This document shows, in pieces, positions 1 to 64,000 of a DNA stretch of 64,000 nt. Both the position numbers and the translations under genes were made by a program. The stretch is taken from the NCBI GenBank assembly GCA_965113315.1, contig OZ220366.1, one strand, 5' to 3'. This DNA comes from Podarcis vaucheri. Lineage: Eukaryota. The notes beneath the pieces are model-generated. The model searched no databases and had not been told where the DNA came from. It saw nothing but the letters and a program-made list of their open reading frames with translations. Positions within the stretch are counted from its first letter, which is position 1. Each line of letters starts with the position of its first letter.

Positions 1-950
1 TCTGTCTATGTGGAAACTACAGGAAGCCTATAATAATAAACATCCAAGCATTCTCCAGTTAGTTCCTTACCCTAAAACAGAATTGTGCCATTCCGAATTT
101 CAAGCCTGCAGAGAAGACTGGGCCCAACAAAATCTACTGCTTTGGCCTACCAGCAAACCTCACAGTGGTTGTTTGAGGCTTGCCCAAAGGATGGTGCTCT
201 CCATCATTTCTGAGCAGGCCTCTCTCATAAAACGGCAAGAATGTGCTTTTCCTCAAGCCAAGTGGTAACTCCACAAGACCACAGAAAATCATGTTTCATC
301 TGTGAAACATGTACTGGTAGAAGGCATAGTCGTAAAAAAAATGTAGCTCCTATTTTATCATTCAGCATTCATTGTAGTGTTGCATACTTGTTGTGATGGC
401 AAATAAGACAACATATGGAGTGTATCCTTAATTCCCATGTCTTAGTAACTCCACAAGCAACCTTACAGTTCTATACATGTCTACCCAGAGGTAAGCCCCA
501 CTGGGTTGAATGGCACTTATGCTCATATAGGTACGTATAAGGTGGCATGTACATAAATTATTTGAAAGAGATGCATTTGGACACATAAAGGTAGGGCCTT
601 TACATCAGCTACTCCCAAATTGTGGTACGGTCCTCTCCACAGGTGCTCAGCTTTGCATCATTGCTAGTACCTTTATTTTATTTTATTTTTAAGGATTGCC
701 CTTGTTGAATAAAGTGCTCCTCACTCTGGACTACTATTCTTAATTCTGTGTTTGATTCACATTGTATTTTCAGCTATTATAAGCCACCTTGGCAAGGTGA
801 TCTAGAAACAGTTTTAAGTAAAATTATATATGTACTTTAAAATGCTAGGTTTGGAGACACCCTCTATTGAATAGGAAATGCCTTCTTTGGAGGTATTGGT
901 TTAAGATTACAGTCCAATGCTTAAATTGTAAGTAGAGCAATAAAACTCAC

Positions 951-1089
951 CACAACTTGCAGCATCTGATCATTCTGGCCGGCAGGCGCTTCGCTTAGCA
1001 TCTGAGAGAGTGTCTGCATCAGTGTCTTCCCGAGGAGAATAACAGAACCAAACATAGCAGCTATGCCAAAAAACATCCCCGCACTAAAC
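951..1089 (-). CDS. MBTPS2: MBTPS2 (site-2 protease) coding exon 3; gene continues beyond the window start
   Basis: tttcag acceptor and GTG|gtgagt donor; 139 nt. Translates (W)[46 protein letters not shown], matching recalled S2P [24 protein letters not shown]...LQVV. Phase fits exon 2. Confidence 0.95.
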
Positions 1090-1813
1090 CTGAAATTAAG
1101 GCAGAAATGCTGTCATAATATAATCTCAGTAGTGGACTCCTAAACTGTGATGATGCTTTGTTGGAACTGCCCAAACACCAATGAGAGTACACTAGTAGGA
1201 ACTGAAGCCCTGCTTCCATTCTCAACATCAGATGCCAAGACCAATTTGGCAAGCCCAACCAGTACATTCATTATTTAGCCACAGGGGTGTAGAATCTTCT
1301 CAGCCCAAAGGTTGCATTTCCCTTCTGGGAACAACACATGTGAAATTTTACCTTTCTACACTAATCTAGTTTCTTCACACTCTCTAGCTTCCATCTAGAC
1401 AAGCAAAAAGCATTATCAGAGTACCAGAACACATTTCAGCCAAGCAAAAACACTCCAGGAAGATGTAAAGCAGAGATGGTGATGTAAAACACAGCTCAGA
1501 AAGGTGTGTGTCCCAAAGACCAGATAGAGGGACTTGGAGGAGCGCATTTGGACCCCGGGCCTGAGGTGTCCCATCCCATGCCTTATCACTCCTAAGTCTT
1601 CAATACCAGCAGCATGCATCTGCTGCATGTGATACAAGTCACATACACACATAAAAAGGCTATTCAAGTCTAAAACAAAAGGCTATTCTATTTAGCTATA
1701 AAATATTGTGTAAGCAATCAGTCTCAGAATGGTAACTGTTATTACTAGCAGGATACAAAAGAATTTCCAGTAATTGTCTCACTAAAGCCTGAATTATAGT
1801 TCTAAAACAATAC

Positions 1814-1962
1814 CATAGATAAAGAAGTCTGGGCTTCCATCTTCCCCAGTTGTAAAACAGGCGGTTGAAGAGCGCCGTCTGCCATCGCATGTGAAACGGA
1901 GAGATGGTTAGACCATAGTATGTGAGCCGGTCTTCGTAAGATGTCTTCAGGGAGGAAGATGA
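1814..1962 (-). CDS. MBTPS2: MBTPS2 coding exon 2
   Basis: ttacag acceptor and TG|gtattg donor; 149 nt. [49 protein letters not shown](W) matches S2P [24 protein letters not shown]. Confidence 0.95.
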
Positions 1963-2489
1963 CTGTAACAGAAGGAAAAAAACAGTGAGACATAGAAGGT
2001 ATTTCACAGGAGTATTTCAGGGATCTCTATTGCAGCCTTCACATTTTTTTGTGTGCTGATTTGTCCCCCCGCTGTCCATGTTGCATTTCTTAGCTCTGTT
2101 TGTACTCTCCCACTCCAAGGATGGGCTGTTCTTTAGGTCAGGTAAAAACAAACAACAGTTACAGCTGTATACCCTTAGAGCTCATGGACAGACGCAGCTG
2201 TACAATTTTACACATCATTAGCTTTAGTCTAACATACGTTGAACCTAAGCCAATGCGGCGTTGTGGGGAGTCAGACACACATATAAATATGGTGTCACAC
2301 ACCCCATCTATGAAACTCACTTCCAAAATTAAAGTTAAAAACATAACTTTTCAAAAAGACGACAAGGCACACTTCTTAAAAGATAGAAAAATCAATAACT
2401 GCTAGAGTCCAAGAGTGAACAGCAAATCACAGAAACATTTACTAGAATGTGCTACTAGTATCACTTATTTTATTTATCTATTACATATA

Positions 2490-2666
2490 TGTATCACCTT
2501 TTCTTTCAAGGAGTTCATCTTCACAACAACCCTGCGCAGTAAATTAGGCTGAGAGCTTAGTGACTGCCTAAGGTCACCCAGTAAGCTTCATGGCTGGGTG
2601 GGGATTTGAACCGCGGTCTCCCAGGTCATAGTCCGGCACACTAACCGTTATACCACACTGGCTCTC
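2490..2666 (-). mobile_element. tRNA-derived SINE (Squam3/CORE-like)
   Basis: Reverse strand reads gagagccagtgtggtataacggttagtg...ggttcaaatcccc...cagcctaa...gggttgttgtgaagatg, with A/B boxes. Similar copies occur at 23108, 24105 and 39207. Confidence 0.8.
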
Positions 2667-3199
2667 ATACAGTGTGTATACATCCTATGCAGACATGGAA
2701 TACAACATCCGTCTCCCTCTACCTACACACCTAAATCCTCAACATGCATAGGAATCTATGTGGTCTGTACATTACAAACAAAACAAAATCCAGTGTATAT
2801 AGACTATGGATAGGCCCCTGTGCAGCTCTGCTTCCTGTGCACAATGGGTGTAAACCATAGCTGTCAACGTTTCCCTTTTTTAAAGGGAAATTCCCTTATT
2901 CCGAATAGAATTCTTCGCAAGAAAAGGGAAAAGTTGACAGCTATGGCAGAAACAGGGAGCTTTGGATACAGGCTCCCGACTCCGTGTGAAGAGAGGCATG
3001 GTGGGTAAAAATGCAAAACCATGGTGGACCGGGACTTCATCTGTAGGAAAAGGAGCGTATCCCAAGACTTAAACAATCAGTCTTATTTCTCTTGTGCCTC
3101 TATAAGCTGCACGACAGGCAAGCATTGAACAGGGAAGGCACTGGACAGCTGCACCTGCTGAATTTCTGCCTGGCCTTCTTGCAGCAGTTAAGGGCTCTG

Positions 3200-3800
3200 T
3201 CGCGGGAGAAATTGGAAGAATCACTCCTATATCCGTACATCGCCTTTCATTTCAGCAACTCCCGCATTACACGCCCCCTAGTGACGGAGCGTGTGCACGG
3301 AGGCATTCGAGTGTGTGCGTGCAAAATCTAGACTTTAGATTATGGGAAGGAAGGAGTATTGCAATCGTTCGGGATGCCACTATAGTCCTATATTTGCACC
3401 ATCCATAGAGTTTCCTCTTTCTCTAGCCTTAAGCAAGTTAAGTATCGTTCTACAATTCCCATAAAAATTCCTTCTCTAGCAACCGAGGCTGGGAAAGCGC
3501 CCCTCTCACCTTCAATGCGGTGTCGGCCAGGTATACGGCACACCAGCCCCCCAGCACGCAAACCACCACGGGCATCGGGATCATGTCAGCAGCAGAAACG
3601 ACACGAAACCAGCAAAACGAGCCAAGCAAAAAAATTAATCCCTTTACACTCCGGAACAAAGCGTCACACGGAACCACCGCGCACCAAGCACATTTCTTGA
3701 GCAGGAGGCTTCCGGATGCAGCACCCGGAAAACACGTGCCGCGTGCTGAGCTTCACATTCCCCTCCAAAGCACCGTCTATCAACACTTCGGGTTCCCATT
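3200..3800 (-). promoter_or_regulatory. CpG-rich MBTPS2 promoter / 5' UTR region
   Basis: High CpG density around exon 1; ETS-like CTTCCGG near 3710, E-box CACGTG near 3733, ZNF143-type TCTACAATTCCCA at 3449-3461. Confidence 0.7.
3510..3584 (-). CDS. MBTPS2: MBTPS2 coding exon 1 (ATG at 3584)
   Basis: MIPMPVVVCVLGGWCAVYLADTALK then AAG|gtgaga; resembles human [25 protein letters not shown]. Lies in CpG-rich DNA. Confidence 0.95.
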
Positions 3801-4399
3801 TGCAAGTGGTGGAATTCTCCCTGTGCGAGGGAAGCATAACTAATATACAGTACTGTATATAAAACTAAAAGCAAACTTCCTTCGGATGCAGCACTTTGCG
3901 ATAATGGCGCTCTCCTTAAAAAAAAAAAAAGCCAACAAAATCTATATAAAGGTTGCTTGTTCTGCTCTTTTCTTTGCCCTGTTGATAGTCCCCGGTGAGG
4001 CTCTTGACTTTAAAAGCCGCGTGACGAAAGTAAAATAACAAAGACAAAGGAACAAATCGTCGCCTTTTTGTTGCCCCTACCCCAGGATATTACAAGCTAT
4101 GCCTAGTTCTATACTGGAGAGTGGATTTAAGGAGTTTGCATGCTTTCAGGGTGGTGTCACAGGCAGAAATGCAGCAGGAATAACCGCTCCGTTGTCAAAA
4201 TATAGTGGCAAGGCTAAACCTGATAAATTTCTATCTGCTGGGCATTTAATCATCATCATCATCCCCCTCAATCTGTGATGTCAAATGAGCAAAAAGGGGT
4301 TTTGTTAGGAGATGATTAGCTAAATATTTAAAATCTACAGGTCTAAGGCACATCAATTATTAAAAGGGGGAGCATTTGCCATCTTTAGATCGGCTGATT

Positions 4400-5090
4400 T
4401 TTATTTTTGCCTGCCGGGACTCGTCGTGGGGCATTTTAAAAGCACAGCAGCTGTCAGACAAAGACACAAAAAAACAGTCACTGACTCCTAGCGTCTTTTC
4501 TGTTTCTTTAAGATTGGACTCCACGAACCCGAAGTGCAGGTTCCAAACTAACATTTTACCGGGCTGCTGCGCCGGAAACAAAGGGAAACGGCGCCCTCTT
4601 GCTCGAGGGCGTGCGCGTGCCTGGATCATGTTGCGGGTTGAGAAATGAATTTGCAGAGGGAGCAAAAGGGAATTAATTATCCATCTGATTTACAACAAAA
4701 GAAAGTGACGTTGCTTATTATTATTCTTTCAAGGAAGCAGTTCTTTCAAATTTAGCGCTTCCTAGGAATGCCGGAGGTGCTGAGCTCTTCTGAACACGTT
4801 CATTTTTAAAGTACAGTAACTTGCCCACGTCAATCAAAAGCAAGGAATCCAATAAAGCACCTTCTTTCGCGTCCGCCCACCGTTGAACCTGATTTGGCTA
4901 GAGGCGGAGCAGCCCGGTTCATTTTCCTGCGCGCTGACTGGCACAGTGCCGGGCCAATCAACAGCTACCCCGATTGAGGTTTCCAATGGATCATGGGAAT
5001 CGTAGTTTTGTGACGGTGTCGACAATGTGGGCGTAGGCTAGGGCCTTGTGCTTGGAACTATATTTCCCAAGAGAAGCCCTGGCGCTCTAG
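4400..5090. promoter_or_regulatory. Second CpG-rich promoter-like region
   Basis: GC boxes (CCGCCC, GGCGGA), CCAAT at 4954 and 4983, and two opposed ZNF143/THAP11-type motifs: ACTACGATTCCCA (- strand, 4994-5006) and ACTATATTTCCCA (+ strand, 5057-5069). Confidence 0.65.
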
Positions 5091-6244
5091 CATATGAGGC
5101 TCGGGATTGCTACCCATATGCAACATAACGTTAAAGCATGTTTAGTTGAGATAAAGGCCTGCTTTGAACCAACCTGGTGCAGTGGCTGGGCTGGGACAAG
5201 AATTCCTTGCTCAAATGCCTACTCAGTCATGAAACTTACTGTGCCGCCTCCAGCCTCATAGGCTTGTTAAATAAACTGATAATGCTGTGCTGCGTGAAGG
5301 TGCTCCCTGTGTTTAGGATTTCAGCCTTGCAGCGCTGCTCTCTGCATATTTACTCAGGAGCAAGAGTATATGGGACTTGCTTCCAGGTAAATGGGCACAG
5401 GTTTGCAGCTTCAGCCTTCTGTTTATAAACTACATTCCAGCACGTCACATGCACGTTACCTACCTTATCCTCCCAATAGTGGATTTATGGTCCGTGGGGT
5501 GCTGCGCACAGCTCTTTGGTGTGCCCCTGTTCCTTCACCTAATTAAACAAGATTTTGTCAAAATGAGATGATGTTGACCCTGTTTCTGCCTTTGTACTGT
5601 GCTCCCCTCACCTCCCCAAACAATCTGGGATCTATCCCTGCCATGGGCCAGACAGGAAGAAAGGGTGGTATCATAATGCCTCTGAAATGAGTGCTTCCCA
5701 CCTCCCCCCCCTCAAAAAAAAACCCCTACAATTGGATTAATCGGGAAAAAGCCTTACTGCTTCCTGCATCCTCACATCTTCCAAAAATCCAGAGAGATTG
5801 CAACTATCCTACTTTTTCCTCTCCTCTCTAATATTGACCCACAGCAGCTGCCCAGGGAAACCCTTCCTTCAGCAATTAAGGGGAGCAGTTAGCATCATAG
5901 CCAGCTGGAGTTGAAAGTGGATGGGGCCTTTCAACTCCACAAGTGCTCTGTGTTGCAGAGTTAGAAGAAACATTATTATAGGCCCTCTGCCTCTGTCAGG
6001 TTGATGACCCACATTTAGGAGGTTGCCTGCACATTATGCTTCATAACTTTCTGTCTAGAAGAGCAAAAGACTTACTTTAAAAAAGCGGGGGGGGGGGGGG
6101 ACTCAGTGCCTTTTGGCTCTGCTGGCATGGGCCCTGGTACAATCTCTCCAATTTCACCATTATAAATGTGGCCTTCTTAGGACCCCAGGAATTCCCATTG
6201 CCTGGTGACCAAACAACTCACTTTTGATTCACAGCTGTGACTTC

Positions 6245-6593
6245 TGTTGTGTATTGAGTCAAAGGATTTTATATCTGTATTATTATTGTCTGTATTTGCA
6301 TTAGGGTAAAGTAACAGCCTTTTGGTTCCAGAGGGTACAGCTACTATTGGTTCATTTAAGCTGCTGTATTTGGATCCTCTGTCTTATTGGTTCCCTCCAA
6401 AAGGCAGGACTGTGATTGCCTGATATTGTTCCCTCCAAAATGTATCCTTTCTTGCTAGTTCCCTGTCCCTATAAATGTAGCTTTCCTCTCCCCAGTCTTC
6501 AGTCTTGTTGCTTTAATAAAGAAGTGTTACTAGAGAACTGTCTCCAGCATGTTATATCAAGAGAGCTGAAATCACAAACCCCATGTCACAACA
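6245..6593 (+). mobile_element. Solo LTR (349 bp)
   Basis: Termini TGTTGTG...CACAACA; perfect 5-bp TSD ACTTC (6240-6244 / 6594-6598); TATAAA at 6470 and AATAAA at 6515. Confidence 0.9.
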
Positions 6594-7018
6594 ACTTCAC
6601 TGATAGACTAAAAACAAACAAAAAAAAACCTGACTTGCAGGAGCAGTCAGGCTGACTCGTTTAACGGAAATGACTTAAAAGGGTACCTGTACATTATACT
6701 TCATAACTTTCTTTCCAGAAGAAACTTTTTTTCTATTGAAAGCTCACTCTTCCACCCCTCTTCAGGGCCACCATTGAAGGTCTTCACAGGAATCCTTTTG
6801 GAAACCTCTGCCCTAATGGACCTAGGTCCATTGACTTTAATCAGGGAGTAGAAGAAATGAAGAGTAGAAACAAAGCAACAAACTAAAATACTAGGATTCA
6901 GCTATGGCAGCTCATTATTTTCATGTTTCATATGTATCCTTACAGCTAACAATGTGTACTAATAATTTGTGGGGGTCCTCAGTAACACAGGGGCCTAACT
7001 GTACACAGACTGCATATA

Positions 7019-7244
7019 CAGTGGTACCTCAGGTTACATACACTTCAGGTTACAGACTCTGCTAACCCAGAAATAGTACCTCAGGTTAAGAACTTTGCTT
7101 CAGGATGAGAACAGAAATCGTGCTCCGGCGGCATGGCAGCAGCAGGAGGCCCCATTAGCTAAAGTGGTGCTTCAGGTTAAGAACAGTTTCAGGTTAAGAA
7201 CGCACCTCTGGAACAAATTAAGTACTTAACCCGAGGTATCACTG
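7019..7244. mobile_element. Tc1/mariner (Tigger/pogo-like) MITE
   Basis: TIRs CAGTGGTACCTCAGGTTA / TAACCCGAGGTATCACTG, TA TSD on both sides, internal CAGGTTA repeats. Confidence 0.9.
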
Positions 7245-7676
7245 TACCTGTAAATCTGGCACTGATATCTCCTGTTTTCTGCAGAGCCTGAGATGAAGAT
7301 TTGCCCTCCCAGAAACACATTGCCATATTTTCATTTGCAAAGTGGTATCTTAAATCCTATAAAAGGTGGGTTTCTTAAGAACCAACTTTTGCTTTTTTAA
7401 AAATTGACATAACCAGAGTGTATCAAAACATATGCTGAATGCTGAGACAGGCTCAGAGGTGAGAGGGGGGGTAGGGGAGATAAAAATAAATGTCAAGTTA
7501 CACAATTTAGGCTGTAATCCCACACCTGACTAAAATTTCTTAGAGACTGAAGTAAAAATTGTTCGGAATCACAAAACTGAAGTTAGTGAGGTGTATGCAC
7601 TGTGAAAATAGGCTTTGAAAGAAGATAATTTTTATTAAAAATATATGGAGTTCAATATCCATACCATGGATATTAC

Positions 7677-7813
7677 CAGTGCTTTTTTAGAAAAAGGAAG
7701 GAAGGTGTGGTACTCACCATGAAGTTGTTACAGTAAGTGCCACACTTTTAACATGGGGGGGGGGGGTGTGACAGTACTGCGTACCCTTGAGTACCCCCAG
7801 AAAAGAAACACTG
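7677..7813. mobile_element. hAT-type MITE
   Basis: CAGTGCTTTTTT...AAAGAAACACTG termini; 8-bp TSD GATATTAC/GATATTAA. Confidence 0.8.
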
Positions 7814-9149
7814 GATATTAACCGCACATAATATTTCTTTGTCTGTATATTAAAATGTGATGATGATGATGATGATGATATAGAGTTTATTGTAATAAAA
7901 GTTCACAAAAGTGTCACAAGACAAACTTGTAGTTGTGTTATGTAACAACAGACCAAGACGAAGTGCTTTGTTTGTTCACCAGAGTTAGTATGGACACAAC
8001 AAACAACGACTGATGTTGCATCTGTTGACCTTTTCAATCAACTGCTAAAATTTATATAACACCGTGATTGCCTTGATTGATAGACCAGAATTTTGTGTCC
8101 TGCAGCAGGAACATTTGAGAGATTAGATGGATGAAGAGGACAGCTATTTCCTGTTTATCTCCCAGCATTTGGTACTCAGTGACGCACCGCCTGTAAACAC
8201 ATAGATTCCTTTCCACTACTGTAGTTAATATCTATTGATACACATCTTCTCTGTGAGTTTGACAAATCCTTTATATATGTAGCATAGGCAGAACAGAACC
8301 ACAAGAACTCATATGCTGCTTCTTTACCTTACAACAGTCAGTCCACATTCCTTTAACTTCTCTACCATCCACAGACCTAAGACTCAAATACCTTCAAAGC
8401 TTCAAGATCTCCAGAGAGTATGGGGTCTTTAAACAGAAAGGATGAGGATGATAAATGTTACTGACTAGAGGTCTACCTGCAATTGTTTGCTGTGCTCTGT
8501 TTTATACACTTTTGTTGAAGTATTACATTTTGGATTCACCCCATTGTCTACACTCTAAGCATTAGAAAATATTGTAATATCAATCCAGCCGCCATGGCCT
8601 CAGCTCATCAATTAGGAGCAAGCTCTATGTGCTGTTCCAGTGGCATTCTGCCAAGAACAATGTTCTCAGCTTGGAAGTCACCTCAGAAAGAGGGTGACTG
8701 GAACATTTTGCAACAACTGTACCCTGTAAGTAAATAAAATTTCAGATGTGCAGCTAGACCTGGTTCTTTGGACTTCTGGAATATCACTGCTCAAGGTTAC
8801 CAAAGGATATGTTTCTTTTTTCCCATTTCTCTTTTTAGTAATTTAATAAATGTATTTGTTTTGTTACATCTCTGTGCGAGTGGGGAAACATTTACCAAGA
8901 CAAATAAACTGGGGGCCCAAGTTTCTTAGACTGAGGCTTGAATCAGTAGACAAAACACAAAAATGGTAATCACTGAACATTTGGACTCATCCCTTAGTGC
9001 AACAGAACAGTTATACTAGCAAGCAGCTATTTTGAAATATCACTGAAAATGCCCCTGCATAACTGGCCTCTAACTTTGTGGTCACCAAATCACATTTGAG
9101 TAGCTTGAGGACAACTTTGTGTGAAAACCCAAAGGAAGTGTTTCTTGCT

Positions 9150-9460
9150 CTTTCTTGCTCTCTGCCTTAAATAGTTTGGGAACTTATGCTACTCTTTAGG
9201 TCCTACCAACAGCAAAATATGTTTGTTTTTAAATAAAAACAATCCTAAATTCCACATTGAGAAAGTGAGAGCAAAATATGTCCTGACGGTGAGTTTGCTA
9301 ACTCTTTCCTGCTTGACACTTGAGCCCCGATTTTAGCCATGAGGGAATGAAGTTACAGGATGAATCCGACTCTATATTTAGGAAGAACAACTGTAAGCTA
9401 TGGCAGGAATTCTCTTTTACGCTTGGCTTCTAAACTCAGCACTGCTCCAGCCCTAGAAGT
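9150..9460 (+). promoter_or_regulatory. Probable SMPX muscle promoter
   Basis: Perfect MEF2 consensus CTATATTTAG at 9372-9381 and AT-rich CCTTAAATAG near 9165, just upstream of sequence resembling the recalled mammalian SMPX 5' UTR. Confidence 0.6.
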
Positions 9461-9602
9461 GCTCTTGGTAGTTGGTACACAGGCACAAAGGGCTTCATCT
9501 ATTCCAGCCACCTCTAAAGGATTCCAGGGAAGATCTCAGCTGATCGAAGAAGGTGCATCACTCAGCATCGAAAGGAGGTGTTTGCATCAACTCTCCTGAC
9601 AG
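9460..9602 (+). other. SMPX: Probable SMPX non-coding exon 1 (boundaries approximate)
   Basis: aggcacaaag...ctattccagccac...gaagatctcagct resembles recalled human 5' UTR AGGCACAGAGCTATTTCAGCCAC...GAGATCGCAGCT. Candidate donor CAG|gttgga is weak. Confidence 0.5.
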
Positions 9603-12601
9603 GTTGGAGTGTTTCTTATATAAATAACCGGGTACATAATAAAAGCTAATATGGGGAGGGGGTGCTGTTTGAAAAAGTGAAAGGTTGACTTGGGAAAACA
9701 CTTTCATATATTGCTAGGAGATGAATGAATGAACTGCCTTTTCTGTAAAGTTTAATCTCTGTAAACCAGATCACTATGCTTACACAGGCTGCTATTACAA
9801 GTGCTTTATAGTCCATTGGAAATTTAAGACAGTAAGAATGTTAATGCCACTTAGAATTATCTTAAGAATATCCCCTGTGTATATGCCAACATGGCCCCTA
9901 TGGAAATGTGCTTCATACAGTTAGAAAAAAGGCATGTTTTCCTCCACCGCTTCTTTATTGTTGTCTGCTTGAAATATTTTAATTTACCCGATGTTTGTTG
10001 ATGCTGTTGCAAGTACCAGCAAAGTAATAACAGCAAAGTGAGAACAGTTATAAGATCACTGTATGAGATCATAAGGATTTGATAAGAATTGTCACAAGGC
10101 AAGTAGTTACAATGCACTTGATGGGGTGAATCTGCATGGCGTGCAGTAAAGTTTCAGCATGGACTTTTCTTCTGCTTTCAGTACATGCTGGGCTCCCAGC
10201 GGTGTAATTTCTATCTAGGTCTTCAACACAGCAGAGCTTTCTGTTTATAACACTTGTGCCAGTTTCATGCATACAGCAGGGAGTCAAAGGATGACATTCC
10301 TAGTTCCTCTTCGAATGGATCTGGGGTAATGTTATGAAAGACGTAAATTATGGAAGTGCCTCAGGTAGATCAGCTCCTTTAAAGCAAACCGAAGAACTTG
10401 GTCGGTGCAAACAGCTGCGTGTCCTTTGGCACCCTCTCTCAGGACTTATTTTTAGATCAGGCAGAGAAGATCACCACTTCTTTGAGTTTTATTCCTTCCT
10501 ATCCCTTGCGCCTGTTCAGGAATCATAGGGACATTTGCAAAATGAAGTCAAGTGCTAAATAGTTCCAAAAAGAAACAACTGTGGCATTGCCTTCAACATG
10601 TGGTAGACTGATAAGGTAAGCCATGAACTAAATGTTTGAATGCCTGAAAGATTTAGTAGTATCCAGGTTTTCAGCTAAAAATTGTATTTAAATATTGGAT
10701 GTTTTAACACCAGCTAGCCGAATAGGAAAACATTGAGGAGCATAATTAGTTGAGTTTGATCACTCCCATTTTGTTGCATGGAAGTTAGGAGAGGGGTAGA
10801 GGAGGAAGACTGGCTGCATTGCTCCTTGGTACACAGCTGCCTCAGGCTCTGTGTCACAAGGACTTGCAGGAAGGGAGTTATGCTTGTTGCTACTGTAGCC
10901 ATACTGGGCCATGTTTCTTCCAGAGAGTTAGAGAAGAAGAAGAAACTATCCTGTGCCAGATCGTCTGGATTTATGGGGTCCATGAAGTAGTGCAAGCCTC
11001 AGTAAGGTGCAGAGGGAGATACTTCAGTTCCTTTCTACAGCAACTCCCTCTGTGCCCTATAATTTCTTGTACTGACAGCACAATCCTGTACATCAGGGGC
11101 AGGGAAACCATGACCCCCCCTCCCAGCTGCTGCTGGACTGCAACTCCCATCATCCCTATCAGCAGCGCTGGATGGATCTGGTGGGAGTAGACCAGCAACC
11201 AGTGGAGGACACCAGATTATCCTGTGTTAATGTCCCTGCTGCAGTACACCTCACGGACAGCTGTGGAGCTTACTCCCAGGTAAATGTGTTCCGCATATAG
11301 AATTGTAGCCTTCACGGCTCCAAATGGTGCCTGGAAGGTCTTGTGCAGGAACTACTTTTTCTTTCCTGATATTTCTGTATGGATGTTAGTGTAGGAGGAA
11401 GATAGTGCACACCCCTGCTCCCCTTGGTGGCTACCCTGGTGAAATATTGCATACTTGGCTGCGTTCCAGAAGTCCTGGTGCAACGTGAGGAATATCCGTG
11501 CAACATGACAACACTATCAGCTTGTAGGGTTGAGCTTTTTTTTTTTTTAGGAAGACCCACAAATTGTTGAGCTTTCTTAAAACAAACTCCAGAGTTGTTG
11601 AACTTGTGGCAGCATTGGCTCCTGTACATGCGTAGTCAAATATAAAGTTGCTGCAGCCTACCGTTATATTTTTGTTCCTGGATGTCTAATAGCCAGCAGT
11701 TGTACCAAAGGGGAAGGGGGAAGAGAGAACGTAGCCCAATAAGGTTGTCTATTTTTACTCTTCAGCATTCTGTTGTCCTGATTTCTCTGGCAATAATGAG
11801 GTCAGCAGAAACAGGCAGGGAAGAAAGATTGTCTCTGCCAGAAGTTCTCCACAACTCCATGAGGCACCTCTATAGGGGCTTTGCTCTGCCTTCACATTAT
11901 TTTTGTTACTTTATGTTCATCCCGAAGTTAATATTCCATTTAAGAGCTTTACAAGCTTAAAGAACTGCTCCTGGGAAGCCACATGTAGGCAGTGCCATGT
12001 TTAGACAGAGAAGACAAACTGCAGTTTTAAATAGTCATTCATCTTTCCTCTCTCAACAGCCCATATTAACAGGCCTTCAAGTAGTTTGTTTATCAGTTTC
12101 AGGCTGCAGTTGCCTTTAACTTTTGAGAAGATGCATTACCTTCGTTTTAAAGTTAAAGGAATTTATAATGCCTTTGCAAGTTTTATATGGGGCAAATTAA
12201 TTTTTTATCAACAAAAGCCAGGTTTTCAATATAAGCAATTCCTGATTGTGTAATTTGAAGCGAACATATTAATAAGTAGCTCTCCCATGAATATGTGCCG
12301 TTTGATGGAAAAGCTAACTTCTCATTTACTATTGTGATGGGAAAGCGATCTTACTCTTTCTGCCCATGAAAAATTAACAAGGGAAGCTCAGGTGTTCTCA
12401 CTCCTTTGCAGCATTCTATGGTTGTTTCTAAGTAACTCTGAAACTAAGCCCGAAAGACAATCTGGACTGATGAATGAATACCTATCAAGAAGAAACATGG
12501 GCTAAATTGTAGTTTATCAAGCCATTGTTGCTCGTAAAAAAAAATTGTTTTGTTAGTAATTATACTTATTTTGCTTTCAGGGATAAATCTCTTCCTTTAA
12601 A

Positions 12602-12640
12602 ATGTCAAAACAGCCAGCTTCGAATGTTAGAAGCATTCAG
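12602..12640 (+). CDS. SMPX: SMPX first coding exon (exon starts 12581, ATG at 12602)
   Basis: ttgctttcag acceptor; MSKQPASNVRSIQ; CAG|gtaaga donor. Matches the SMPX/Chisel N-terminus. Confidence 0.95.
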
Positions 12641-13296
12641 GTAAGAGATTATATTTTATGTTACTAGTAGTAAATAAGAAGTATTTTGATTGAAAACAAA
12701 ACATCCGTTTGTTTGATGCTTCAGCGCTAACTAGGAATTATTTAAAACTTGCTTGTCATGCAAGTAAATGCATTTTGATCCCATCTTTTCCATGGTTTTA
12801 CATATTCCATTATCAGCTTAATTCTCTTAACTAGTGTGCTGTGCCAAGCGCATGCACACACACACACACACAAAACAACCTATAGAATTTTCCACGAAGC
12901 ATGTTGAAGAAGCTGGAGGGTTTTTTTGTACATCATCTAAAAGCATTTGACTGCACAAACATCACATATATGCCTATGTTTATGTGTTGCTTACTTCTAA
13001 TTGTCCAGCAAGATTCACTTTCCATTACTGGCATCTTTTAAGCTAAGCCAAGATTATTTAAAAGTAAGAAAGAAAAGAATGTGACAAGTATAAAAAGCTG
13101 AAGTCCTATGCATACTTACAAGTAAACATGTTTAGAATTGCAAAGCACTGAATGCTGTATGGAAGTAAGTTAACCAACCAATCTACATAAACAAGCAAAT
13201 CCGAAGTATTAGAACTTGTGCCAGTTTAGATTCAATGGCATCAGTTTAGATTCATGGACATCTGTTTTCACCATCCATCTCCAAATACTAATATTT

Positions 13297-13298
<2 letters not shown>

Positions 13299-13346
<48 letters not shown>

Positions 13347-13359
13347 GAGAGAGAGAGAG
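13299..13359. repeat. (TG)n/(AG)n compound microsatellite
   Basis: Directly visible. Confidence 0.95.
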
Positions 13360-15141
13360 TGTGTCTGTCTCTTGGACAACCAGATTCTTAGTATGCCTTC
13401 ATTTGCTTACACTGGGTTCCATCCAGAGTATCCATTATGTTCCTAATAGGCCATGTCCAAATACAGGAAGGGCCCAAGGTCCAGCACAGGCTCTCACTGG
13501 AGGAAGGAAAGGAAGGTGGCTTTTGCCAATTTCCTCTTTCCCTTGCAGACTTGTGCACTCCCACACTGCGTCCAAGCCAATGTTCTCAAGCTGAACAACC
13601 CTTTTAAGTGTCCACAGTTGTAGACAATGAGATGTACTCAATGTATAAATGTGCTATCATGAATATAAAGGTGTGGGTAAATACCTTGTATTGTTTTATC
13701 AAATAATATTAGCTTCTAGGGTTTGCAGAACTGCTATGGCTCTTTCTGGATAATCATATATTGACTCATTTAACCAAGATATGCACAAGCCTTTTATCGG
13801 CACGCATAGCCTTATCCCTCCTCAGTTATTTAACCTGAAAGTCTCCAATTAACTACAGTTTCTTGTTTGATTCTGGATTGTTCCAAACTGCACAACCATA
13901 GTTTTCCAGTTCAGATGGATTAATGGAAGACCAGTGTTTGATGGCTACATATCAGCTGCATATAAAGCCCAGATATAACCATCCAAATTAGGCCAATGGT
14001 TGGGTTCAGGATAGTTGTAATGCAAAATCATGGTTTCTACTTGCTATAGTTAAGAGCACATACCATAGTTTGAAGTTCCAGCCCTACAATTGGCAATCCA
14101 TGGTTTATAGCAGAATGTCTACATTTGTTTCTTAGGACTGTGAGGGAATTCCACAGATCCATGCTCAAAATCTCTTTTTCCTCCGTTGTCTGGTTGACTT
14201 TAAAAAAAACAAAAACAATTTTATTGTTTTCTAAACAAATACAAATATAATATCCATTAAACATTTATCCAGCAGTACGGCTAATGGTACTTGTTTTATC
14301 CATTTTCTTTGACTTTTATAATCCTATTTTACACAACTGTGTATATTAGCTGTACAAGGTTTGCACATCCACATGTGGAATAGTGAAAGATTTTTCTGTT
14401 CGCAACCTTTTGAATTACAGCCTATGAATTTGATATCCAGCAATACTGTCAGAGGCATGAAATTACTATAGCTGCAGCTTTTTATTGGTTCTGAAGACAG
14501 GAAATATTTGTTTCCTGGTAGTAAATAGATTTATATAGTATTAATTTTCTATCACAATGAGTTTTTAATGGTGGCTAGGCAAACAAAAAAGGTATATACT
14601 GTGAAGATTTAAATGGGCAGGATGATTGCTTCTCTCTTGAAAGCAAGCAGAAAAATGTCTACCAATCTCTGAGGAAAATAACTTTTATTTATAGATTGCA
14701 GTACACAAACATCAGTCAACAAAACAAAGGGAGCCTTTTCATTTTAATACACGAAGTCAAAAGCAATTATGCAGTAGAGCGATACATTTATTTTAGCATT
14801 TTCAAATTGTTTCATCTGCACTGCATTCTATAAGCACAGGGAATCTACGTTTTGATAAATGACAAGGCATTATTATGTAGTTTTAAATAAGCTCTAATAA
14901 ACAATTCACTTAAATGCATTGAAACAAACAGTTTAATTCCATTAAACATGTAGTTTAACTCAGTATTGTGAACTTAATGTAGTTTACAGCCTCCCTTACT
15001 TTAAAGGGAATTATCCACTAAGGATTCCCAATTAACTTCTCTAGAAGGAGAAATGTAAGTTTATTTTACAACAGTTATGCATAGAAAAAATATTTTCTTT
15101 TAAGCCATGAGCCTTGAAAGCAAAATTATATATTATACAAA

Positions 15142-15173
<32 letters not shown>

Positions 15174-15362
15174 ATCACAGATCTCTTTAACTTTACAACT
15201 AAATAGACAGTGCAACCCTATACATGTCTAGCCAGAAGTAAGTCCCACTGAATTCAATGCATTCCTATACGCCAAGGGTTGCTGACACAGCTAAGGAAGG
15301 GGTGCTCTGTCCACATGCCTGCCAGAGTTTGTGTGAGAAGTGGCTACACGCATCACTGGCAT

Positions 15363-15497
15363 CAGTGCTATTTTTCTAGAAAAAGGTGCCGGAACTGACC
15401 ATGAATGCCGCCCTTGTTCTCTTATAATGCCAATGGCGCCCACCTGAAAGGTGGCGGAACTGACTTCTGGCAAATTCCGGCTGAAAAAAATGCCCTG
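15363..15497. mobile_element. hAT-type MITE (related copies near 19549-19665 and 23501-23607)
   Basis: CAGTGCTATTTTTCTAG...CTGAAAAAAATGCCCTG; 8-bp TSD ACTGGCAT/ACTGGCAC; three homologous copies in the window. Confidence 0.85.
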
Positions 15498-17009
15498 ACT
15501 GGCACGCACCCATTCCTCCACCACTCCTAGACACTTGGCCAAGAGTGAATGTGGCAAACAAGGAATTAGCACTAAAGTCTTTTATAGGAGCAAGTCCCAT
15601 TGAACACAAAAGGACTCACTTCTTTGAAGAGCTATTTGGTCCAAGTCGTTTAAATATAAAGAACCATAAGAAGGAAAAGCAGGGGCTCAAAGTTGCCCTT
15701 CAGCAGTTGACACCTGGACAGCAGACTGCTATGGTGATATGTATTGTACTACAGATATATAAATTTGCATCTATACCTGCAAAATCAGCACAGGCAAATG
15801 CCATGCAAATTGGAGCCCTCTTCTGCCTGCTTTTGGGTGATACATTCCATTTTTTTTTGGTAACACATAAGTGGCCACCCTAAACTGAGTTGCTTCCACG
15901 TGAAACCTGGGGTTCAGTCCAGCTGCACTTCCACATGAATGAGGCCCAGTTGCAAGCCTTCTATTAGACCTACACAGCCCAGAGGACACTAACTGGAGCT
16001 TGCTAACAAAAGTGGACTTGCCCTCAGAAGGCTGCCTGAAAGCAAAGAAATATAAGCGCATATTTTAATAGATGAGTTGGAAAATACTGTAGACTATAGC
16101 AGGATGGCGCATGCTGTTTCACTGCTTGATGTGAAATGGGAATTCTGCCCTTCTGCTGCCACCTCTGGCACTTAGTTTTGGTGACATCTTGCTGGAAATC
16201 AGTGTGATCTCACCCGAAATCTGCGTCGACGCCGGTGGTGGAGGCAGCAGGGCAGGCAGTGGGTCCACGGGGGTACCATCTTGGAGGCTTCTGCTACCTG
16301 AAGCAGTGGCCTGACCCTGCCTAATGGCTGCGCCAGTCCTGGAATATAGTAATTCATTCTCTAACTGCTGTTAGAAGTACCATGTATAGAGACAGTTTCA
16401 ATGTAATTTACAGCTGTATATTCCTGTTCCTGCTGCCTCAGAGGCTGCTGTGTCTGTGGAGACGGGGGCACCTCTGCTTCTGGTGATGTGCCCCCCTCCC
16501 CTGGCTCCCCTGAACTGTCAGCTGCCCCTGCAACATCCTCTGATGTCCCTAGCAAGTGCAGCTTGACGCAGCACAGTGGCAACGTGATGGGGGAAAATAC
16601 CTTCTGAGTTTCTGCATGTCATGCAGCTTGTAAACACAAAGCCTATGGTGGAACGATAGCATTCAGCAGCCTGAAACCTTAGTGGCTACTTGGATCACAG
16701 CTGAACTTGGATGGACGGCAAACCCACCTTCAGGGAAAATCAGAATTTGCCAACGTTACCAAAATAATGAAGGGGCAAAAGACACCACAGGGGACAAATG
16801 GCAGGCTGACGTGCATATCTCTGGACTGATATGTACAGCAGTTCTCCAGGAAGAGCAGATCTTACCATTTTGTACTGTGCAAAAAACTGTCCTTGTAAGC
16901 CCACCACATCCAATAGGGAGCAAGGAGGATTGCCTGCTGAAGGCCTGAAGGATCCTGCCCTTGCCTCTTTCCACCTGGCTTGGTGTGGGGCCTGACAGGC
17001 TTCACAAGG

Positions 17010-17385
17010 ACTGCAGCTGCTTTTAAATTGTTTTTAATTTTTATCTGTGTTGTTTTAAATGTCTGGGAGAGTGGGGTGCTGACTGACTCCAGCTACAAAA
17101 GCTGAAGCTGTTGAACAGATTCTTGGACTGGATTCTTGGTTACGGGGGGGGGGGGAGGTTGAGAGAGCTGTTGCTGTTATTGATATTACTGTTGTATCTT
17201 TAGTTTTAGATCTTATGATTTACGTGGAAATTGTTTCCATTTGGTTGTGTATTTTTTGATGCGTTTTATTTATTGTTTATGACTTCTGTTATGTTTGTAA
17301 TTATGTAAATCGTGTCATGTTGGAAGCCGCCTTGAGCATTGTTTTAACCATGGAAAGGCGGAATACAAATAAAACGATGATGCTG
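17010..17385 (+). mobile_element. L2-type LINE 3' UTR remnant
   Basis: T-rich body ending in ggaagccgccttgagcat...ggaaaggcggaatacaaataaa plus (gat)n, the typical L2 3' hairpin and tail. 5' edge approximate. Confidence 0.6.
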
Positions 17386-17427
17386 ATGATATCCTGATGC
17401 TATACTGATATGAACTCTATCTTCCAG

Positions 17428-17511
17428 GCTAATATCAACATCCCAATGGGAGCCCTTTTACCTGGAGCAGGTCAGCCACCAAAAAGAAAAGAATTTACTG
17501 AAGCTGATGAG
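17428..17511 (+). CDS. SMPX: SMPX second coding exon
   Basis: cttccag acceptor; [28 protein letters not shown]; GAG|gtaaga donor; phase 0/0. Confidence 0.95.
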
Positions 17512-19792
17512 GTAAGAGCAATATATGTCTTCATCTGCTAGCCTAGTTTATTTCTCATTAGTTTAAGAAGCCATATAATGATCAGTCAGTATAAATCGGT
17601 TCTATTCAAGTACGATTAGTTAATACACACAACGGTTGGTGGTATTTTGGGGTCAGTGTATGGGTGCAACATAAATCTGGTTCCAACCTAAGGGTGTATA
17701 TTGTGTTCCAAATGCAAGAAACAGAGACCCTGAGCAATCTGGAAACACCCCTATAGTTAGATGGGTGTTGCATGATTGCATTTCCTAATGTTTGGCTTCT
17801 AAAAGCAACCACAAGGAGTCCTACTTTGCAACAGGGCCACAGTGCATATGGGAGGCATGTCTAACTCCCCCACCCCAGATGAAGCCTATACCAATATCTC
17901 CACAACTCCCACCATTCGGATAGTGGCTAGTAGCAGCTGCTTGCAGCTCAAGGCTTTTCACCATTCATTGTATTGGGATGGTGCTAGTACTAGTATAGTA
18001 GTAATAGTATAATGGGGAGAGGAAGGGAGTAGGGGGGAAAGGGCCTAGATCCTAAGTTTAGATATCGAAAGGAGCTTTCTGAATTTCCAAAAATGGGTTA
18101 TGTAATTTGAGTACTTGGAGTATACATGTGGGTTTCAGTGGGCTGAAATGTAGGCAGATATTTGGATATAGCTGGAAAATGAGTGAAAGGGCAAGAAGCA
18201 AGGAAACTGTGTAGGAGGTGTGAACATTTCAGATGAGAACACAGTCTGTTCATCTACAGATCTGCTAGCATGCAGTAATTTACCACAACCAGACAGCTAA
18301 TTGACTCCATAAACCTGAAGCCAAATTCAATTTCAGATGCATGGGACTTACTGAAAGAAAATTTGAGATATGCAGCTATGCTTCATGAAATTCTGAAATT
18401 AAATAGTAGTTTTATAAGGGACTTCTGGACTAGAAACTTTGCAGACTGTGGCACAGCTCTCACACAGTCCATGGCTCTACTTTTCCAGTTGCAAAATGGA
18501 ACCATATTTCAGTGAACAATTTTAAGCAGCTGCTTTGGTCTTACCTCACCAACTTGAGATCCACATAGTTAAAAGGGGGATGTACATTTTAAAATTAAAA
18601 AAAAATAGGTCGCCTACATGTTATAATGCAGAATTATGTTGCCCATGCAGTTAGTTGTTTCCCTCAATCCAATCCTATGAAAACTTTGTATTGCAGGAGC
18701 AAAATTATTCCTCTTAAATCTGAAAGGATGCAAAGAGACAGGTTATTTTAGAACAGATACTGCTATGATTACTGTGATCTATCTGCAGCATCAGCTATGC
18801 TTAATTTTAGGTTCCATAAATGTGCCAGTAGCCCCAACACAAATTTATATTTCATATCATTTGAAGAAATAAATTATTATCTGGAGAGGTCCATTTTCAA
18901 AATGTTATGCAATTAGAGCATATTTAAAATGGTTTAAAAATATTCACCACTTAATTTGCCTCTGTTCATTCCTGTGAGATGCTGTATGGATGAAGACCCA
19001 CTAGTAACAATGAAAGGGGCATCTGCACAAAATATTATAAAGCTTGTGATAAATAATCCTTCCTATCCCACAACTAAGAGAAGAGGGCCTTGAGTGTTCT
19101 TTTCCAAACTTGTTTGTGGTCCTTTAAAAGTGCAATAAAGAAGCCAAGTCACAGAGCCACCTCAGCAGCTTGCCTTCTTGCTTCTCCAGTGGCAGTAGCA
19201 GGGGAGAGTGGGTGCCACGCCATGAGATTCTGCCGCCTGAGGCAGCTGCCTCAGTCTGACTCATAGGCTCTGGAGGAGAAGTATAACATACTACATGAAT
19301 AGATACCTAAACACTGAATGACCAGAAGTAATCAGTAATCAGATTTAAAGTTCCACAGTGTTTCTATAGCTTCTCAAAAGTGATGTGGTTACGAAGTTAG
19401 GTAGATCATCTGGGAGATGTGGCAGAGCTATCCTTGCAGTCTTCAGCAGGCTGTCAGATCTAGTATCTTCTGTGCACTTTAGTAGATCTGTCACATAATG
19501 GCTTAGTTCGCACGTAATGCCAAGGCAAATCATGGCTTGGAACAGATGCGGGGCTTTTTTTCAGAACGCAGTTCCAGCACCTCTCAAGTGGGCGCTGTTG
19601 CCATGATAGAAGAACAAGGGAGGTGTTCATGGTGAGTTCCAGCCCCTCTTTAGAAAAATAGCACTGTGTAGATGCATGAACATGTGGGTTACTGGAGAAG
19701 AGATCACATCCACTGCAGTCCCCCCTCAGTCCTTCTGCTGCAGCATTACCCAGGGCTAAAGCTGGGAGGTTAAAAAAAATATAATTTGTTGG

Positions 19793-20055
19793 TGTTATGT
19801 ACTGAAGTGCTCTCCCTGGGCCAGCAGGGGGATACTGTAGATAGTTTTCACTTAGGTCCACATATGCAAATAAGGAATTAAAAGCAACGTTCAGTGATTG
19901 GATAGTTACAGAAAGTTGTTACTGTTGCTTAGTAGTTGAGCTCTATATAAGCAGGTGGCTGAACCCTTCAGACCAGTTCTGTTCTGGCCTGTGAATAAAC
20001 AAGAGCTGTTTGAAGAATCGTTGTGTTGTCTGATATGTTCACCCATAACTTAACA
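19793..20055 (+). mobile_element. Solo LTR (263 bp) in the SMPX intron
   Basis: TGTTA...TAACA termini; perfect 5-bp TSD GTTGG (19788-19792 / 20056-20060); octamer 19864, inverted CCAAT 19897, TATATAA 19944, AATAAA 19994. Confidence 0.9.
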
Positions 20056-20273
20056 GTTGGCTTATAGTATGTGTGTGTATAACCATGGTTTAGCTTAGCA
20101 TGGAGCGGATTTGCCTCAACCAGGGCTCCCAGTTTGTTTCATTCCAGACAAACTTTGAGCTGTAAGCCAAGAACAATCTTGGTTTGGCTTAGCAGTGCAT
20201 CTGGGTCATTGTGAAAATGGAAACATCCCCCAGTGTATTAGTTTGAAGTAGATGGGGGTTTTTTTGTCTGCAG

Positions 20274-20411
20274 AGCCTTCCAGCTTCTTCAGAAGAGGAA
20301 AAGAAAAAGGTGCTCCCAGGAGCCAAGAAATTACCTGGCCCAGCTGTAAACCTGTCAGAGATCCAGAATGTAAAGAGTGAGCTGAAATTTGTCCCAAGAG
20401 CTGAACAGTAG
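20274..20411 (+). CDS. SMPX: SMPX last coding exon (exon continues to donor at 20427)
   Basis: tgtctgcag acceptor; [45 protein letters not shown]; AAG|gtatgt donor 16 nt after the stop. Total protein 86 aa. Confidence 0.96.
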
Positions 20412-23026
20412 TAACAGGAATGAAAAGGTATGTCCAGGGGTCCCTTACCTTATCTTTTTTTACCTAAACTACAATGAAATATAGGGAACTTTGCTCTGGT
20501 TACAATTATCAGTATGGTGAGATGGAGTTGAGAACCTTGCATAAAAAGAAATGTCATCTTGTGGTAATTACCCTTGATTGAAATATGCTTAAGAATCAGA
20601 TAAATTATTCCAAACTACAGTACTGCATTTATCCTGTGAGTACTCTTTTCGGGGTCAGGTCACTGCAATGCTTTCCCAAAGTGCCCTCTTAATTCTGACC
20701 AAAAAAATATCCCTTGAATAGACCATTACTCCCATTTTGCAAATGAAGGAACCCAAGCCAAGAAATAAACATACTGGTGGCATTTTTATTGCTCTGTAAA
20801 CCAAAGGCAAATTTTCGAAATCCAATCCTAATGCAGTAGCAGGTCACTTCTAAAATATTCAGAAGCTAATTTCTATATGACCTCAATTTGTTCATAAAAA
20901 TGCACAGGCTATAGTACACTCAATTAGCACTGCAATTATTCTTCTATTATTCAAATTATAATACATGCAGAGAGGCAAAATGTAGGTGGAACAATTATGC
21001 TTTCACTTTAAAATTAGAAACAATAGGCTTTGATCAACCAAAAACAAGTTGTTAATTGGTGCAAAAACAGATGCCTTGTTTCCATATAGTCTGCATGTGA
21101 AGTACAGCTTTTAAAAACCCCTCCCAGAAAGAAGAGGAACACACTTACAGAATAACGGGGCTCTCATATAGAGGCATCTACAATGTGCAGGACGGTGGCT
21201 CCACCTTCATGTTGTATAAGAGCACTAGAGACAAAAAACATACACTACAAATAAATGGCTGTTTGCCTAAATGTCGGAGCCTGCCATTACAAATGGTGCT
21301 TTTTAGGCATTAAATAACGACACTGAGGCTAGCAATCTTTCCATGGATGGAGGCAGCTCAATATCAGACTTCACCTCTTCCTCCAGTCCGTTTATTCTTA
21401 TTACCCTTTGTTCCTCTCCAGCCGCATGGCTGCATTCCAATGTCTCACGTTACCTACATCCGGTCAGGCTTTAACCCACCCTTCTAGGGTTACACTGCCC
21501 AGAGGGGGGGGGGACATAACTCCATATGAGGTCATGCATTCCAATACATTGTAAAGCTCAGAGTGCTGGTCACCGAGGTCAGGGAGCACCCTGCAATATT
21601 ACAAGCCTTTACCGTGGCTATCTGACTCCCACACCTAAATAGACAAATGCCGATAGCTCTGTCCCTACCCTTCTCCTCTTTTCTATCTCTTAGAATACAG
21701 TCCATGCTCCAGTCCAGGCAAACAGCTATAGCATAAAGCCTGAAGCTTTATTACCCAGAATATCACTGTGAGGTAGTACCCAATGTACCCATTCAAAATT
21801 GGGTAGCCTGGGTAAAGCATTAAAAAATGTTTTTCCCCCCCCCACACCTCTCATTTGTAACAGGGGAGGATAAAAACCTTTTTCTTCAGCTCATTGAACC
21901 AGCTTGGATTTGCTTGTTACGGTTTCTGCCTTACCTTTTCTTATTTTGGTCAATGGCCCCTTCTTTGTGTTTGTGGGAGGGAAGTTATTGGTTTGTCTTT
22001 TTTTCTTGTTTTATTATGTCTTTTGTGTTCTCATCTTGCATTTTTATGTTGTGAATCGCCCTGTGATCTTCAGATGAATGGCGGGATGGAGATTTAATAA
22101 ATAACACAGCTGAGGTTCCTACCACTGTTGCTTCTCACATGGAGGGGTTCGTTTAAGGTGCCTTGCAGATGACAAGCCAGAGCTTAGATTCACAGCTCCT
22201 GTAAGGTTACCTCAGGATCATGCACCATGGATGTGAGGCCCCTATTGCTACAATTAAAGGATCAATCTTTTCTTGGCTTTGTTTTGGGGAAAAACTTGAC
22301 GGGGAGGAAAGCACAATGTACAGGATGTAAAGTAAAGGAGAACATAATTAGAGACTGCTGGCTGAGAATATTATACAGAACAGCTAATTCTCTGTACATG
22401 GGCATTGTGCGATCTGTTTGAACCACAAAAATTGTGCTCAAGGTATTATGGCAACAGGCACTACCAAGAAAAGGTAATAATAAATAATGCAAATAATTAA
22501 CCTTACAAATTGCACACACTTTCCAGCACAGAGAGTCTTCCAAATACCTTCATGAAAGACAAGGGCTAATTGTTCCTAAGGACGTGGAGTACACCTCTTC
22601 CCCTATTAATGCTTTAGTTAGGTTTGATAGAGCTGCATAAATTGTAGCCAATTAAGCTGACAAAGTGATCTCGAATATCACAGCTCCAACCCGGTAATCA
22701 AGCTAATTTATTTCTCACACACTTTTGTCTTCCATCACTCCCTTTTGTAATTTTTCCTCATGTCACTTGATAGGAGGCTACCTAATTATGGTGTTCACAG
22801 TCCTGTGCTCAAGAGCAGGCTAAGTTATTACTTCAGTATAGTGCTTTTTAAATCTTTATACTTTGAGTATGTTTTCACTTCAGCTTTTTTTGCTGGAGTG
22901 ATTGCCTTTCATGCGTTGTGTAATTGTAAGCCCTCTGTTGCTGCCCATGAGACCACAGAACTCCCCTGAGGGTCTGAGAGACTTCACCTCCCATAGCCTG
23001 GGCTGTTGCCATAGGCCTGGACATGG

Positions 23027-23027
<1 letters not shown>

Positions 23028-23068
<41 letters not shown>
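23028..23068. repeat. (TA)n microsatellite
   Basis: Directly visible. Confidence 0.95.
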
Positions 23069-23071
<3 letters not shown>

Positions 23072-23107
23072 CAAGGCCTTGTTTTTCATCCCAGAGTTAG
23101 ATCTGCT

Positions 23108-23331
23108 AGAGCCAGTGTGGTGTAGTGGTTAAGAGCGGTGGACTCGTAATCTGGTGAACTGGGTTTGTGTCTCCGCTCCTCCACCTGCAGCTGCTGGGTG
23201 ACCTTGGGCCAGTCACACTTCTCTGAAGTCTCTCAGTGTTTGTTGTGGGGGAGGAAGGGAAAGGAGAATGTTAGCCGCTTTGAGACTCCTTCGGGTAGTG
23301 ATAAAGCGGGATATCAAATCCAAATCCAAAC
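23108..23331 (+). mobile_element. tRNA-derived SINE (Squam3-like, younger subfamily)
   Basis: gagccagtgtggtgtagtggttaagagc head, L2-like 3' hairpin, (tccaaa)n tail, flanking tctgct direct repeat. Confidence 0.85.
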
Positions 23332-24104
23332 TCTGCTGATCTATATATCAACCATTTACCCACGAGAACATTCACATTTTTACAGCAGTGTGTTCAACAT
23401 CATGGTTGTCATTATTGTCATCACAATTTATCTCCCTCCTTTCACCCTAAGGGTACCAGGGTAGGTTACAACTATTAAAACACAACGTTAATATTAAAAG
23501 CAGAGCTTTTTTCAGCTGGAACTCAGTTCCAGCACCTCTCAGGTGGGTGCCATTCTAAGAGAATGAGGGTGAGTTCCGGCATCTCTTTTTTTAGAAAAAT
23601 AGCACAGATATTACACCATATTTTTTATTTTTTTAAAAAAAACAGTTTAAAATAACTTATTTAGCACTGCAAAGTCAATTGGACTTATTCCAGTAAATCA
23701 GGCACAGGCAACTTCCATCCTTTCAGAACAATCTTAATCTGGCCAGGGGTGATACCAGCCGATTGGTGGAGAAGAATGGTTTGGCCATGCTGGGTTCTGC
23801 TTTGTCACAAAGCAGAACTGAACCCTGGTGAGTAGAGAGTTTAATCCTGCTTGGTGCTGCTTCAGCAGCACCTTCCCCTGCAAGGAATGCTCTGGAGAAG
23901 CAGACCCCTGCAAGGAGCAGGATTAAACCATCTGCTCACCAGCTAGTGAGCAGAGAGTTCATCCAGCTGAATGCTGCTTCGCCAGAGCATTGCCTACAGA
24001 AAAACAAACAAACCAACAATAGAGCTGTTAGGACGTATCCCCTAGCAGTATTGAAATCAGAATGCCAGTGCAGGTTAATGTGGCTACTTGCACATCACCA
24101 AGAC

Positions 24105-24623
24105 ATTTAATCCCCATAGCAACCCTGTGAAGTAGATTAGGCTGAGAGGCAGTGACTGGCTCAAGGCCACCCTTCAAAGTGGGGATTTGAACCTTGTTCT
24201 CATATATTCTGGTCCAGCACTATAGCCGCTAGGTAAAAAGGTAAAGGACCCCTGGACGGGTAAATCCAGTCAAAGGCAACTATGGGGTTGTGGCGCTCAT
24301 CTCACTTCAGGCAGAGGGAGCCAGCGTTTGTCCACAGACAGCTTTCTGGGTCATGTAGCCAGCAGGACTAAACTGCTTCTGGTGCAATGGAACACCATGA
24401 TGGAAACCAGAGTGCACAGAAACACCGTTTTTGTCCCTGCCACACCAGTACCTATTTATCTGCTTGCACTGGTGTGCTTTCAAACTGCTAGGTTGGCAGG
24501 AGCTGCGACAGAGCAATGGGAGCTCACCCCGTCGTGGGGGTTCAAACCGCTGACCTTCTGATCAGCAAGCCCAAGAGCCTCTGTGGTTTAGACCAGAGTG
24601 CCACCTGCATCCACCACACTGGC
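24105..24623 (-). mobile_element. Squam3-like SINE interrupted by a Sauria SINE
   Basis: Collinear with the 2490-2666 copy up to ...gccgcta (24231) and resumes at caccacactggc (24612). Confidence 0.75.
24232..24611 (-). mobile_element. Sauria SINE (near full length)
   Basis: ggtaaaaaggtaaaggacccct is the reverse of the (ACCTTT)n tail; conserved body cagtacctatttatct...ggttggcaggagctg; tRNA-like head at the right end. Confidence 0.85.
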
Positions 24624-25326
24624 ACCAGTATGCCTTTGCCAGTCATCATTGTCAGACATTGAAGGCTAAATCTGAAGTTAACAATTCAGGCCTGGAAAGA
24701 GTTGTACTCCTAGTTGCTTTTGTGTAGGGTGGGGAGGAAATGTTAACCTTTCTTTGGCTTTGAAAAGGCCTGTTAATTCCCTCAGTAATATGTAAAAGCA
24801 GGCCTGCAGCCTTTGAGTTGTGGTTTGTTCTTTATGTCATTTGCTGCCTAGGAGGAAGTTTTGTTCCAAATTGCTATTATGCCAAGCTCGGCCATACGAA
24901 ACAAACAATAATAATGTAAGTGCACTTAGGAGGAAAAGCTCTTGCTTCTTCTTCAGACAAACAGACCAGGGAGAGAGTGGCTTGCCTACATCTGCACTTT
25001 GCAATAGCTGCAACCCTGGCTCCAAAAGTGCTCAGTGAGAATGAGCTCCCCCCCACCCCGTACAAACATAAAAGGGTGAAAACAGCAACCCCAACAGCAA
25101 TGGAACTCCCGCTTGTCATGGGAAAGGAATATATAGGAACTGACATGATTTCAGCCCTCATGGGCAAGAGGTTGCTGCTTCAGAATCAAAGGAAATGCTA
25201 CCCACATGGATGCAAGTATAAGCAACGGAATGAGTGGCTTGGATTCTGAGAGCCAGGAGTGGAAGCTAGTGGAAGCAGACTTCCTTGTAGTCACTTCTTT
25301 CCACTGCAACCCTGAGAAACCTCTTC

Positions 25327-25940
25327 ATAATAATAATAAAAATAATAAATAAATTTTTATTTATACCCTGCCCTTCCCAGTTCATAAACCCAGGCTCAGG
25401 GCGGCTAACAACAAATTTAAAACACTTAATTGTAATACAACATAAAAGCAGCATAAAATACAGTATAAAAACATGAATAACAATAAAATTCAAAGTTCAA
25501 AAATCAATTTGATGGAAATACATCCAATAAACATTAGACAGTCACCAGGGCTAGCTGGCTAAATTAGTCCTACATGGGCCAGCGAGGAGGCCAGGGGAGA
25601 ATTAGCTGTGGGGTCCCAGAGCAGGTAATCTTCAAAAAAAGAGGGGGGGGGAGAGAAGGGAAATAAAAGATCCGGCTGAGTTCAAATTAAAGGCCAGGCG
25701 GAATAGCTCTGTCTTACAGGCCCGGCGGAAGGAGGTTAAATCCTGAAGGGTCCTAGTCTCATGAGACAGAGCATTCCACCAGGTCGGAGCCATCACTGAA
25801 AAGGCCCTGGCCCTGGCGGAGGATAGTCTGACTTCCTTAGGGCCTGGGACCGCTAAACTATGGTTATTCATGGACCTTAAGCTCCTCTGTGGGGCATACC
25901 AGGAGAGGCGGTCCCATAAATACGAGGGCCCTAAACATGG
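25327..25940 (-). mobile_element. 5'-truncated L2-clade LINE
   Basis: Minus strand encodes LGPSYLWDRL...RAFSVMAPTWWNALS...SFRRACKTELFRLAF (L2 ORF2 C-terminus), followed by a 3' UTR hairpin and AT-rich tail. Confidence 0.85.
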
Positions 25941-27980
25941 AGAGAGTTGGGTGCCCATGTAATGTGGGGTGGGGTGGGTTGTAGTGGGAAGAAATCCTAG
26001 AGAGCTGCTGAGGTTGATAGAACAAAGGAACTGACTTGGTATCAGGCAGATTCTTATGTTCTTCTGAACACTGCACATGTATTAATTCATGCTAGTATTG
26101 CATCTATAATAGCTGGAGAAACTGTCCTGATGCATTGTATGGGTCAAAATCACGAGTCATCACATGGGCTATTTCAGCTGAGTCATATTTGCTGAGAGCC
26201 TTGCATGGCTTTTTTCAAAACATGTATCCAAATCAGACACCTAGACCCAGAAATGGTATCCTTTCATACTGTGTAGCTGCTGGTGCACACACATTTAGAC
26301 CCTTTTATATTCATTGAAAGCATACCTGCAGTATGAATTCCTCATGGAATTGCCTCTCTACCAAAGGATTTGAGCTAGAGCTAGTGGCTAAGATACACTG
26401 GAAGCATCGTTGTGGTTTCTTTCCTTGACCCAGGGTGCTTCCACGCTGTCTGATTGTCAGGTGGGATTGAGTCACATACCGGCAAATTCAGGTTGCACAG
26501 TTATAGTTGGTTTTGAGATCTGGCACAACCAACCTATTTCCCCCAAGGAACAAGCAGTTGAATGTGTGGAAGAACATAATATCCCTGCAAACAGATCAGA
26601 ATAAATTCTCATTTAAATAGCCAACTTCATCTAATTTCCCTGCAAACAAATCAGGACTAATGATCAGTAAACCTACCTTGGAAATGTTTCTTTAAGCACA
26701 GCTGAATTCAGAAGCTGCTCTGATCTGCAGGACTTGTTGGTTCCTCAAGGAGGCGCTCAAGATCTAATTATTAAATATAATGTAAAAGCTTCCTTGCAGT
26801 TGGTTTTACTGAGCCATGCATGACCAGAACCTTTAGATGTCACTTTCGTTTGGACCTTTTTATTCAGAGTTTGTCGTTTTTAGTTCTATTTAGACACGAC
26901 AGCCTTAATGCATCTCTCTTCATCTCTGCCTCCTTCTAGGAACCTCATTTGGAGAAATGAATCTAGTCATTTTCTCATTTAAGTATCAAAGCTATGGAAA
27001 CTGTTCAGCTCTGTTCATAATTTGGCCTTCTGGGTTTCCCTGACAACCAGAAACATATTTCCTTCCTGCCCCCCCTTTCCTTTTTACTAATAATGTAAAT
27101 TCACAATATGTTCTTATCTCTTATTCAACAGCAGGAGAGTAACACTGCTTTTCTTGGCTATTTCTTGTTCTGAGAATAGTTTGGGATTTGGGGCAGATAC
27201 AAAAAACAAAACAAAGACCATAGTATCTAAGTTAAGTAACCCTTCTCGTTAAATAGCACCATTCTGTCAGTTGCTGAAAGCTGAAGGTGCCTCATCAGAA
27301 AGTTGCTCCTTTGCAGCTGAACTGTGATGGATCACAGCTCTGCCCTTTGTGTATGGAGGCCTTATTCAAAATCTCAACTATAAACATAACTGCTTATCCT
27401 AATATTAAATTGCAATGGTGCAAAGGAATAGTATCTGTCTATAGCTTACCCTCAGAATTTTTTTAATCCTTTGCAGCATGTAATACAATTTTCTCTCATT
27501 AAAAAAAAATCCAGATAGTTTATTTACCACAATTAAATAAAGGTATAAAATTGGATTTTTAAAAAATCACTTTGTGGACTCTCACAGGGAACTTGAAAAC
27601 ACTTTCTGGAGCTTGCCTGATCCTCCCTGTTTAATACTCTCTGTAATTTTTGCACCTTCTGATATTGCAACTCTTATTCGACAGCCAAAGATGGAAGGAC
27701 CCTGAGGTCAATCCATCATTAAATAAAACTTCCAGGAAAACATAATCACCTGACAGCAACCCAAGAGCTGCCATGTCCAGTGTTTGTTTGATATTACATA
27801 TAACATAATCAGCACTGGGAGAACAGTCAATCGGAGGCTCACGTCATGATACATACACTTCACTTCATTCTGAAGTGACATCGGTTAGGGCTGACATATT
27901 TACCAGCACTTCTCAGAGAGTACTGTAATTGGCACCGTGAATTTGAAGTCACTGAATTGTTTATCTCTCACTGATAACCT

Positions 27981-28109
27981 GTGTATCTGAAGAAGTGTGC
28001 ATGCACACGAAAGCTCATACCAAGAACTAACTTAGTTGGTCTTTAAGGTGCTACTGGAAGGAATTTTTTTATTTTGACTATGGCAGACAAACACGACTAC
28101 CTATCTGCA
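27981..28109 (+). mobile_element. Short Penelope-like terminal fragment with 11-bp TSD
   Basis: Flanked by ACTGATAACCT (27970-27980 / 28110-28120). Body ctgaagaagtg...gaaagctcatac...ttagttggtct.taaggtgctactgga resembles reptile Penelope pLTRs. Confidence 0.8.
27983..28020 (+). ncRNA. Minimal type I hammerhead ribozyme motif
   Basis: GTAT-CTGAAGA-A-[GTGTGCATGCACAC]-GAAA-GC-TC^-ATAC: core CUGANGA / GAAA / UH present, stem I GUAU:AUAC, palindromic stem II, vestigial stem III. Confidence 0.75.
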
Positions 28110-28262
28110 ACTGATAACCTACAAGCCAGCACAATTCTATGTGTGTTTACTCAGAAGGAAGCTCCATCATTCAATGGGGCTTACTCCCAGAAAACGGGGA
28201 TGTTAGTAACATTCAAATCATTTCTGAATTCCTGTTTTCTGGGCTGCTGGAAATGTTAGTTT

Positions 28263-28264
<2 letters not shown>

Positions 28265-28304
<40 letters not shown>
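28265..28304. repeat. (GT)n microsatellite
   Basis: Directly visible. Confidence 0.95.
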
Positions 28305-28305
<1 letters not shown>

Positions 28306-28574
28306 AGTGTCAGTGTCAGCATTGAGCTACATCCTTTCATTGGCTCCTTGAAAGTGTCCCCATTTTTATATAGCCTGTAAGAGCTGGGCTGTTCATTATG
28401 GTCACCCTTGAAATTATCATCGCTGTAACAAATTTTCAGTGCACTCAGCTAAAACATTTAGCATCATTCTCAATACGAAGTGGGGACATGACATAACATA
28501 GCGAGTTTACTCACATCTTCCACTGACCACCAATGTTAGTATCAATAGGGAAGATTTCCAATGAGCTAAAACTG

Positions 28575-28576
<2 letters not shown>

Positions 28577-28627
<51 letters not shown>
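28577..28627. repeat. (CT)n(CA)n microsatellite
   Basis: Directly visible. Confidence 0.95.
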
Positions 28628-28628
<1 letters not shown>

Positions 28629-30814
28629 TCTCAAAGTGGTCTCTCAGTTTCATCTATTATGGCGACACCTTTACACAGGCAGCATTTGAAGAGCATCTTC
28701 ATCTCTACAATTCTATGAATCTATGATAGCTTTAAAGGACTATGCACCAAGATTTAGGATTAGTTGATGGAAATTAATATGTAGAACCTGTCCAGTTACA
28801 CCATGGCCTGAAAGAGTAGCATTTGCATGAACAAAATGATGTCCAGTTAGATCAACAATGTAAATGGAAAAATGGCCTTGAAGTTTTAATTGATGTCACT
28901 ATCAAAGTAACTGTTACCAAAGTTTGCAGCAAGTAGATTTCCTTCTGCATGGGGTTGGAATAGATTACATTGAGGTCTCTTCCCAATCCTATGGTTCCAA
29001 GAGAGAATAAGAACTGAAGCTGAAAAAGACGACTTTCACACCACATTTTGCAATTTATTCTCTCCCCCCCCCCTTTTTCTTTTTTACTGCAATGTAGGGC
29101 AGTTTTGCTGCAGCAACAGGAGAGGGAAATGCCTTTGCCTTTTCGGCATTGGTCTACATACTTCTGTTACTTAGCAACAGCAGGGACCAAAAAGAAAGCC
29201 AAAGGATTCATAATTGCAAGTGCTTGCTGGAGGCTGAGAAAATGGAACAAGCCTGACACTCTTCATGTTGCATTTCTGCCAGCTGGAGACCAGAGTGTCC
29301 ATACTTACACAGCCTCGTTAAAAGTTGCCTATAGAATTAGATGTTTAAAAACTACTGATGGCTGTTGATCAATCAGGAAAGACTGAGCCTCATCCTGCCA
29401 AATGTTCATTTCTCTATTTTCCCCCTTGTAAGCACTTAACTGTGGCTTTAAAAATACACCTCTCTATCGCTGCAGAACTTTTGATTTGCAGCAGTGCCTC
29501 TCGTTTTCTCATTCTGACTGCGGTTGCTGACGGTATTAATTTACTCAGGAAGGTGGTCTCACCTGGTGCTGCTGGCTGAAAAGAATTTCACTTTACCTTC
29601 CCACAAAGGAAAACATTCCTTGCCAGCTAAACAGCTGTGGTTGCAGAGTCGTGCATAGGTCCTGTTGAAATCAAAATGTATATGGAAAGGAATGGTGGTA
29701 AGGATGCAAGCTCACATTAGATGGATTCTGAGTGGAGTCCAGGAAGCTCCTTTCTAGGGATAGGGCCCGAAAGAGATACACAGTTTGATGAACTTTTTTC
29801 TGCTCTCGTTCATAATGCAAACATTTGGCACCCGTTCTATCTGCAGCCTACAAAGCTTCATGAACTTTTGTGTTTCATCTATATAGGATTGCTTTGTTCA
29901 TTTCTCTTCTTCAAAAGCTTCGTTTGTCTGCTTTAGTGTTCTAAGAATGAAATATTTCTCAGTGTCTAAAGAAAGTCATTCCTTCCACATTTCTTCTGTT
30001 AAACCTATCTCCCCCCCCCCCATTCACTGACATGGGCCAAATAACAGATTCATTTGGAAGTTAATGGCATGCACTATGCAAACAAGTGCATGCATCTTGC
30101 CCATAACCCACAGGGTGAAATTCAGAGGGATTTTTAACAGTATAATTCAGCAATGCCTCGTCACTTTGCCTTTCTCCAAACAGTATAAAGGGCAACAGAA
30201 CTTTTTAAAAAAAATAATAATGGGGCATGTATGCTAACTGGGACAGTGGTGAGTAATGTGTCTATAAATGGGTTCAGCCGAGGAGTAAACATCACATGGT
30301 CTCTGGCTTAGATTCTTGTTGAGTGGGAAACATTTCATGCATCTTTGGGCATACAGCACACAATTGCTTGTTCTCCGCTGGAGAATATTTAAAGAACCTT
30401 AGCCTAATGCCAGTCATGTAATTGCATGTAAAGGCCGTGAGTGAGGTCGCAAGGACAAAGGGCTTGAAAGTGGCATACTAAGCACTGCTAATACAACGTC
30501 CACCATCTCCCTCTGCGTGTATGAATCTTAAAGTCAGTGTTTAATTACATGACAGACACAGCCAGCCAAGACATGTAGCCTGGAAGTAACCTACCCCTTT
30601 GCTTGAGATTCCCAGCACTGATGATTTCATTATACGTGGCTTCTCAAATGAGGTGCAGCAGATGGAAGTTTCAAATCTGCATTATTTTTTTAAAGAGAAC
30701 ATTAAACTCCAATCTATATGCTTTTCTTTTAAGAAAAGCAGATTTCAGCAATAACTGGAGAATACTGCCCTGTTATTGTTTTTAAATTGCCACTGACAAA
30801 TTAATATACAGTAC

Positions 30815-30945
30815 TTGAGCTCAGTTGGTTAGAGCATGGTTCAATCCCCATATGGCTCAAACCGCTGCTTATTCCTCCATTGCTGGGGGTTGGACTAGAT
30901 GCTCCTCAGGGTCCCTCCCAACCCTATAATTCTGTGATCTCTATG
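30815..30945 (+). mobile_element. SINE with tRNA-like head and CR1-type 3' tail
   Basis: agctcagttggttagagc...ggttcaatccc followed by gggttggactagatg...ggtccctcccaaccc...attctgtgat. Confidence 0.7.
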
Positions 30946-32020
30946 TTTCAGAAGAGCCATACTTTCTTAAAAGGATATGGCATTGTGTATTTCTGGAGGA
31001 ACATTGCCAGGACCACATGCTGCATTGGCTGCATGTGGTAGTTCTCTGCGTGGAACTGGCTTGCACAGCCAAACTGAGCAGTATTTACCCTGAGCAAGTG
31101 TTAAACCCTGCAACTTTGGCTGTGTGCACCAGTTTCTTCCATGGAGCCAGCGCCCACAGACAACACGTAATCAAACCCTCAGCTGATGTCACCCACCCAT
31201 CGGAGTGATGTCATCTGATTGACCGGTGAGTGGGGTTTTGAGGACATGGCCTCATGGGCAAATTAGGAACCTCCAGCAGACAGTGGAAATGACTCAAATA
31301 TTGGACAACGGAAATGACTCAAATATTGCTGGGAGTAAGGCTGCTGCCTTGAAATGGGATGCTAACAAGACACAAGGCATAGCAACCAAGCAAAGATAAT
31401 ACAGTATAATAAAACATATGTAATATATAAAACATACATATATCTCAGGCCATGAGGTTAGATTCACAGACTTTCCTGTATGCCTTTTTCTGGTTCTGTT
31501 TTGAGGCTCTGGATTGATATAATTACGTACGAAACCCTGACCCAGAATCAGGTCATCTACGAATGATTTAGCACTGGGTTCCCCCGAACAATACTGTAAT
31601 GGAAAAATGAGAAAAGCTTTTGTTATGTCAAAGTGTATTTTGGGGCATCAGTTTGCTGGTATGCTGCTATGCATTAATGAAATAATAAAAGGAAGCCCTC
31701 AGATACATGGTTATTATAGATAATCTAACTGAACCTGAAGTTCCAGATATTTATCAAGATGATATCAAGACAGCACTATTTGATGCTGCCATTTGTTAAT
31801 TGTGATGGTGATGGAGATACAAAGTCTCATACCTAGAACTTAACTAGTGGAAATTTAAAAGTGGCCCACTTTCTCTTCCAAAGGGAAGAGGTTATAGATA
31901 TTTCTACATTTACTTAGTATAGAAATAATTCAGCATAATGATCTGCTTTCTTTAAGATTCTCTGACCAATAGACAGCAACCTATTTGCACTTTGATTCGA
32001 TTCACACTTAACTGGGAGTA

Positions 32021-32259
32021 CAGTATTACCTCAGGTTACGAATGCTGCCGGTTGTGCGTTTTCGGGTTGCGGACCACGCCGAACCCAGAAGTACCGGAAC
32101 GGGTTACTTCCGAGTTTCAGCACTCACGCATGCACAGAAACACAAAATGATGCCATGCGCAGAAGCGCTGAATCACATCACGCGCATGCGCAGACGCGGT
32201 GCTGCGGGTTGCGAACGTGCCTCCCGCACAGATCACGTTCGCAACCCGAGGTATGACTG
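32021..32259. mobile_element. Tc1/mariner (Tigger/pogo-like) MITE
   Basis: CAGTATTACCTCAGGTTACGAA / TTCGCAACCCGAGGTATGACTG TIRs with TA TSDs; CpG-rich, so probably young. Confidence 0.9.
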
Positions 32260-34889
32260 TAATTACCATTGAACTCAATAGGATGAGTAGATCATGATAA
32301 GATTGCACTCTTAAGGCTATTAAACAACACAGAATGCTTATTAATAGATGCACCCTATGCTGTTTATATTTTATATATAGCACACACTACACTCTGCACT
32401 GGCAACTTTTCGCATTAATTGTTATCAAAATAGTTTACTGGCTCTTTGGGGCACATGATGTTCTTAACAGTAAGACTACAGTATTGAGCTAATAGGCACT
32501 GTGCACTTAAAACTGAGGACAAGCTCTTGCCGGTTTCAGTGTCATTTCATCCACCCACAGTTGCAAAGCTCACTCTTTAGGAGAGGAACAGCGAAGGAAC
32601 ATTTCCAAACGAAACTGCAGGGAGAATTTGTGTAGGCAGAGTGTAATTACTCAGATTGGAATGCAAGTACACTTGTGTACTCAGAATATCTCGAGCAAAA
32701 CTTTAGAAGTTTCATATGTTCTTTTGCCTTCCTTATCAACAGCAGCCTTCAGCCATTAGATTTTTATTTTTTTTAAGAGTAGATGTTCTTAGGTGTTTTA
32801 ATTGGTTTGTTGTTTGTGCATTTGCCACCCTGGGCTCCTTTTGAGAGAAAGGGAAGGATAGAAATTGAATATCACAATCATATAAAAAAACAGCATGATC
32901 AAGGCCAGCTCTACCATTGGGGAGAGTGAGCCAGCTGCCTCAATTGACAGGTGCTGGTTGGTGAGGAGTGGCAATAAAATGTTGAGGGACGGTGCTGTGT
33001 GTGTCACATGAGCTCATATAGGGCCCCTAAGCTAAACTCTAGTGTATTGTAGGGTTTTGTCTCTCCACCATTGTTGTAATAAGATCCAACTGTCATGGAA
33101 TGGGCGAGTGTCATCTTTTCCTTGCCCCCACAGGTAGCAAACATGGTATCAGACTAGGACCACAGAGACCCAGGTTCAATTTGCGATACAGCCGTGAAGT
33201 TAGTTTTGGTGATCTTGGGCCAGTTTACCTTTGTCAGCTTAACCTACCTCTCAAGATGTTAGGGTGGGGTGAGAAAACTATGTCCCCCCACCCTCAAACT
33301 CCTTGAAGCATAGTTAGGACAAAAATAATCATTGAAGATAGTAGGTCTGATCCACCAAAGCTATCTATATTCAGACATCTGGGAATGTGCCAGAAACAGC
33401 TCCCAATGCCTGAATGTTCTGAGCAGACATTTTCAGAACTTCCTTTGCATTTCTTGCTAATTGGGCCAATGAGACCAACACCCCAATCAGAAACAGGCTA
33501 CCTTAAATTCATATTGGGAGTTCTGTAAATTGTGACCCAATACATTCTCCAGCCATGTATTGTGATCGTCTAGGGATTCCACAAGCTGTCCCAAGCAATC
33601 AACATAAAAGGAGGCTTATCAAGTCCCTGAAGGATCACCCTATGTGTGGGGTGGATTACATTTAATTTTGTGGATCACAGGTTGCACAAAGCTGGAATAC
33701 AGCAATTTTTCTCCAGACTTTGAGTTCAGCTGGAACTAAGGATGCTCCCAACAGATATAAAATGTTGTCAAAAGTTAGTGAAAGAGATGCATAAATCAGA
33801 AGAAATGTTGGGTTGACAAATAATTTTTCCTTTGGATGGATGGTGCGAGTTGATAATGCATAAGGGAGAGCAGAGATTTTTATAGGACTTGTTAGTATAC
33901 GCCCCTGCTTTTGCTGATACACTGGATCATTATACTGTATTGTGAGCAATTTGTTATTGAAATGTCCCTTCTCACTTTCTTTTTTCATTTTTAGTATAAA
34001 CTTGATAAAATATTCACGAAAATCCACTCTGGGTCCAATCTACCTGTGCACAAACAGCAACTAAAACTGATTTTCTAACAGGTTTCAGATACTATCTGAG
34101 AAGAGGGGGAAATATCTGAAAGAAGAAGAGTGTGGATAAGCCAGGGACAGGGTAGTTAGAGACAGTATGCCTCTGGGTACAAGTTTACTGACACACCACA
34201 GGAGACAGATGTTGCACTTTGGTCCTGTTTCTAGTCTTCCCATAGGCATCTGGTTGGCCACTATGAAAACAGGACGCTGGACCAGATAGGCCACGGGCCT
34301 AATCCAGCAAAGCTCTTAATATGGTCTCATGGTCCAGCTCCCCACCCATGTCTCCCTTTGATGCGGAAATTAGAGACAGCTTTAAAAATGAACAGGGCTG
34401 GCATGTGAATAAACATATCTGCCTCCCCTGCTACCCCACCACCCACCATGTCTAGCTACGTCCACACAATATCACAGCAAACAATCCAATGAAAGGATAA
34501 AGCAAAATGACTCAGTGGGGTTTTGGTCTACAAGTCTCATTGGCCCCAATCCAGGGATGGGCAAGCACAATAAATGTGACTAGTAACACATTAAGAAACA
34601 AAAAAACACTAAGTGCATTTCTCATCCATACTGGATGAAATGGGTAGCTATAGTCTTGTGGGACTGTACCAACATACAAGTGTATTGGTTGAGTTACCCA
34701 TCTTTAATAGCATCCTCTTTCAGTACAAAGTTGATCTATAGATTTTCTTCCCCCACATAGCAGGAGCTTGTGAAGGTTTTATCTGACTCATGATGTTTGT
34801 CTCTATGAATAAGAATATATTGCCCTTTAGAATTCCCATGTATTTCCTCCAAAAATGCAAATGAATCTCATTTGGATTTTATTTTGCAG

Positions 34890-35260
34890 GTCTGCCAAGA
34901 CGCATATGGAGAAGCTAAATTGATTGTAATGAAGAAAGTTCACAGCAATAGTTTATATATTTATATGATGATTGTGACCATCCTAAATACAAGAAACGTC
35001 ATAGGAATATTTGCACATTTATGGACTTTCTTGTTATTGGTTTTGATTACCGTAAAGCATATGGATTATATTAGCTGCACCAAAGCATATGTGTACATAT
35101 ACACGAAGTGAATTTGATCATATAATTAGAGATAAATGTAGTATTATTTTGAAAGTAGAATTGAAATAAAACATTTTTTCAGAAAACAAGCATTCATTTT
35201 ATTCACCTTTCTGAATATGCTCAAAAGAGCATGGTAATAAATATCATAGATATGCCGAGT
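34890..35260 (+). other. SMPX: SMPX non-coding terminal (3' UTR) exon
   Basis: ttttattttgcag acceptor; tttatatatttatatgatgattgtga and ttcaccttt blocks match the recalled mammalian SMPX 3' UTR; AATAAA at 35236 (another near 35165). Confidence 0.8.
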
Positions 35261-35906
35261 ATATGCATATAAAGGTTAACATTCCATATACAATGTGTGC
35301 GCTACAGAAGAAGCTCTTTTTGCTCCTATAAATGCCAATAGGAAAGTAAATACACAGTTAAATTTTCTCATGGAAACCAGTGGCTCTTAAATACTGCTAA
35401 CTTTATTGTGCCCAGTAAATATTTTATATTCCTTAACACCTAAAAGCAGTGTCTAGACTTATTTAACATGGATAACATTTTGCTGCTTAAATAAAAAAAT
35501 CTAATGGCAAAATTGATGAAATACTATACGATAAAATTAATTGCCTGTGTTTTGAATGTATAAAATATCCATAACCTCAGGTATTGAGCCCACAAGAAGG
35601 AGCAGCTTCTGCGGCAGATCAGGGACCATAGGTTCCCCAACATCCACATTCAGATGTGCACCTGAATACCAATGTCATCTAGCCCATTTTTCTATGCTAT
35701 TTTATGCATTGGGATCAGCTTTCAGACTTGAAGTGACAGTAAATAACTGAGAGTATCGGAAATTCCATGGCTAAATGGTGGAGACTTGCACACACTAATT
35801 TAATCCCTGATATATCCAATATTAAAGGATTGCAGGCGGATGGGAGAAACTTCTGCCAAAGTACTTGTAGGGCTAACTGACGTTTGCAGCACTGAACTAA
35901 ATAGAT

Positions 35907-36181
35907 CAGTGGTTTCCAAGCTCCCCCCCCCATGGACCAATTGCTGTTGGTCCTGGTGGACCACATAAGGATTTTTCAGCCTGCTGCACAAATTGTAAAG
36001 CACTGTGCTAAACGCTGTATAATTTTTAAATTGTATTTTATTGCTTCTTTTATTTTTAATATATTGTATTTTATTATATCACATTCAAATTATAACTGTT
36101 CTTCACAGACCGACCACCTGCATGAAGCTCATAGTCCACTAGTGGACTGGTGGTCCACAGACCACAGTTCATGACCCTCTG
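35907..36181. mobile_element. hAT MITE
   Basis: CAGTGG...CTCTG termini; perfect 8-bp TSD AAATAGAT. Confidence 0.85.
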
Positions 36182-36583
36182 AAATAGATCCCTGCTTTAG
36201 CTTCCAAGTTTCATAAGCAAACCCTTTACTGCAGAATTATTACATTGGCAAACAGGTAAAAACATTTTAAGTCCTCGGGGATGAAGAAACTCAGATGTGT
36301 TGAGTAGAAAGACATCTGTTTCTGGAAAAAGAACTCTATGGTCAAAGGCAGTTATTACAGTTTGTGTCTAAAAAGAACTCTGACACTACTAATAACAGGA
36401 AGGTTTCTCTGGGTTACGATTTTAAGACCAGATCCTTAATCACAAATAGAATGCAAACATTTTTTCATACTGCGATACTAAGTGCACGATCAGAAGGTTC
36501 TTGTGTACAACCATTGCCTTACCTATTTCCTTCGAATTAAGTCCTGAGGGTGTTATCCAAATATAACAACAGTTTACATAAAG

Positions 36584-36703
36584 CAGGGACTGCCAATGTG
36601 GTGCCCTCCAGATGTTGTTGGACTACAAATCCCATGACCCCCAGTGAGCATATAATCAGGGATTATGACAGATGTAGTCCAGCAATATCTGGAAGACACC
36701 CTG
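36584..36703. mobile_element. Palindromic hAT-like MITE (relatives near 11095-11225, 39053-39190, 39407-39533)
   Basis: ccagatgttgttggactac...gtagtccagcaatatctgg inverted arms; TSD ACATAAAG/ACATAAGG. Confidence 0.75.
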
Positions 36704-39206
36704 ACATAAGGCTTCAGATCCAACTTCATTAGCAGGTGGTTTAGCAAGTGGCTTTGGAGCTGTCCATGGTTTTTTGTTTGACTTATGAGAGTTCTGACTG
36801 CCTACAGAACTGCACTGGAGATCAAGAATAGCTAAATAAATAAATAAACACTTCCCTCTGTCTTCCACTGAGGGAAAACTTACCAAGTGACACCTTCCTC
36901 TCTGGAGTAGAAAATTCATCCAACTGATTAATTCATGCAGACACTTTCTCCCAGTGGCTGACAGGACATCAAACTAGGCATGATAAAATGATACACTGCA
37001 TTCTTTATCCAGGAATAATTTCTACCATCTATCTGTATCTGTTTTAAAAAAGGGACATTTGTTTTTCATTTACTAGACTGAAACTAGAATAATAGGCTTG
37101 ATGCCAAAGATCCTTCTTCTATGTTTGTAGTTTTGCTCCCCCATCTTAAGCTGCTTCCCACACCCCAAAAAGTAGCTCCAGAGGACTGGGAGCCCCCCTG
37201 GGACATCTTTTCAGAGTGAGATGGACTGCAGAGGGGAGGAAGACAAGACTGGCACTTTCTCGAACCCCCTGGCACAAACAGAAGCATTTCTATTCAAGTC
37301 AGAGCAGAACATTGGATCCAATACACTGTTCAAAATAATACTGATAGCATTTGCCACATGCTATGCAGAAAAGCAAACATCTGATGCTTTCAGACAACAA
37401 CAACAAAATGATTTATTCTAGCGAATGCTTGGTTGACTGACAGGATTCTTTTTTACCCTTCACCATAAGGTCCCAGGGAAGGTTACAACAATAGAAAAAT
37501 GCTAGACTATTCAAGTGTAAGCCTGATTCACTGCCATGTGTGAAATATGTAGTTCCTGTACAGTGGACTGCCTTCTTCTGATGAGATAGGTATGTTGGGG
37601 GACTTTGAGTCCTACATTCAGGAGAGCAAATTTTCCACACACCTGTTTCTGATGCTGCTCTAATGAAGTTACTTTTCCATTAATAAATATTGCTCCTCAC
37701 AGCTACTATTAGCCCCACAAAACCAACTTTCATGGACACCAGTTTATGTTCCCTGTCCCACCAGACGTCAAATAAGAATGAGGGTCAATTTTTGTCATTA
37801 CCACCATGTGAGAGGAAATGCACCGAGTTCACCTTGCCTCTTCTTGTGCCTGCTATTCTTATTCTTTTATTCTTCTTACTGAAAAAATATTTACAAGAAT
37901 TGTAATGGCAAGTTCAAAACCACATTTCATTTGGTCATAACTTATGACACTGATCCTTCTTAATTATTTAATAAATGGAAACCAGCCCAAATGTACTTTT
38001 TGTCTCCCTTCATCAATCTCTGTATAATTAGTTAATTTGGACATGGAGATCAGGCTTGCATAGCTGGTACCTTGCCTCCCCCCCCCCAATGCTTTCCACA
38101 ACTTGCCAATAACCACCCACTTTATTTACAGAAGTATCTTCATTACTCCAAATGTATTGACTCACTCTAATCCAAGCCCCATTTAGCCAACCAGCTCTTA
38201 ACTTTCTCACATTCATAATTTAAGAGCATCTCATTAATTTTTGATGCCAGACCATTTTTTTTTTGTTCCAGCTGCAGCGACTTCTTTAAGGGGCATTAAT
38301 GTTTGTGTTTAAAAAATTGCAGTTGCAAAAAAAACTCCAACCGTAGGGCTCTGATTCCCATTTTGATGCTAATGACTTCATCAAAGAATCCTAGATAAAC
38401 CAAGTATAAATATCTAAAAGTGATGAATTGCCTCTGATTGGTCCCTTGAATAATTTATAGTCCCCATTTTTGTGGGGGAAGATCATTAAAAAATTCAGGG
38501 TTAATCTGTGCCAAGCTTAGTCTCTAATTACTGCACAGATTACATCTTTTTTTCTAAATTCCTGGTGGAAAAGAGGGACAATTGAATTAACCCCCCTCCC
38601 ATTAAACTCTGCAGTTTGTTACTGCCTTGGCTTTAGTCACCATCCTGTTCCATGCCCATTCATTCACTCATTCTCTTTTTTTTAATGCTCAAGGTTATTT
38701 AGGATGAATTGAAGCATGCTGTTCTTTTTCTCTCTAGCTAGGCTTGGCCTAGCAAATAATCTCTCCCGAGGTCACTTAACACTTCTAAATGTCACACAGC
38801 CATGAAAGCGCATGTGACTTGGAGCATCTGCAAGCTGCCCACATGCCCAAATGATACATGAGTGACTCAGTCTCTAAATTTTGTTGGCATCATAGTATTC
38901 TCATTTTTCTTTAGGACTCTTTCCTGCATGTATGGTGTGGCCTTACACTAGGATGTAAGGATAGAGCTTTGCTCAAAATCTGGCACCCTCTGTAAGCAAT
39001 ATTCTCAGCCTGTTTGAGTAGTGGGACTAGTAGCATGAAAGCATACTGTATAGCAGTGGTTGACAATGTTCAACATAGTCCAGGCATTGTTGGACTATGG
39101 TTTCCAGTGTACCTGACCAAGGACCATAGTGGCTGGGGCTCATGGGAGTTGTGGTCCAGCAACATCTGGAAGGCACCATTTTTCTCTACTATATATACTA
39201 TAAAGA

Positions 39207-39395
39207 GAACCAGTGTGATGTAGTGGCTTGAGTGCTAGACTAGGATCTGGAAGACCAGGGTTCAAATCCCTGTTCAGCCATAAAACTCTTAGCCTAACTT
39301 ATCTCACAGGGTTGTTGTGAGGATAACATGAAAAGAGGGTGATTCATGTACACAACCTTGAGGTCCTTGGAGGAAAGGAAGGATACAAATGAAAT
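39207..39395 (+). mobile_element. Squam3-like SINE
   Basis: ccagtgtgatgtagtgg...ggttcaaatccc...agcctaac...cacagggttgttgtgaggataa. Confidence 0.75.
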
Positions 39396-42327
39396 TTTAA
39401 AATCTAAAGGAGGGGTGGCTGATCTATGGTCCTTCAGATGGTCTCATCAGTCCCAGACAGCATAACCAAAGGTCAGGGATTATGCAAGTTGTAGTCCAGC
39501 AACATCTGGAAGTCCACAGGTTACCCAACCCTGCTTTAAAGTCTTACTTCTTTACAACTTCTTTCCCTCCAAAAGTCTAAGAGTTAATAAAGGTCAATAA
39601 TGGGCTTGAGACTATCCCAGGAGTTGAAAGAAAAGTCACAAGCGCACAGGTCAACCCAATTTTTGGAGCTGTTTCCCCCTTCAGATGATAAGGCATGCCA
39701 TAACAAAAAAAGTATACTTGAGCTTCTCATTGATTTTATAATATGAATGCGACACATGCTGTAAGAGGAAGTGACTAGTTTGCATAGATGATTTTCCTCT
39801 TTATTTACAATGTCAAGCAAGTATAACAAATTGAGATGCTTTACTTGACTATTTTATTATCTTCTTAATTATACTATTTTAAATGTGCATTTTATATTTG
39901 ACTTCTTGTAGTGTTTTTTAAAAAAATGTTTAAGAATATTTTTTTTTTGTTAACTTGGCTGCGTTAAGTTGTTGACATCAATGTTTTGATTTTAAAATAT
40001 TTAAGATAATATTTTAGTTTCTTGTTAATTATGTTGCTTTACTTTACATTTGACTTTCTTCAGTAACATTTATTCTGGATTGCTTTATTTGATGTTTTAA
40101 GGTCTTGTATAGAAATAAAATGAACAACAGTAGCAGCAGTAGCAACAACAACAGGTTAACAAGGAGAAGAGGAAAGTGAAATTGAAGGCATTTGCTGTTG
40201 GATGCCAGATACTGACCCCTAAAGGAAATTAAGCAGACTGCTTTTAGTTAATTTGTAGGTGCCAGAAATATGAAACTGGTTGAGTTAGTTGACCAAACTT
40301 TTAGAGCCATTTTTCACCATTATATGCTACTTAGATCCCCCCCCTTCAAATCGCCTGGTACAAATGATATAACCATGCAAAAGTTGCATCTTTGCAACAT
40401 GTAAGATGGGTATAATTTAACTGAACACATTTTGTGATAAATATTGCCTGGAGGATTTTTACACAAAACTAGAAGTAATATTTTGGAAAAGACTTAGGAA
40501 ATTATATTGGATCTTGTGTGCCAACAGGATTCCCTCATTTATGTGAACTCTTCTGCTTGTAAACAATCCTTGAGAGCCCCTGGATCTGTTGTACATTGTG
40601 CACAAGGCCACTGGCATGCCACTGGCACAGATGAGATGCCATGAGACAAGCCACCCCACCAAACCCCATATAGGCACACATGGCTTGCTTTGCTCCTGTT
40701 TTCCACTTCCAGCTTCTGAGCTGTTATCTATAACTTCTAATAATAGTTTCAGGACACAAGGTCTGTTGAAATCCTTTAATGACCGTTTTGTAACTACCGC
40801 TTTTGATTTCAGAAAGAAATAGCAGGAAAAAAGAAAAGTCACTTGCAGGTGTTAATGCTTCCTTTTCCTTTATTGGAGGGTATAATTAGGCAGCCCTAGA
40901 AGGCATCCTGGGGTTCCTTTGTGGGGCTGTTCTGTGTGGGAGAGTGCATTTCTTTTCCTTTTCCTTTGTGGTAACCTTTCTGAAAAGTTTCATTTAGCTA
41001 ATTTGGCAGAAACCACTTATAATAAAACCAAATGTAACAAAACTCCTGATAAGTCTAAAATTCACTCTCAGATGACAGCGTGTACAAATCCAGTTGCAGG
41101 GATTTGATGTATTGATTTCAATACAGACACAGGATATTCTACAGGCTGTGCTTCTCAGGTTGCCACACAGTAGGAAAGGCTATCTTCTTTCCACTTAATT
41201 CCAAGCCCAAGGTTTTGGGGGGTGTTTTAGGCAAACATCAGATGCCAAGTGGAAAAATGGAAGGATAATTGAGAAAGGGGTTTTACTGGAGGTGTTTTCA
41301 TAATCAAAGAGTTGTTCCTTCTTCACTATTTTTCTTCTACACGCGCGCGCACACACACACACTTGCATACTAGTATCATGCATTCAAATTTATCTGGAAG
41401 AAACACAATTCTTCACTTCTGTGGTCCCAGTCATGAAATCAGGTTGAAAATTTGGCTATGAATTTGGGGGGGGGGAGAAATGGATTATTCCAATCCTTTG
41501 ATTACAAGAAAGACAGGGTCCAGCATCCAATACAGACATGCTATATATCTAAAACCTTTAAATAAATTCACATTTTCAGACAGTAGTGGCAAGTGGCCAT
41601 TGCAGCTCTAACTATAACATGCTCAAAAACGCAAAAGAAAATGGCAGTAAAAACAAAGACAGATGTTCTAGATCTGGATAAGAATTTTGCAGAAGATGGT
41701 TCCACTGTCCCAGGACTATGATAGAAAAAGTCATCTTAGTTGTTACCTGTAATCTGACAGTGATAAATGCTCTTGCAATAAATTGTCACTACTAGATCTC
41801 AACATGCAGGAATGTTCAGATGGGAGAGAAAGCTGGCTTTCCCAAGATGCAAAGGGTTTTAAAGGTTAGCTTTTTGTTGGCGTTTGCCCAAGGTAGTTTG
41901 GAGAGTTTGGTTCTTGTCTGTGTGATAAGACATCACATCACATCTTAAGTATGCACCTTGAGGGAACTGCCCTTTAACATATCTAGGGTAAGTTTTCATC
42001 ATGTGTGCCAACTACTCCTTTCTCAATAGAGGGCAATTGCTTGGGATCACATCCAATCCAAATGTGAGGAAAGCAAAACAGGTGCACTGTAGAATTTGCT
42101 TAGACCATTTCTCCATTTTTTTCTGGGTCTGTGAAGAATCTTACTTTCACAAGCATCAGCAAGTTTCCACAGTCCTGTCTGACCCACCAGTTGCCCTGCC
42201 CATATTGGATGGAAGGCATTGCTTGAAATCTCAGAATTTTCTATCAGTTGAATATATATGTCACCTTTGGCCAAGGCAGTTTACAATTTTAAAACCCTAA
42301 AACATTATATAAAAAGGTAGAGTGCCA

Positions 42328-42652
42328 CAGTCCTCTCAGGCCAACTGAGGACTGATGGTATGTGTGCTCCCTGACGGGGCTCCCTTGCTTCTGTCTTTCC
42401 TCAGGACACACAGCTCTTGGCAGCCCTTGGGAAGGTGGGGAAACAGCTGCCCCAACAGTCCTCTCAGGCTGCTGATGTCTCTTTTGGGAGCTGATGCGTG
42501 CTCCTCAGCCTGGCCTCCCTCACTTCTGCATTTCCTCAGGTCCTAGAGAGCTGCAAGGCAGATGTAGGAGGAACTACCCCAACAGTTCTCTCAGGCTGTT
42601 GATGGTTCTGTCAGGAGCTAGTGGTTTGTATGCTCTCTGGCCTGGTCTCCCT
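42328..42652. repeat. Degenerate tandem repeat, about 128-bp unit, about 2.5 copies
   Basis: cagtcctctcagg recurs at 42328, 42456 and 42583; cttctg..tttcctcagg also recurs. Confidence 0.8.
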
Positions 42653-45600
42653 CTTTTCTAACCTAGAAAAGCTATACTATGCCTTGGAAAGTAATGGAAG
42701 GGGGGTGAGACTCACTCTCTCCATTCACACATAACAATGAATATTGCCTGAAGAGTAAATTAGGAATAATTATGTGGTCTGGAAATGTAAAGAATGCACT
42801 GAGGGAACAGTAACAAAAAGCCAAACACTGCAAACAAAATGACCTATGTGCTGTGCACATTCACTTCTTGTGCAGAAGATAATCCCTATTGTTAACAGTG
42901 TAACTTAAAGTGTCTGGCAAGTGGCACAGGGCCAGCTTCTAGAATTAAGGGGGATTTTTGCCTGAGTATGAGGAGACAGGAAAGTGAAGCTTATTCCCTA
43001 ACCCTACCCACTTCGACGCAGACGTAAGTCCAACATGGCTTATGCCCAGTACTGCAGGTATAGGAATGCAGCCATAGTCTCTGTGGGGCTCACATGCAGA
43101 GCCCTGCCTCCTAGAATATCATTTATTTATTTACTTATTCCCAAATTTGTAGGCCACTCTACATTCAGAGACACCTGAATATGCAGAAATAAAGCGGAAA
43201 ACAACATTGAAACATGAAAAGCCAACAAGAATGAAACACAACAGAAAGGAAATTATCTTGTGCTGTAGCTTGGAGAGGAAGTACATGTAGATATACGCAA
43301 GGGCAATACAAATGAGTCATTTGATGCTATAAGTGAGGTACTTACCTTTGATGTCATTACACCAATATAAAAAAGTTTGCAAAAACACAGTCTATGGCTA
43401 AACAAGAGTGAACCAACTCTAACTGACTTCTTTGCTACTTCAGTTTAGAATGAACAAATGAGAGAGAGGAGAGAATGCACTGTATTGTACATGCTAAAAC
43501 CACAGTTGCTAGAGGTTTGCACAAAACGAGGCTCAACATTCAGTGCACCCTTTTTCTTTGCACAACATCTTGTGTGAGCAATTTTCTTAGAAGGAACAAA
43601 AGCGTCAATGTTTTCTGCCTGCTAATAGCCCATCCAAGTGCCCACAGGTCTTCCTTTTCCTGCAGCACTGATACACTCCAAGAACCATTTATGCAGGATT
43701 CCTGCAGCATGCCATAGTGGTTGCTTTTCATGGCTCCCAATTATATGGGGCCAGGAGGATTCAGGCTTTGGACTCACCTGAAATAAACCTGTCAGTCACA
43801 GACTTCAGATGCGGTGGATATCTGGCATACTTCAGTTGTCCCTGTGGATTTGAGCGGCTCTTGAAAGGTCAGTAGTTCAAGTTGCAGCCCAAGTTGGATC
43901 AAGAGGGATGGCAGAGGCACAGGACAAAAGCATATCTCAGTTCTAAACACGTTTACTCCAGGGCATGTACTTAGTACCCTGGTATTGCAGCCTTATGAGA
44001 GACCGTAATTCAAGGGAATCCATGATGCCCCGTCCCCCCCACTAATTTGTCTCAATAAATTTATCCTTCTGTTGGGACTAGCGATGGGGCCAGAGCACCA
44101 AGGCATCTCTGTGGCCCACTCAAAGATTCCAGGTGTGCTTCTGTGTCATCTCAAAGCTTGCAGAGTTATGAAGACAAATCCATAGAGGTTAAGACTATCA
44201 ATCTAGGCATGGGGGCTGTGTTCTACCTCCATTGTTGAAGGCAATATATGTTTGAACCCAGTTTTTGGGAACTGCAGATGGAGAGAGTGCTGCTGAGCTC
44301 AGGCTCCGCTTGTGGCCTTCTTGTGGGCATCTGATTGGTCACTGGTGGACTAGAATAATGGACTATATGGGCCTTTGGCCTGACCCATCAGGGCTCTTCT
44401 TACATTCTTATGAAACTCATGTTGAACATTCTGACGTCTTCCCAGACATTTCTGTGACATTTGTGAAGAACAAGGCGTTGGCGTGGCCTTGGTGCGGGTC
44501 TGGGAGCATCCATTCTGCCATTTGCAACACACCCTAGATATCACATACAGGTACATTCAATCACTCCAGGACAATTAAGAAAGAATTGTTATATTCCAAT
44601 CCTCATTCACTGCCATCATTTTTAGGATGTTTCTTCAGGGAATCTGCAGAATTTTCTTCTGCATTTTTTTGTGCCTGGCAAAAAAAATCCCGTTGTCCCA
44701 GCCCTTGGCTAAGCAAACAATCCATGGCCTTTTAAAATACATGGTTGGTTGAGGGAGTATTGTATTGTGTATTATGATGTTTTGTATTTTTGTGTTTTTA
44801 TATTATAAACCACCTTGTGATCCTTGGCTGAAGGGCAGTATAGAAATTTTGCACACACACATTTTTGGATTGAAAATTTAGACAGAATTCCCCTTTCCCC
44901 CCATCTACTGTATCTATCTTATATATTCCTTATTTTCCCCAAACGTTGGCTTTGTTTAATCATTTTTTCAACAAGATCTCCCTTCAACCCAATAATAAAC
45001 ACTTATCTTATCATATATTGTATTCTACCCTATAATTCTATATCTACATACTTTACATTTCTTTAACTATATCCAGTTATTCTCACCTCATACTCTGTAG
45101 CATAACTCAATCCCCACTCATTTTGGGTGCAATCCACCTCCTTTCTTCTAAAGTGGTACATTCACACACAGACATCAGTGTCCTGCAGTGCCTAAGATTA
45201 GATAATAGGTTGTTTGTAATTCTCAAGCGCCTTCCTTGAAAGCTGAGTCTGTTGTAAGATTCTTTGTCCCTGCAATATATTCAAATTAAAATTAAATTCC
45301 TGAAATTTCCACGATTATCTCTGTAACATCATTGTGCTAACATTTTCTTGAATTTTTCATCATTTCTGTTTATTGCTATGGCTAATAAAAAATATTTTAA
45401 AAAACAAAACATCTATTAAGTTATGCTCCTGGTGGGATCCTTTGTCAGATTCCTCTTTTAAAAGGCTATCCTGTTTTTCACACCTTATTTTAAAGGCCTA
45501 TTTGCACTCCTCTTGGCAGCTACAACTTCAGCAAGACTCAAGTTCCAGACAGCTGGGACAACTTTATCCATCCTTTATCACACAGGTGCGCTGACTAACT

Positions 45601-47303
45601 TGGCATGTACCTATGCCCAATTTGCCCAAACCCAAAGGTGGTATAGCAAGGATGCATGCATTCCCTATTCAACCCCCCTGACCCTACATCAGAAGGGTAT
45701 ACGAACAACAGTACCATACTGTTGATAAAAATACCATACCTATAGAATCAAAATTACAGATTAATATAGAAAGTTGCCTTATGGCCAGTCAGAATATTTG
45801 TCTATTATTCTGTCTTTCTGGTAGTCAAGACTTTCACATAAACTGCTATTTGATCCATTTAACAGGAGATGTCAGAGACTGACTCTGGTGCCTTCTACAT
45901 GCAAATAATGTACACTGCCCTTCCCCCAACTGAAATTGAAAGTGCAAGGAGCAGGTGTGTCCATGTGCACACATTATTTGAGCTCTTATCACTAGGTGAC
46001 TCAAGTTCTAAGACTTGTAGCTCTGTGATCTGACACCATATGAACAGCAGTGTGCTATGAGATAAGGAACTTCTGTCTTTAATATCTGATCCATAATGGC
46101 TCGTTCATACGTGCAAAACACAACTCAATAGTGCAATCATCTATTGATAAGTGACCGTATGTGGACCAGCTGAAAGAAACATAGAATCAGAGCAGTCACA
46201 CGGTGCAGTTTTACCTGGGTCATACCAATGCAGACTGAAAGGGGAGAAATAGTATGTTTGAATTCTCCTGATTTCCCATATTAAACGTATCTCCCTCTAC
46301 ATACAAAACAAATGTCAGGGAGAAAACTAGGCTAGAATTCTTTCTTGTGGCTCACTAGTTTCGTACGCACGTGCAATTTTTTATATATAGAAGAAACACT
46401 GAAAGCTTGACTTACAGTGTAAAATGGGATATGCCTGGACAGCTGCAAAATGTCACTGCTTTGAGTATTTGTTCCCACTCTGGCTGACAAGATTCCATAG
46501 CTATTTGTCCTTGATTGCTTTGCCAGTGCATGTTCAATGCTGTTACAATAAAGTAGCAGGGAACAGATCACATCCGAAAGGAGGTGCATATGTGGTGTAC
46601 GACAAATGTCTTATCCACTTAAAATACCTTAGAAATTAATATGGATGAAATCAAGACCCTCCCAGGCAACACAAACACTTTGCATAATCAGCTGTGTCCC
46701 TTTGTAAACTACCAGGTCAAGCATATATGATATAACTATAATAACATTTCACCCCCATTGTTCAAAAGCAGAAACTTACCAATAAGGCAGACCAGGGTTC
46801 TCTTTCCAAAAGTCATTTTGTACCTTGCCCAGGATTGTGTCAGCCTTCATACTCACATACCTGCATTTTTTTATTTTTTACTTAGAAATGAGAGCTGTGA
46901 AAAAGGCATTTCAATCAAATAGATCCAAAGGTTGTCACAAGCCAGCCAGCCAGCCAGTGGGGTGAGTGCATCTGACTGTTTTTAGCCCCCGAGGGGAATT
47001 GGATGTTCCAAGACACAGGCGATAAGGACTGATAATCTCTTACTCCTTGTATTTAATTTGACTACATTTGTTTTCCCATTGCAAATCTGCCATGTGATGG
47101 ACTGTCCAAGGAAGTTCAAGCTCGCTTGGAACTCATTTATGCCTGGATCCCACAATAAACAGAGCTTGCTTTATATGACATAATTTCGGGGCTATTTTTG
47201 TCACTCCTTTGAAGAAATGTGTTGCTCGCATGATTTCCACCCAGGTCACTCAATGTCAGATCCTCTGGCTTGCACTCCTTGTAAAATGACTGCTTTCCCC
47301 TCC

Positions 47304-47306
<3 letters not shown>

Positions 47307-47342
<36 letters not shown>
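47307..47342. repeat. (CT)n microsatellite upstream of KLHL34
   Basis: Directly visible. Confidence 0.95.
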
Positions 47343-47344
<2 letters not shown>

Positions 47345-47430
47345 CCCTCCCTCCCTCCCTCACCCATCTCAGTTCAGTGCTTGGACAGCTATGACAAGGG
47401 GTCTAGTGTTTGCATTCTATTCTGGTCACT

Positions 47431-47530
47431 GTGAGTTATGGTGATATCATATAAACTAAAGGGTTCCAAAATGCATGTCAAATTAAACCACTGACTAATC
47501 CTCATATTTTGCTCGTCTTTCTGCTCCCAG
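47431..47530 (+). other. KLHL34: Probable 100-nt 5' UTR intron of KLHL34
   Basis: ACT|gtgagt donor, ctgactaat branch site near 47492-47499, polypyrimidine tract ttttgctcgtctttctgctcccag. Confidence 0.55.
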
Positions 47531-48124
47531 GCTAAAGGTCTGTGTGTCCACAAAATCCTAACACTCTAATCTGTAGGTGCTGATTTGATTTTCAGCTGAA
47601 ACTTCCTACGAGGAGAAATCACCATACGTGGCTTGTTGGCCCTGGGGGAATAAGAGCTAAACTTGTCTAAGAGTGAAATACACAGCTCGAGCAAAAGCTG
47701 CAGCAAAGTTCAGCCCTCCTCCTTCCATTCGTGATGCACCGGCAGCCACAGAAGCTCTATTTAATCAGCTTAAAGAGAAAGGAAAGCCACGGGAGACATC
47801 TGAGCTGGCACAAATCGTCACCTGATGCTGGCCAAGCAAGTGCTCTCATCTCCTGTGGACCATCTCCTGTGCCGGAAACAGAGGTGAGAGAAATGTCTGG
47901 AGGACGTTACTGAATTCAGCTTTATGAATGAATGAATGCAGGAGACAATGTATACTAGCAGGATGCTAAACTGGAAAGGGATGTGAAGGGCTCTGTTAAG
48001 TTGAAGGAGCAGAGCTGATGGTTGTTCTTCAAGTGATTCCTCGTCCAGTTGAGTTAATTCACAGCGGCAGTGTCTTTCCTTCTTTTCATTGACAAAACGG
48101 CTTTAGAGCATTTTGTTCTGCGAA

Positions 48125-49900
48125 ATGAGTTACTTTCTGTCCTACTGCAAAGGACATTGTGGTTCTGTGTTGTCTCAGTACCAAACCCTCCGCAGCGAAG
48201 GCTTGTTGTGTGACATTTTGTTGAAGGTGAAAGAAAATGAGTTCCCTGCTCACAAGTCTTTGCTGGCCTGTTCCAGTGATTACTTCAGGGCCATGTTCAA
48301 GAGTTATACCAAAGAATCAAAGGCTGCCATCATTCACCTGCAAGTCATCTCAGCCACTGGTTTGCAACACATTCTGGATTTCATTTATACTTCTTGGTTG
48401 CCTTTGTCTTTTGCCAGCCTGGAAGACACTTTGGAAGCCGCTACCTACCTGCAAGTGTCTGAGGCAATTGTCTTGTGCAGCCAATATTTGGCTAACAATC
48501 TTACCCTAGAGAACTGCTGCTTTTCTGCCAATGTTGCTGCAAGATTCTATCTTCCAGATGCTTTGTCAGCTGTAGAAAAATATCTCATTTTTAATTTCTG
48601 GAAACTTCTAGACCTGGATTTTGCAGAACTGCTAGAACTGAATTTCAGATCTTTGAAGGCAGTAGTTGAATGTTCAGATCTGCCTATGGTGAAAGAATCT
48701 AATTTGCTAGATCTATTGCTGAAGTGGCTGAAGTATGATAAATTGAGGCTGACACATACAACTTGCTTATTGGAACACATACGATATGGTCTTATTCCTG
48801 TGGAAAATCTGAGAAAAGTCTACACTCAATCAGAAGTGCCTCTAACAGCACCCATAAAATGCTTAATCATAAAAGCAATAAACTACCACTCATTCGTCTT
48901 TAGGCAACCTATCCTACAGGATAAGTACAGCACACTGAGAAACCAGAAGACGCGGATTATCCTGCTTGGAGGTATGATTCAACATGAAGGGCCCAGCAAG
49001 GATGTGGTGGCTTTTGATGTTTACAATCACAAATGGCAGATTTTAACACAGGTGCAGGATCGACTACAAAATCACTGTGTGTGTACAGTTGGAAACTTTC
49101 TGTATGTGCTAGGTGGAGAAATAGAAGATTTGCAAAGTGAAACGAAAAGTCCCACTTTAACAGTGACAAACAAAGTCCATCGCTATGACCCCAGATTTAA
49201 CAAATGGATACAAATCAACGGGATGCTAGAAAAAAGATGCCACTTTTCTTGTTGCATCCTAGAAAACACCATTATTGCAATTGGCGGTCAAGGTGAGGAT
49301 GGATCATTACATTCATCCGTCGAAGCCTACAACATTAGCCGAGACACATGGACAAAAGTTCGAGATTTGCCATGCAAAATCCATGGTCATGCCGGCACTG
49401 TTTGCAAGAATAACATTTATATATCGGGTGGCAAATGCACAAATCAAAGTAACACAAGTAAGGATTTGTACTCTTTGAGCACACTAGAAGGGCAATGGAA
49501 AAAGCAAGCCCCCATGAGCATTGCCCGGTTTGGGCATCAGATGGCCACCATAAGAGATTGCATCTTTACATTTTTAGGCCTTTATGAACCATTCTCTGAA
49601 ATTGAAAAATACAATCCTGACCAAAATCAATGGACTCGTCTAAGGCCATTGGTCTATGATCGATTTAGTTATGGTTTGGCTGTAGTGGAGGAAACTGCCC
49701 TTCTCATTGGGGGGAAGAAGTGGCAAGATTCCCAGGAGATTCCAACTCAGGATGTGGTGGGCTATGATATAGACAATGACTGTTGGGAAGAAATATGCAA
49801 AGCTTCGTTGCCTTGGTATGGATTGCAGTGTGCTGTGCTAGAGCTTTCTGAATTACTAGATGCTAAAGACATTCAACAACAAAAGAGACTAACTGTTTAG
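48125..49900 (+). CDS. KLHL34: Kelch-like protein 34 (BTB-BACK-Kelch), single coding exon, 591 aa
   Basis: Starts MSYFLSYCKGH, as recalled for KLHL34; BTB motif FPAHKSLLACSSDYFRAMF, BACK domain, kelch repeats with GG motifs; syntenic between SMPX and CNKSR2. Confidence 0.96.
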   Translation: MSYFLSYCKGHCGSVLSQYQTLRSEGLLCDILLKVKENEFPAHKSLLACSSDYFRAMFKSYTKESKAAIIHLQVISATGLQHILDFIYTSWLPLSFASLEDTLEAATYLQVSEAIVLCSQYLANNLTLENCCFSANVAARFYLPDALSAVEKYLIFNFWKLLDLDFAELLELNFRSLKAVVECSDLPMVKESNLLDLLLKWLKYDKLRLTHTTCLLEHIRYGLIPVENLRKVYTQSEVPLTAPIKCLIIKAINYHSFVFRQPILQDKYSTLRNQKTRIILLGGMIQHEGPSKDVVAFDVYNHKWQILTQVQDRLQNHCVCTVGNFLYVLGGEIEDLQSETKSPTLTVTNKVHRYDPRFNKWIQINGMLEKRCHFSCCILENTIIAIGGQGEDGSLHSSVEAYNISRDTWTKVRDLPCKIHGHAGTVCKNNIYISGGKCTNQSNTSKDLYSLSTLEGQWKKQAPMSIARFGHQMATIRDCIFTFLGLYEPFSEIEKYNPDQNQWTRLRPLVYDRFSYGLAVVEETALLIGGKKWQDSQEIPTQDVVGYDIDNDCWEEICKASLPWYGLQCAVLELSELLDAKDIQQQKRLTV

Positions 49901-51958
49901 GTAACAACTCACCATAAAATGATCTGCAAGGACAATTCCGTAACATCTCCAGAATGTCTAAATATTAAAAATGTTGTCCCATTCTATATTAAGAGATAAT
50001 ATTGTGAATCAGTAAATCGGCTTGAATTTTGTATTTCAAATCACAGAGTAAAACAGGCAAAGACTAAGAACTTGTTGCCAATAAGAGCTGTACATAAACA
50101 ACTGTTTTGTTTTCAGTAATAACTGTGAATGAATACCTGATTTGCAGAACATAAAGCGAAGGTGTGAAGAAAGAGTCATACTGTAGTAAAAAAAAATAGA
50201 ATGGAAGAATCCATTTATATGCCTCTTTCTTCATACCTTCACTTTATGTTTGAAGCAGGTATTAACTTGATACAGGAATTAGAGGCTGCATAATTGCATG
50301 ATGTTATTGTATTGTCCACATGATCCCAGTTCATTTTTTTAGTCGTGCCAAAGCTTCAGAATGGGGGAAAGCACTGCAAACTGCACAAAAAAGCAAACAA
50401 AACTTTGCACTCCTTAAATTTCTGTCATGCTTTCCATTTTAAATAGTGAAATTTTGACACAGTTGTTCTAAACTAAGGCAAAGAGTTAGCAGCTGGTCTA
50501 ACTATTATAAGGTTGAGTGGAACATGAAACAATTGTATCTTGTATTCGAGAAATAACACCCTGTACTCTGTGCCCTTTAGGACCATAAATGAGATGGAGA
50601 TGTTTGTTTCTAGTTGCTGAATGACTCTGTGCTTTAGCACACTTATAAAAGCTGCCCATGGGTATATTGTGCACGATGCATTTCTGTTTGAAGAGGTAAA
50701 GGAATTTTCTGCTTTGACTTCAAAAAGGCATCAGCAGCCTCTTTCTGCATTGCTGCCAGGGTAGGATGGGGTTTAGTAGTTTTAAGCCATGCCTCCTTCA
50801 CAGACTTGCAGATATGGTATTTGATTTCAGAGTGTGAAATCTGATTGTAACTTAACCTTATAATTTTAAATATTCGCTTTCAAACACAATCTATTTTATA
50901 GCATATCCCTTTAGTCTGAAAGCACCGAAGATGCACAGAAGCACTTCTCAGTCTAATGTACAAAGAAGGCAGCACAATGAAAAAAACGATGGCACTCTTT
51001 CATGCCAGACAGTCTTACAAGATGAGGCTGAATTTTATGCTTGGAACGAAGTCACAAACACTGTCTACAGCAAGATAACATGCAGGCAGAATTACTGTTG
51101 CATAGCAACAGGATGCAGTTGTATAAGATGCCCTATAGGCCAATCCTAAGAATTTGTTGGCATGGTCTCACTCTGTACCAGTGTTACACAGCCAACTGGG
51201 TCAAGGAGGGGCACTCATTCTAAAGTTTCTGGGGATCCTCAATTTCCCATAAACCCACCAGTTCCTTGTATAAATTTAAAAGACTCCTAGCTGTACTGCA
51301 TTTGTAATCCTTTTCTTCCACAGAGAAGCTTCAGTGTAGGAAGAAACATGTAGCTCATGAATATATTTTTTTAACTTTAGGAAAATAGTACAGACATTTT
51401 AAAAAATTCCAGGAATGTCTAATGTTATCTGTTGCAATACATATTCCTTTTTCTATTTTAAGTTTTAGGTTCTTGGTTTGTGTTCATTATGCTGTATTGG
51501 ACTGTGCTTTTATTGTATTTTATGCTGCGATCCATGCTGTGGATACTGTGAGACAGTGTGGCAGGATAATTCAATCAATAAAATAAGAGCAACAGTGTCA
51601 GATGATCACACACACATGTGAATTTAATCCTGTGTGTGAAAGAAGCTATGATTGGTCACACCTTTTCAGATTGTTTACTGGAAAGCCTTGAGTAGCCCCA
51701 GCTTCACAGCTGGACATTGAACTAAATGCAAACATTAGCATATGTATCTACTAGATATAACCTTCATACTTTATCAATGAAGGAAGGACTTTCTGTGTAG
51801 GAGAAACATGTGAGGTAAAGGTCTACACTGATCTTTCACCTTTCTACCCAGAGAAATTTTTGCCTGCAATTTACAACATAAAGCTGTAATCCACAACCTA
51901 CAAGAATCTTATGAAGCTACAGATTAAAGAATTAGGAACACAAGGAGATGGTTTAGAG

Positions 51959-52144
51959 CAGAGGTTGTCAACCTCGTCCCTACCGCCCACTAATGGGCGT
52001 TTCAGGATTCTGGGTGGGCAGTAGGGGGTTATACAGCACAAGCTGAATCCTCCTTCCATCAAGCACTGGTGGGCGGTAAGGAAATTTTACCAACCAGAAA
52101 GATGCATTAGTGGGTGGTAGGTATAAAAAGGTTGACTACCCCTG
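51959..52144. mobile_element. hAT MITE
   Basis: TIRs CAGAGGTTGTCAACC / GGTTGACTACCCCTG; perfect 8-bp TSD GTTTAGAG. Confidence 0.92.
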
Positions 52145-52152
52145 GTTTAGAG

Positions 52153-52306
52153 TCAGACTGTTGCTCTATCTAGTCCAGGGTCAGCTGCAAGCAGATCTCC
52201 AGGGTTTGAGATAGGGGACATCCTCAACGCTACCCATAGATGCTAGGGATTGAACCTGGCACCTTTCAGATGCAAAGCATGTGCTTTACCACTGAGCTAT
52301 GGCCAT
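52153..52306 (-). mobile_element. tRNA(Ala)-derived SINE head/body, probable host of the MITE
   Basis: Reverse strand ggccatagctcagtggtaaagcacatgctttgcat...ggttcaatccctagcatc; degenerate relative near 45770-45920. Confidence 0.65.
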
Positions 52307-55300
52307 TTCCTATTTCTATGCAGGATACTATGAAATTCTGGTACGATGCAGGAGTCCTTATTAAACTATTAAGTGATCCTGTTGCAGGTTGATTTTGACC
52401 ATAAGGCTATGGTTATGTCTAGAAATATCACTTGATGTACATTGCGAATTCATAAAATGTAGAGGGGGGATGCAGCAGGAGTCAAAACTCAACATTAGGA
52501 ACAATTAACACGATCGTTGTTCAAGCATTTTTATGTGAGAAATATACAAAATATCACAAGTTATAACAAACAAATCATGCAGTCAAATAATTTGTTTATA
52601 CAAAGAGACTCTTATAGATGATATAAATAGTTGACCGGACCTGTAAATTCATACAAATCTTAATGCATGAATTGCCATTCAGTCTTAATTGAATACAGAT
52701 TTACGTAAAATTAGCTGTAAAAAGGCCACTCTCCTGTACAGTTGTGCAAAGTTTGCAAGACGCTTGGAATCCAAAATGCAGCTGAAAAGAAACAAGCAAT
52801 CCTTTGATCCTTCTTTTAGTCCCAAGAGCAGAAAATAATTGTGCTCTTAAATGTTTATAAGTACATTCACTGCATTGAACAGACTATAGCTGGAAGCTAG
52901 CTGAGAGAGTACAATTCATAAGAAAGAATGGTTTTAAAAGATGTATCCCATTTGGGGGTTTATCAGCTCATCTCTCAACTTCTCCCATCTGCAGAAAAGC
53001 ATTAAGAAGCCACAAGGACTTTTGCTTTTGTCATGCTCAGTCTTGGCAAAAATTAAGGTGCTGATAGATAGAGGGCATCTCTAGGCAGGCACAGATGGGT
53101 TTAATCATTAATGCGGCAACTTCTGTAGTATTTTTGCTTATTGGGAAGCTGACTGTATGGGGCATCTCCAGACCAATTTTGTGGCAAGCATGTAGAGTGC
53201 AGCCAACCCCCTGCAATACAAGGGTCTCATGATACGAAGGTACCTAACATTCTTCTGGAGGTGTGAGGAATGAACTTTGCTTCCTAGTATCTCCCAAACA
53301 TCATCAGCACAAAACAAAGATTTTTGCTAATGTCATTCAAGGGCGAGTCTGACTGAGGGTGAACAGGCAACATGTAGCTCTCATGCATTACCTTCCTCAG
53401 ATGGCTTAGCTATGCTAAGGAAACTTCAACCATCCCTTTCCCAACACTGGAGTGTCCAGTGCTGCTACTGCTGCCTTGGAAACTACAAGTGGCCACTGTA
53501 AGCAGCACCCTCTCCCTCACTACCTCCCCTGATATTCCAAGGAGAGAGAAAGCTACTTCCTGTTACCAAGAGTTTAGATCAGTTCCTGCTGCTGACCTTC
53601 GTCTGCCCACCCTTGCTCGCATATGCCCCGAGAGAGAATGCAAAACGAACTGAACTAGAAAAGCAGCGTGTCAATTTCATCTCCTCCCTCCCTCAAAAAC
53701 ACACCAGAAGGTATATGCATTCTAGTGCTTGCTCAAGGATGCAGACTATAGGTGTGTATGCATTTATATTGAACGTGGAAATTGATAATGCTACCACCCC
53801 CTTCATCTGTGCACTCCAAAATAAAAAGATAAAATGGAAAAGGCCTGTGTCCATTTAACCCTAATTTCTCTAGCTAAATTTGCTACCTTTTCAACTCCAG
53901 GAGCTCCATAGCAAAGGATGGTATTTTCCCCCCAAATGTTAATGGTGAAGAGACAGAAGGGTGGGATAACATACGATCGCCATGCACATCACAAGCCACA
54001 CCTCCACATCGCAAGGGCACTAAGTTGTTTCACATCTGGAAAGGCCTGCACTGGACCTCTTGCACTGGAAACTCAAAGATTACCTGCAAATCAGACAATG
54101 GGATGACAGTGGAAAATAAATAGGAGTGCAATAGTTTGGGAGAAACATTGTATGGATTCTAAGGAACGCATGAATGAGAAGAAATGTTAAAGTGCCACTA
54201 GTTACAGCCATGCCACTTGTGCGAACATAATAATCCGTTTCACATGGCATGCAAGTAATTCTGTATCAATACGGATCTTGTTTTGGATAGAGGAATATCC
54301 CATTGAGCCTTCTTTCCGCTCAAATAATGATTTCTGGGAATTTTGTATGACTGAATTTGCATATAATGCTAAGCCACAGTTTATTGCTGTGTGGAGAAGC
54401 TTCAACAAGCGTGATGTCAGGCATATGTATTCCACCTACCCCACCTCCTCCTGATGGAAAGATGACTTCTGGCAAGCATAGTTTCATTTTTAAAGTATCT
54501 AGGCTTATAGTTATGTTGAAACCAGGGATCCTAGTTTAAAACAAACTCTGGCTTCATAATGCATTGTTTGAAGCTGAACTATTAGGAAACTGGCCAGAGT
54601 TTGTTTTAAATCAGGATATATGGTTTGAACATGACTATAATCCAAGATTCTTTAAAAGTGGAAGTAAACTAGTCACAAGTCCTCCTCTAGCTTACAGGAG
54701 AAGGAGAAGGGATGGAGGCATCTATGAGCCTAACTCTTTACTCAAGCTCATGGGGCCTTTTCATGGAGCACTATGGCATGTTTTTGTGTTATGTAGGAAA
54801 GCAGCCTATTAAGGGAACTGAGAACCACATGAATTGTGTATGGAAATTTATGTATTTTGATAATGTGCTGAACCCACCCACCTACGCCCCCTTCCTATTT
54901 ACCAGAGTTTTCAGAACATCTCATATTTAAAGCAGGAATTTATGTGAGCTGGCACATTTGAAACATTTTAAAGTTTGACTTTAAAAAAATCACTGAATGG
55001 AAACTTTTGGTTAACAGTACAATATATTTTTTTTCTGCAAAAGAGTCAGAAGATGCCAACATAGGGCAATAATATTGTCCAGTCAGGTCTCTGCCATTAC
55101 TGAAACAAGGAGAGCCCTTTATCCTCAAATTAAATCTGTGCTATAGGCTGTCTGTTAACCATCCCTCAAAAGACTGGAAAAACGAAACTTTGACTGTTTA
55201 ATATATAATCTAGCTTATGAAAGTCCAGTTTATCCCTCTTATTCCCTGACCGTTTTTTAAAATGCAATCCTAATCACAGCATTATACTTTTTTTCGTTTT

Positions 55301-55874
55301 TTAAAATATCTAAAATATTCCACCAAATATAAAAGTTTAATTCCCACATTGGCCAAAACAAAGGCTGTATTTTGAAAGTGTAACTCATTACAACAGTTAA
55401 GATACTATTAAAATAGGAAACATATTTGACAATCAGTAATAAAACACTGTTCTTGTGCCATCTTTTCACTTGATAAATCAATGTAATCCTCCAAAATATA
55501 TACTCATTAAAATATATATATTTTAATCCTTAACGACAATGGTCACGATCCAAGGAAAGCAACATGCATGTGTTTCTCTTCGGTTTAAAAGTAGTTTAGA
55601 CTCTTCAGCACCAATATCAAACAAAATGTGCAGGATTCTGTCCCACGAGTGCATATTCCTTCTTTGGATCGTAGCCAGTGTTTGTAAACATAAACATAAA
55701 CTGAGCATCAGCAGCGTAAAAAGTATGTAAGTATTTATTCGCACAATGACAATGGAATTTTTACTTTACTCATATCATAAACAATAAAATAGATCTCCTG
55801 TCAGTCGATATAAAAGCTTCTCAGTGTACTTGATAAAGGTCTGAAGTGCCACAAAGAGGCAAAATCATTTTCTT

Positions 55875-56114
<240 letters not shown>

Positions 56115-56959
56115 TCAGAATGAGGAACAAAGTACCCTTCGTCTTGTGCTGTTAGCTTTTAAAGAACATGCCTGAGATACCATTGTACTTTGAGATGCCA
56201 TTTCTAGATAAAAACCCTAATAGCTTCATTTTAAGACCAGTGGGAAACTCCCTAAAAAAAATCTGAAAACCACTCTGTTTGGTGTTTTGACTAATTTGAA
56301 TGTTTGCTCTGAATTAGTGGTGGTTTGAGATTTTGGAACTTCCCCAAGAAACTTTCCTAAAGCAGTGTATATGTAGCTGTGATGGAAACAAGCCAAGAAC
56401 AAAGGGGAGGAAAGCGGGGGGCGGGGAGCAGGGGGGGATACAGAAAATGACAAGCAACAGAACATAAAGAGGATCTCTGCCATATCAACAGAAAGATGCT
56501 AAGGAACATAATGGATTTCTTTCTGGTGTCTGAGGAATCAATTTATCATTACACTATTTACTATGTATTGGCAAAAAGGGAATTCTCAGAGCGTGGTACC
56601 TGGAGACATAAAAAATTCTGTACTCCTATGAGAATTTTGAAAACTGGGCAAAATTATTTCATATTCTGAAGTACACAAAGCAATATGATAGTATCTAAAT
56701 ATCTGTGACATCACCAGGCTTATGGATAATGTCTTCATTTACCACAGAATGGACCAGAAGCAGATTAACTCTTCATTAAAACGGGAACTGAGGTAAACGT
56801 GTTTGTTGTTGTTGAGAAACTAAAGTTTTCTTTCTTTATTCGAACCTCTTTTGTGTACAGCATTTCCCAGTGTCCATCTATTTTTAAATATGTGCAATAT
56901 ATCCCTTGAGTTCTATGCAGGATACTCTCCTTTTGTGAAATTTGCTGACCGCCTAATTA

Positions 56960-57181
<222 letters not shown>

Positions 57182-59707
57182 TTAACTGCATAGTTTGAAA
57201 AACATCAGCCTAAATTAGTTTCAAATTCCATGACAAGGCTTAAGAAGTTTAACTATTCAAATGTGGCAACATTTTACTGAAATTATTTCCTTACAGAAAA
57301 GGCATGAAATGTGTAGACTGAGCAATCCTTGAGCAATCCTTATGCATGCATACATGTATTTTGCAACATGCAGATATTTATATATGTGTATGCATATATT
57401 CCCCCCCCATACATATATTTCTATACATATACATATATAATGTGAAAAGTCATGGTAAGTTACAAATTCCCAGCACAGGTACATATAAAAAGATAATCAT
57501 GTGACAATCAATATACAGCTTCCGAATTAATTTGTCACATTAATATCAAATTTAAAGTCAATCATCTATATCGTGCAAAAACTGTATAAAATCAGGTGAT
57601 GAGAACTGTATTGTGCACTTCCAAGGGCACACCCATTGCCCTGTTACATGTTAAAATGGGAGTGTTGTTTGCTTAAATGTATCTATATATATTTTATAAT
57701 CGGCTCACAATTCAAACCATGAGAGAAGAGAGAGTGTCTAAAGAATCCTTCCATTGTGCTTGGCAAAAAGATCTAATAGAAGAGGACTAACCTATCAAGT
57801 CTGCATTCCTAAACACTCTTACTTAAGGGAAAGTTCCACCAAACTCAATTTACCTCCAAGTAAACACACATAGGATGACACTGCAGAACTTTCATCCTAT
57901 ACTCTTTGAGGGCACCAGGCTTCAATGAGCACACAGAGTTCCTGCCACAAACATCTTTTAAATTGAAATATATGAGCCACTGGAGCTCCGTATACATATC
58001 AGTGCACACACACTGCTGCAGGAAGAGTGTCTTCTCCAAACAGAAAATGCTCCAATAAAATATCTAAGTCAAGAATTGCTTTCTAGTCTGCACAAATACA
58101 ATATAGTTGGTTTTTTTAAAAAAATGTACAAATTACTGAAATCAGAGGCAGGCAAATATGTCTTTCTGCTTTGATTTGACAGGATTCATAACCAAATGCC
58201 TCAAAAATATACCACCACAACAATTCAACGTGTCTAGAGAGTTACAGTTAATGGCATCTCACAGCTTGCCATCATATATATGCCGTGGCTACATCTTTAT
58301 AATTTAGGAGTGCTTCCCTAAAAATGCAATGGAAACTGAATTGGTTTGCGTTCAAAATTTTGATGTAGAAAACTGCCTAATGATGTGAGCTGAGAAGTTC
58401 CTGATTCAAATCATAACCATGAACTCCTATGATGGCCCTAGCTAAGCTACTATTTTCTTAGCTTCAAACCTTCAGGTGCAATATGGGGATATTAATACTG
58501 GCCTACCTTTCAGAGATCTTGCATGAATCACTGAGACAATGTATATGAATGCAATATATAAATGTTAAATTATCCTAATCTTCTATGTCAGGGTTGGTTT
58601 CTTTTTTAGCCAAGACCTAGACAAGAAGACAACAGTTTTATAAATTTGGGTAACTGCAGATTGTCAATATTTTGTGGGAAGGACTGAAGTACAAAGTGAG
58701 ATATATAAATTTGCGCAGCTGAAGTAGATTAGAGCACTTTCCCCCCTGCAGCAACCCATCCACACTTAAAAAATAACAGACTTTTTGCAGTTAGGAAAGC
58801 GACAGAGAAATGCATTGAAAAGTATGGAATGTACAACTGATCAATGAAAAGACATATAAACACCCCACAAGCAAATGAAGATGTATAGATTTTCATATAA
58901 TCTCCCCACAAACAAATCAGAAGAAATGCTCAATAATAACTGGACACAGTCTAACCAACCTTCTGTGCTTTCCACAAGCAAATCATAAACAAGATAGTCT
59001 GGAGGAGCTCTTTGCTTGTGCATCTAATTCTGGATTCATCTGAAAGTGTTTGTGACATATTGTGGATGTGATTGACAGAGATACTGATCACAAAAGACTG
59101 AAGGGGTGGGGAAGGATTGGCATAAAATTAGCCCTACATGTTTTATCTTTCTTCTAGATTTGTTAGTGTTTCCCATCCTCAGATATTGCTATCTCCAGCC
59201 TGATTGATGGAATGATCAGAGGAGTATTACTCTGATTTATATTATTTACAGACACCACAGAAGAACAGTCTGGACCACTGATGACACCAGTTGCAGCAAG
59301 TGGATTGTGCCTTCTTTAACACCTCTTTTCATATAGCCTGTTTATGTTGTCCCATTTGATCCACAGAAAAACTGAGGCTGCCCCACATGTAAAGCTTGGC
59401 TCCATTGCTAGAGTTTTGTTTATTGGTCATGTGTGAACATGACAAGAATTAAACTCAGGAACTGCAATGCAAGTTTTAACTTTTGGCCAAAGTCTTCAGA
59501 ATTTTGCACTAAGCGTTTGTAAAATCTGTCATGTGGAAAATAAGAAATTATTGTAAACTTGAGAAAGAAAAAGAAATAACTTGTTTTAGATAGGAAATGC
59601 TCTGAGATACAACCCTAACTCTCTTTCATAGCAGTTTTTTAAAATCCTTCCCCAAGCTGTATTGCAAATGAGAGCAAGGATGGCATAATACGAAAATAAA
59701 ATAAGTT

Positions 59708-59925
59708 AAGTTGCAAGAAAAGAGATTCCGACTAAACATTCAGAAAAACTTTCTGACAGTAAGAGCTGTTCAACAGTACAACAGACTCCCACAAGATGTG
59801 GTGGACTCTCCTTCCTTGGAGGTTTTTAAACAGAAGTTGGATGGCCATCCGTCATGGATGCTTTAGCTAAGATTCCTGCTTTGCAGGGGGGTTGAGTCCC
59901 TTCCAACTCTAAGAGTCTATGATTC
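59708..59925 (+). mobile_element. Older CR1 3'-end fragment
   Basis: Homologous to the end of ORF2 of the adjacent CR1 (ctaaacatt..gaa.aactt.ctgacagtaagagctgttc); ends ctatgattc. Confidence 0.85.
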
Positions 59926-59942
59926 CACTTATTCTGTTAAAT

Positions 59943-60139
59943 GTAAAGGTAAAGGGACCCCTGACCATTAGGTCCAGTCATGGCCAACTCTGGGGTTGCG
60001 GCACTCATCTCACTTTATTGGTTGAGGGAGCCGGTGTACAGCTTCTGGATCACATGGCCAGCAGGACTAAGCCACTTCTGGTGAACCAGAGCAGTGCATG
60101 GAAATGCTGTTTACCTTCCCGCCGGAATGGTACCTATTT
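59943..60139 (-). mobile_element. Sauria SINE, 3' part, interrupted by the CR1
   Basis: gtaaaggtaaagggacccct..., collinear with the 24232 copy until tacctattt, where the CR1 tail begins. Confidence 0.85.
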
Positions 60140-60218
60140 CATAGAATCATAGAATCATAGAGTTGGAAGAGACCACAAGGGCCATCGAGTCCAACCCCCT
60201 GCCAAGCAGGAAACACCA

Positions 60219-63140
60219 TCAGAGCACTCCTGACATATGGTTGTCAAGCCTCTGCTTAAAGACCTCCAAAGTAGGAGACTCCACCACACTCCTTGGCAGC
60301 AAATTCCATTGTCGAACAGCTCTTACTGTCAGGAAGTTCTTCCGAATGTTTAGGTGGAATCTTCTTTCTTGTAGTTTGGATCCATTGCTCCGTGTCCGCT
60401 TCTCTGGAGCAGCAGAAAACAACCTTTCTCCCTCCTCTATGTGACATCCTTTTATATATTTGAACATGGCTATCATATCACCCCTTAACCTCCTCTTCTC
60501 CAGGCTAAACATGCCCAGCTCCCTTAGCCGTTCCTCATAAGGCATCATTTCCAGGCCTTTGACCATTTTGGTTGCCCTCCTCTGGACACGTTCCAGTTTG
60601 TCAGTGTCCTTCTTGAATTGTGGTGCCCAGAACTGGACACAGTACTCCAGGTGTGGTCTGACCAGAGCAGAATACAGTGGCACTATTACTTCCCTTGATC
60701 TAGATGCTATACTCCTATTGATGCAGCCCAGAATTGCATTGGCTTTTTTAGCTGCCGCGTCACACTGTTGGCTCATGTCAAGTTTGTGGTCAACCAAGAC
60801 TCCTAGATCCTTTTCACATGTACTGCTCTCAAGCCAGGTGTCACCCATCTTGTATTTGTGCCTCTCATTTTTTTTGCCCAAGTGCAATACTTTACATTTC
60901 TCCCTGTTAAAATTCATCTTGTTTGTTTTGGCCCAGTTCTCTAATCTGTCAAGGTCGTTTTGAAGTGTGATCCTGTCCTCTGGGGTGTTAGCCACCCCTC
61001 CCAGTTTGGTGTCATCTGCAAATTTGATCAGGATGCCCTTGAGTCCATCATCCAAGTCGTTGATAAAGATGTTGAATAAGACCGGGCCCAAGACAGAACC
61101 CTGTGGCACCCCACTAGTCACTCTTCTCCAGGATGAAGAGGAACCATTGATGAGCACCCTTTGGGTTCGGTCAGTCAGCCAGTTACAAATCCACTGAGTG
61201 GTAGCATAGTCAAGACCGCATTTTACCAGCTTCTTTACAAGAATATCATGGGGCACCTTGTCAAATGCCTTGCTGAAATCAAGGTAGGCTACATCCACTG
61301 CGTTCCCTTCATCTACCAGGCTTGTAATTCTGTCAAAAAACGAGATCAGGTTAGTCTGACATGACTTATTTTTCAGAAATCCATGCTGACTATTGGTGAT
61401 CACAGCATTCCTTTCTAGGTGCTCACAGACTGTTTGCTTAATGATCTGCTCCAGAATCTTCCCTGCTATTGATGTCAGACTGACTGGGCGGTAATTATTT
61501 GGGTCCTCTCTTTTCCCCTTTTTGAAAATAGGGACAACATTTGCCCTCCTCCAGTCTGCCGGGACTTCGCCTGTTCTCCAGGAATTCTCAAAGATGACTG
61601 CCAGTGGTTCTGAGATCACATCTGCCAGTTCTTTTAATACTCTTGGATGCAGTTCATCTGGCCCTGGAGACTTGAATACATCTAAACTAGCCAAATATTC
61701 TTGTACTATCTCCTTAGTTATTCTGGGCTGTGTTTCCTTTGCTGAATCATTTGCTCCAAATTCTTCAGGTCGGGCATTGTTTTCTTTATCGGAGAAGACT
61801 GAGGCAAAGAAGGCATTGAGGAGTTCAGCCCTTTCTGTGTCCCCTGTTTGCATTTCACCATCTTCTCCTCTGAGTGACCCCACTGTTTCTTTGTTCTTCC
61901 TTTTGCTACGAACATACCCATAAAAGCCTTTTTTGTTGCTTTTAACCTCTCTAGCAAGCCTGAGTTCATTCTGTGCTTTAGCTTTTCTGACTTTGTGTCT
62001 ACACGTGCTGGCTATTTGTTTGAATTCCTCTTTGGTGGTTTCCCCCCTTTTCCATTTTTTGTACACATCCTTTTTTAATCTTAATTCAGTTAAAAGTTCT
62101 TTAGATAGCCACCCTGGCTTCTTTAGGCACCTTCCACGTTTCCGTCTCATTGGTATTGCCTGTCGTTGTGCTTTTACTATCTCCCTCTTAACAAACTCCC
62201 AGCCATCATGAACTCCCTTTCCTTTTAGTATTGCTGTCCATGGGATCTCACCCAGCACTTCCCTAAGTTTTATGAAGTCGGCTTTCTTAAAGTCAAGAAA
62301 TTGAGTCCTAGTATGCTTGGCTGCTCCTTTCCGCTGTATAGTAAACTTCAGAAGAGCATGATCACTCGCGCCTAATGATCCTTCCACATCTACCCCACTA
62401 ACCAGGTCATCAACATTGGTTAGGACCAGATCTAAAATGGCTGTTCCTCTTGTTGCTTCTCCCACTTTCTGGACAATGAAGTTGTCTGCAAGGCCAGTGA
62501 GGAATCTGTTTGACCTTATGCTCTTGGCTGAGTTTGACGTCCAACAAATATCCGGGTAATTGAAGTCCCCCATTACTACTATCTCCCTTCCTTTTGCATG
62601 CTTGGCCATCTGTTCCAGGAAGGCATCATCTATGTCCTCCGTTTGGCTTGGGGATCTATAGTAAACTCCCACAATGAGGTCTCTGTTATTCTTCTCTCCC
62701 TTAATTTTGACCCAAATGCTCTCACTTTGGCTTTGAGGTTCTAAATCTTGGATCTCTTCACAGGTATACACATCCCTGACATATAACGCCACTCCTCCTC
62801 CTTTCTTGTCTGGTCTGTTTCTCTGAAATAGTTTGTATCCCCCCATTATTACATTCCAATCGTGGGACTTATCCCACCAGGTTTCAGTGATGCCTATTAT
62901 GTCATATTTAGTTTGCTGTACCAAGAGCTCAAGCTCATCTTGTTTATTTCCCATGCTTTGCGCATTAGTGTAGAGACATTGAAGTCCATTAATCATTCCC
63001 CCGTGTCTCTTATTTAAGGATTTTTTCCTCCCACCACTAGGTCCGCGTGCTGTTTGCTCCATTTGGTCTATGACATTTGGATGATCATCTTCATTAATTG
63101 ATAGACTCCTACCTTCAGGAGCACTGTCTCCCTCCCCCAC
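60219..63140 (-). CDS. CR1 ORF2: APE endonuclease plus reverse transcriptase (frame open from 63224; first ATG at 63062)
   Basis: Endonuclease motifs YTNAQS, GITETW, GDFN, SDH; RT motifs [29 protein letters not shown]; no stops. Confidence 0.97.
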
Positions 63141-63145
63141 ATTAG

Positions 63146-64000
63146 TCAGTTTAAAGCCCTCCTGATGAGGTTTCTGAGATTTTTGGCAAAAACATTTCTC
63201 CCAACCGTTGTGAGGTGCAGCCCATCACTTGCCAGAAGTCCATCTTCAAGAAACTGCAGTCCGTGATCTAAGAATCCAAACCGTTCCTGTTTACACCATT
63301 TGCGAAGCCAGCTGTTCACTTCCACTATTTTCCCCTCTCTCCCTGGGCCACGTCGTTCAACTGGGAGGACAGACGAGATGACAATTTGTGCATTTAGTTG
63401 CTTCAATTTCCTGCCGAGAGCCTCGTAGTCTCTTTTGATCTTCTGGAGGCTATTGCTTGCAGTGTCATTGGTTCCCACATGAACCAAGAGGAAGGGGTAT
63501 TCGTCAGTGGGTTTTATGATTCCTTGCAGTCGTTCAGTTACATCTTGGATCTTAGCCCCGGGGAGACAGCACACTTCCCGAGACATCTTGTCAGGCCCAC
63601 AGATCACTGCTTCTGTTCCCCGCAGTAGGGAATCTCCTATCACCACTACACGCCTCCTCTTGGGTTTGGTCGGGGTTCTTCCGTGAGCTGTCCGTTCCAA
63701 GGTCACCTGCACATTCCCTGAGGACTGACTTTGCTGCTCGTCTTCATATACCTGATCGACTGTAATGAGGGAGAGATCCTCAAATGGAGTCTGCTCTTCG
63801 TCTTCCATGCTAGGGGAGAGGACCTCAAAGCGATTGTGTATTTCTAAACAATCAGAGTGAACCCTGGGCCTCCTACTTCTTTGAGTCACGTTTCTCCATA
63901 TATCTGGCTCCTGTGTTGGTGAACAAGCCTCCTTCTCAGGGGAGTCCCCTGTCTCCTCCTTGGTGGGGACGGTGTGCTCTGTTGCTTCCAAGAAGAGCTC
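63146..64000 (-). CDS. CR1 ORF1 (partial), SGNH/GDSL esterase domain
   Basis: Blocks GDSLL, LPGA, HVGTND and DGLHL; ends RRALN*. Confidence 0.92.

Follow-up and report, generated by a model that had tools for sequence, protein, structure and literature searches.

Minimal hammerhead ribozymes of Penelope-like elements (PLEs) were defined by Cervera & de la Pena (2014, PMC4209133), where they occur mostly as single dispersed motifs whose monomers remain uncleaved and whose dimers are cleaved at a low level. In the Penelope element of D. virilis the intron ends at helix I (PMC4209133), and a TATA-less internal promoter together with a 5' intron was described for the same element by Schostak et al. 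(2008, PMC2377424). PLEs are characterised by truncation at the 5' end, by inverted 5' copies and by a tail (Craig et al. 2021, PMC8557442). Penelopes of Adineta vaga possess target-site duplications (TSDs) of 8-10 bp, solo pseudo-LTRs (pLTRs), head-to-head inversions and pLTRs with a TATA-20 bp-Inr layout (Arkhipova et al. 2013, PMC3846280).

For the Poseidon element PAc of Anolis carolinensis, Frangieh et al. (2024, PMC11167929) reported internal priming 111-118 nt past the start of stem II. The main template is unprocessed RNA, cleavage needs the protein of the element, and RNA-seq showed no ends at the cut site. Non-LTR retrozymes are short, non-coding, PLE-related units with a type I hammerhead, which are also found as dispersed monomers (PMC7229834; 10.64898/2026.07.22.740005). 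According to Li, Clavereau & Pollet (2026, 10.64898/2026.07.22.740005), retrozymes derive from pLTRs, one of nine dimers was cleaved, and about 43% of the frog copies are intronic.

The window considered here, that is, the whole 64-kb stretch of DNA analysed, contains a TSD-flanked insert with a hammerhead of this kind (Table 1), which adds one more case to the solo minimal hammerheads of PLE type already described. We are fairly confident that it represents a young, unfixed short copy of a high-copy repeat, likely of a PLE pLTR leader, which was likely written by the reverse transcriptase of the parent element from uncleaved RNA into a staggered break, and that its lone hammerhead is predicted not to cut the SMPX pre-mRNA.

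Table 1. Features of the insert and of the surrounding SMPX intron (positions in the window)
Feature	Position	Strand	Basis or remark
Inferred last SMPX intron, post-stop	20428..34889	+	donor GT 20428, candidate acceptor AG 34888-34889, AATAAA 35165; 14,462 bp
Overlapping ATTAAA/AATAAA	27532..27541	+	outside the element; chance-level
5' TSD copy	27970..27980	+	repeat comparison; one 11-mer only in the empty site
Insert, 129 bp, member of a high-copy repeat family	27981..28109	+	absent from X15 and X3 contigs
Minimal type I hammerhead	27983..28020	+	helix I 4 bp, CUGAAGA + A, helix II 5 bp, CAUG loop, GAAA, GC, UC; no intramolecular helix III
Helix I	27983-27986/28017-28020	+	4 bp
C3-A9 core	27987-27993	+	CUGAAGA
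Extra A between 9 and 10.1	27994	+	
Helix II	27995-27999/28004-28008	+	5 bp, 4-nt loop; G27995-C28008 = G10.1-C11.1
Perfect palindrome, 14 nt (helix II + loop)	27995..28008	.	predicted 14-bp intermolecular duplex
G12-A15.1	28009-28012	+	GAAA
Self-complementary AGCU	28012..28015	+	helix III possible only between two molecules
GC	28013-28014	+	palindromic 15.2-16.2
U16.1-C17	28015-28016	+	UC
Predicted scissile bond after C17	28016..28017	+	intact in DNA; family depth without a step here
T-rich tract ending CAG, acceptor-like	28064..28086	+	sense to SMPX
3' TSD copy	28110..28120	+	first 4 nt likely = family 3' end (family reads align through 28113)

The hammerhead core (CUGANGA, GAAA, UH) and helices I and II are present in the insert. 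An earlier interpretation of the window from its letters only (the sequence-only reading) had proposed a complete core with a predicted cut after C28016, and reading the motif position by position bears this out. A minimal-hammerhead descriptor finds one match in the window on both strands versus none in 300 first-order shuffles. All three traits of the metazoan PLE minimal hammerheads are present, namely the extra base between 9 and 10.1, the G10.1-C11.1 pair, and a palindromic 15.2-16.2 without helix III. The Penelope-type assignment of the same reading is upheld by this architecture and by the match to a turtle motif described below. Its 14-nt palindromic helix II holds as a 14-nt palindrome but not as a hairpin, in which only 5 bp and a self-complementary 4-nt loop are formed. 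The covariance-model search that it recommended gave no support, since Rfam hammerhead models produce no match at E<=10 in 3 kb or in 201 bp around the insert; the motif is devoid of helix III. Weak Rfam matches to snoRNAs and cis-elements near the insert were rejected, their scores being far under the gathering scores.

The predicted probability of helix II is 0.94 in a 151-nt, 0.8 in a 301-nt and 0 in a 701-nt segment, and that of helix I is 0.13, 0.5 and 0, respectively. These values shift with length, therefore the hammerhead fold depends on its context.

The closest printed relative is the Chrysemys picta row in Fig. S3 of PMC4209133, in which 29 of the 34 positions outside loop II are identical to the insert hammerhead (compared by eye). 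All five differences keep the structure: four belong to two compensatory pairs, and one is at H17. Both motifs have a 4-bp helix I, CUGAAGA with an extra A, G10.1-C11.1, GAAA-GC-UH and no helix III. They differ in loop II, which is a self-complementary tetraloop in the insert and a non-palindromic 7-nt loop in the turtle row, and in position 17 (C17 versus U17). The turtle row carries no asterisk, hence PMC4209133 does not link it to a PLE ORF, and the insert family is not listed in the available part of that paper.

The insert is bounded by direct repeats identical in 11 of 11 positions, with a spacer of 129 bp. Positions 27400-28260 were compared with four of the 24 listed public sequencing runs at 82% likeness. 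They included contigs of a relative, organism E (X15), contigs of another sample of the same species label (X3), and raw DNA reads (X21). For X15 and X17, which are contigs, an RNA origin is only a guess, and strand, starts and ends are not readable from contigs. No position at which molecules start or stop in large numbers was recorded in these runs; as they include no raw RNA, this has no bearing on cleavage. The X15 contig skips exactly 140 bp (129 + 11) and leaves a single 11-mer, i.e., an empty site, and the direct repeats are therefore a true TSD. The X3 contig likewise lacks the insert and has 20 other letters at the joint, including a short local duplication of the right half of the target. 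Thus, the 11-bp TSD of the sequence-only reading is confirmed by repeat identity and by the 140-bp gap, and the empty site in relatives, to be sought by PCR, is already seen in public reads (X15; also X3 with the same species label). Of the bounds proposed there, the TSD-flanked length of 129 bp is correct, and the start at GTAT is not, as the insert begins 2 nt earlier, at 27981.

Since both the relative and the same-label sample have the empty site, the insertion into the SMPX intron is young and unfixed. The X3 individual may be heterozygous because contigs drop rare alleles. The flank in the window differs from both X3 and X15 by seven substitutions and two indels in about 700 bp; therefore, the filled haplotype is a distinct lineage. 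In the X3 empty allele, three bases at 27958-27969 are replaced by 11, ten of which copy the sequence immediately to the right of the insertion point. This short templated insertion lies some 10 nt away from the site of the insert and may hint at a break-prone spot.

To the right of the insert, the flank 28125-28200 has low read depth and a separate set of loose ends at 28127, which places the insertion at the border of an older repeat. The segment 28134-28160 has an inverted match at 57850-57876. An imperfect hairpin at 28175-28250, which scores 24 bits against the SNORD121A model (cut-off 44), is probably a decayed inverted repeat.

In X21, 4,888 of the 3,467,070 raw DNA reads align; mean depth is about 2,350-3,300 on 27980-28066 and 0 on 27400-27950. 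With a genome of 1.2-2.0 Gb and even sampling assumed, and with summed contig depths left aside, the family would comprise about 11,000-19,000 copies, which is an order of magnitude only, because the X21 library is a targeted capture. The insert family thus numbers roughly 10^4 copies or more, and the SMPX copy is one among thousands. Organisms E and F likewise carry the family in abundance. Within the 64-kb window, self-BLAST of the element gave no second copy (best outside match 25 nt, E 0.31).

At 28028 and 28043 this copy carries the majority base of the family (75%). At 28089, 28096 and 28108 it has near-private bases, unlike about 90-99% of the family reads; such private changes are slightly above the level of about 1% in its flanks. 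The essential G12 lies at a CpG and is replaced by A in 313 of 2,979 family reads, as would be anticipated for copies not under selection; at C17, 463 of 3,060 reads have U. Among the variant positions listed (eight more exist), none reaches 5% in the family helices, hence there is no covariation signal there.

The ends of the family were read from the best six loose ends per run (444 more exist) and from 15 of 51 joints, so that the share of copies at each end is rough. Among the ends listed, 763 reads continue 5' of 27981 into one shared upstream sequence (agreement 0.9), 196 reads stop at one position, 27983, and have flanks that are unrelated (agreement 0.37), and 176 reads diverge behind 28113 (agreement 0.41), which is a sharp 3' end. 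Opposite-strand joints occur at 27981-27984 among the 15 of 51 joints in X21, with 9-16 reads each; they belong to the family and not to this copy. The family therefore comprises long members, copies starting at helix I and 5' inversions at the same place, with a fixed 3' end. Because more reads extend 5' of 27981 than stop at 27983, this copy is a short form of a longer element. A short non-autonomous unit, as the sequence-only reading had it, is retained as a class with a sharp start at 27983, but a self-standing mini-element is contradicted by the 763 reads running further 5'.

In the shared upstream sequence, inspected by eye, an AT-rich box lies 19 nt before TCAGT, and the A of this motif is 1 nt before the insert. 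The fixed 3' end lies about 115-119 nt past the start of helix II; it likely coincides with the initial 4 nt of the right TSD copy, and 9 of 12 positions agree between the family 3' end and the target. Family depth is 2,979, 3,060, 3,123 and 3,197 at 28009, 28016, 28024 and 28028, respectively. Across the scissile bond it rises by 2%, with a slope equal to that of the neighbouring positions and no step; therefore, copies made from the 3' cleavage product can account for only a small percentage. Between 28067 and 28124 the depth falls, but this was rejected as a real end; it is ascribed to the breaking of alignments at an indel in the T tract, where loose ends occur (28075-28076).

Inverted 5' copies and a fixed 3' tail downstream of the hammerhead, both found at the family level, an upstream TATA/Inr-like stretch that this copy lacks, and the 11-bp TSD of this copy agree with PLE traits, and the insert family likely belongs to the PLEs, judging by these sequence features. 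Pattern scans of the sequence collection for a link to an RT/GIY-YIG ORF yielded nothing real, and the reads are too short for it. The 16 loci of the collection (13 + 3) picked up by these scans share with the insert at most 34 nt in BLAST (L001, L008); these longest matches lie in unrelated AT-rich coding DNA without a hammerhead and were rejected as chance. The parent element may, as a guess from turtle and reptile repeats, belong to the Neptune clade.

The insert family resembles PAc in having a hammerhead about 110-120 nt upstream of a fixed 3' end and a putatively uncleaved RNA as template. By eye, the printed PAc template (PMC11167929) also shows an AT-rich box and an Inr-like motif shortly before its hammerhead. 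Outside the core the two sequences appear unrelated by eye. The ORF of PAc starts at stem II, whereas the ATG in loop II of the insert meets a stop after 9 codons, and PAc priming is described as non-homologous to the target, whereas about 4 nt match here. The Penelopes of A. vaga (PMC3846280) are similar to the insert and its family in TSD size (11 bp here), solo pLTR, inversions, and the layout of the AT-rich box and Inr-like motif. Their pLTRs measure about 180-220 bp including the TATA box, whereas the insert has 129 bp and lacks it. Lone solo pLTRs of A. vaga have no TSD and are ascribed to recombination or deletion, in contrast to the insert with its TSD and empty site.

The insertion could have proceeded as follows. 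The GIY-YIG endonuclease of the parent element would make nicks staggered by 11 bp, and the nicked strand would prime synthesis at the fixed 3' end of the family, helped by the match of about 4 nt to the target. The family copies retain both sides of the scissile bond, which argues for an uncleaved RNA template. Synthesis would stop at 27981, 1 nt past the Inr-like motif of the longer members, likely the 5' end of the RNA. Repair left the 11-bp duplication. The copy would then reside as a passenger in the intron, without the upstream TATA-like box and without a partner hammerhead in the gene.

In a wider version, which we put forward tentatively and hold to be somewhat less probable than an even chance, solo Penelope hammerheads are complete leader cDNAs of the uncleaved mRNA of the parent, strong-stop-like products that run from a TATA/Inr start before helix I to an internal priming site about 130 nt downstream. 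If true, this could account for the occurrence of lone minimal hammerheads by the thousand in animal genomes, for inversions that begin at helix I, and for the origin of full-length copies from tandem read-through RNA only. The palindromic helix II, according to the folding model, would keep pairs of family RNAs in a non-cutting duplex. Such a start-to-priming-site origin was not found in print in the open-access literature. The upstream TCAG could alternatively be a splice acceptor instead of an Inr, by analogy with the D. virilis Penelope, whose TATA-less promoter weakens the promoter reading of the upstream stretch. A copy that has lost the AT-rich box is not necessarily silent, because that promoter is internal and TATA-less.

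Alternatively, the short form of the insert could be an ordinary case of 5' truncation at random, in which a PLE copy happened to stop at the hammerhead, with the same origin and the same lack of host function; we give this a substantial, though minority, chance. 5' truncation is the rule for PLEs (PMC8557442; 10.64898/2026.07.22.740005), 763 reads extend further upstream, and this copy begins at 27981, off the peak at 27983. Even truncation, on the other hand, would give neither the 196 reads with unrelated flanks that stop at 27983 nor the clustering of inversion joints at 27981-27984. Given that this copy has its 5' end 1 nt past the Inr-like A, and that the ends or inversions of other copies fall no more than 3 nt from it, the RNA's own 5' end is favoured over random truncation at moderate odds. 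A SINE-like short subfamily with its own 129-bp masters, mobilised in trans by PLEs, would account for the part of the family that is sharp at both ends, for the clean TSD and for the high copy number, and non-autonomous PLE derivatives are known (PMC8557442). Most reads at the 5' edge continue into the shared sequence, and diagnostic changes marking a short subfamily are absent, the three changes of this copy being nearly private, so that independent masters are improbable.

We regard it as equally improbable that the insert is a monomer or fragment of a non-LTR retrozyme, i.e., of a tandem protein-free unit that spreads via circular RNA with PLE enzymes. Four of five surveyed reptiles have retrozymes, with a mean unit of 176 bp, many monomers and PLE-derived sequence (10.64898/2026.07.22.740005), and the TSDs of retrozymes exceed 4 bp (PMC7229834). 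Retrozymes are defined by tandem units, and classic ones have canonical hammerheads with loop 1-loop 2 contacts (PMC7229834), whereas the insert is a single copy with a minimal hammerhead. Tandem units are absent at this locus, and the head-to-tail join of 28109-28113 to 27981 is absent among the 15 of 51 raw-read joints listed. The shared upstream sequence differs from the 3' end of the insert, and the family ends are sharp and not permuted. A longer tandem unit would still be compatible with these data.

Coding pieces of SMPX were located near 12602 and 17428 and at 20277-20408, the last of which corresponds to Pfam Chisel/SMPX (E 2e-20). The intron that follows the stop codon is the inferred last intron of SMPX, and the sense insertion into it agrees with the sequence-only reading as far as this putative gene structure goes. 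The donor lies 7,553 nt and the acceptor 6,780 nt away from the insert. The AATAAA at 27536-27541 is located 440 nt before the insert; the intron has 18 such hexamers, one of them nearer (27722), and at 39% of intron positions an AATAAA lies within 500 nt upstream. The candidate poly(A) site noticed previously is thus correct in its distance of about 440 nt, but not in its meaning, since 39% of the intron positions do as well. Coupling of the hammerhead to poly(A) was rejected, as this proximity is at chance level. Two ATTAAATAAA decamers, 186 nt apart, were observed at the intron sites 27536-27541 and 27722-27727.

Folding was calculated with a nearest-neighbour model, which takes no account of tertiary contacts or proteins. 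When two molecules pair in trans, the predicted energies are -11.1 kcal/mol for the double hammerhead, -13.6 for the free monomers and -30.6 for the structure with the 14-bp duplex. The active dimer is thus predicted to be about 19 kcal/mol less stable than the duplex through helix II, and the latter structure is devoid of helix III at 37 and 30 C, both for the 38-mer and for the whole insert. No cis dimer is possible because the window, which holds the whole inferred SMPX unit, has one hammerhead. The lone hammerhead of the SMPX intron is therefore predicted by this model to be inactive.

It might still be supposed that the hammerhead cuts SMPX pre-mRNA via a trans partner or a PLE protein and shifts termination or the choice of the last exon. 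Its core bases are all intact and lie in sense orientation, the PAc hammerhead cleaves upon binding of its protein (PMC11167929), and the family sequence is abundant in two runs whose RNA nature is a guess. Against this, PLE monomers showed no cleavage and dimers little (PMC4209133), eight of nine frog dimers stayed uncleaved (10.64898/2026.07.22.740005), and introns cut by a slower hammerhead still splice (PMC2995048, citing Dye 2006 and Fong 2009). The window has only one hammerhead, the predicted active dimer (-11 kcal/mol) competes with the helix II duplex (-31), the poly(A) hexamer does not exceed chance expectation, and the unfixed insertion sits in an intron beyond the stop codon. Such cutting is very improbable, and an effect of the hammerhead on SMPX regulation is unlikely. 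The influence on termination or last-exon choice suggested by the sequence-only reading is not supported, given the single hammerhead in 64 kb, the favoured inactive duplex, the chance-level hexamer and the same-label sample without the insert.

The T-rich tract ending in CAG lies about 25 nt before the family 3' end. By a crude count of pyrimidines its AG (28085-28086) scores the same as the candidate acceptor of the intron, as do 52 of the 982 intronic AGs. It may be the acceptor of the parent element's own intron, and as a route to a cryptic exon it is more plausible than cleavage.

For SMPX itself the insertion has little importance, as it is young, unfixed and one of thousands; about 43% of the comparable frog copies are intronic. 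Its value is that of a clean specimen, in which an empty site and a TSD are combined with sharp family ends and an intact scissile bond. It thereby lends in vivo support to the use of uncleaved RNA with internal priming, which has so far been described in vitro and for another element (PAc, PMC11167929). Both the filled and the empty allele occur within one species label, so the cutting of host pre-mRNA by a lone PLE hammerhead could be tested allele against allele. The insertion site could also serve as a presence/absence marker.

Other features of the window were also recorded. A first exon near 3585-3450 (minus) is presumably MBTPS2-like. The intronless frame at 48107-49897 encodes 597 codons with BTB-BACK-Kelch organization; by its synteny with SMPX, this is likely KLHL34. 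An open frame of 1,001 codons at 63224-60222 (minus) has endonuclease- and RT-like motifs and is preceded upstream by a 284-codon frame (64000-63149, minus); we take the two to be a nearly intact LINE, presumably of the CR1 type. Long inverted repeats at 54461-54684 and 59714-60371, with arms of 92 nt and 185 nt, are probably MITE-like or LINE-related.

Follow-up and report, generated by a model that had tools for sequence, protein, structure and literature searches.

U_UUA_AAC, the heptamer of the coronavirus ORF1a/1b junction, is one of the most efficient eukaryotic slip sites known. In the -1 sites of plant luteoviruses and dianthoviruses the 0-frame stop directly follows the heptamer (GGGUUUU-UAG in barley yellow dwarf virus), and the nsp2TF frameshift of arteriviruses (PRRSV) is stimulated by a protein complex that binds a C-rich, unstructured motif some 10-11 nt downstream. 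How ORF2 is translated from the bicistronic RNA of LINE retrotransposons, including CR1, the dominant transposable element of birds and non-avian reptiles, is a long-standing question, and the only worked-out cases to our knowledge, SART1 and human L1, both point to reinitiation. PMC3708506 cites termination-reinitiation of ORF2 as shown for SART1, at UAAUG (Kojima, 2005), and as a proposal for human L1 (Alisch, 2006), and recoding in a non-LTR retrotransposon is represented by the gag frameshift of Drosophila HeT-A (Atkins et al., 2016, PMC5009743).

The window analyzed here, a stretch of 64,000 nucleotides from Podarcis vaucheri (contig OZ220366.1, assembly GCA_965113315.1), carries a young, intact CR1 LINE on its minus strand, with the 5' end of ORF1 beyond the window edge (Table 1). 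The element is a CR1-clade LINE with a type IV ORF1, the esterase class defined in PMC4120745. Its ORF1, present as a single copy in the window, encodes an SGNH/GDSL esterase domain (Pfam PF13472, 1.4e-09) and shares 95% identity with a Podarcis muralis protein of 360 aa, with reptile and bird CR1 ORF1 proteins as its homologues. The endonuclease (PF03372, 5.7e-17) and reverse transcriptase (PF00078, 8.2e-35) domains both lie in one 973-aa ORF (GTG at 63140 to the stop at 60219). The 3' end, a GTTGGA...TCCAAC hairpin at 60195-60162 followed by 2.9 copies of an 8-nt repeat at 60161-60139, matches the hairpin plus 8-nt microsatellite described as the CR1 3' structure in PMC8665684.

Table 1. Features of the CR1 copy and of its ORF1/ORF2 junction in the Podarcis vaucheri window.
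Feature	Position	Strand	Remarks
CR1 ORF1, 3' part	63146..64000	-	281 codons + stop; GDSL/SGNH esterase type
ORF1 stop codon TGA	63146..63148	-	directly 3' of the heptamer
Slippery heptamer T_TTA_AAC (U_UUA_AAC)	63149..63155	-	in phase with ORF1
G-tract GGGGGAGGGAG	63128..63138	-	starts 10 nt past the heptamer; candidate stimulatory element
Weak local hairpin GCTCCT / AGGAGT	63105..63122	-	exists in the sequence; neither significant nor conserved
First in-frame ATG of the ORF2 frame	63060..63062	-	+93 from the heptamer; context CAAATGG
ORF2 frame	60219..63155	-	-1 relative to ORF1; heptamer to stop TGA at 60221-60219
CR1 3' end	60139..60195	-	hairpin + 8-nt microsatellite

On the minus strand ORF1 ends in AGG GCT TTA AAC TGA, where the T of GCT places TTTAAAC in X_XXY_YYZ phase immediately before the stop. 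The -1 frame reads TTT AAA CTG ACT AAT GTG GGG... across the junction and continues without a stop into the 973-aa ORF; it is open already from 63224, downstream of a TAA at 63227-63225, and thereby overlaps ORF1 by 79 nt. The original prediction had described precisely this arrangement, including the absence of an ATG before 63062 and a G-rich block about 10 nt after the heptamer, and each of these elements was recovered on inspection of the minus strand, the block being GGGGGAGGGAG. An in-phase XXXYYYZ is expected by chance at about 1/256 at one given position and at about 0.1 anywhere in the 79-nt overlap, so the heptamer is only suggestive in a single copy; it is its conservation across families that takes it beyond chance.

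To compare the junction at the nucleotide level, we scanned metagenome contigs and obtained 80 loci with a CR1 ORF1, whose closest named relatives are avian (Calypte, Grus, Zosterops). Scans of genome contigs and viral contigs with an ORF1 alignment found no CR1, and a second scan of genome contigs returned bacterial SGNH genes together with one unrelated LINE-like contig in a MAG, without a canonical heptamer. All comparisons were made on actual copies. A large majority of the loci extending to the end of ORF1 have the exact TTTAAAC, with TAG, TGA or TAA immediately after it. Twelve representatives were aligned, namely the lizard copy and 11 bird-type CR1 copies from at least seven families, with ORF1s 41-52% identical to that of the lizard, and the only blocks invariant in 12/12 are C-TTTAAAC-T and GGGG at +18 to +21. 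The T after the heptamer is the first base of the stop codon, which is fixed in position and varies in identity (TGA, TAG, TAA), and the invariance of GGGG takes in a synonymous Gly third position. All three synonymous sites of the heptamer are fixed, compared with none of 15 upstream third positions (mean majority frequency 0.57), although these are not independent trials, given the common ancestry of the families. Whichever residue precedes Leu, whether Ala (GCT), Ser (TCT), Thr (ACT) or Asp (GAT), its codon keeps T as the third base. TTA makes up 8.7% of Leu codons in the compared ORF1s, and for a protein that ends in x-Leu-Asn the chance of encountering T|TTA|AAC is about 0.01 in each family.

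The endonuclease lies in the -1 frame in every family examined, with spacers between heptamer and endonuclease of 99, 144, 171, 180, 216, 252 or 273 nt, and in intact copies this interval is free of stops. In many avian copies a stop in the -1 frame lies just 3-6 nt upstream of the heptamer, meaning that the ORF2 frame opens at the heptamer itself. The comparison across families bore out what the original prediction had named as its comparative test, with the synonymous sites of the heptamer, the -1 register and the stop-free path to the endonuclease all retained. The anatomy of the junction, its frame relations and its nucleotide conservation are direct observations on these copies.

Protein C-termini extend the comparison to other vertebrates. 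In a set of 154 esterase ORF1 proteins that have a natural end and span sharks, frogs, turtles, squamates, crocodilians and birds, Leu-Asn are the last two residues in 111, and this end lies exactly 26 residues past the DGxHL motif; for turtles, frogs and sharks the comparison covers protein ends, on which the deep conservation is based. In turtles, a Gopherus gene model crosses the junction as ...VFKLGIWG, and only T-TTA-AA can encode both Phe-Lys in the -1 frame and Leu-Asn in the 0 frame. The ORF1 ends of more distant families are Gln-Gly-Asn or Ser-Lys-Asn, which fit other classical heptamers.

Start codons in the ORF2 frame are conserved across families neither in presence nor in position. 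Three representatives (L014, L052 and L067) have an AUG at +12, 2 nt after the ORF1 stop, and several other avian representatives have GUG or UUG at +12 or +15. About half of the copies of family A have an AUG at +66, where GTG and ATG alternate at a CpG. In subfamily A1, as in families C and D, the frame reaches the catalytic Asn of the endonuclease without any AUG. A favorable context, with A at -3 and G at +4, surrounds the lizard AUG at 63062. In the lizard, as well as in families A, B, C and D, an AUG is either lacking or far from the ORF1 stop, and the AUG, GUG and UUG codons found near the stop elsewhere allow for coupled reinitiation in some members of the clade. Constraint on the spacer in the ORF2 frame is only weak: a Nei-Gojobori test of low power on the 30-codon avian spacer gave a pN/pS of 0.63 in this frame vs. 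0.94 and 0.79 in the other two.

For the lizard sequence past the site, a single-sequence fold was no better than those of shuffled sequences (z = +1.76), and RNAalifold on 16 avian copies gave -9 kcal/mol with no covariation. Similarly, a crude scan for H-type pseudoknots outperformed shuffles in just one avian family, and in several families it found no stem of at least 4 bp starting 5-12 nt after the site. The pairings originally proposed, GCTCCT/AGGAGT or GGAG/CTCC plus AGAC/GTCT, find no support in these analyses. Instead of a stem-loop or pseudoknot 5-9 nt downstream, as in a typical frameshift cassette, the junction has a conserved G-tract at 10 nt, and the conserved downstream feature is the G-run itself, for which no pairing is predicted. 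Two other roles considered for the G-tract were rejected: a G-quadruplex by eye, with just two G-tracts of at least three within reach, and a TURBS-like pairing with 18S rRNA on account of its inconsistent geometry to the candidate start codons.

Collectively, the in-phase heptamer, the -1 ORF open across it and the conservation of its synonymous sites, all of which characterize known frameshift cassettes, suggest that the CR1 ORF1/ORF2 junction is probably a conserved programmed -1 ribosomal frameshift site. Most ribosomes would terminate at the UGA that adjoins ...GCU UUA AAC and set free an ORF1 protein of the esterase type. In a minority, the tRNAs on UUA (P site) and AAC (A site) would slip back one base and re-pair on UUU AAA. 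These ribosomes would go on in the ORF2 frame and produce an ORF1-endonuclease-reverse transcriptase fusion, expected at about 150 kDa and with ...A-L-N-L-T-N-V-G... as the predicted junction peptide, an arrangement that, much like gag-pol, would set a low ratio of ORF2 to ORF1 and tie ORF2 physically to ORF1 and to its own RNA. We infer the slippage itself and its efficiency from the sequence comparison, and likewise a role for the G-tract 10 nt downstream as the likely stimulator, probably by a means other than a stem-loop. Of the original proposal of a gag-pol-style fusion at U_UUA_AAC, the comparative part has stood, in the heptamer, the register and the distribution of AUG codons, and the downstream pairings have fallen away. 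In the full-text literature searched, no report of a CR1 slippery site or of CR1 frameshifting was found, although an earlier mention in Haas (1997) or Kajikawa (1997) is possible.

Alternatively, ribosomes could begin a separate ORF2 protein past the ORF1 stop, through termination-reinitiation or some other unconventional mode of initiation, for example with a start at the AUG at 63062 or the near-cognate GUG at 63140, a G-tract that tethers the post-termination 40S subunit, and a heptamer kept for some other reason. The invariant position of the ORF1 stop across families, the AUG 2 nt past it in three avian representatives and GUG or UUG at +12 or +15 in others, the well-placed lizard AUG, the weak coding constraint in the spacer and the failure of the fold, RNAalifold and the H-type scan to find a classical stimulatory structure are all consistent with such a mechanism, and LINE ORF2 translation is treated as reinitiation or as unclear in the literature (PMC3708506). 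Reinitiation nevertheless leaves unexplained why all seven bases of the heptamer stay fixed, a rare Leu codon and three synonymous sites among them, amid neighbouring synonymous sites that vary, and an independent start needs no strict -1 register over seven spacer lengths. Moreover, neither an AUG nor, at +12 or +15, a GUG or UUG precedes the essential N-terminus of the endonuclease in subfamily A1, the largest avian family, or in families C and D, and the G-tract lies after the AUG at +12 yet 45-75 nt before the other candidate starts, an inconsistent geometry. On this evidence we consider a separately initiated ORF2 protein unlikely.

The conserved block could also be a signal unrelated to recoding, in which C-TTTAAAC-stop and the G-tract serve as a binding site for the ORF1 protein or the reverse transcriptase, or the ORF1 C-terminal tripeptide has a function of its own. 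The very wide conservation of Ala/Thr-Leu-Asn-stop among proteins and the lack of the structure typical of a frameshift cassette in our searches would suit this explanation, but a protein constraint allows six Leu and two Asn codons, whereas just TTA and AAC occur in 12/12, and it does not account for a fixed third-base T before a Leu whose preceding residue varies. An efficient slip site, in the right phase and in the right place for ORF2, would be an unlikely triple coincidence, and the fit of the Gln-Gly-Asn and Ser-Lys-Asn ends to other classical heptamers also argues against a non-recoding signal, which we regard as improbable. Still less credible, and close to negligible, is the idea that transcriptional slippage or editing changes the frame in the RNA, or that the lizard copy has merely acquired a 1-nt indel since its descent from a single-ORF element. 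Nothing specific favors it beyond the commonness of indels in decayed LINE copies, the heptamer has no long homopolymer, and the two-frame layout occurs in every family examined. In addition, RNA and DNA reads (raw RNA-seq from a related lacertid; contigs of two species) showed no indel of at least 10% near the junction, the only indels listed being those at 61540 and 62054. None of the 40 best-supported variant positions falls within 63096-63196, although 139 further variant positions exist and invariance among lizard copies is not implied. RNA reads were about equal on both strands and do not indicate dedicated sense transcription.

Programmed -1 frameshifting at this junction could have a wider reach, in which all esterase-ORF1 CR1 elements of jawed vertebrates use the -1 fusion, an unpaired G-tract with a bound protein stimulates it, and the sister lineages with Gln-Gly-Asn and Ser-Lys-Asn ends behave alike. 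The protein on the G-tract would then be a host protein or the ORF1 protein itself, the latter leading to feedback control, and the sister lineages would use G_GGA_AAC and A_AAA_AAC, respectively. This extension is doubtful.

Compared with retrovirus/LTR gag-pol and coronavirus ORF1a/1b, the CR1 junction similarly has a heptamer of this class in phase with a polymerase ORF in the -1 frame, and the frameshift model similarly has an upstream structural or RNA-binding ORF and a minority fusion that sets stoichiometry, as would be expected for CR1. It differs from both in belonging to a non-LTR LINE without a capsid, in the 0-frame stop adjoining the heptamer, and in having an apparently unpaired G-tract at 10 nt and no detected stem-loop or pseudoknot 5-9 nt downstream. 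Luteovirus and dianthovirus sites share the stop-adjacent heptamer but need adjacent structure as well as long-distance pairing, and nothing comparable was found in CR1. A conserved, apparently single-stranded homopurine/homopyrimidine motif about 10 nt downstream, with no RNA structure, is common to CR1 and PRRSV nsp2TF; however, the PRRSV motif is C-rich and bound by nsp1beta and a poly(C)-binding protein, whereas the CR1 motif is G-rich and has no known binder, making this an analogy only. With SART1 and human L1, CR1 has in common a bicistronic LINE RNA, an ORF2 without independent cap-dependent access and a fixed stop near the ORF2 start region, but unlike them it has no conserved AUG near that stop, an in-phase slippery heptamer and an ORF2 that is always in the -1 frame. 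HeT-A, like CR1 in the frameshift model, is a case of recoding in a non-LTR retrotransposon, although its shift lies inside gag and not at an ORF1/ORF2 junction, and it is an insect telomeric element without its own reverse transcriptase.

For the annotation of intact CR1 copies, the heptamer, the adjacent stop and ORF2 in the -1 frame provide a rule. If the junction is indeed a frameshift site, CR1 would gain a different and directly testable expression logic, one that predicts an ORF1-ORF2 fusion protein and a fixed ratio of the two proteins and that would explain the absence of a start codon in many CR1 ORF2s. It would also be an ancient case of -1 frameshifting that vertebrate genomes encode at very high copy number, and one whose stimulator, a G-tract, may be unusual.

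On the minus strand of the window, the final codons of the CR1 ORF1 read AGG GCT TTA AAC TGA. As the original prediction held, TTTAAAC lies in T_TTA_AAC phase directly before the ORF1 stop, and the -1 frame, open from 63224 and first meeting an ATG at 63062 (minus strand), is that of ORF2; every element of this sequence observation proved correct. Stop codons are absent between 63224 and the 973-aa ORF2, and the element ends in the hairpin and microsatellite structure described for CR1 (PMC8665684).

Features of the CR1 element and its ORF1-ORF2 junction in the window
Feature	Position	Strand	Evidence or remark
CR1 LINE	60139-64000	minus	5' end runs off window
ORF1, 281 codons visible, GDSL/SGNH esterase domain	stop at 63148-63146	minus	Pfam PF13472, 1.4e-09
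Slippery heptamer TTTAAAC, T_TTA_AAC phase	63155-63149	minus	sequence
ORF2, 973 aa	stop end 60219	minus	AP-endonuclease 5.7e-17, reverse transcriptase 8.2e-35
CR1 3' hairpin	60195-60162	minus	terminates element together with microsatellite
8-nt microsatellite	60161-60139	minus	element end, after hairpin

A Podarcis muralis protein shares 95% identity with the window ORF1, which places the genome among the lacertid lizards. Sequence data (reads and contigs) from two lacertid species show a young and very abundant family: identity reaches 99% or more for about half of the contigs in the best run, and depth climbs toward the CR1 3' end, as is usual for 5'-truncated copies. At window position 63227, the plus-strand A (minus-strand T of a TAA) is G in most family copies, including nearly all second-species contigs and RNA reads and about half in the first species; this G removes a -1 frame stop, so that the ORF2 frame of typical copies is open further upstream than here. 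Right after the microsatellite, minus-strand sequence at 59700-60138 looks like another interspersed repeat, and a further CR1-like 3' fragment seems present near 59750-59930.

Since an in-phase XXXYYYZ heptamer has a chance of about 1/256 at a given position, a single copy is suggestive at best and the test must be comparative. Scanning metagenome contigs with an alignment of 28 ORF1 homologues yielded 80 loci of host DNA, with ORF1s 41-52% identical to the lizard ORF1, avian closest named relatives (Calypte, Grus, Zosterops, Dryobates) and at least seven families. Nearly every locus reaching the ORF1 end has exact TTTAAAC followed immediately by a stop, the few exceptions being decayed copies with a single-base variant. 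All comparisons used actual copies; 12 representatives (the lizard copy and a real copy from each family) were compared in ungapped register. Between -30 and +50, counted from the heptamer, their only invariant blocks are C-TTTAAAC-T, ending on the first base of a stop that varies between TGA, TAG and TAA, and GGGG at +18 to +21. All three synonymous positions within the heptamer are fixed in 12/12 representatives, whereas none of 15 upstream third-codon positions is (mean majority frequency 0.57). The residue preceding Leu varies (Ala, Ser, Thr, Asp) and the third base of its codon is always T. Only 8.7% of the Leu codons across these ORF1s are TTA; for a protein that ends x-Leu-Asn, T_TTA_AAC is expected in ~1% of families, which, being related by ancestry, are not independent trials. 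What the comparison shows is that no synonymous heptamer change has become fixed over a divergence that randomised the neighbouring synonymous sites.

Every family examined has its endonuclease domain in frame -1 with respect to ORF1, at 99, 144, 171 (lizard), 180, 216, 252 or 273 nt from the heptamer. Between heptamer and endonuclease in family A, stops interrupt the -1 frame in 0/31 copies and the other two frames in 30/31 and 31/31. Synonymous conservation, constant register and open spacer all agree with the original prediction. The -1 frame of many avian copies is closed by a stop just 3-6 nt before the heptamer, which is therefore where their ORF2 frame begins to be open. No in-frame AUG is shared across families: one falls at +12 in three representatives (contig loci L014, L052 and L067), at +93 in the lizard, and at +66 in only 15 of the 31 family A copies, where the codon switches between GTG and ATG at a CpG, the GTG form marking subfamily A1. 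In that subfamily, as in families C and D, no AUG precedes the endonuclease; the next one is downstream of the conserved Y-T-N-A motif, which by homology to other AP-endonucleases contains a catalytic Asn, and would therefore start an incomplete enzyme. Two apparently intact avian-type copies in contigs of ERZ791614 (L052:815 onward and L067) contain an ORF2 without stops for 953 and for 994 or more codons, and an AUG 2 nt beyond the ORF1 stop; in L067, ORF1 is nevertheless interrupted by an in-frame stop a little upstream of the heptamer.

Deeper conservation was read from proteins rather than DNA. Among 154 esterase ORF1 proteins that end naturally, Leu-Asn closes 111, mostly exactly 26 residues past the DGxHL motif, in sharks, rays, frogs, turtles, squamates, crocodilians and birds; the residue before it nearly always has codons that may end in T. 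One Gopherus gene model crosses the junction as ...V-F-K-L-G-I-W-G; because the -1 frame gives F-K where the 0 frame gives L-N, the DNA must be T-TTA-AA, and turtles hence share the heptamer. Back-translated sea-turtle read-through peptides allow for a G-run at the corresponding position. More distant ORF1 proteins from ENA, JGI and Logan contigs (including P0169, P0188, P0190, P0196, P0208, P0211, P0217, P0231 and P0242) end in Gly-Asn (13; 12 Gln-Gly-Asn, one Ser-Gly-Asn) or Ser-Lys-Asn (three), which at the protein level would fit G_GGA_AAC and A_AAA_AAC, other classical slip sites, before the stop. The Asn end is absent from zebrafish ZfL2-1-like L2 ORF1s.

Related sequences also turned up under other labels. 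A Klebsiella pneumoniae SGNH/GDSL hydrolase (P0037, 2.9-kb contig), 58% identical to the window ORF1 and ending in R-R-A-L-N, is almost certainly vertebrate contamination of a bacterial assembly. Numerous gene models of reptiles and fish that bear host-gene names such as NUBP1, shisa-4, HAUS7, KCNH6, beta-parvin and RPS24, or even 'Replicase polyprotein 1a' (P0023, P0039, P0046, P0050, P0055, P0056, P0069, P0074, P0078, P0100, P0109), contain a CR1 ORF1 esterase and appear to be annotation chimeras in which host exons are joined to CR1 copies. A contig labelled Sedimenticola MAG (JBEVXT010000007.1), probably eukaryote host DNA binned into a bacterial MAG, carries a LINE-like pair (L081:584-2629 and downstream), a 681-aa ORF with an SGNH-like part followed in the -1 frame by an endonuclease-like ORF; the canonical heptamer is absent at their junction.

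The downstream pairings originally proposed occur in the lizard sequence, without significance or conservation. Shuffles fold better than the 109 nt past the lizard heptamer (z = +1.76), RNAalifold on 16 avian copies gave -9 kcal/mol without covariation, and in a crude scan for H-type stem pairs 5-12 nt past the site 8/9 representatives were no better than shuffles; four avian ones (L044, L011, L036, L014) had no stem, so the G-tract seems to avoid partners. Spacer pN/pS was 0.63 in the ORF2 frame versus 0.94 and 0.79 in the others, a weak coding constraint beside clear controls (ORF1 end 0.31, endonuclease start 0.28). A 1-nt deletion compensated ~10 nt later, which distinguishes two intact-looking avian copies, is consistent with spacer translation and also with initiation at the +12 AUG that they carry. 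At the junction, RNA reads showed no indel at 10% or more, eliminating transcriptional slippage as the cause but saying nothing about translation.

We consider it probable that U_UUA_AAC, with an adjacent 0-frame stop and the G-tract 10 nt downstream, is a programmed -1 frameshift site. The main rival, termination-reinitiation at an AUG or near-cognate codon further downstream, matches the families with a +12 AUG and agrees with the general LINE literature (PMC3708506), but it appears unlikely, as it leaves the nucleotide-level invariance of the heptamer, the AUG-less families and the constant -1 register unexplained. That C-TTTAAAC is a signal unrelated to recoding is very improbable, requiring a top-ranked slip site to stand in the correct phase and place by pure coincidence.

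Heptamer and ORF logic are the same at the CR1 junction as in retroviral gag-pol and coronavirus 1a/1b frameshifting; of the canonical -1 cassette, the heptamer, frame and conservation were found and the downstream structure was not. Luteovirus sites have a stop immediately after the heptamer, and the arterivirus site is protein-dependent, with a single-stranded motif at ~10 nt; by analogy, the adjoining CR1 stop may recall the former and the motif at ~10 nt the latter. The only non-LTR elements in a frameshifting review are HeT-A and TART (PMC5009743), and frameshifting, overlap or a slippery site goes unmentioned in the Jockey-superfamily ORF1 survey, the ZfL2-1 esterase structure paper, the 2014 and 2021 CR1 surveys and the 2026 CR1-group survey, an older mention being possible. 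Under programmed frameshifting, ribosomes would shift -1 at U_UUA_AAC ahead of the adjacent stop, and CR1 would make an ORF1-ORF2 fusion protein.
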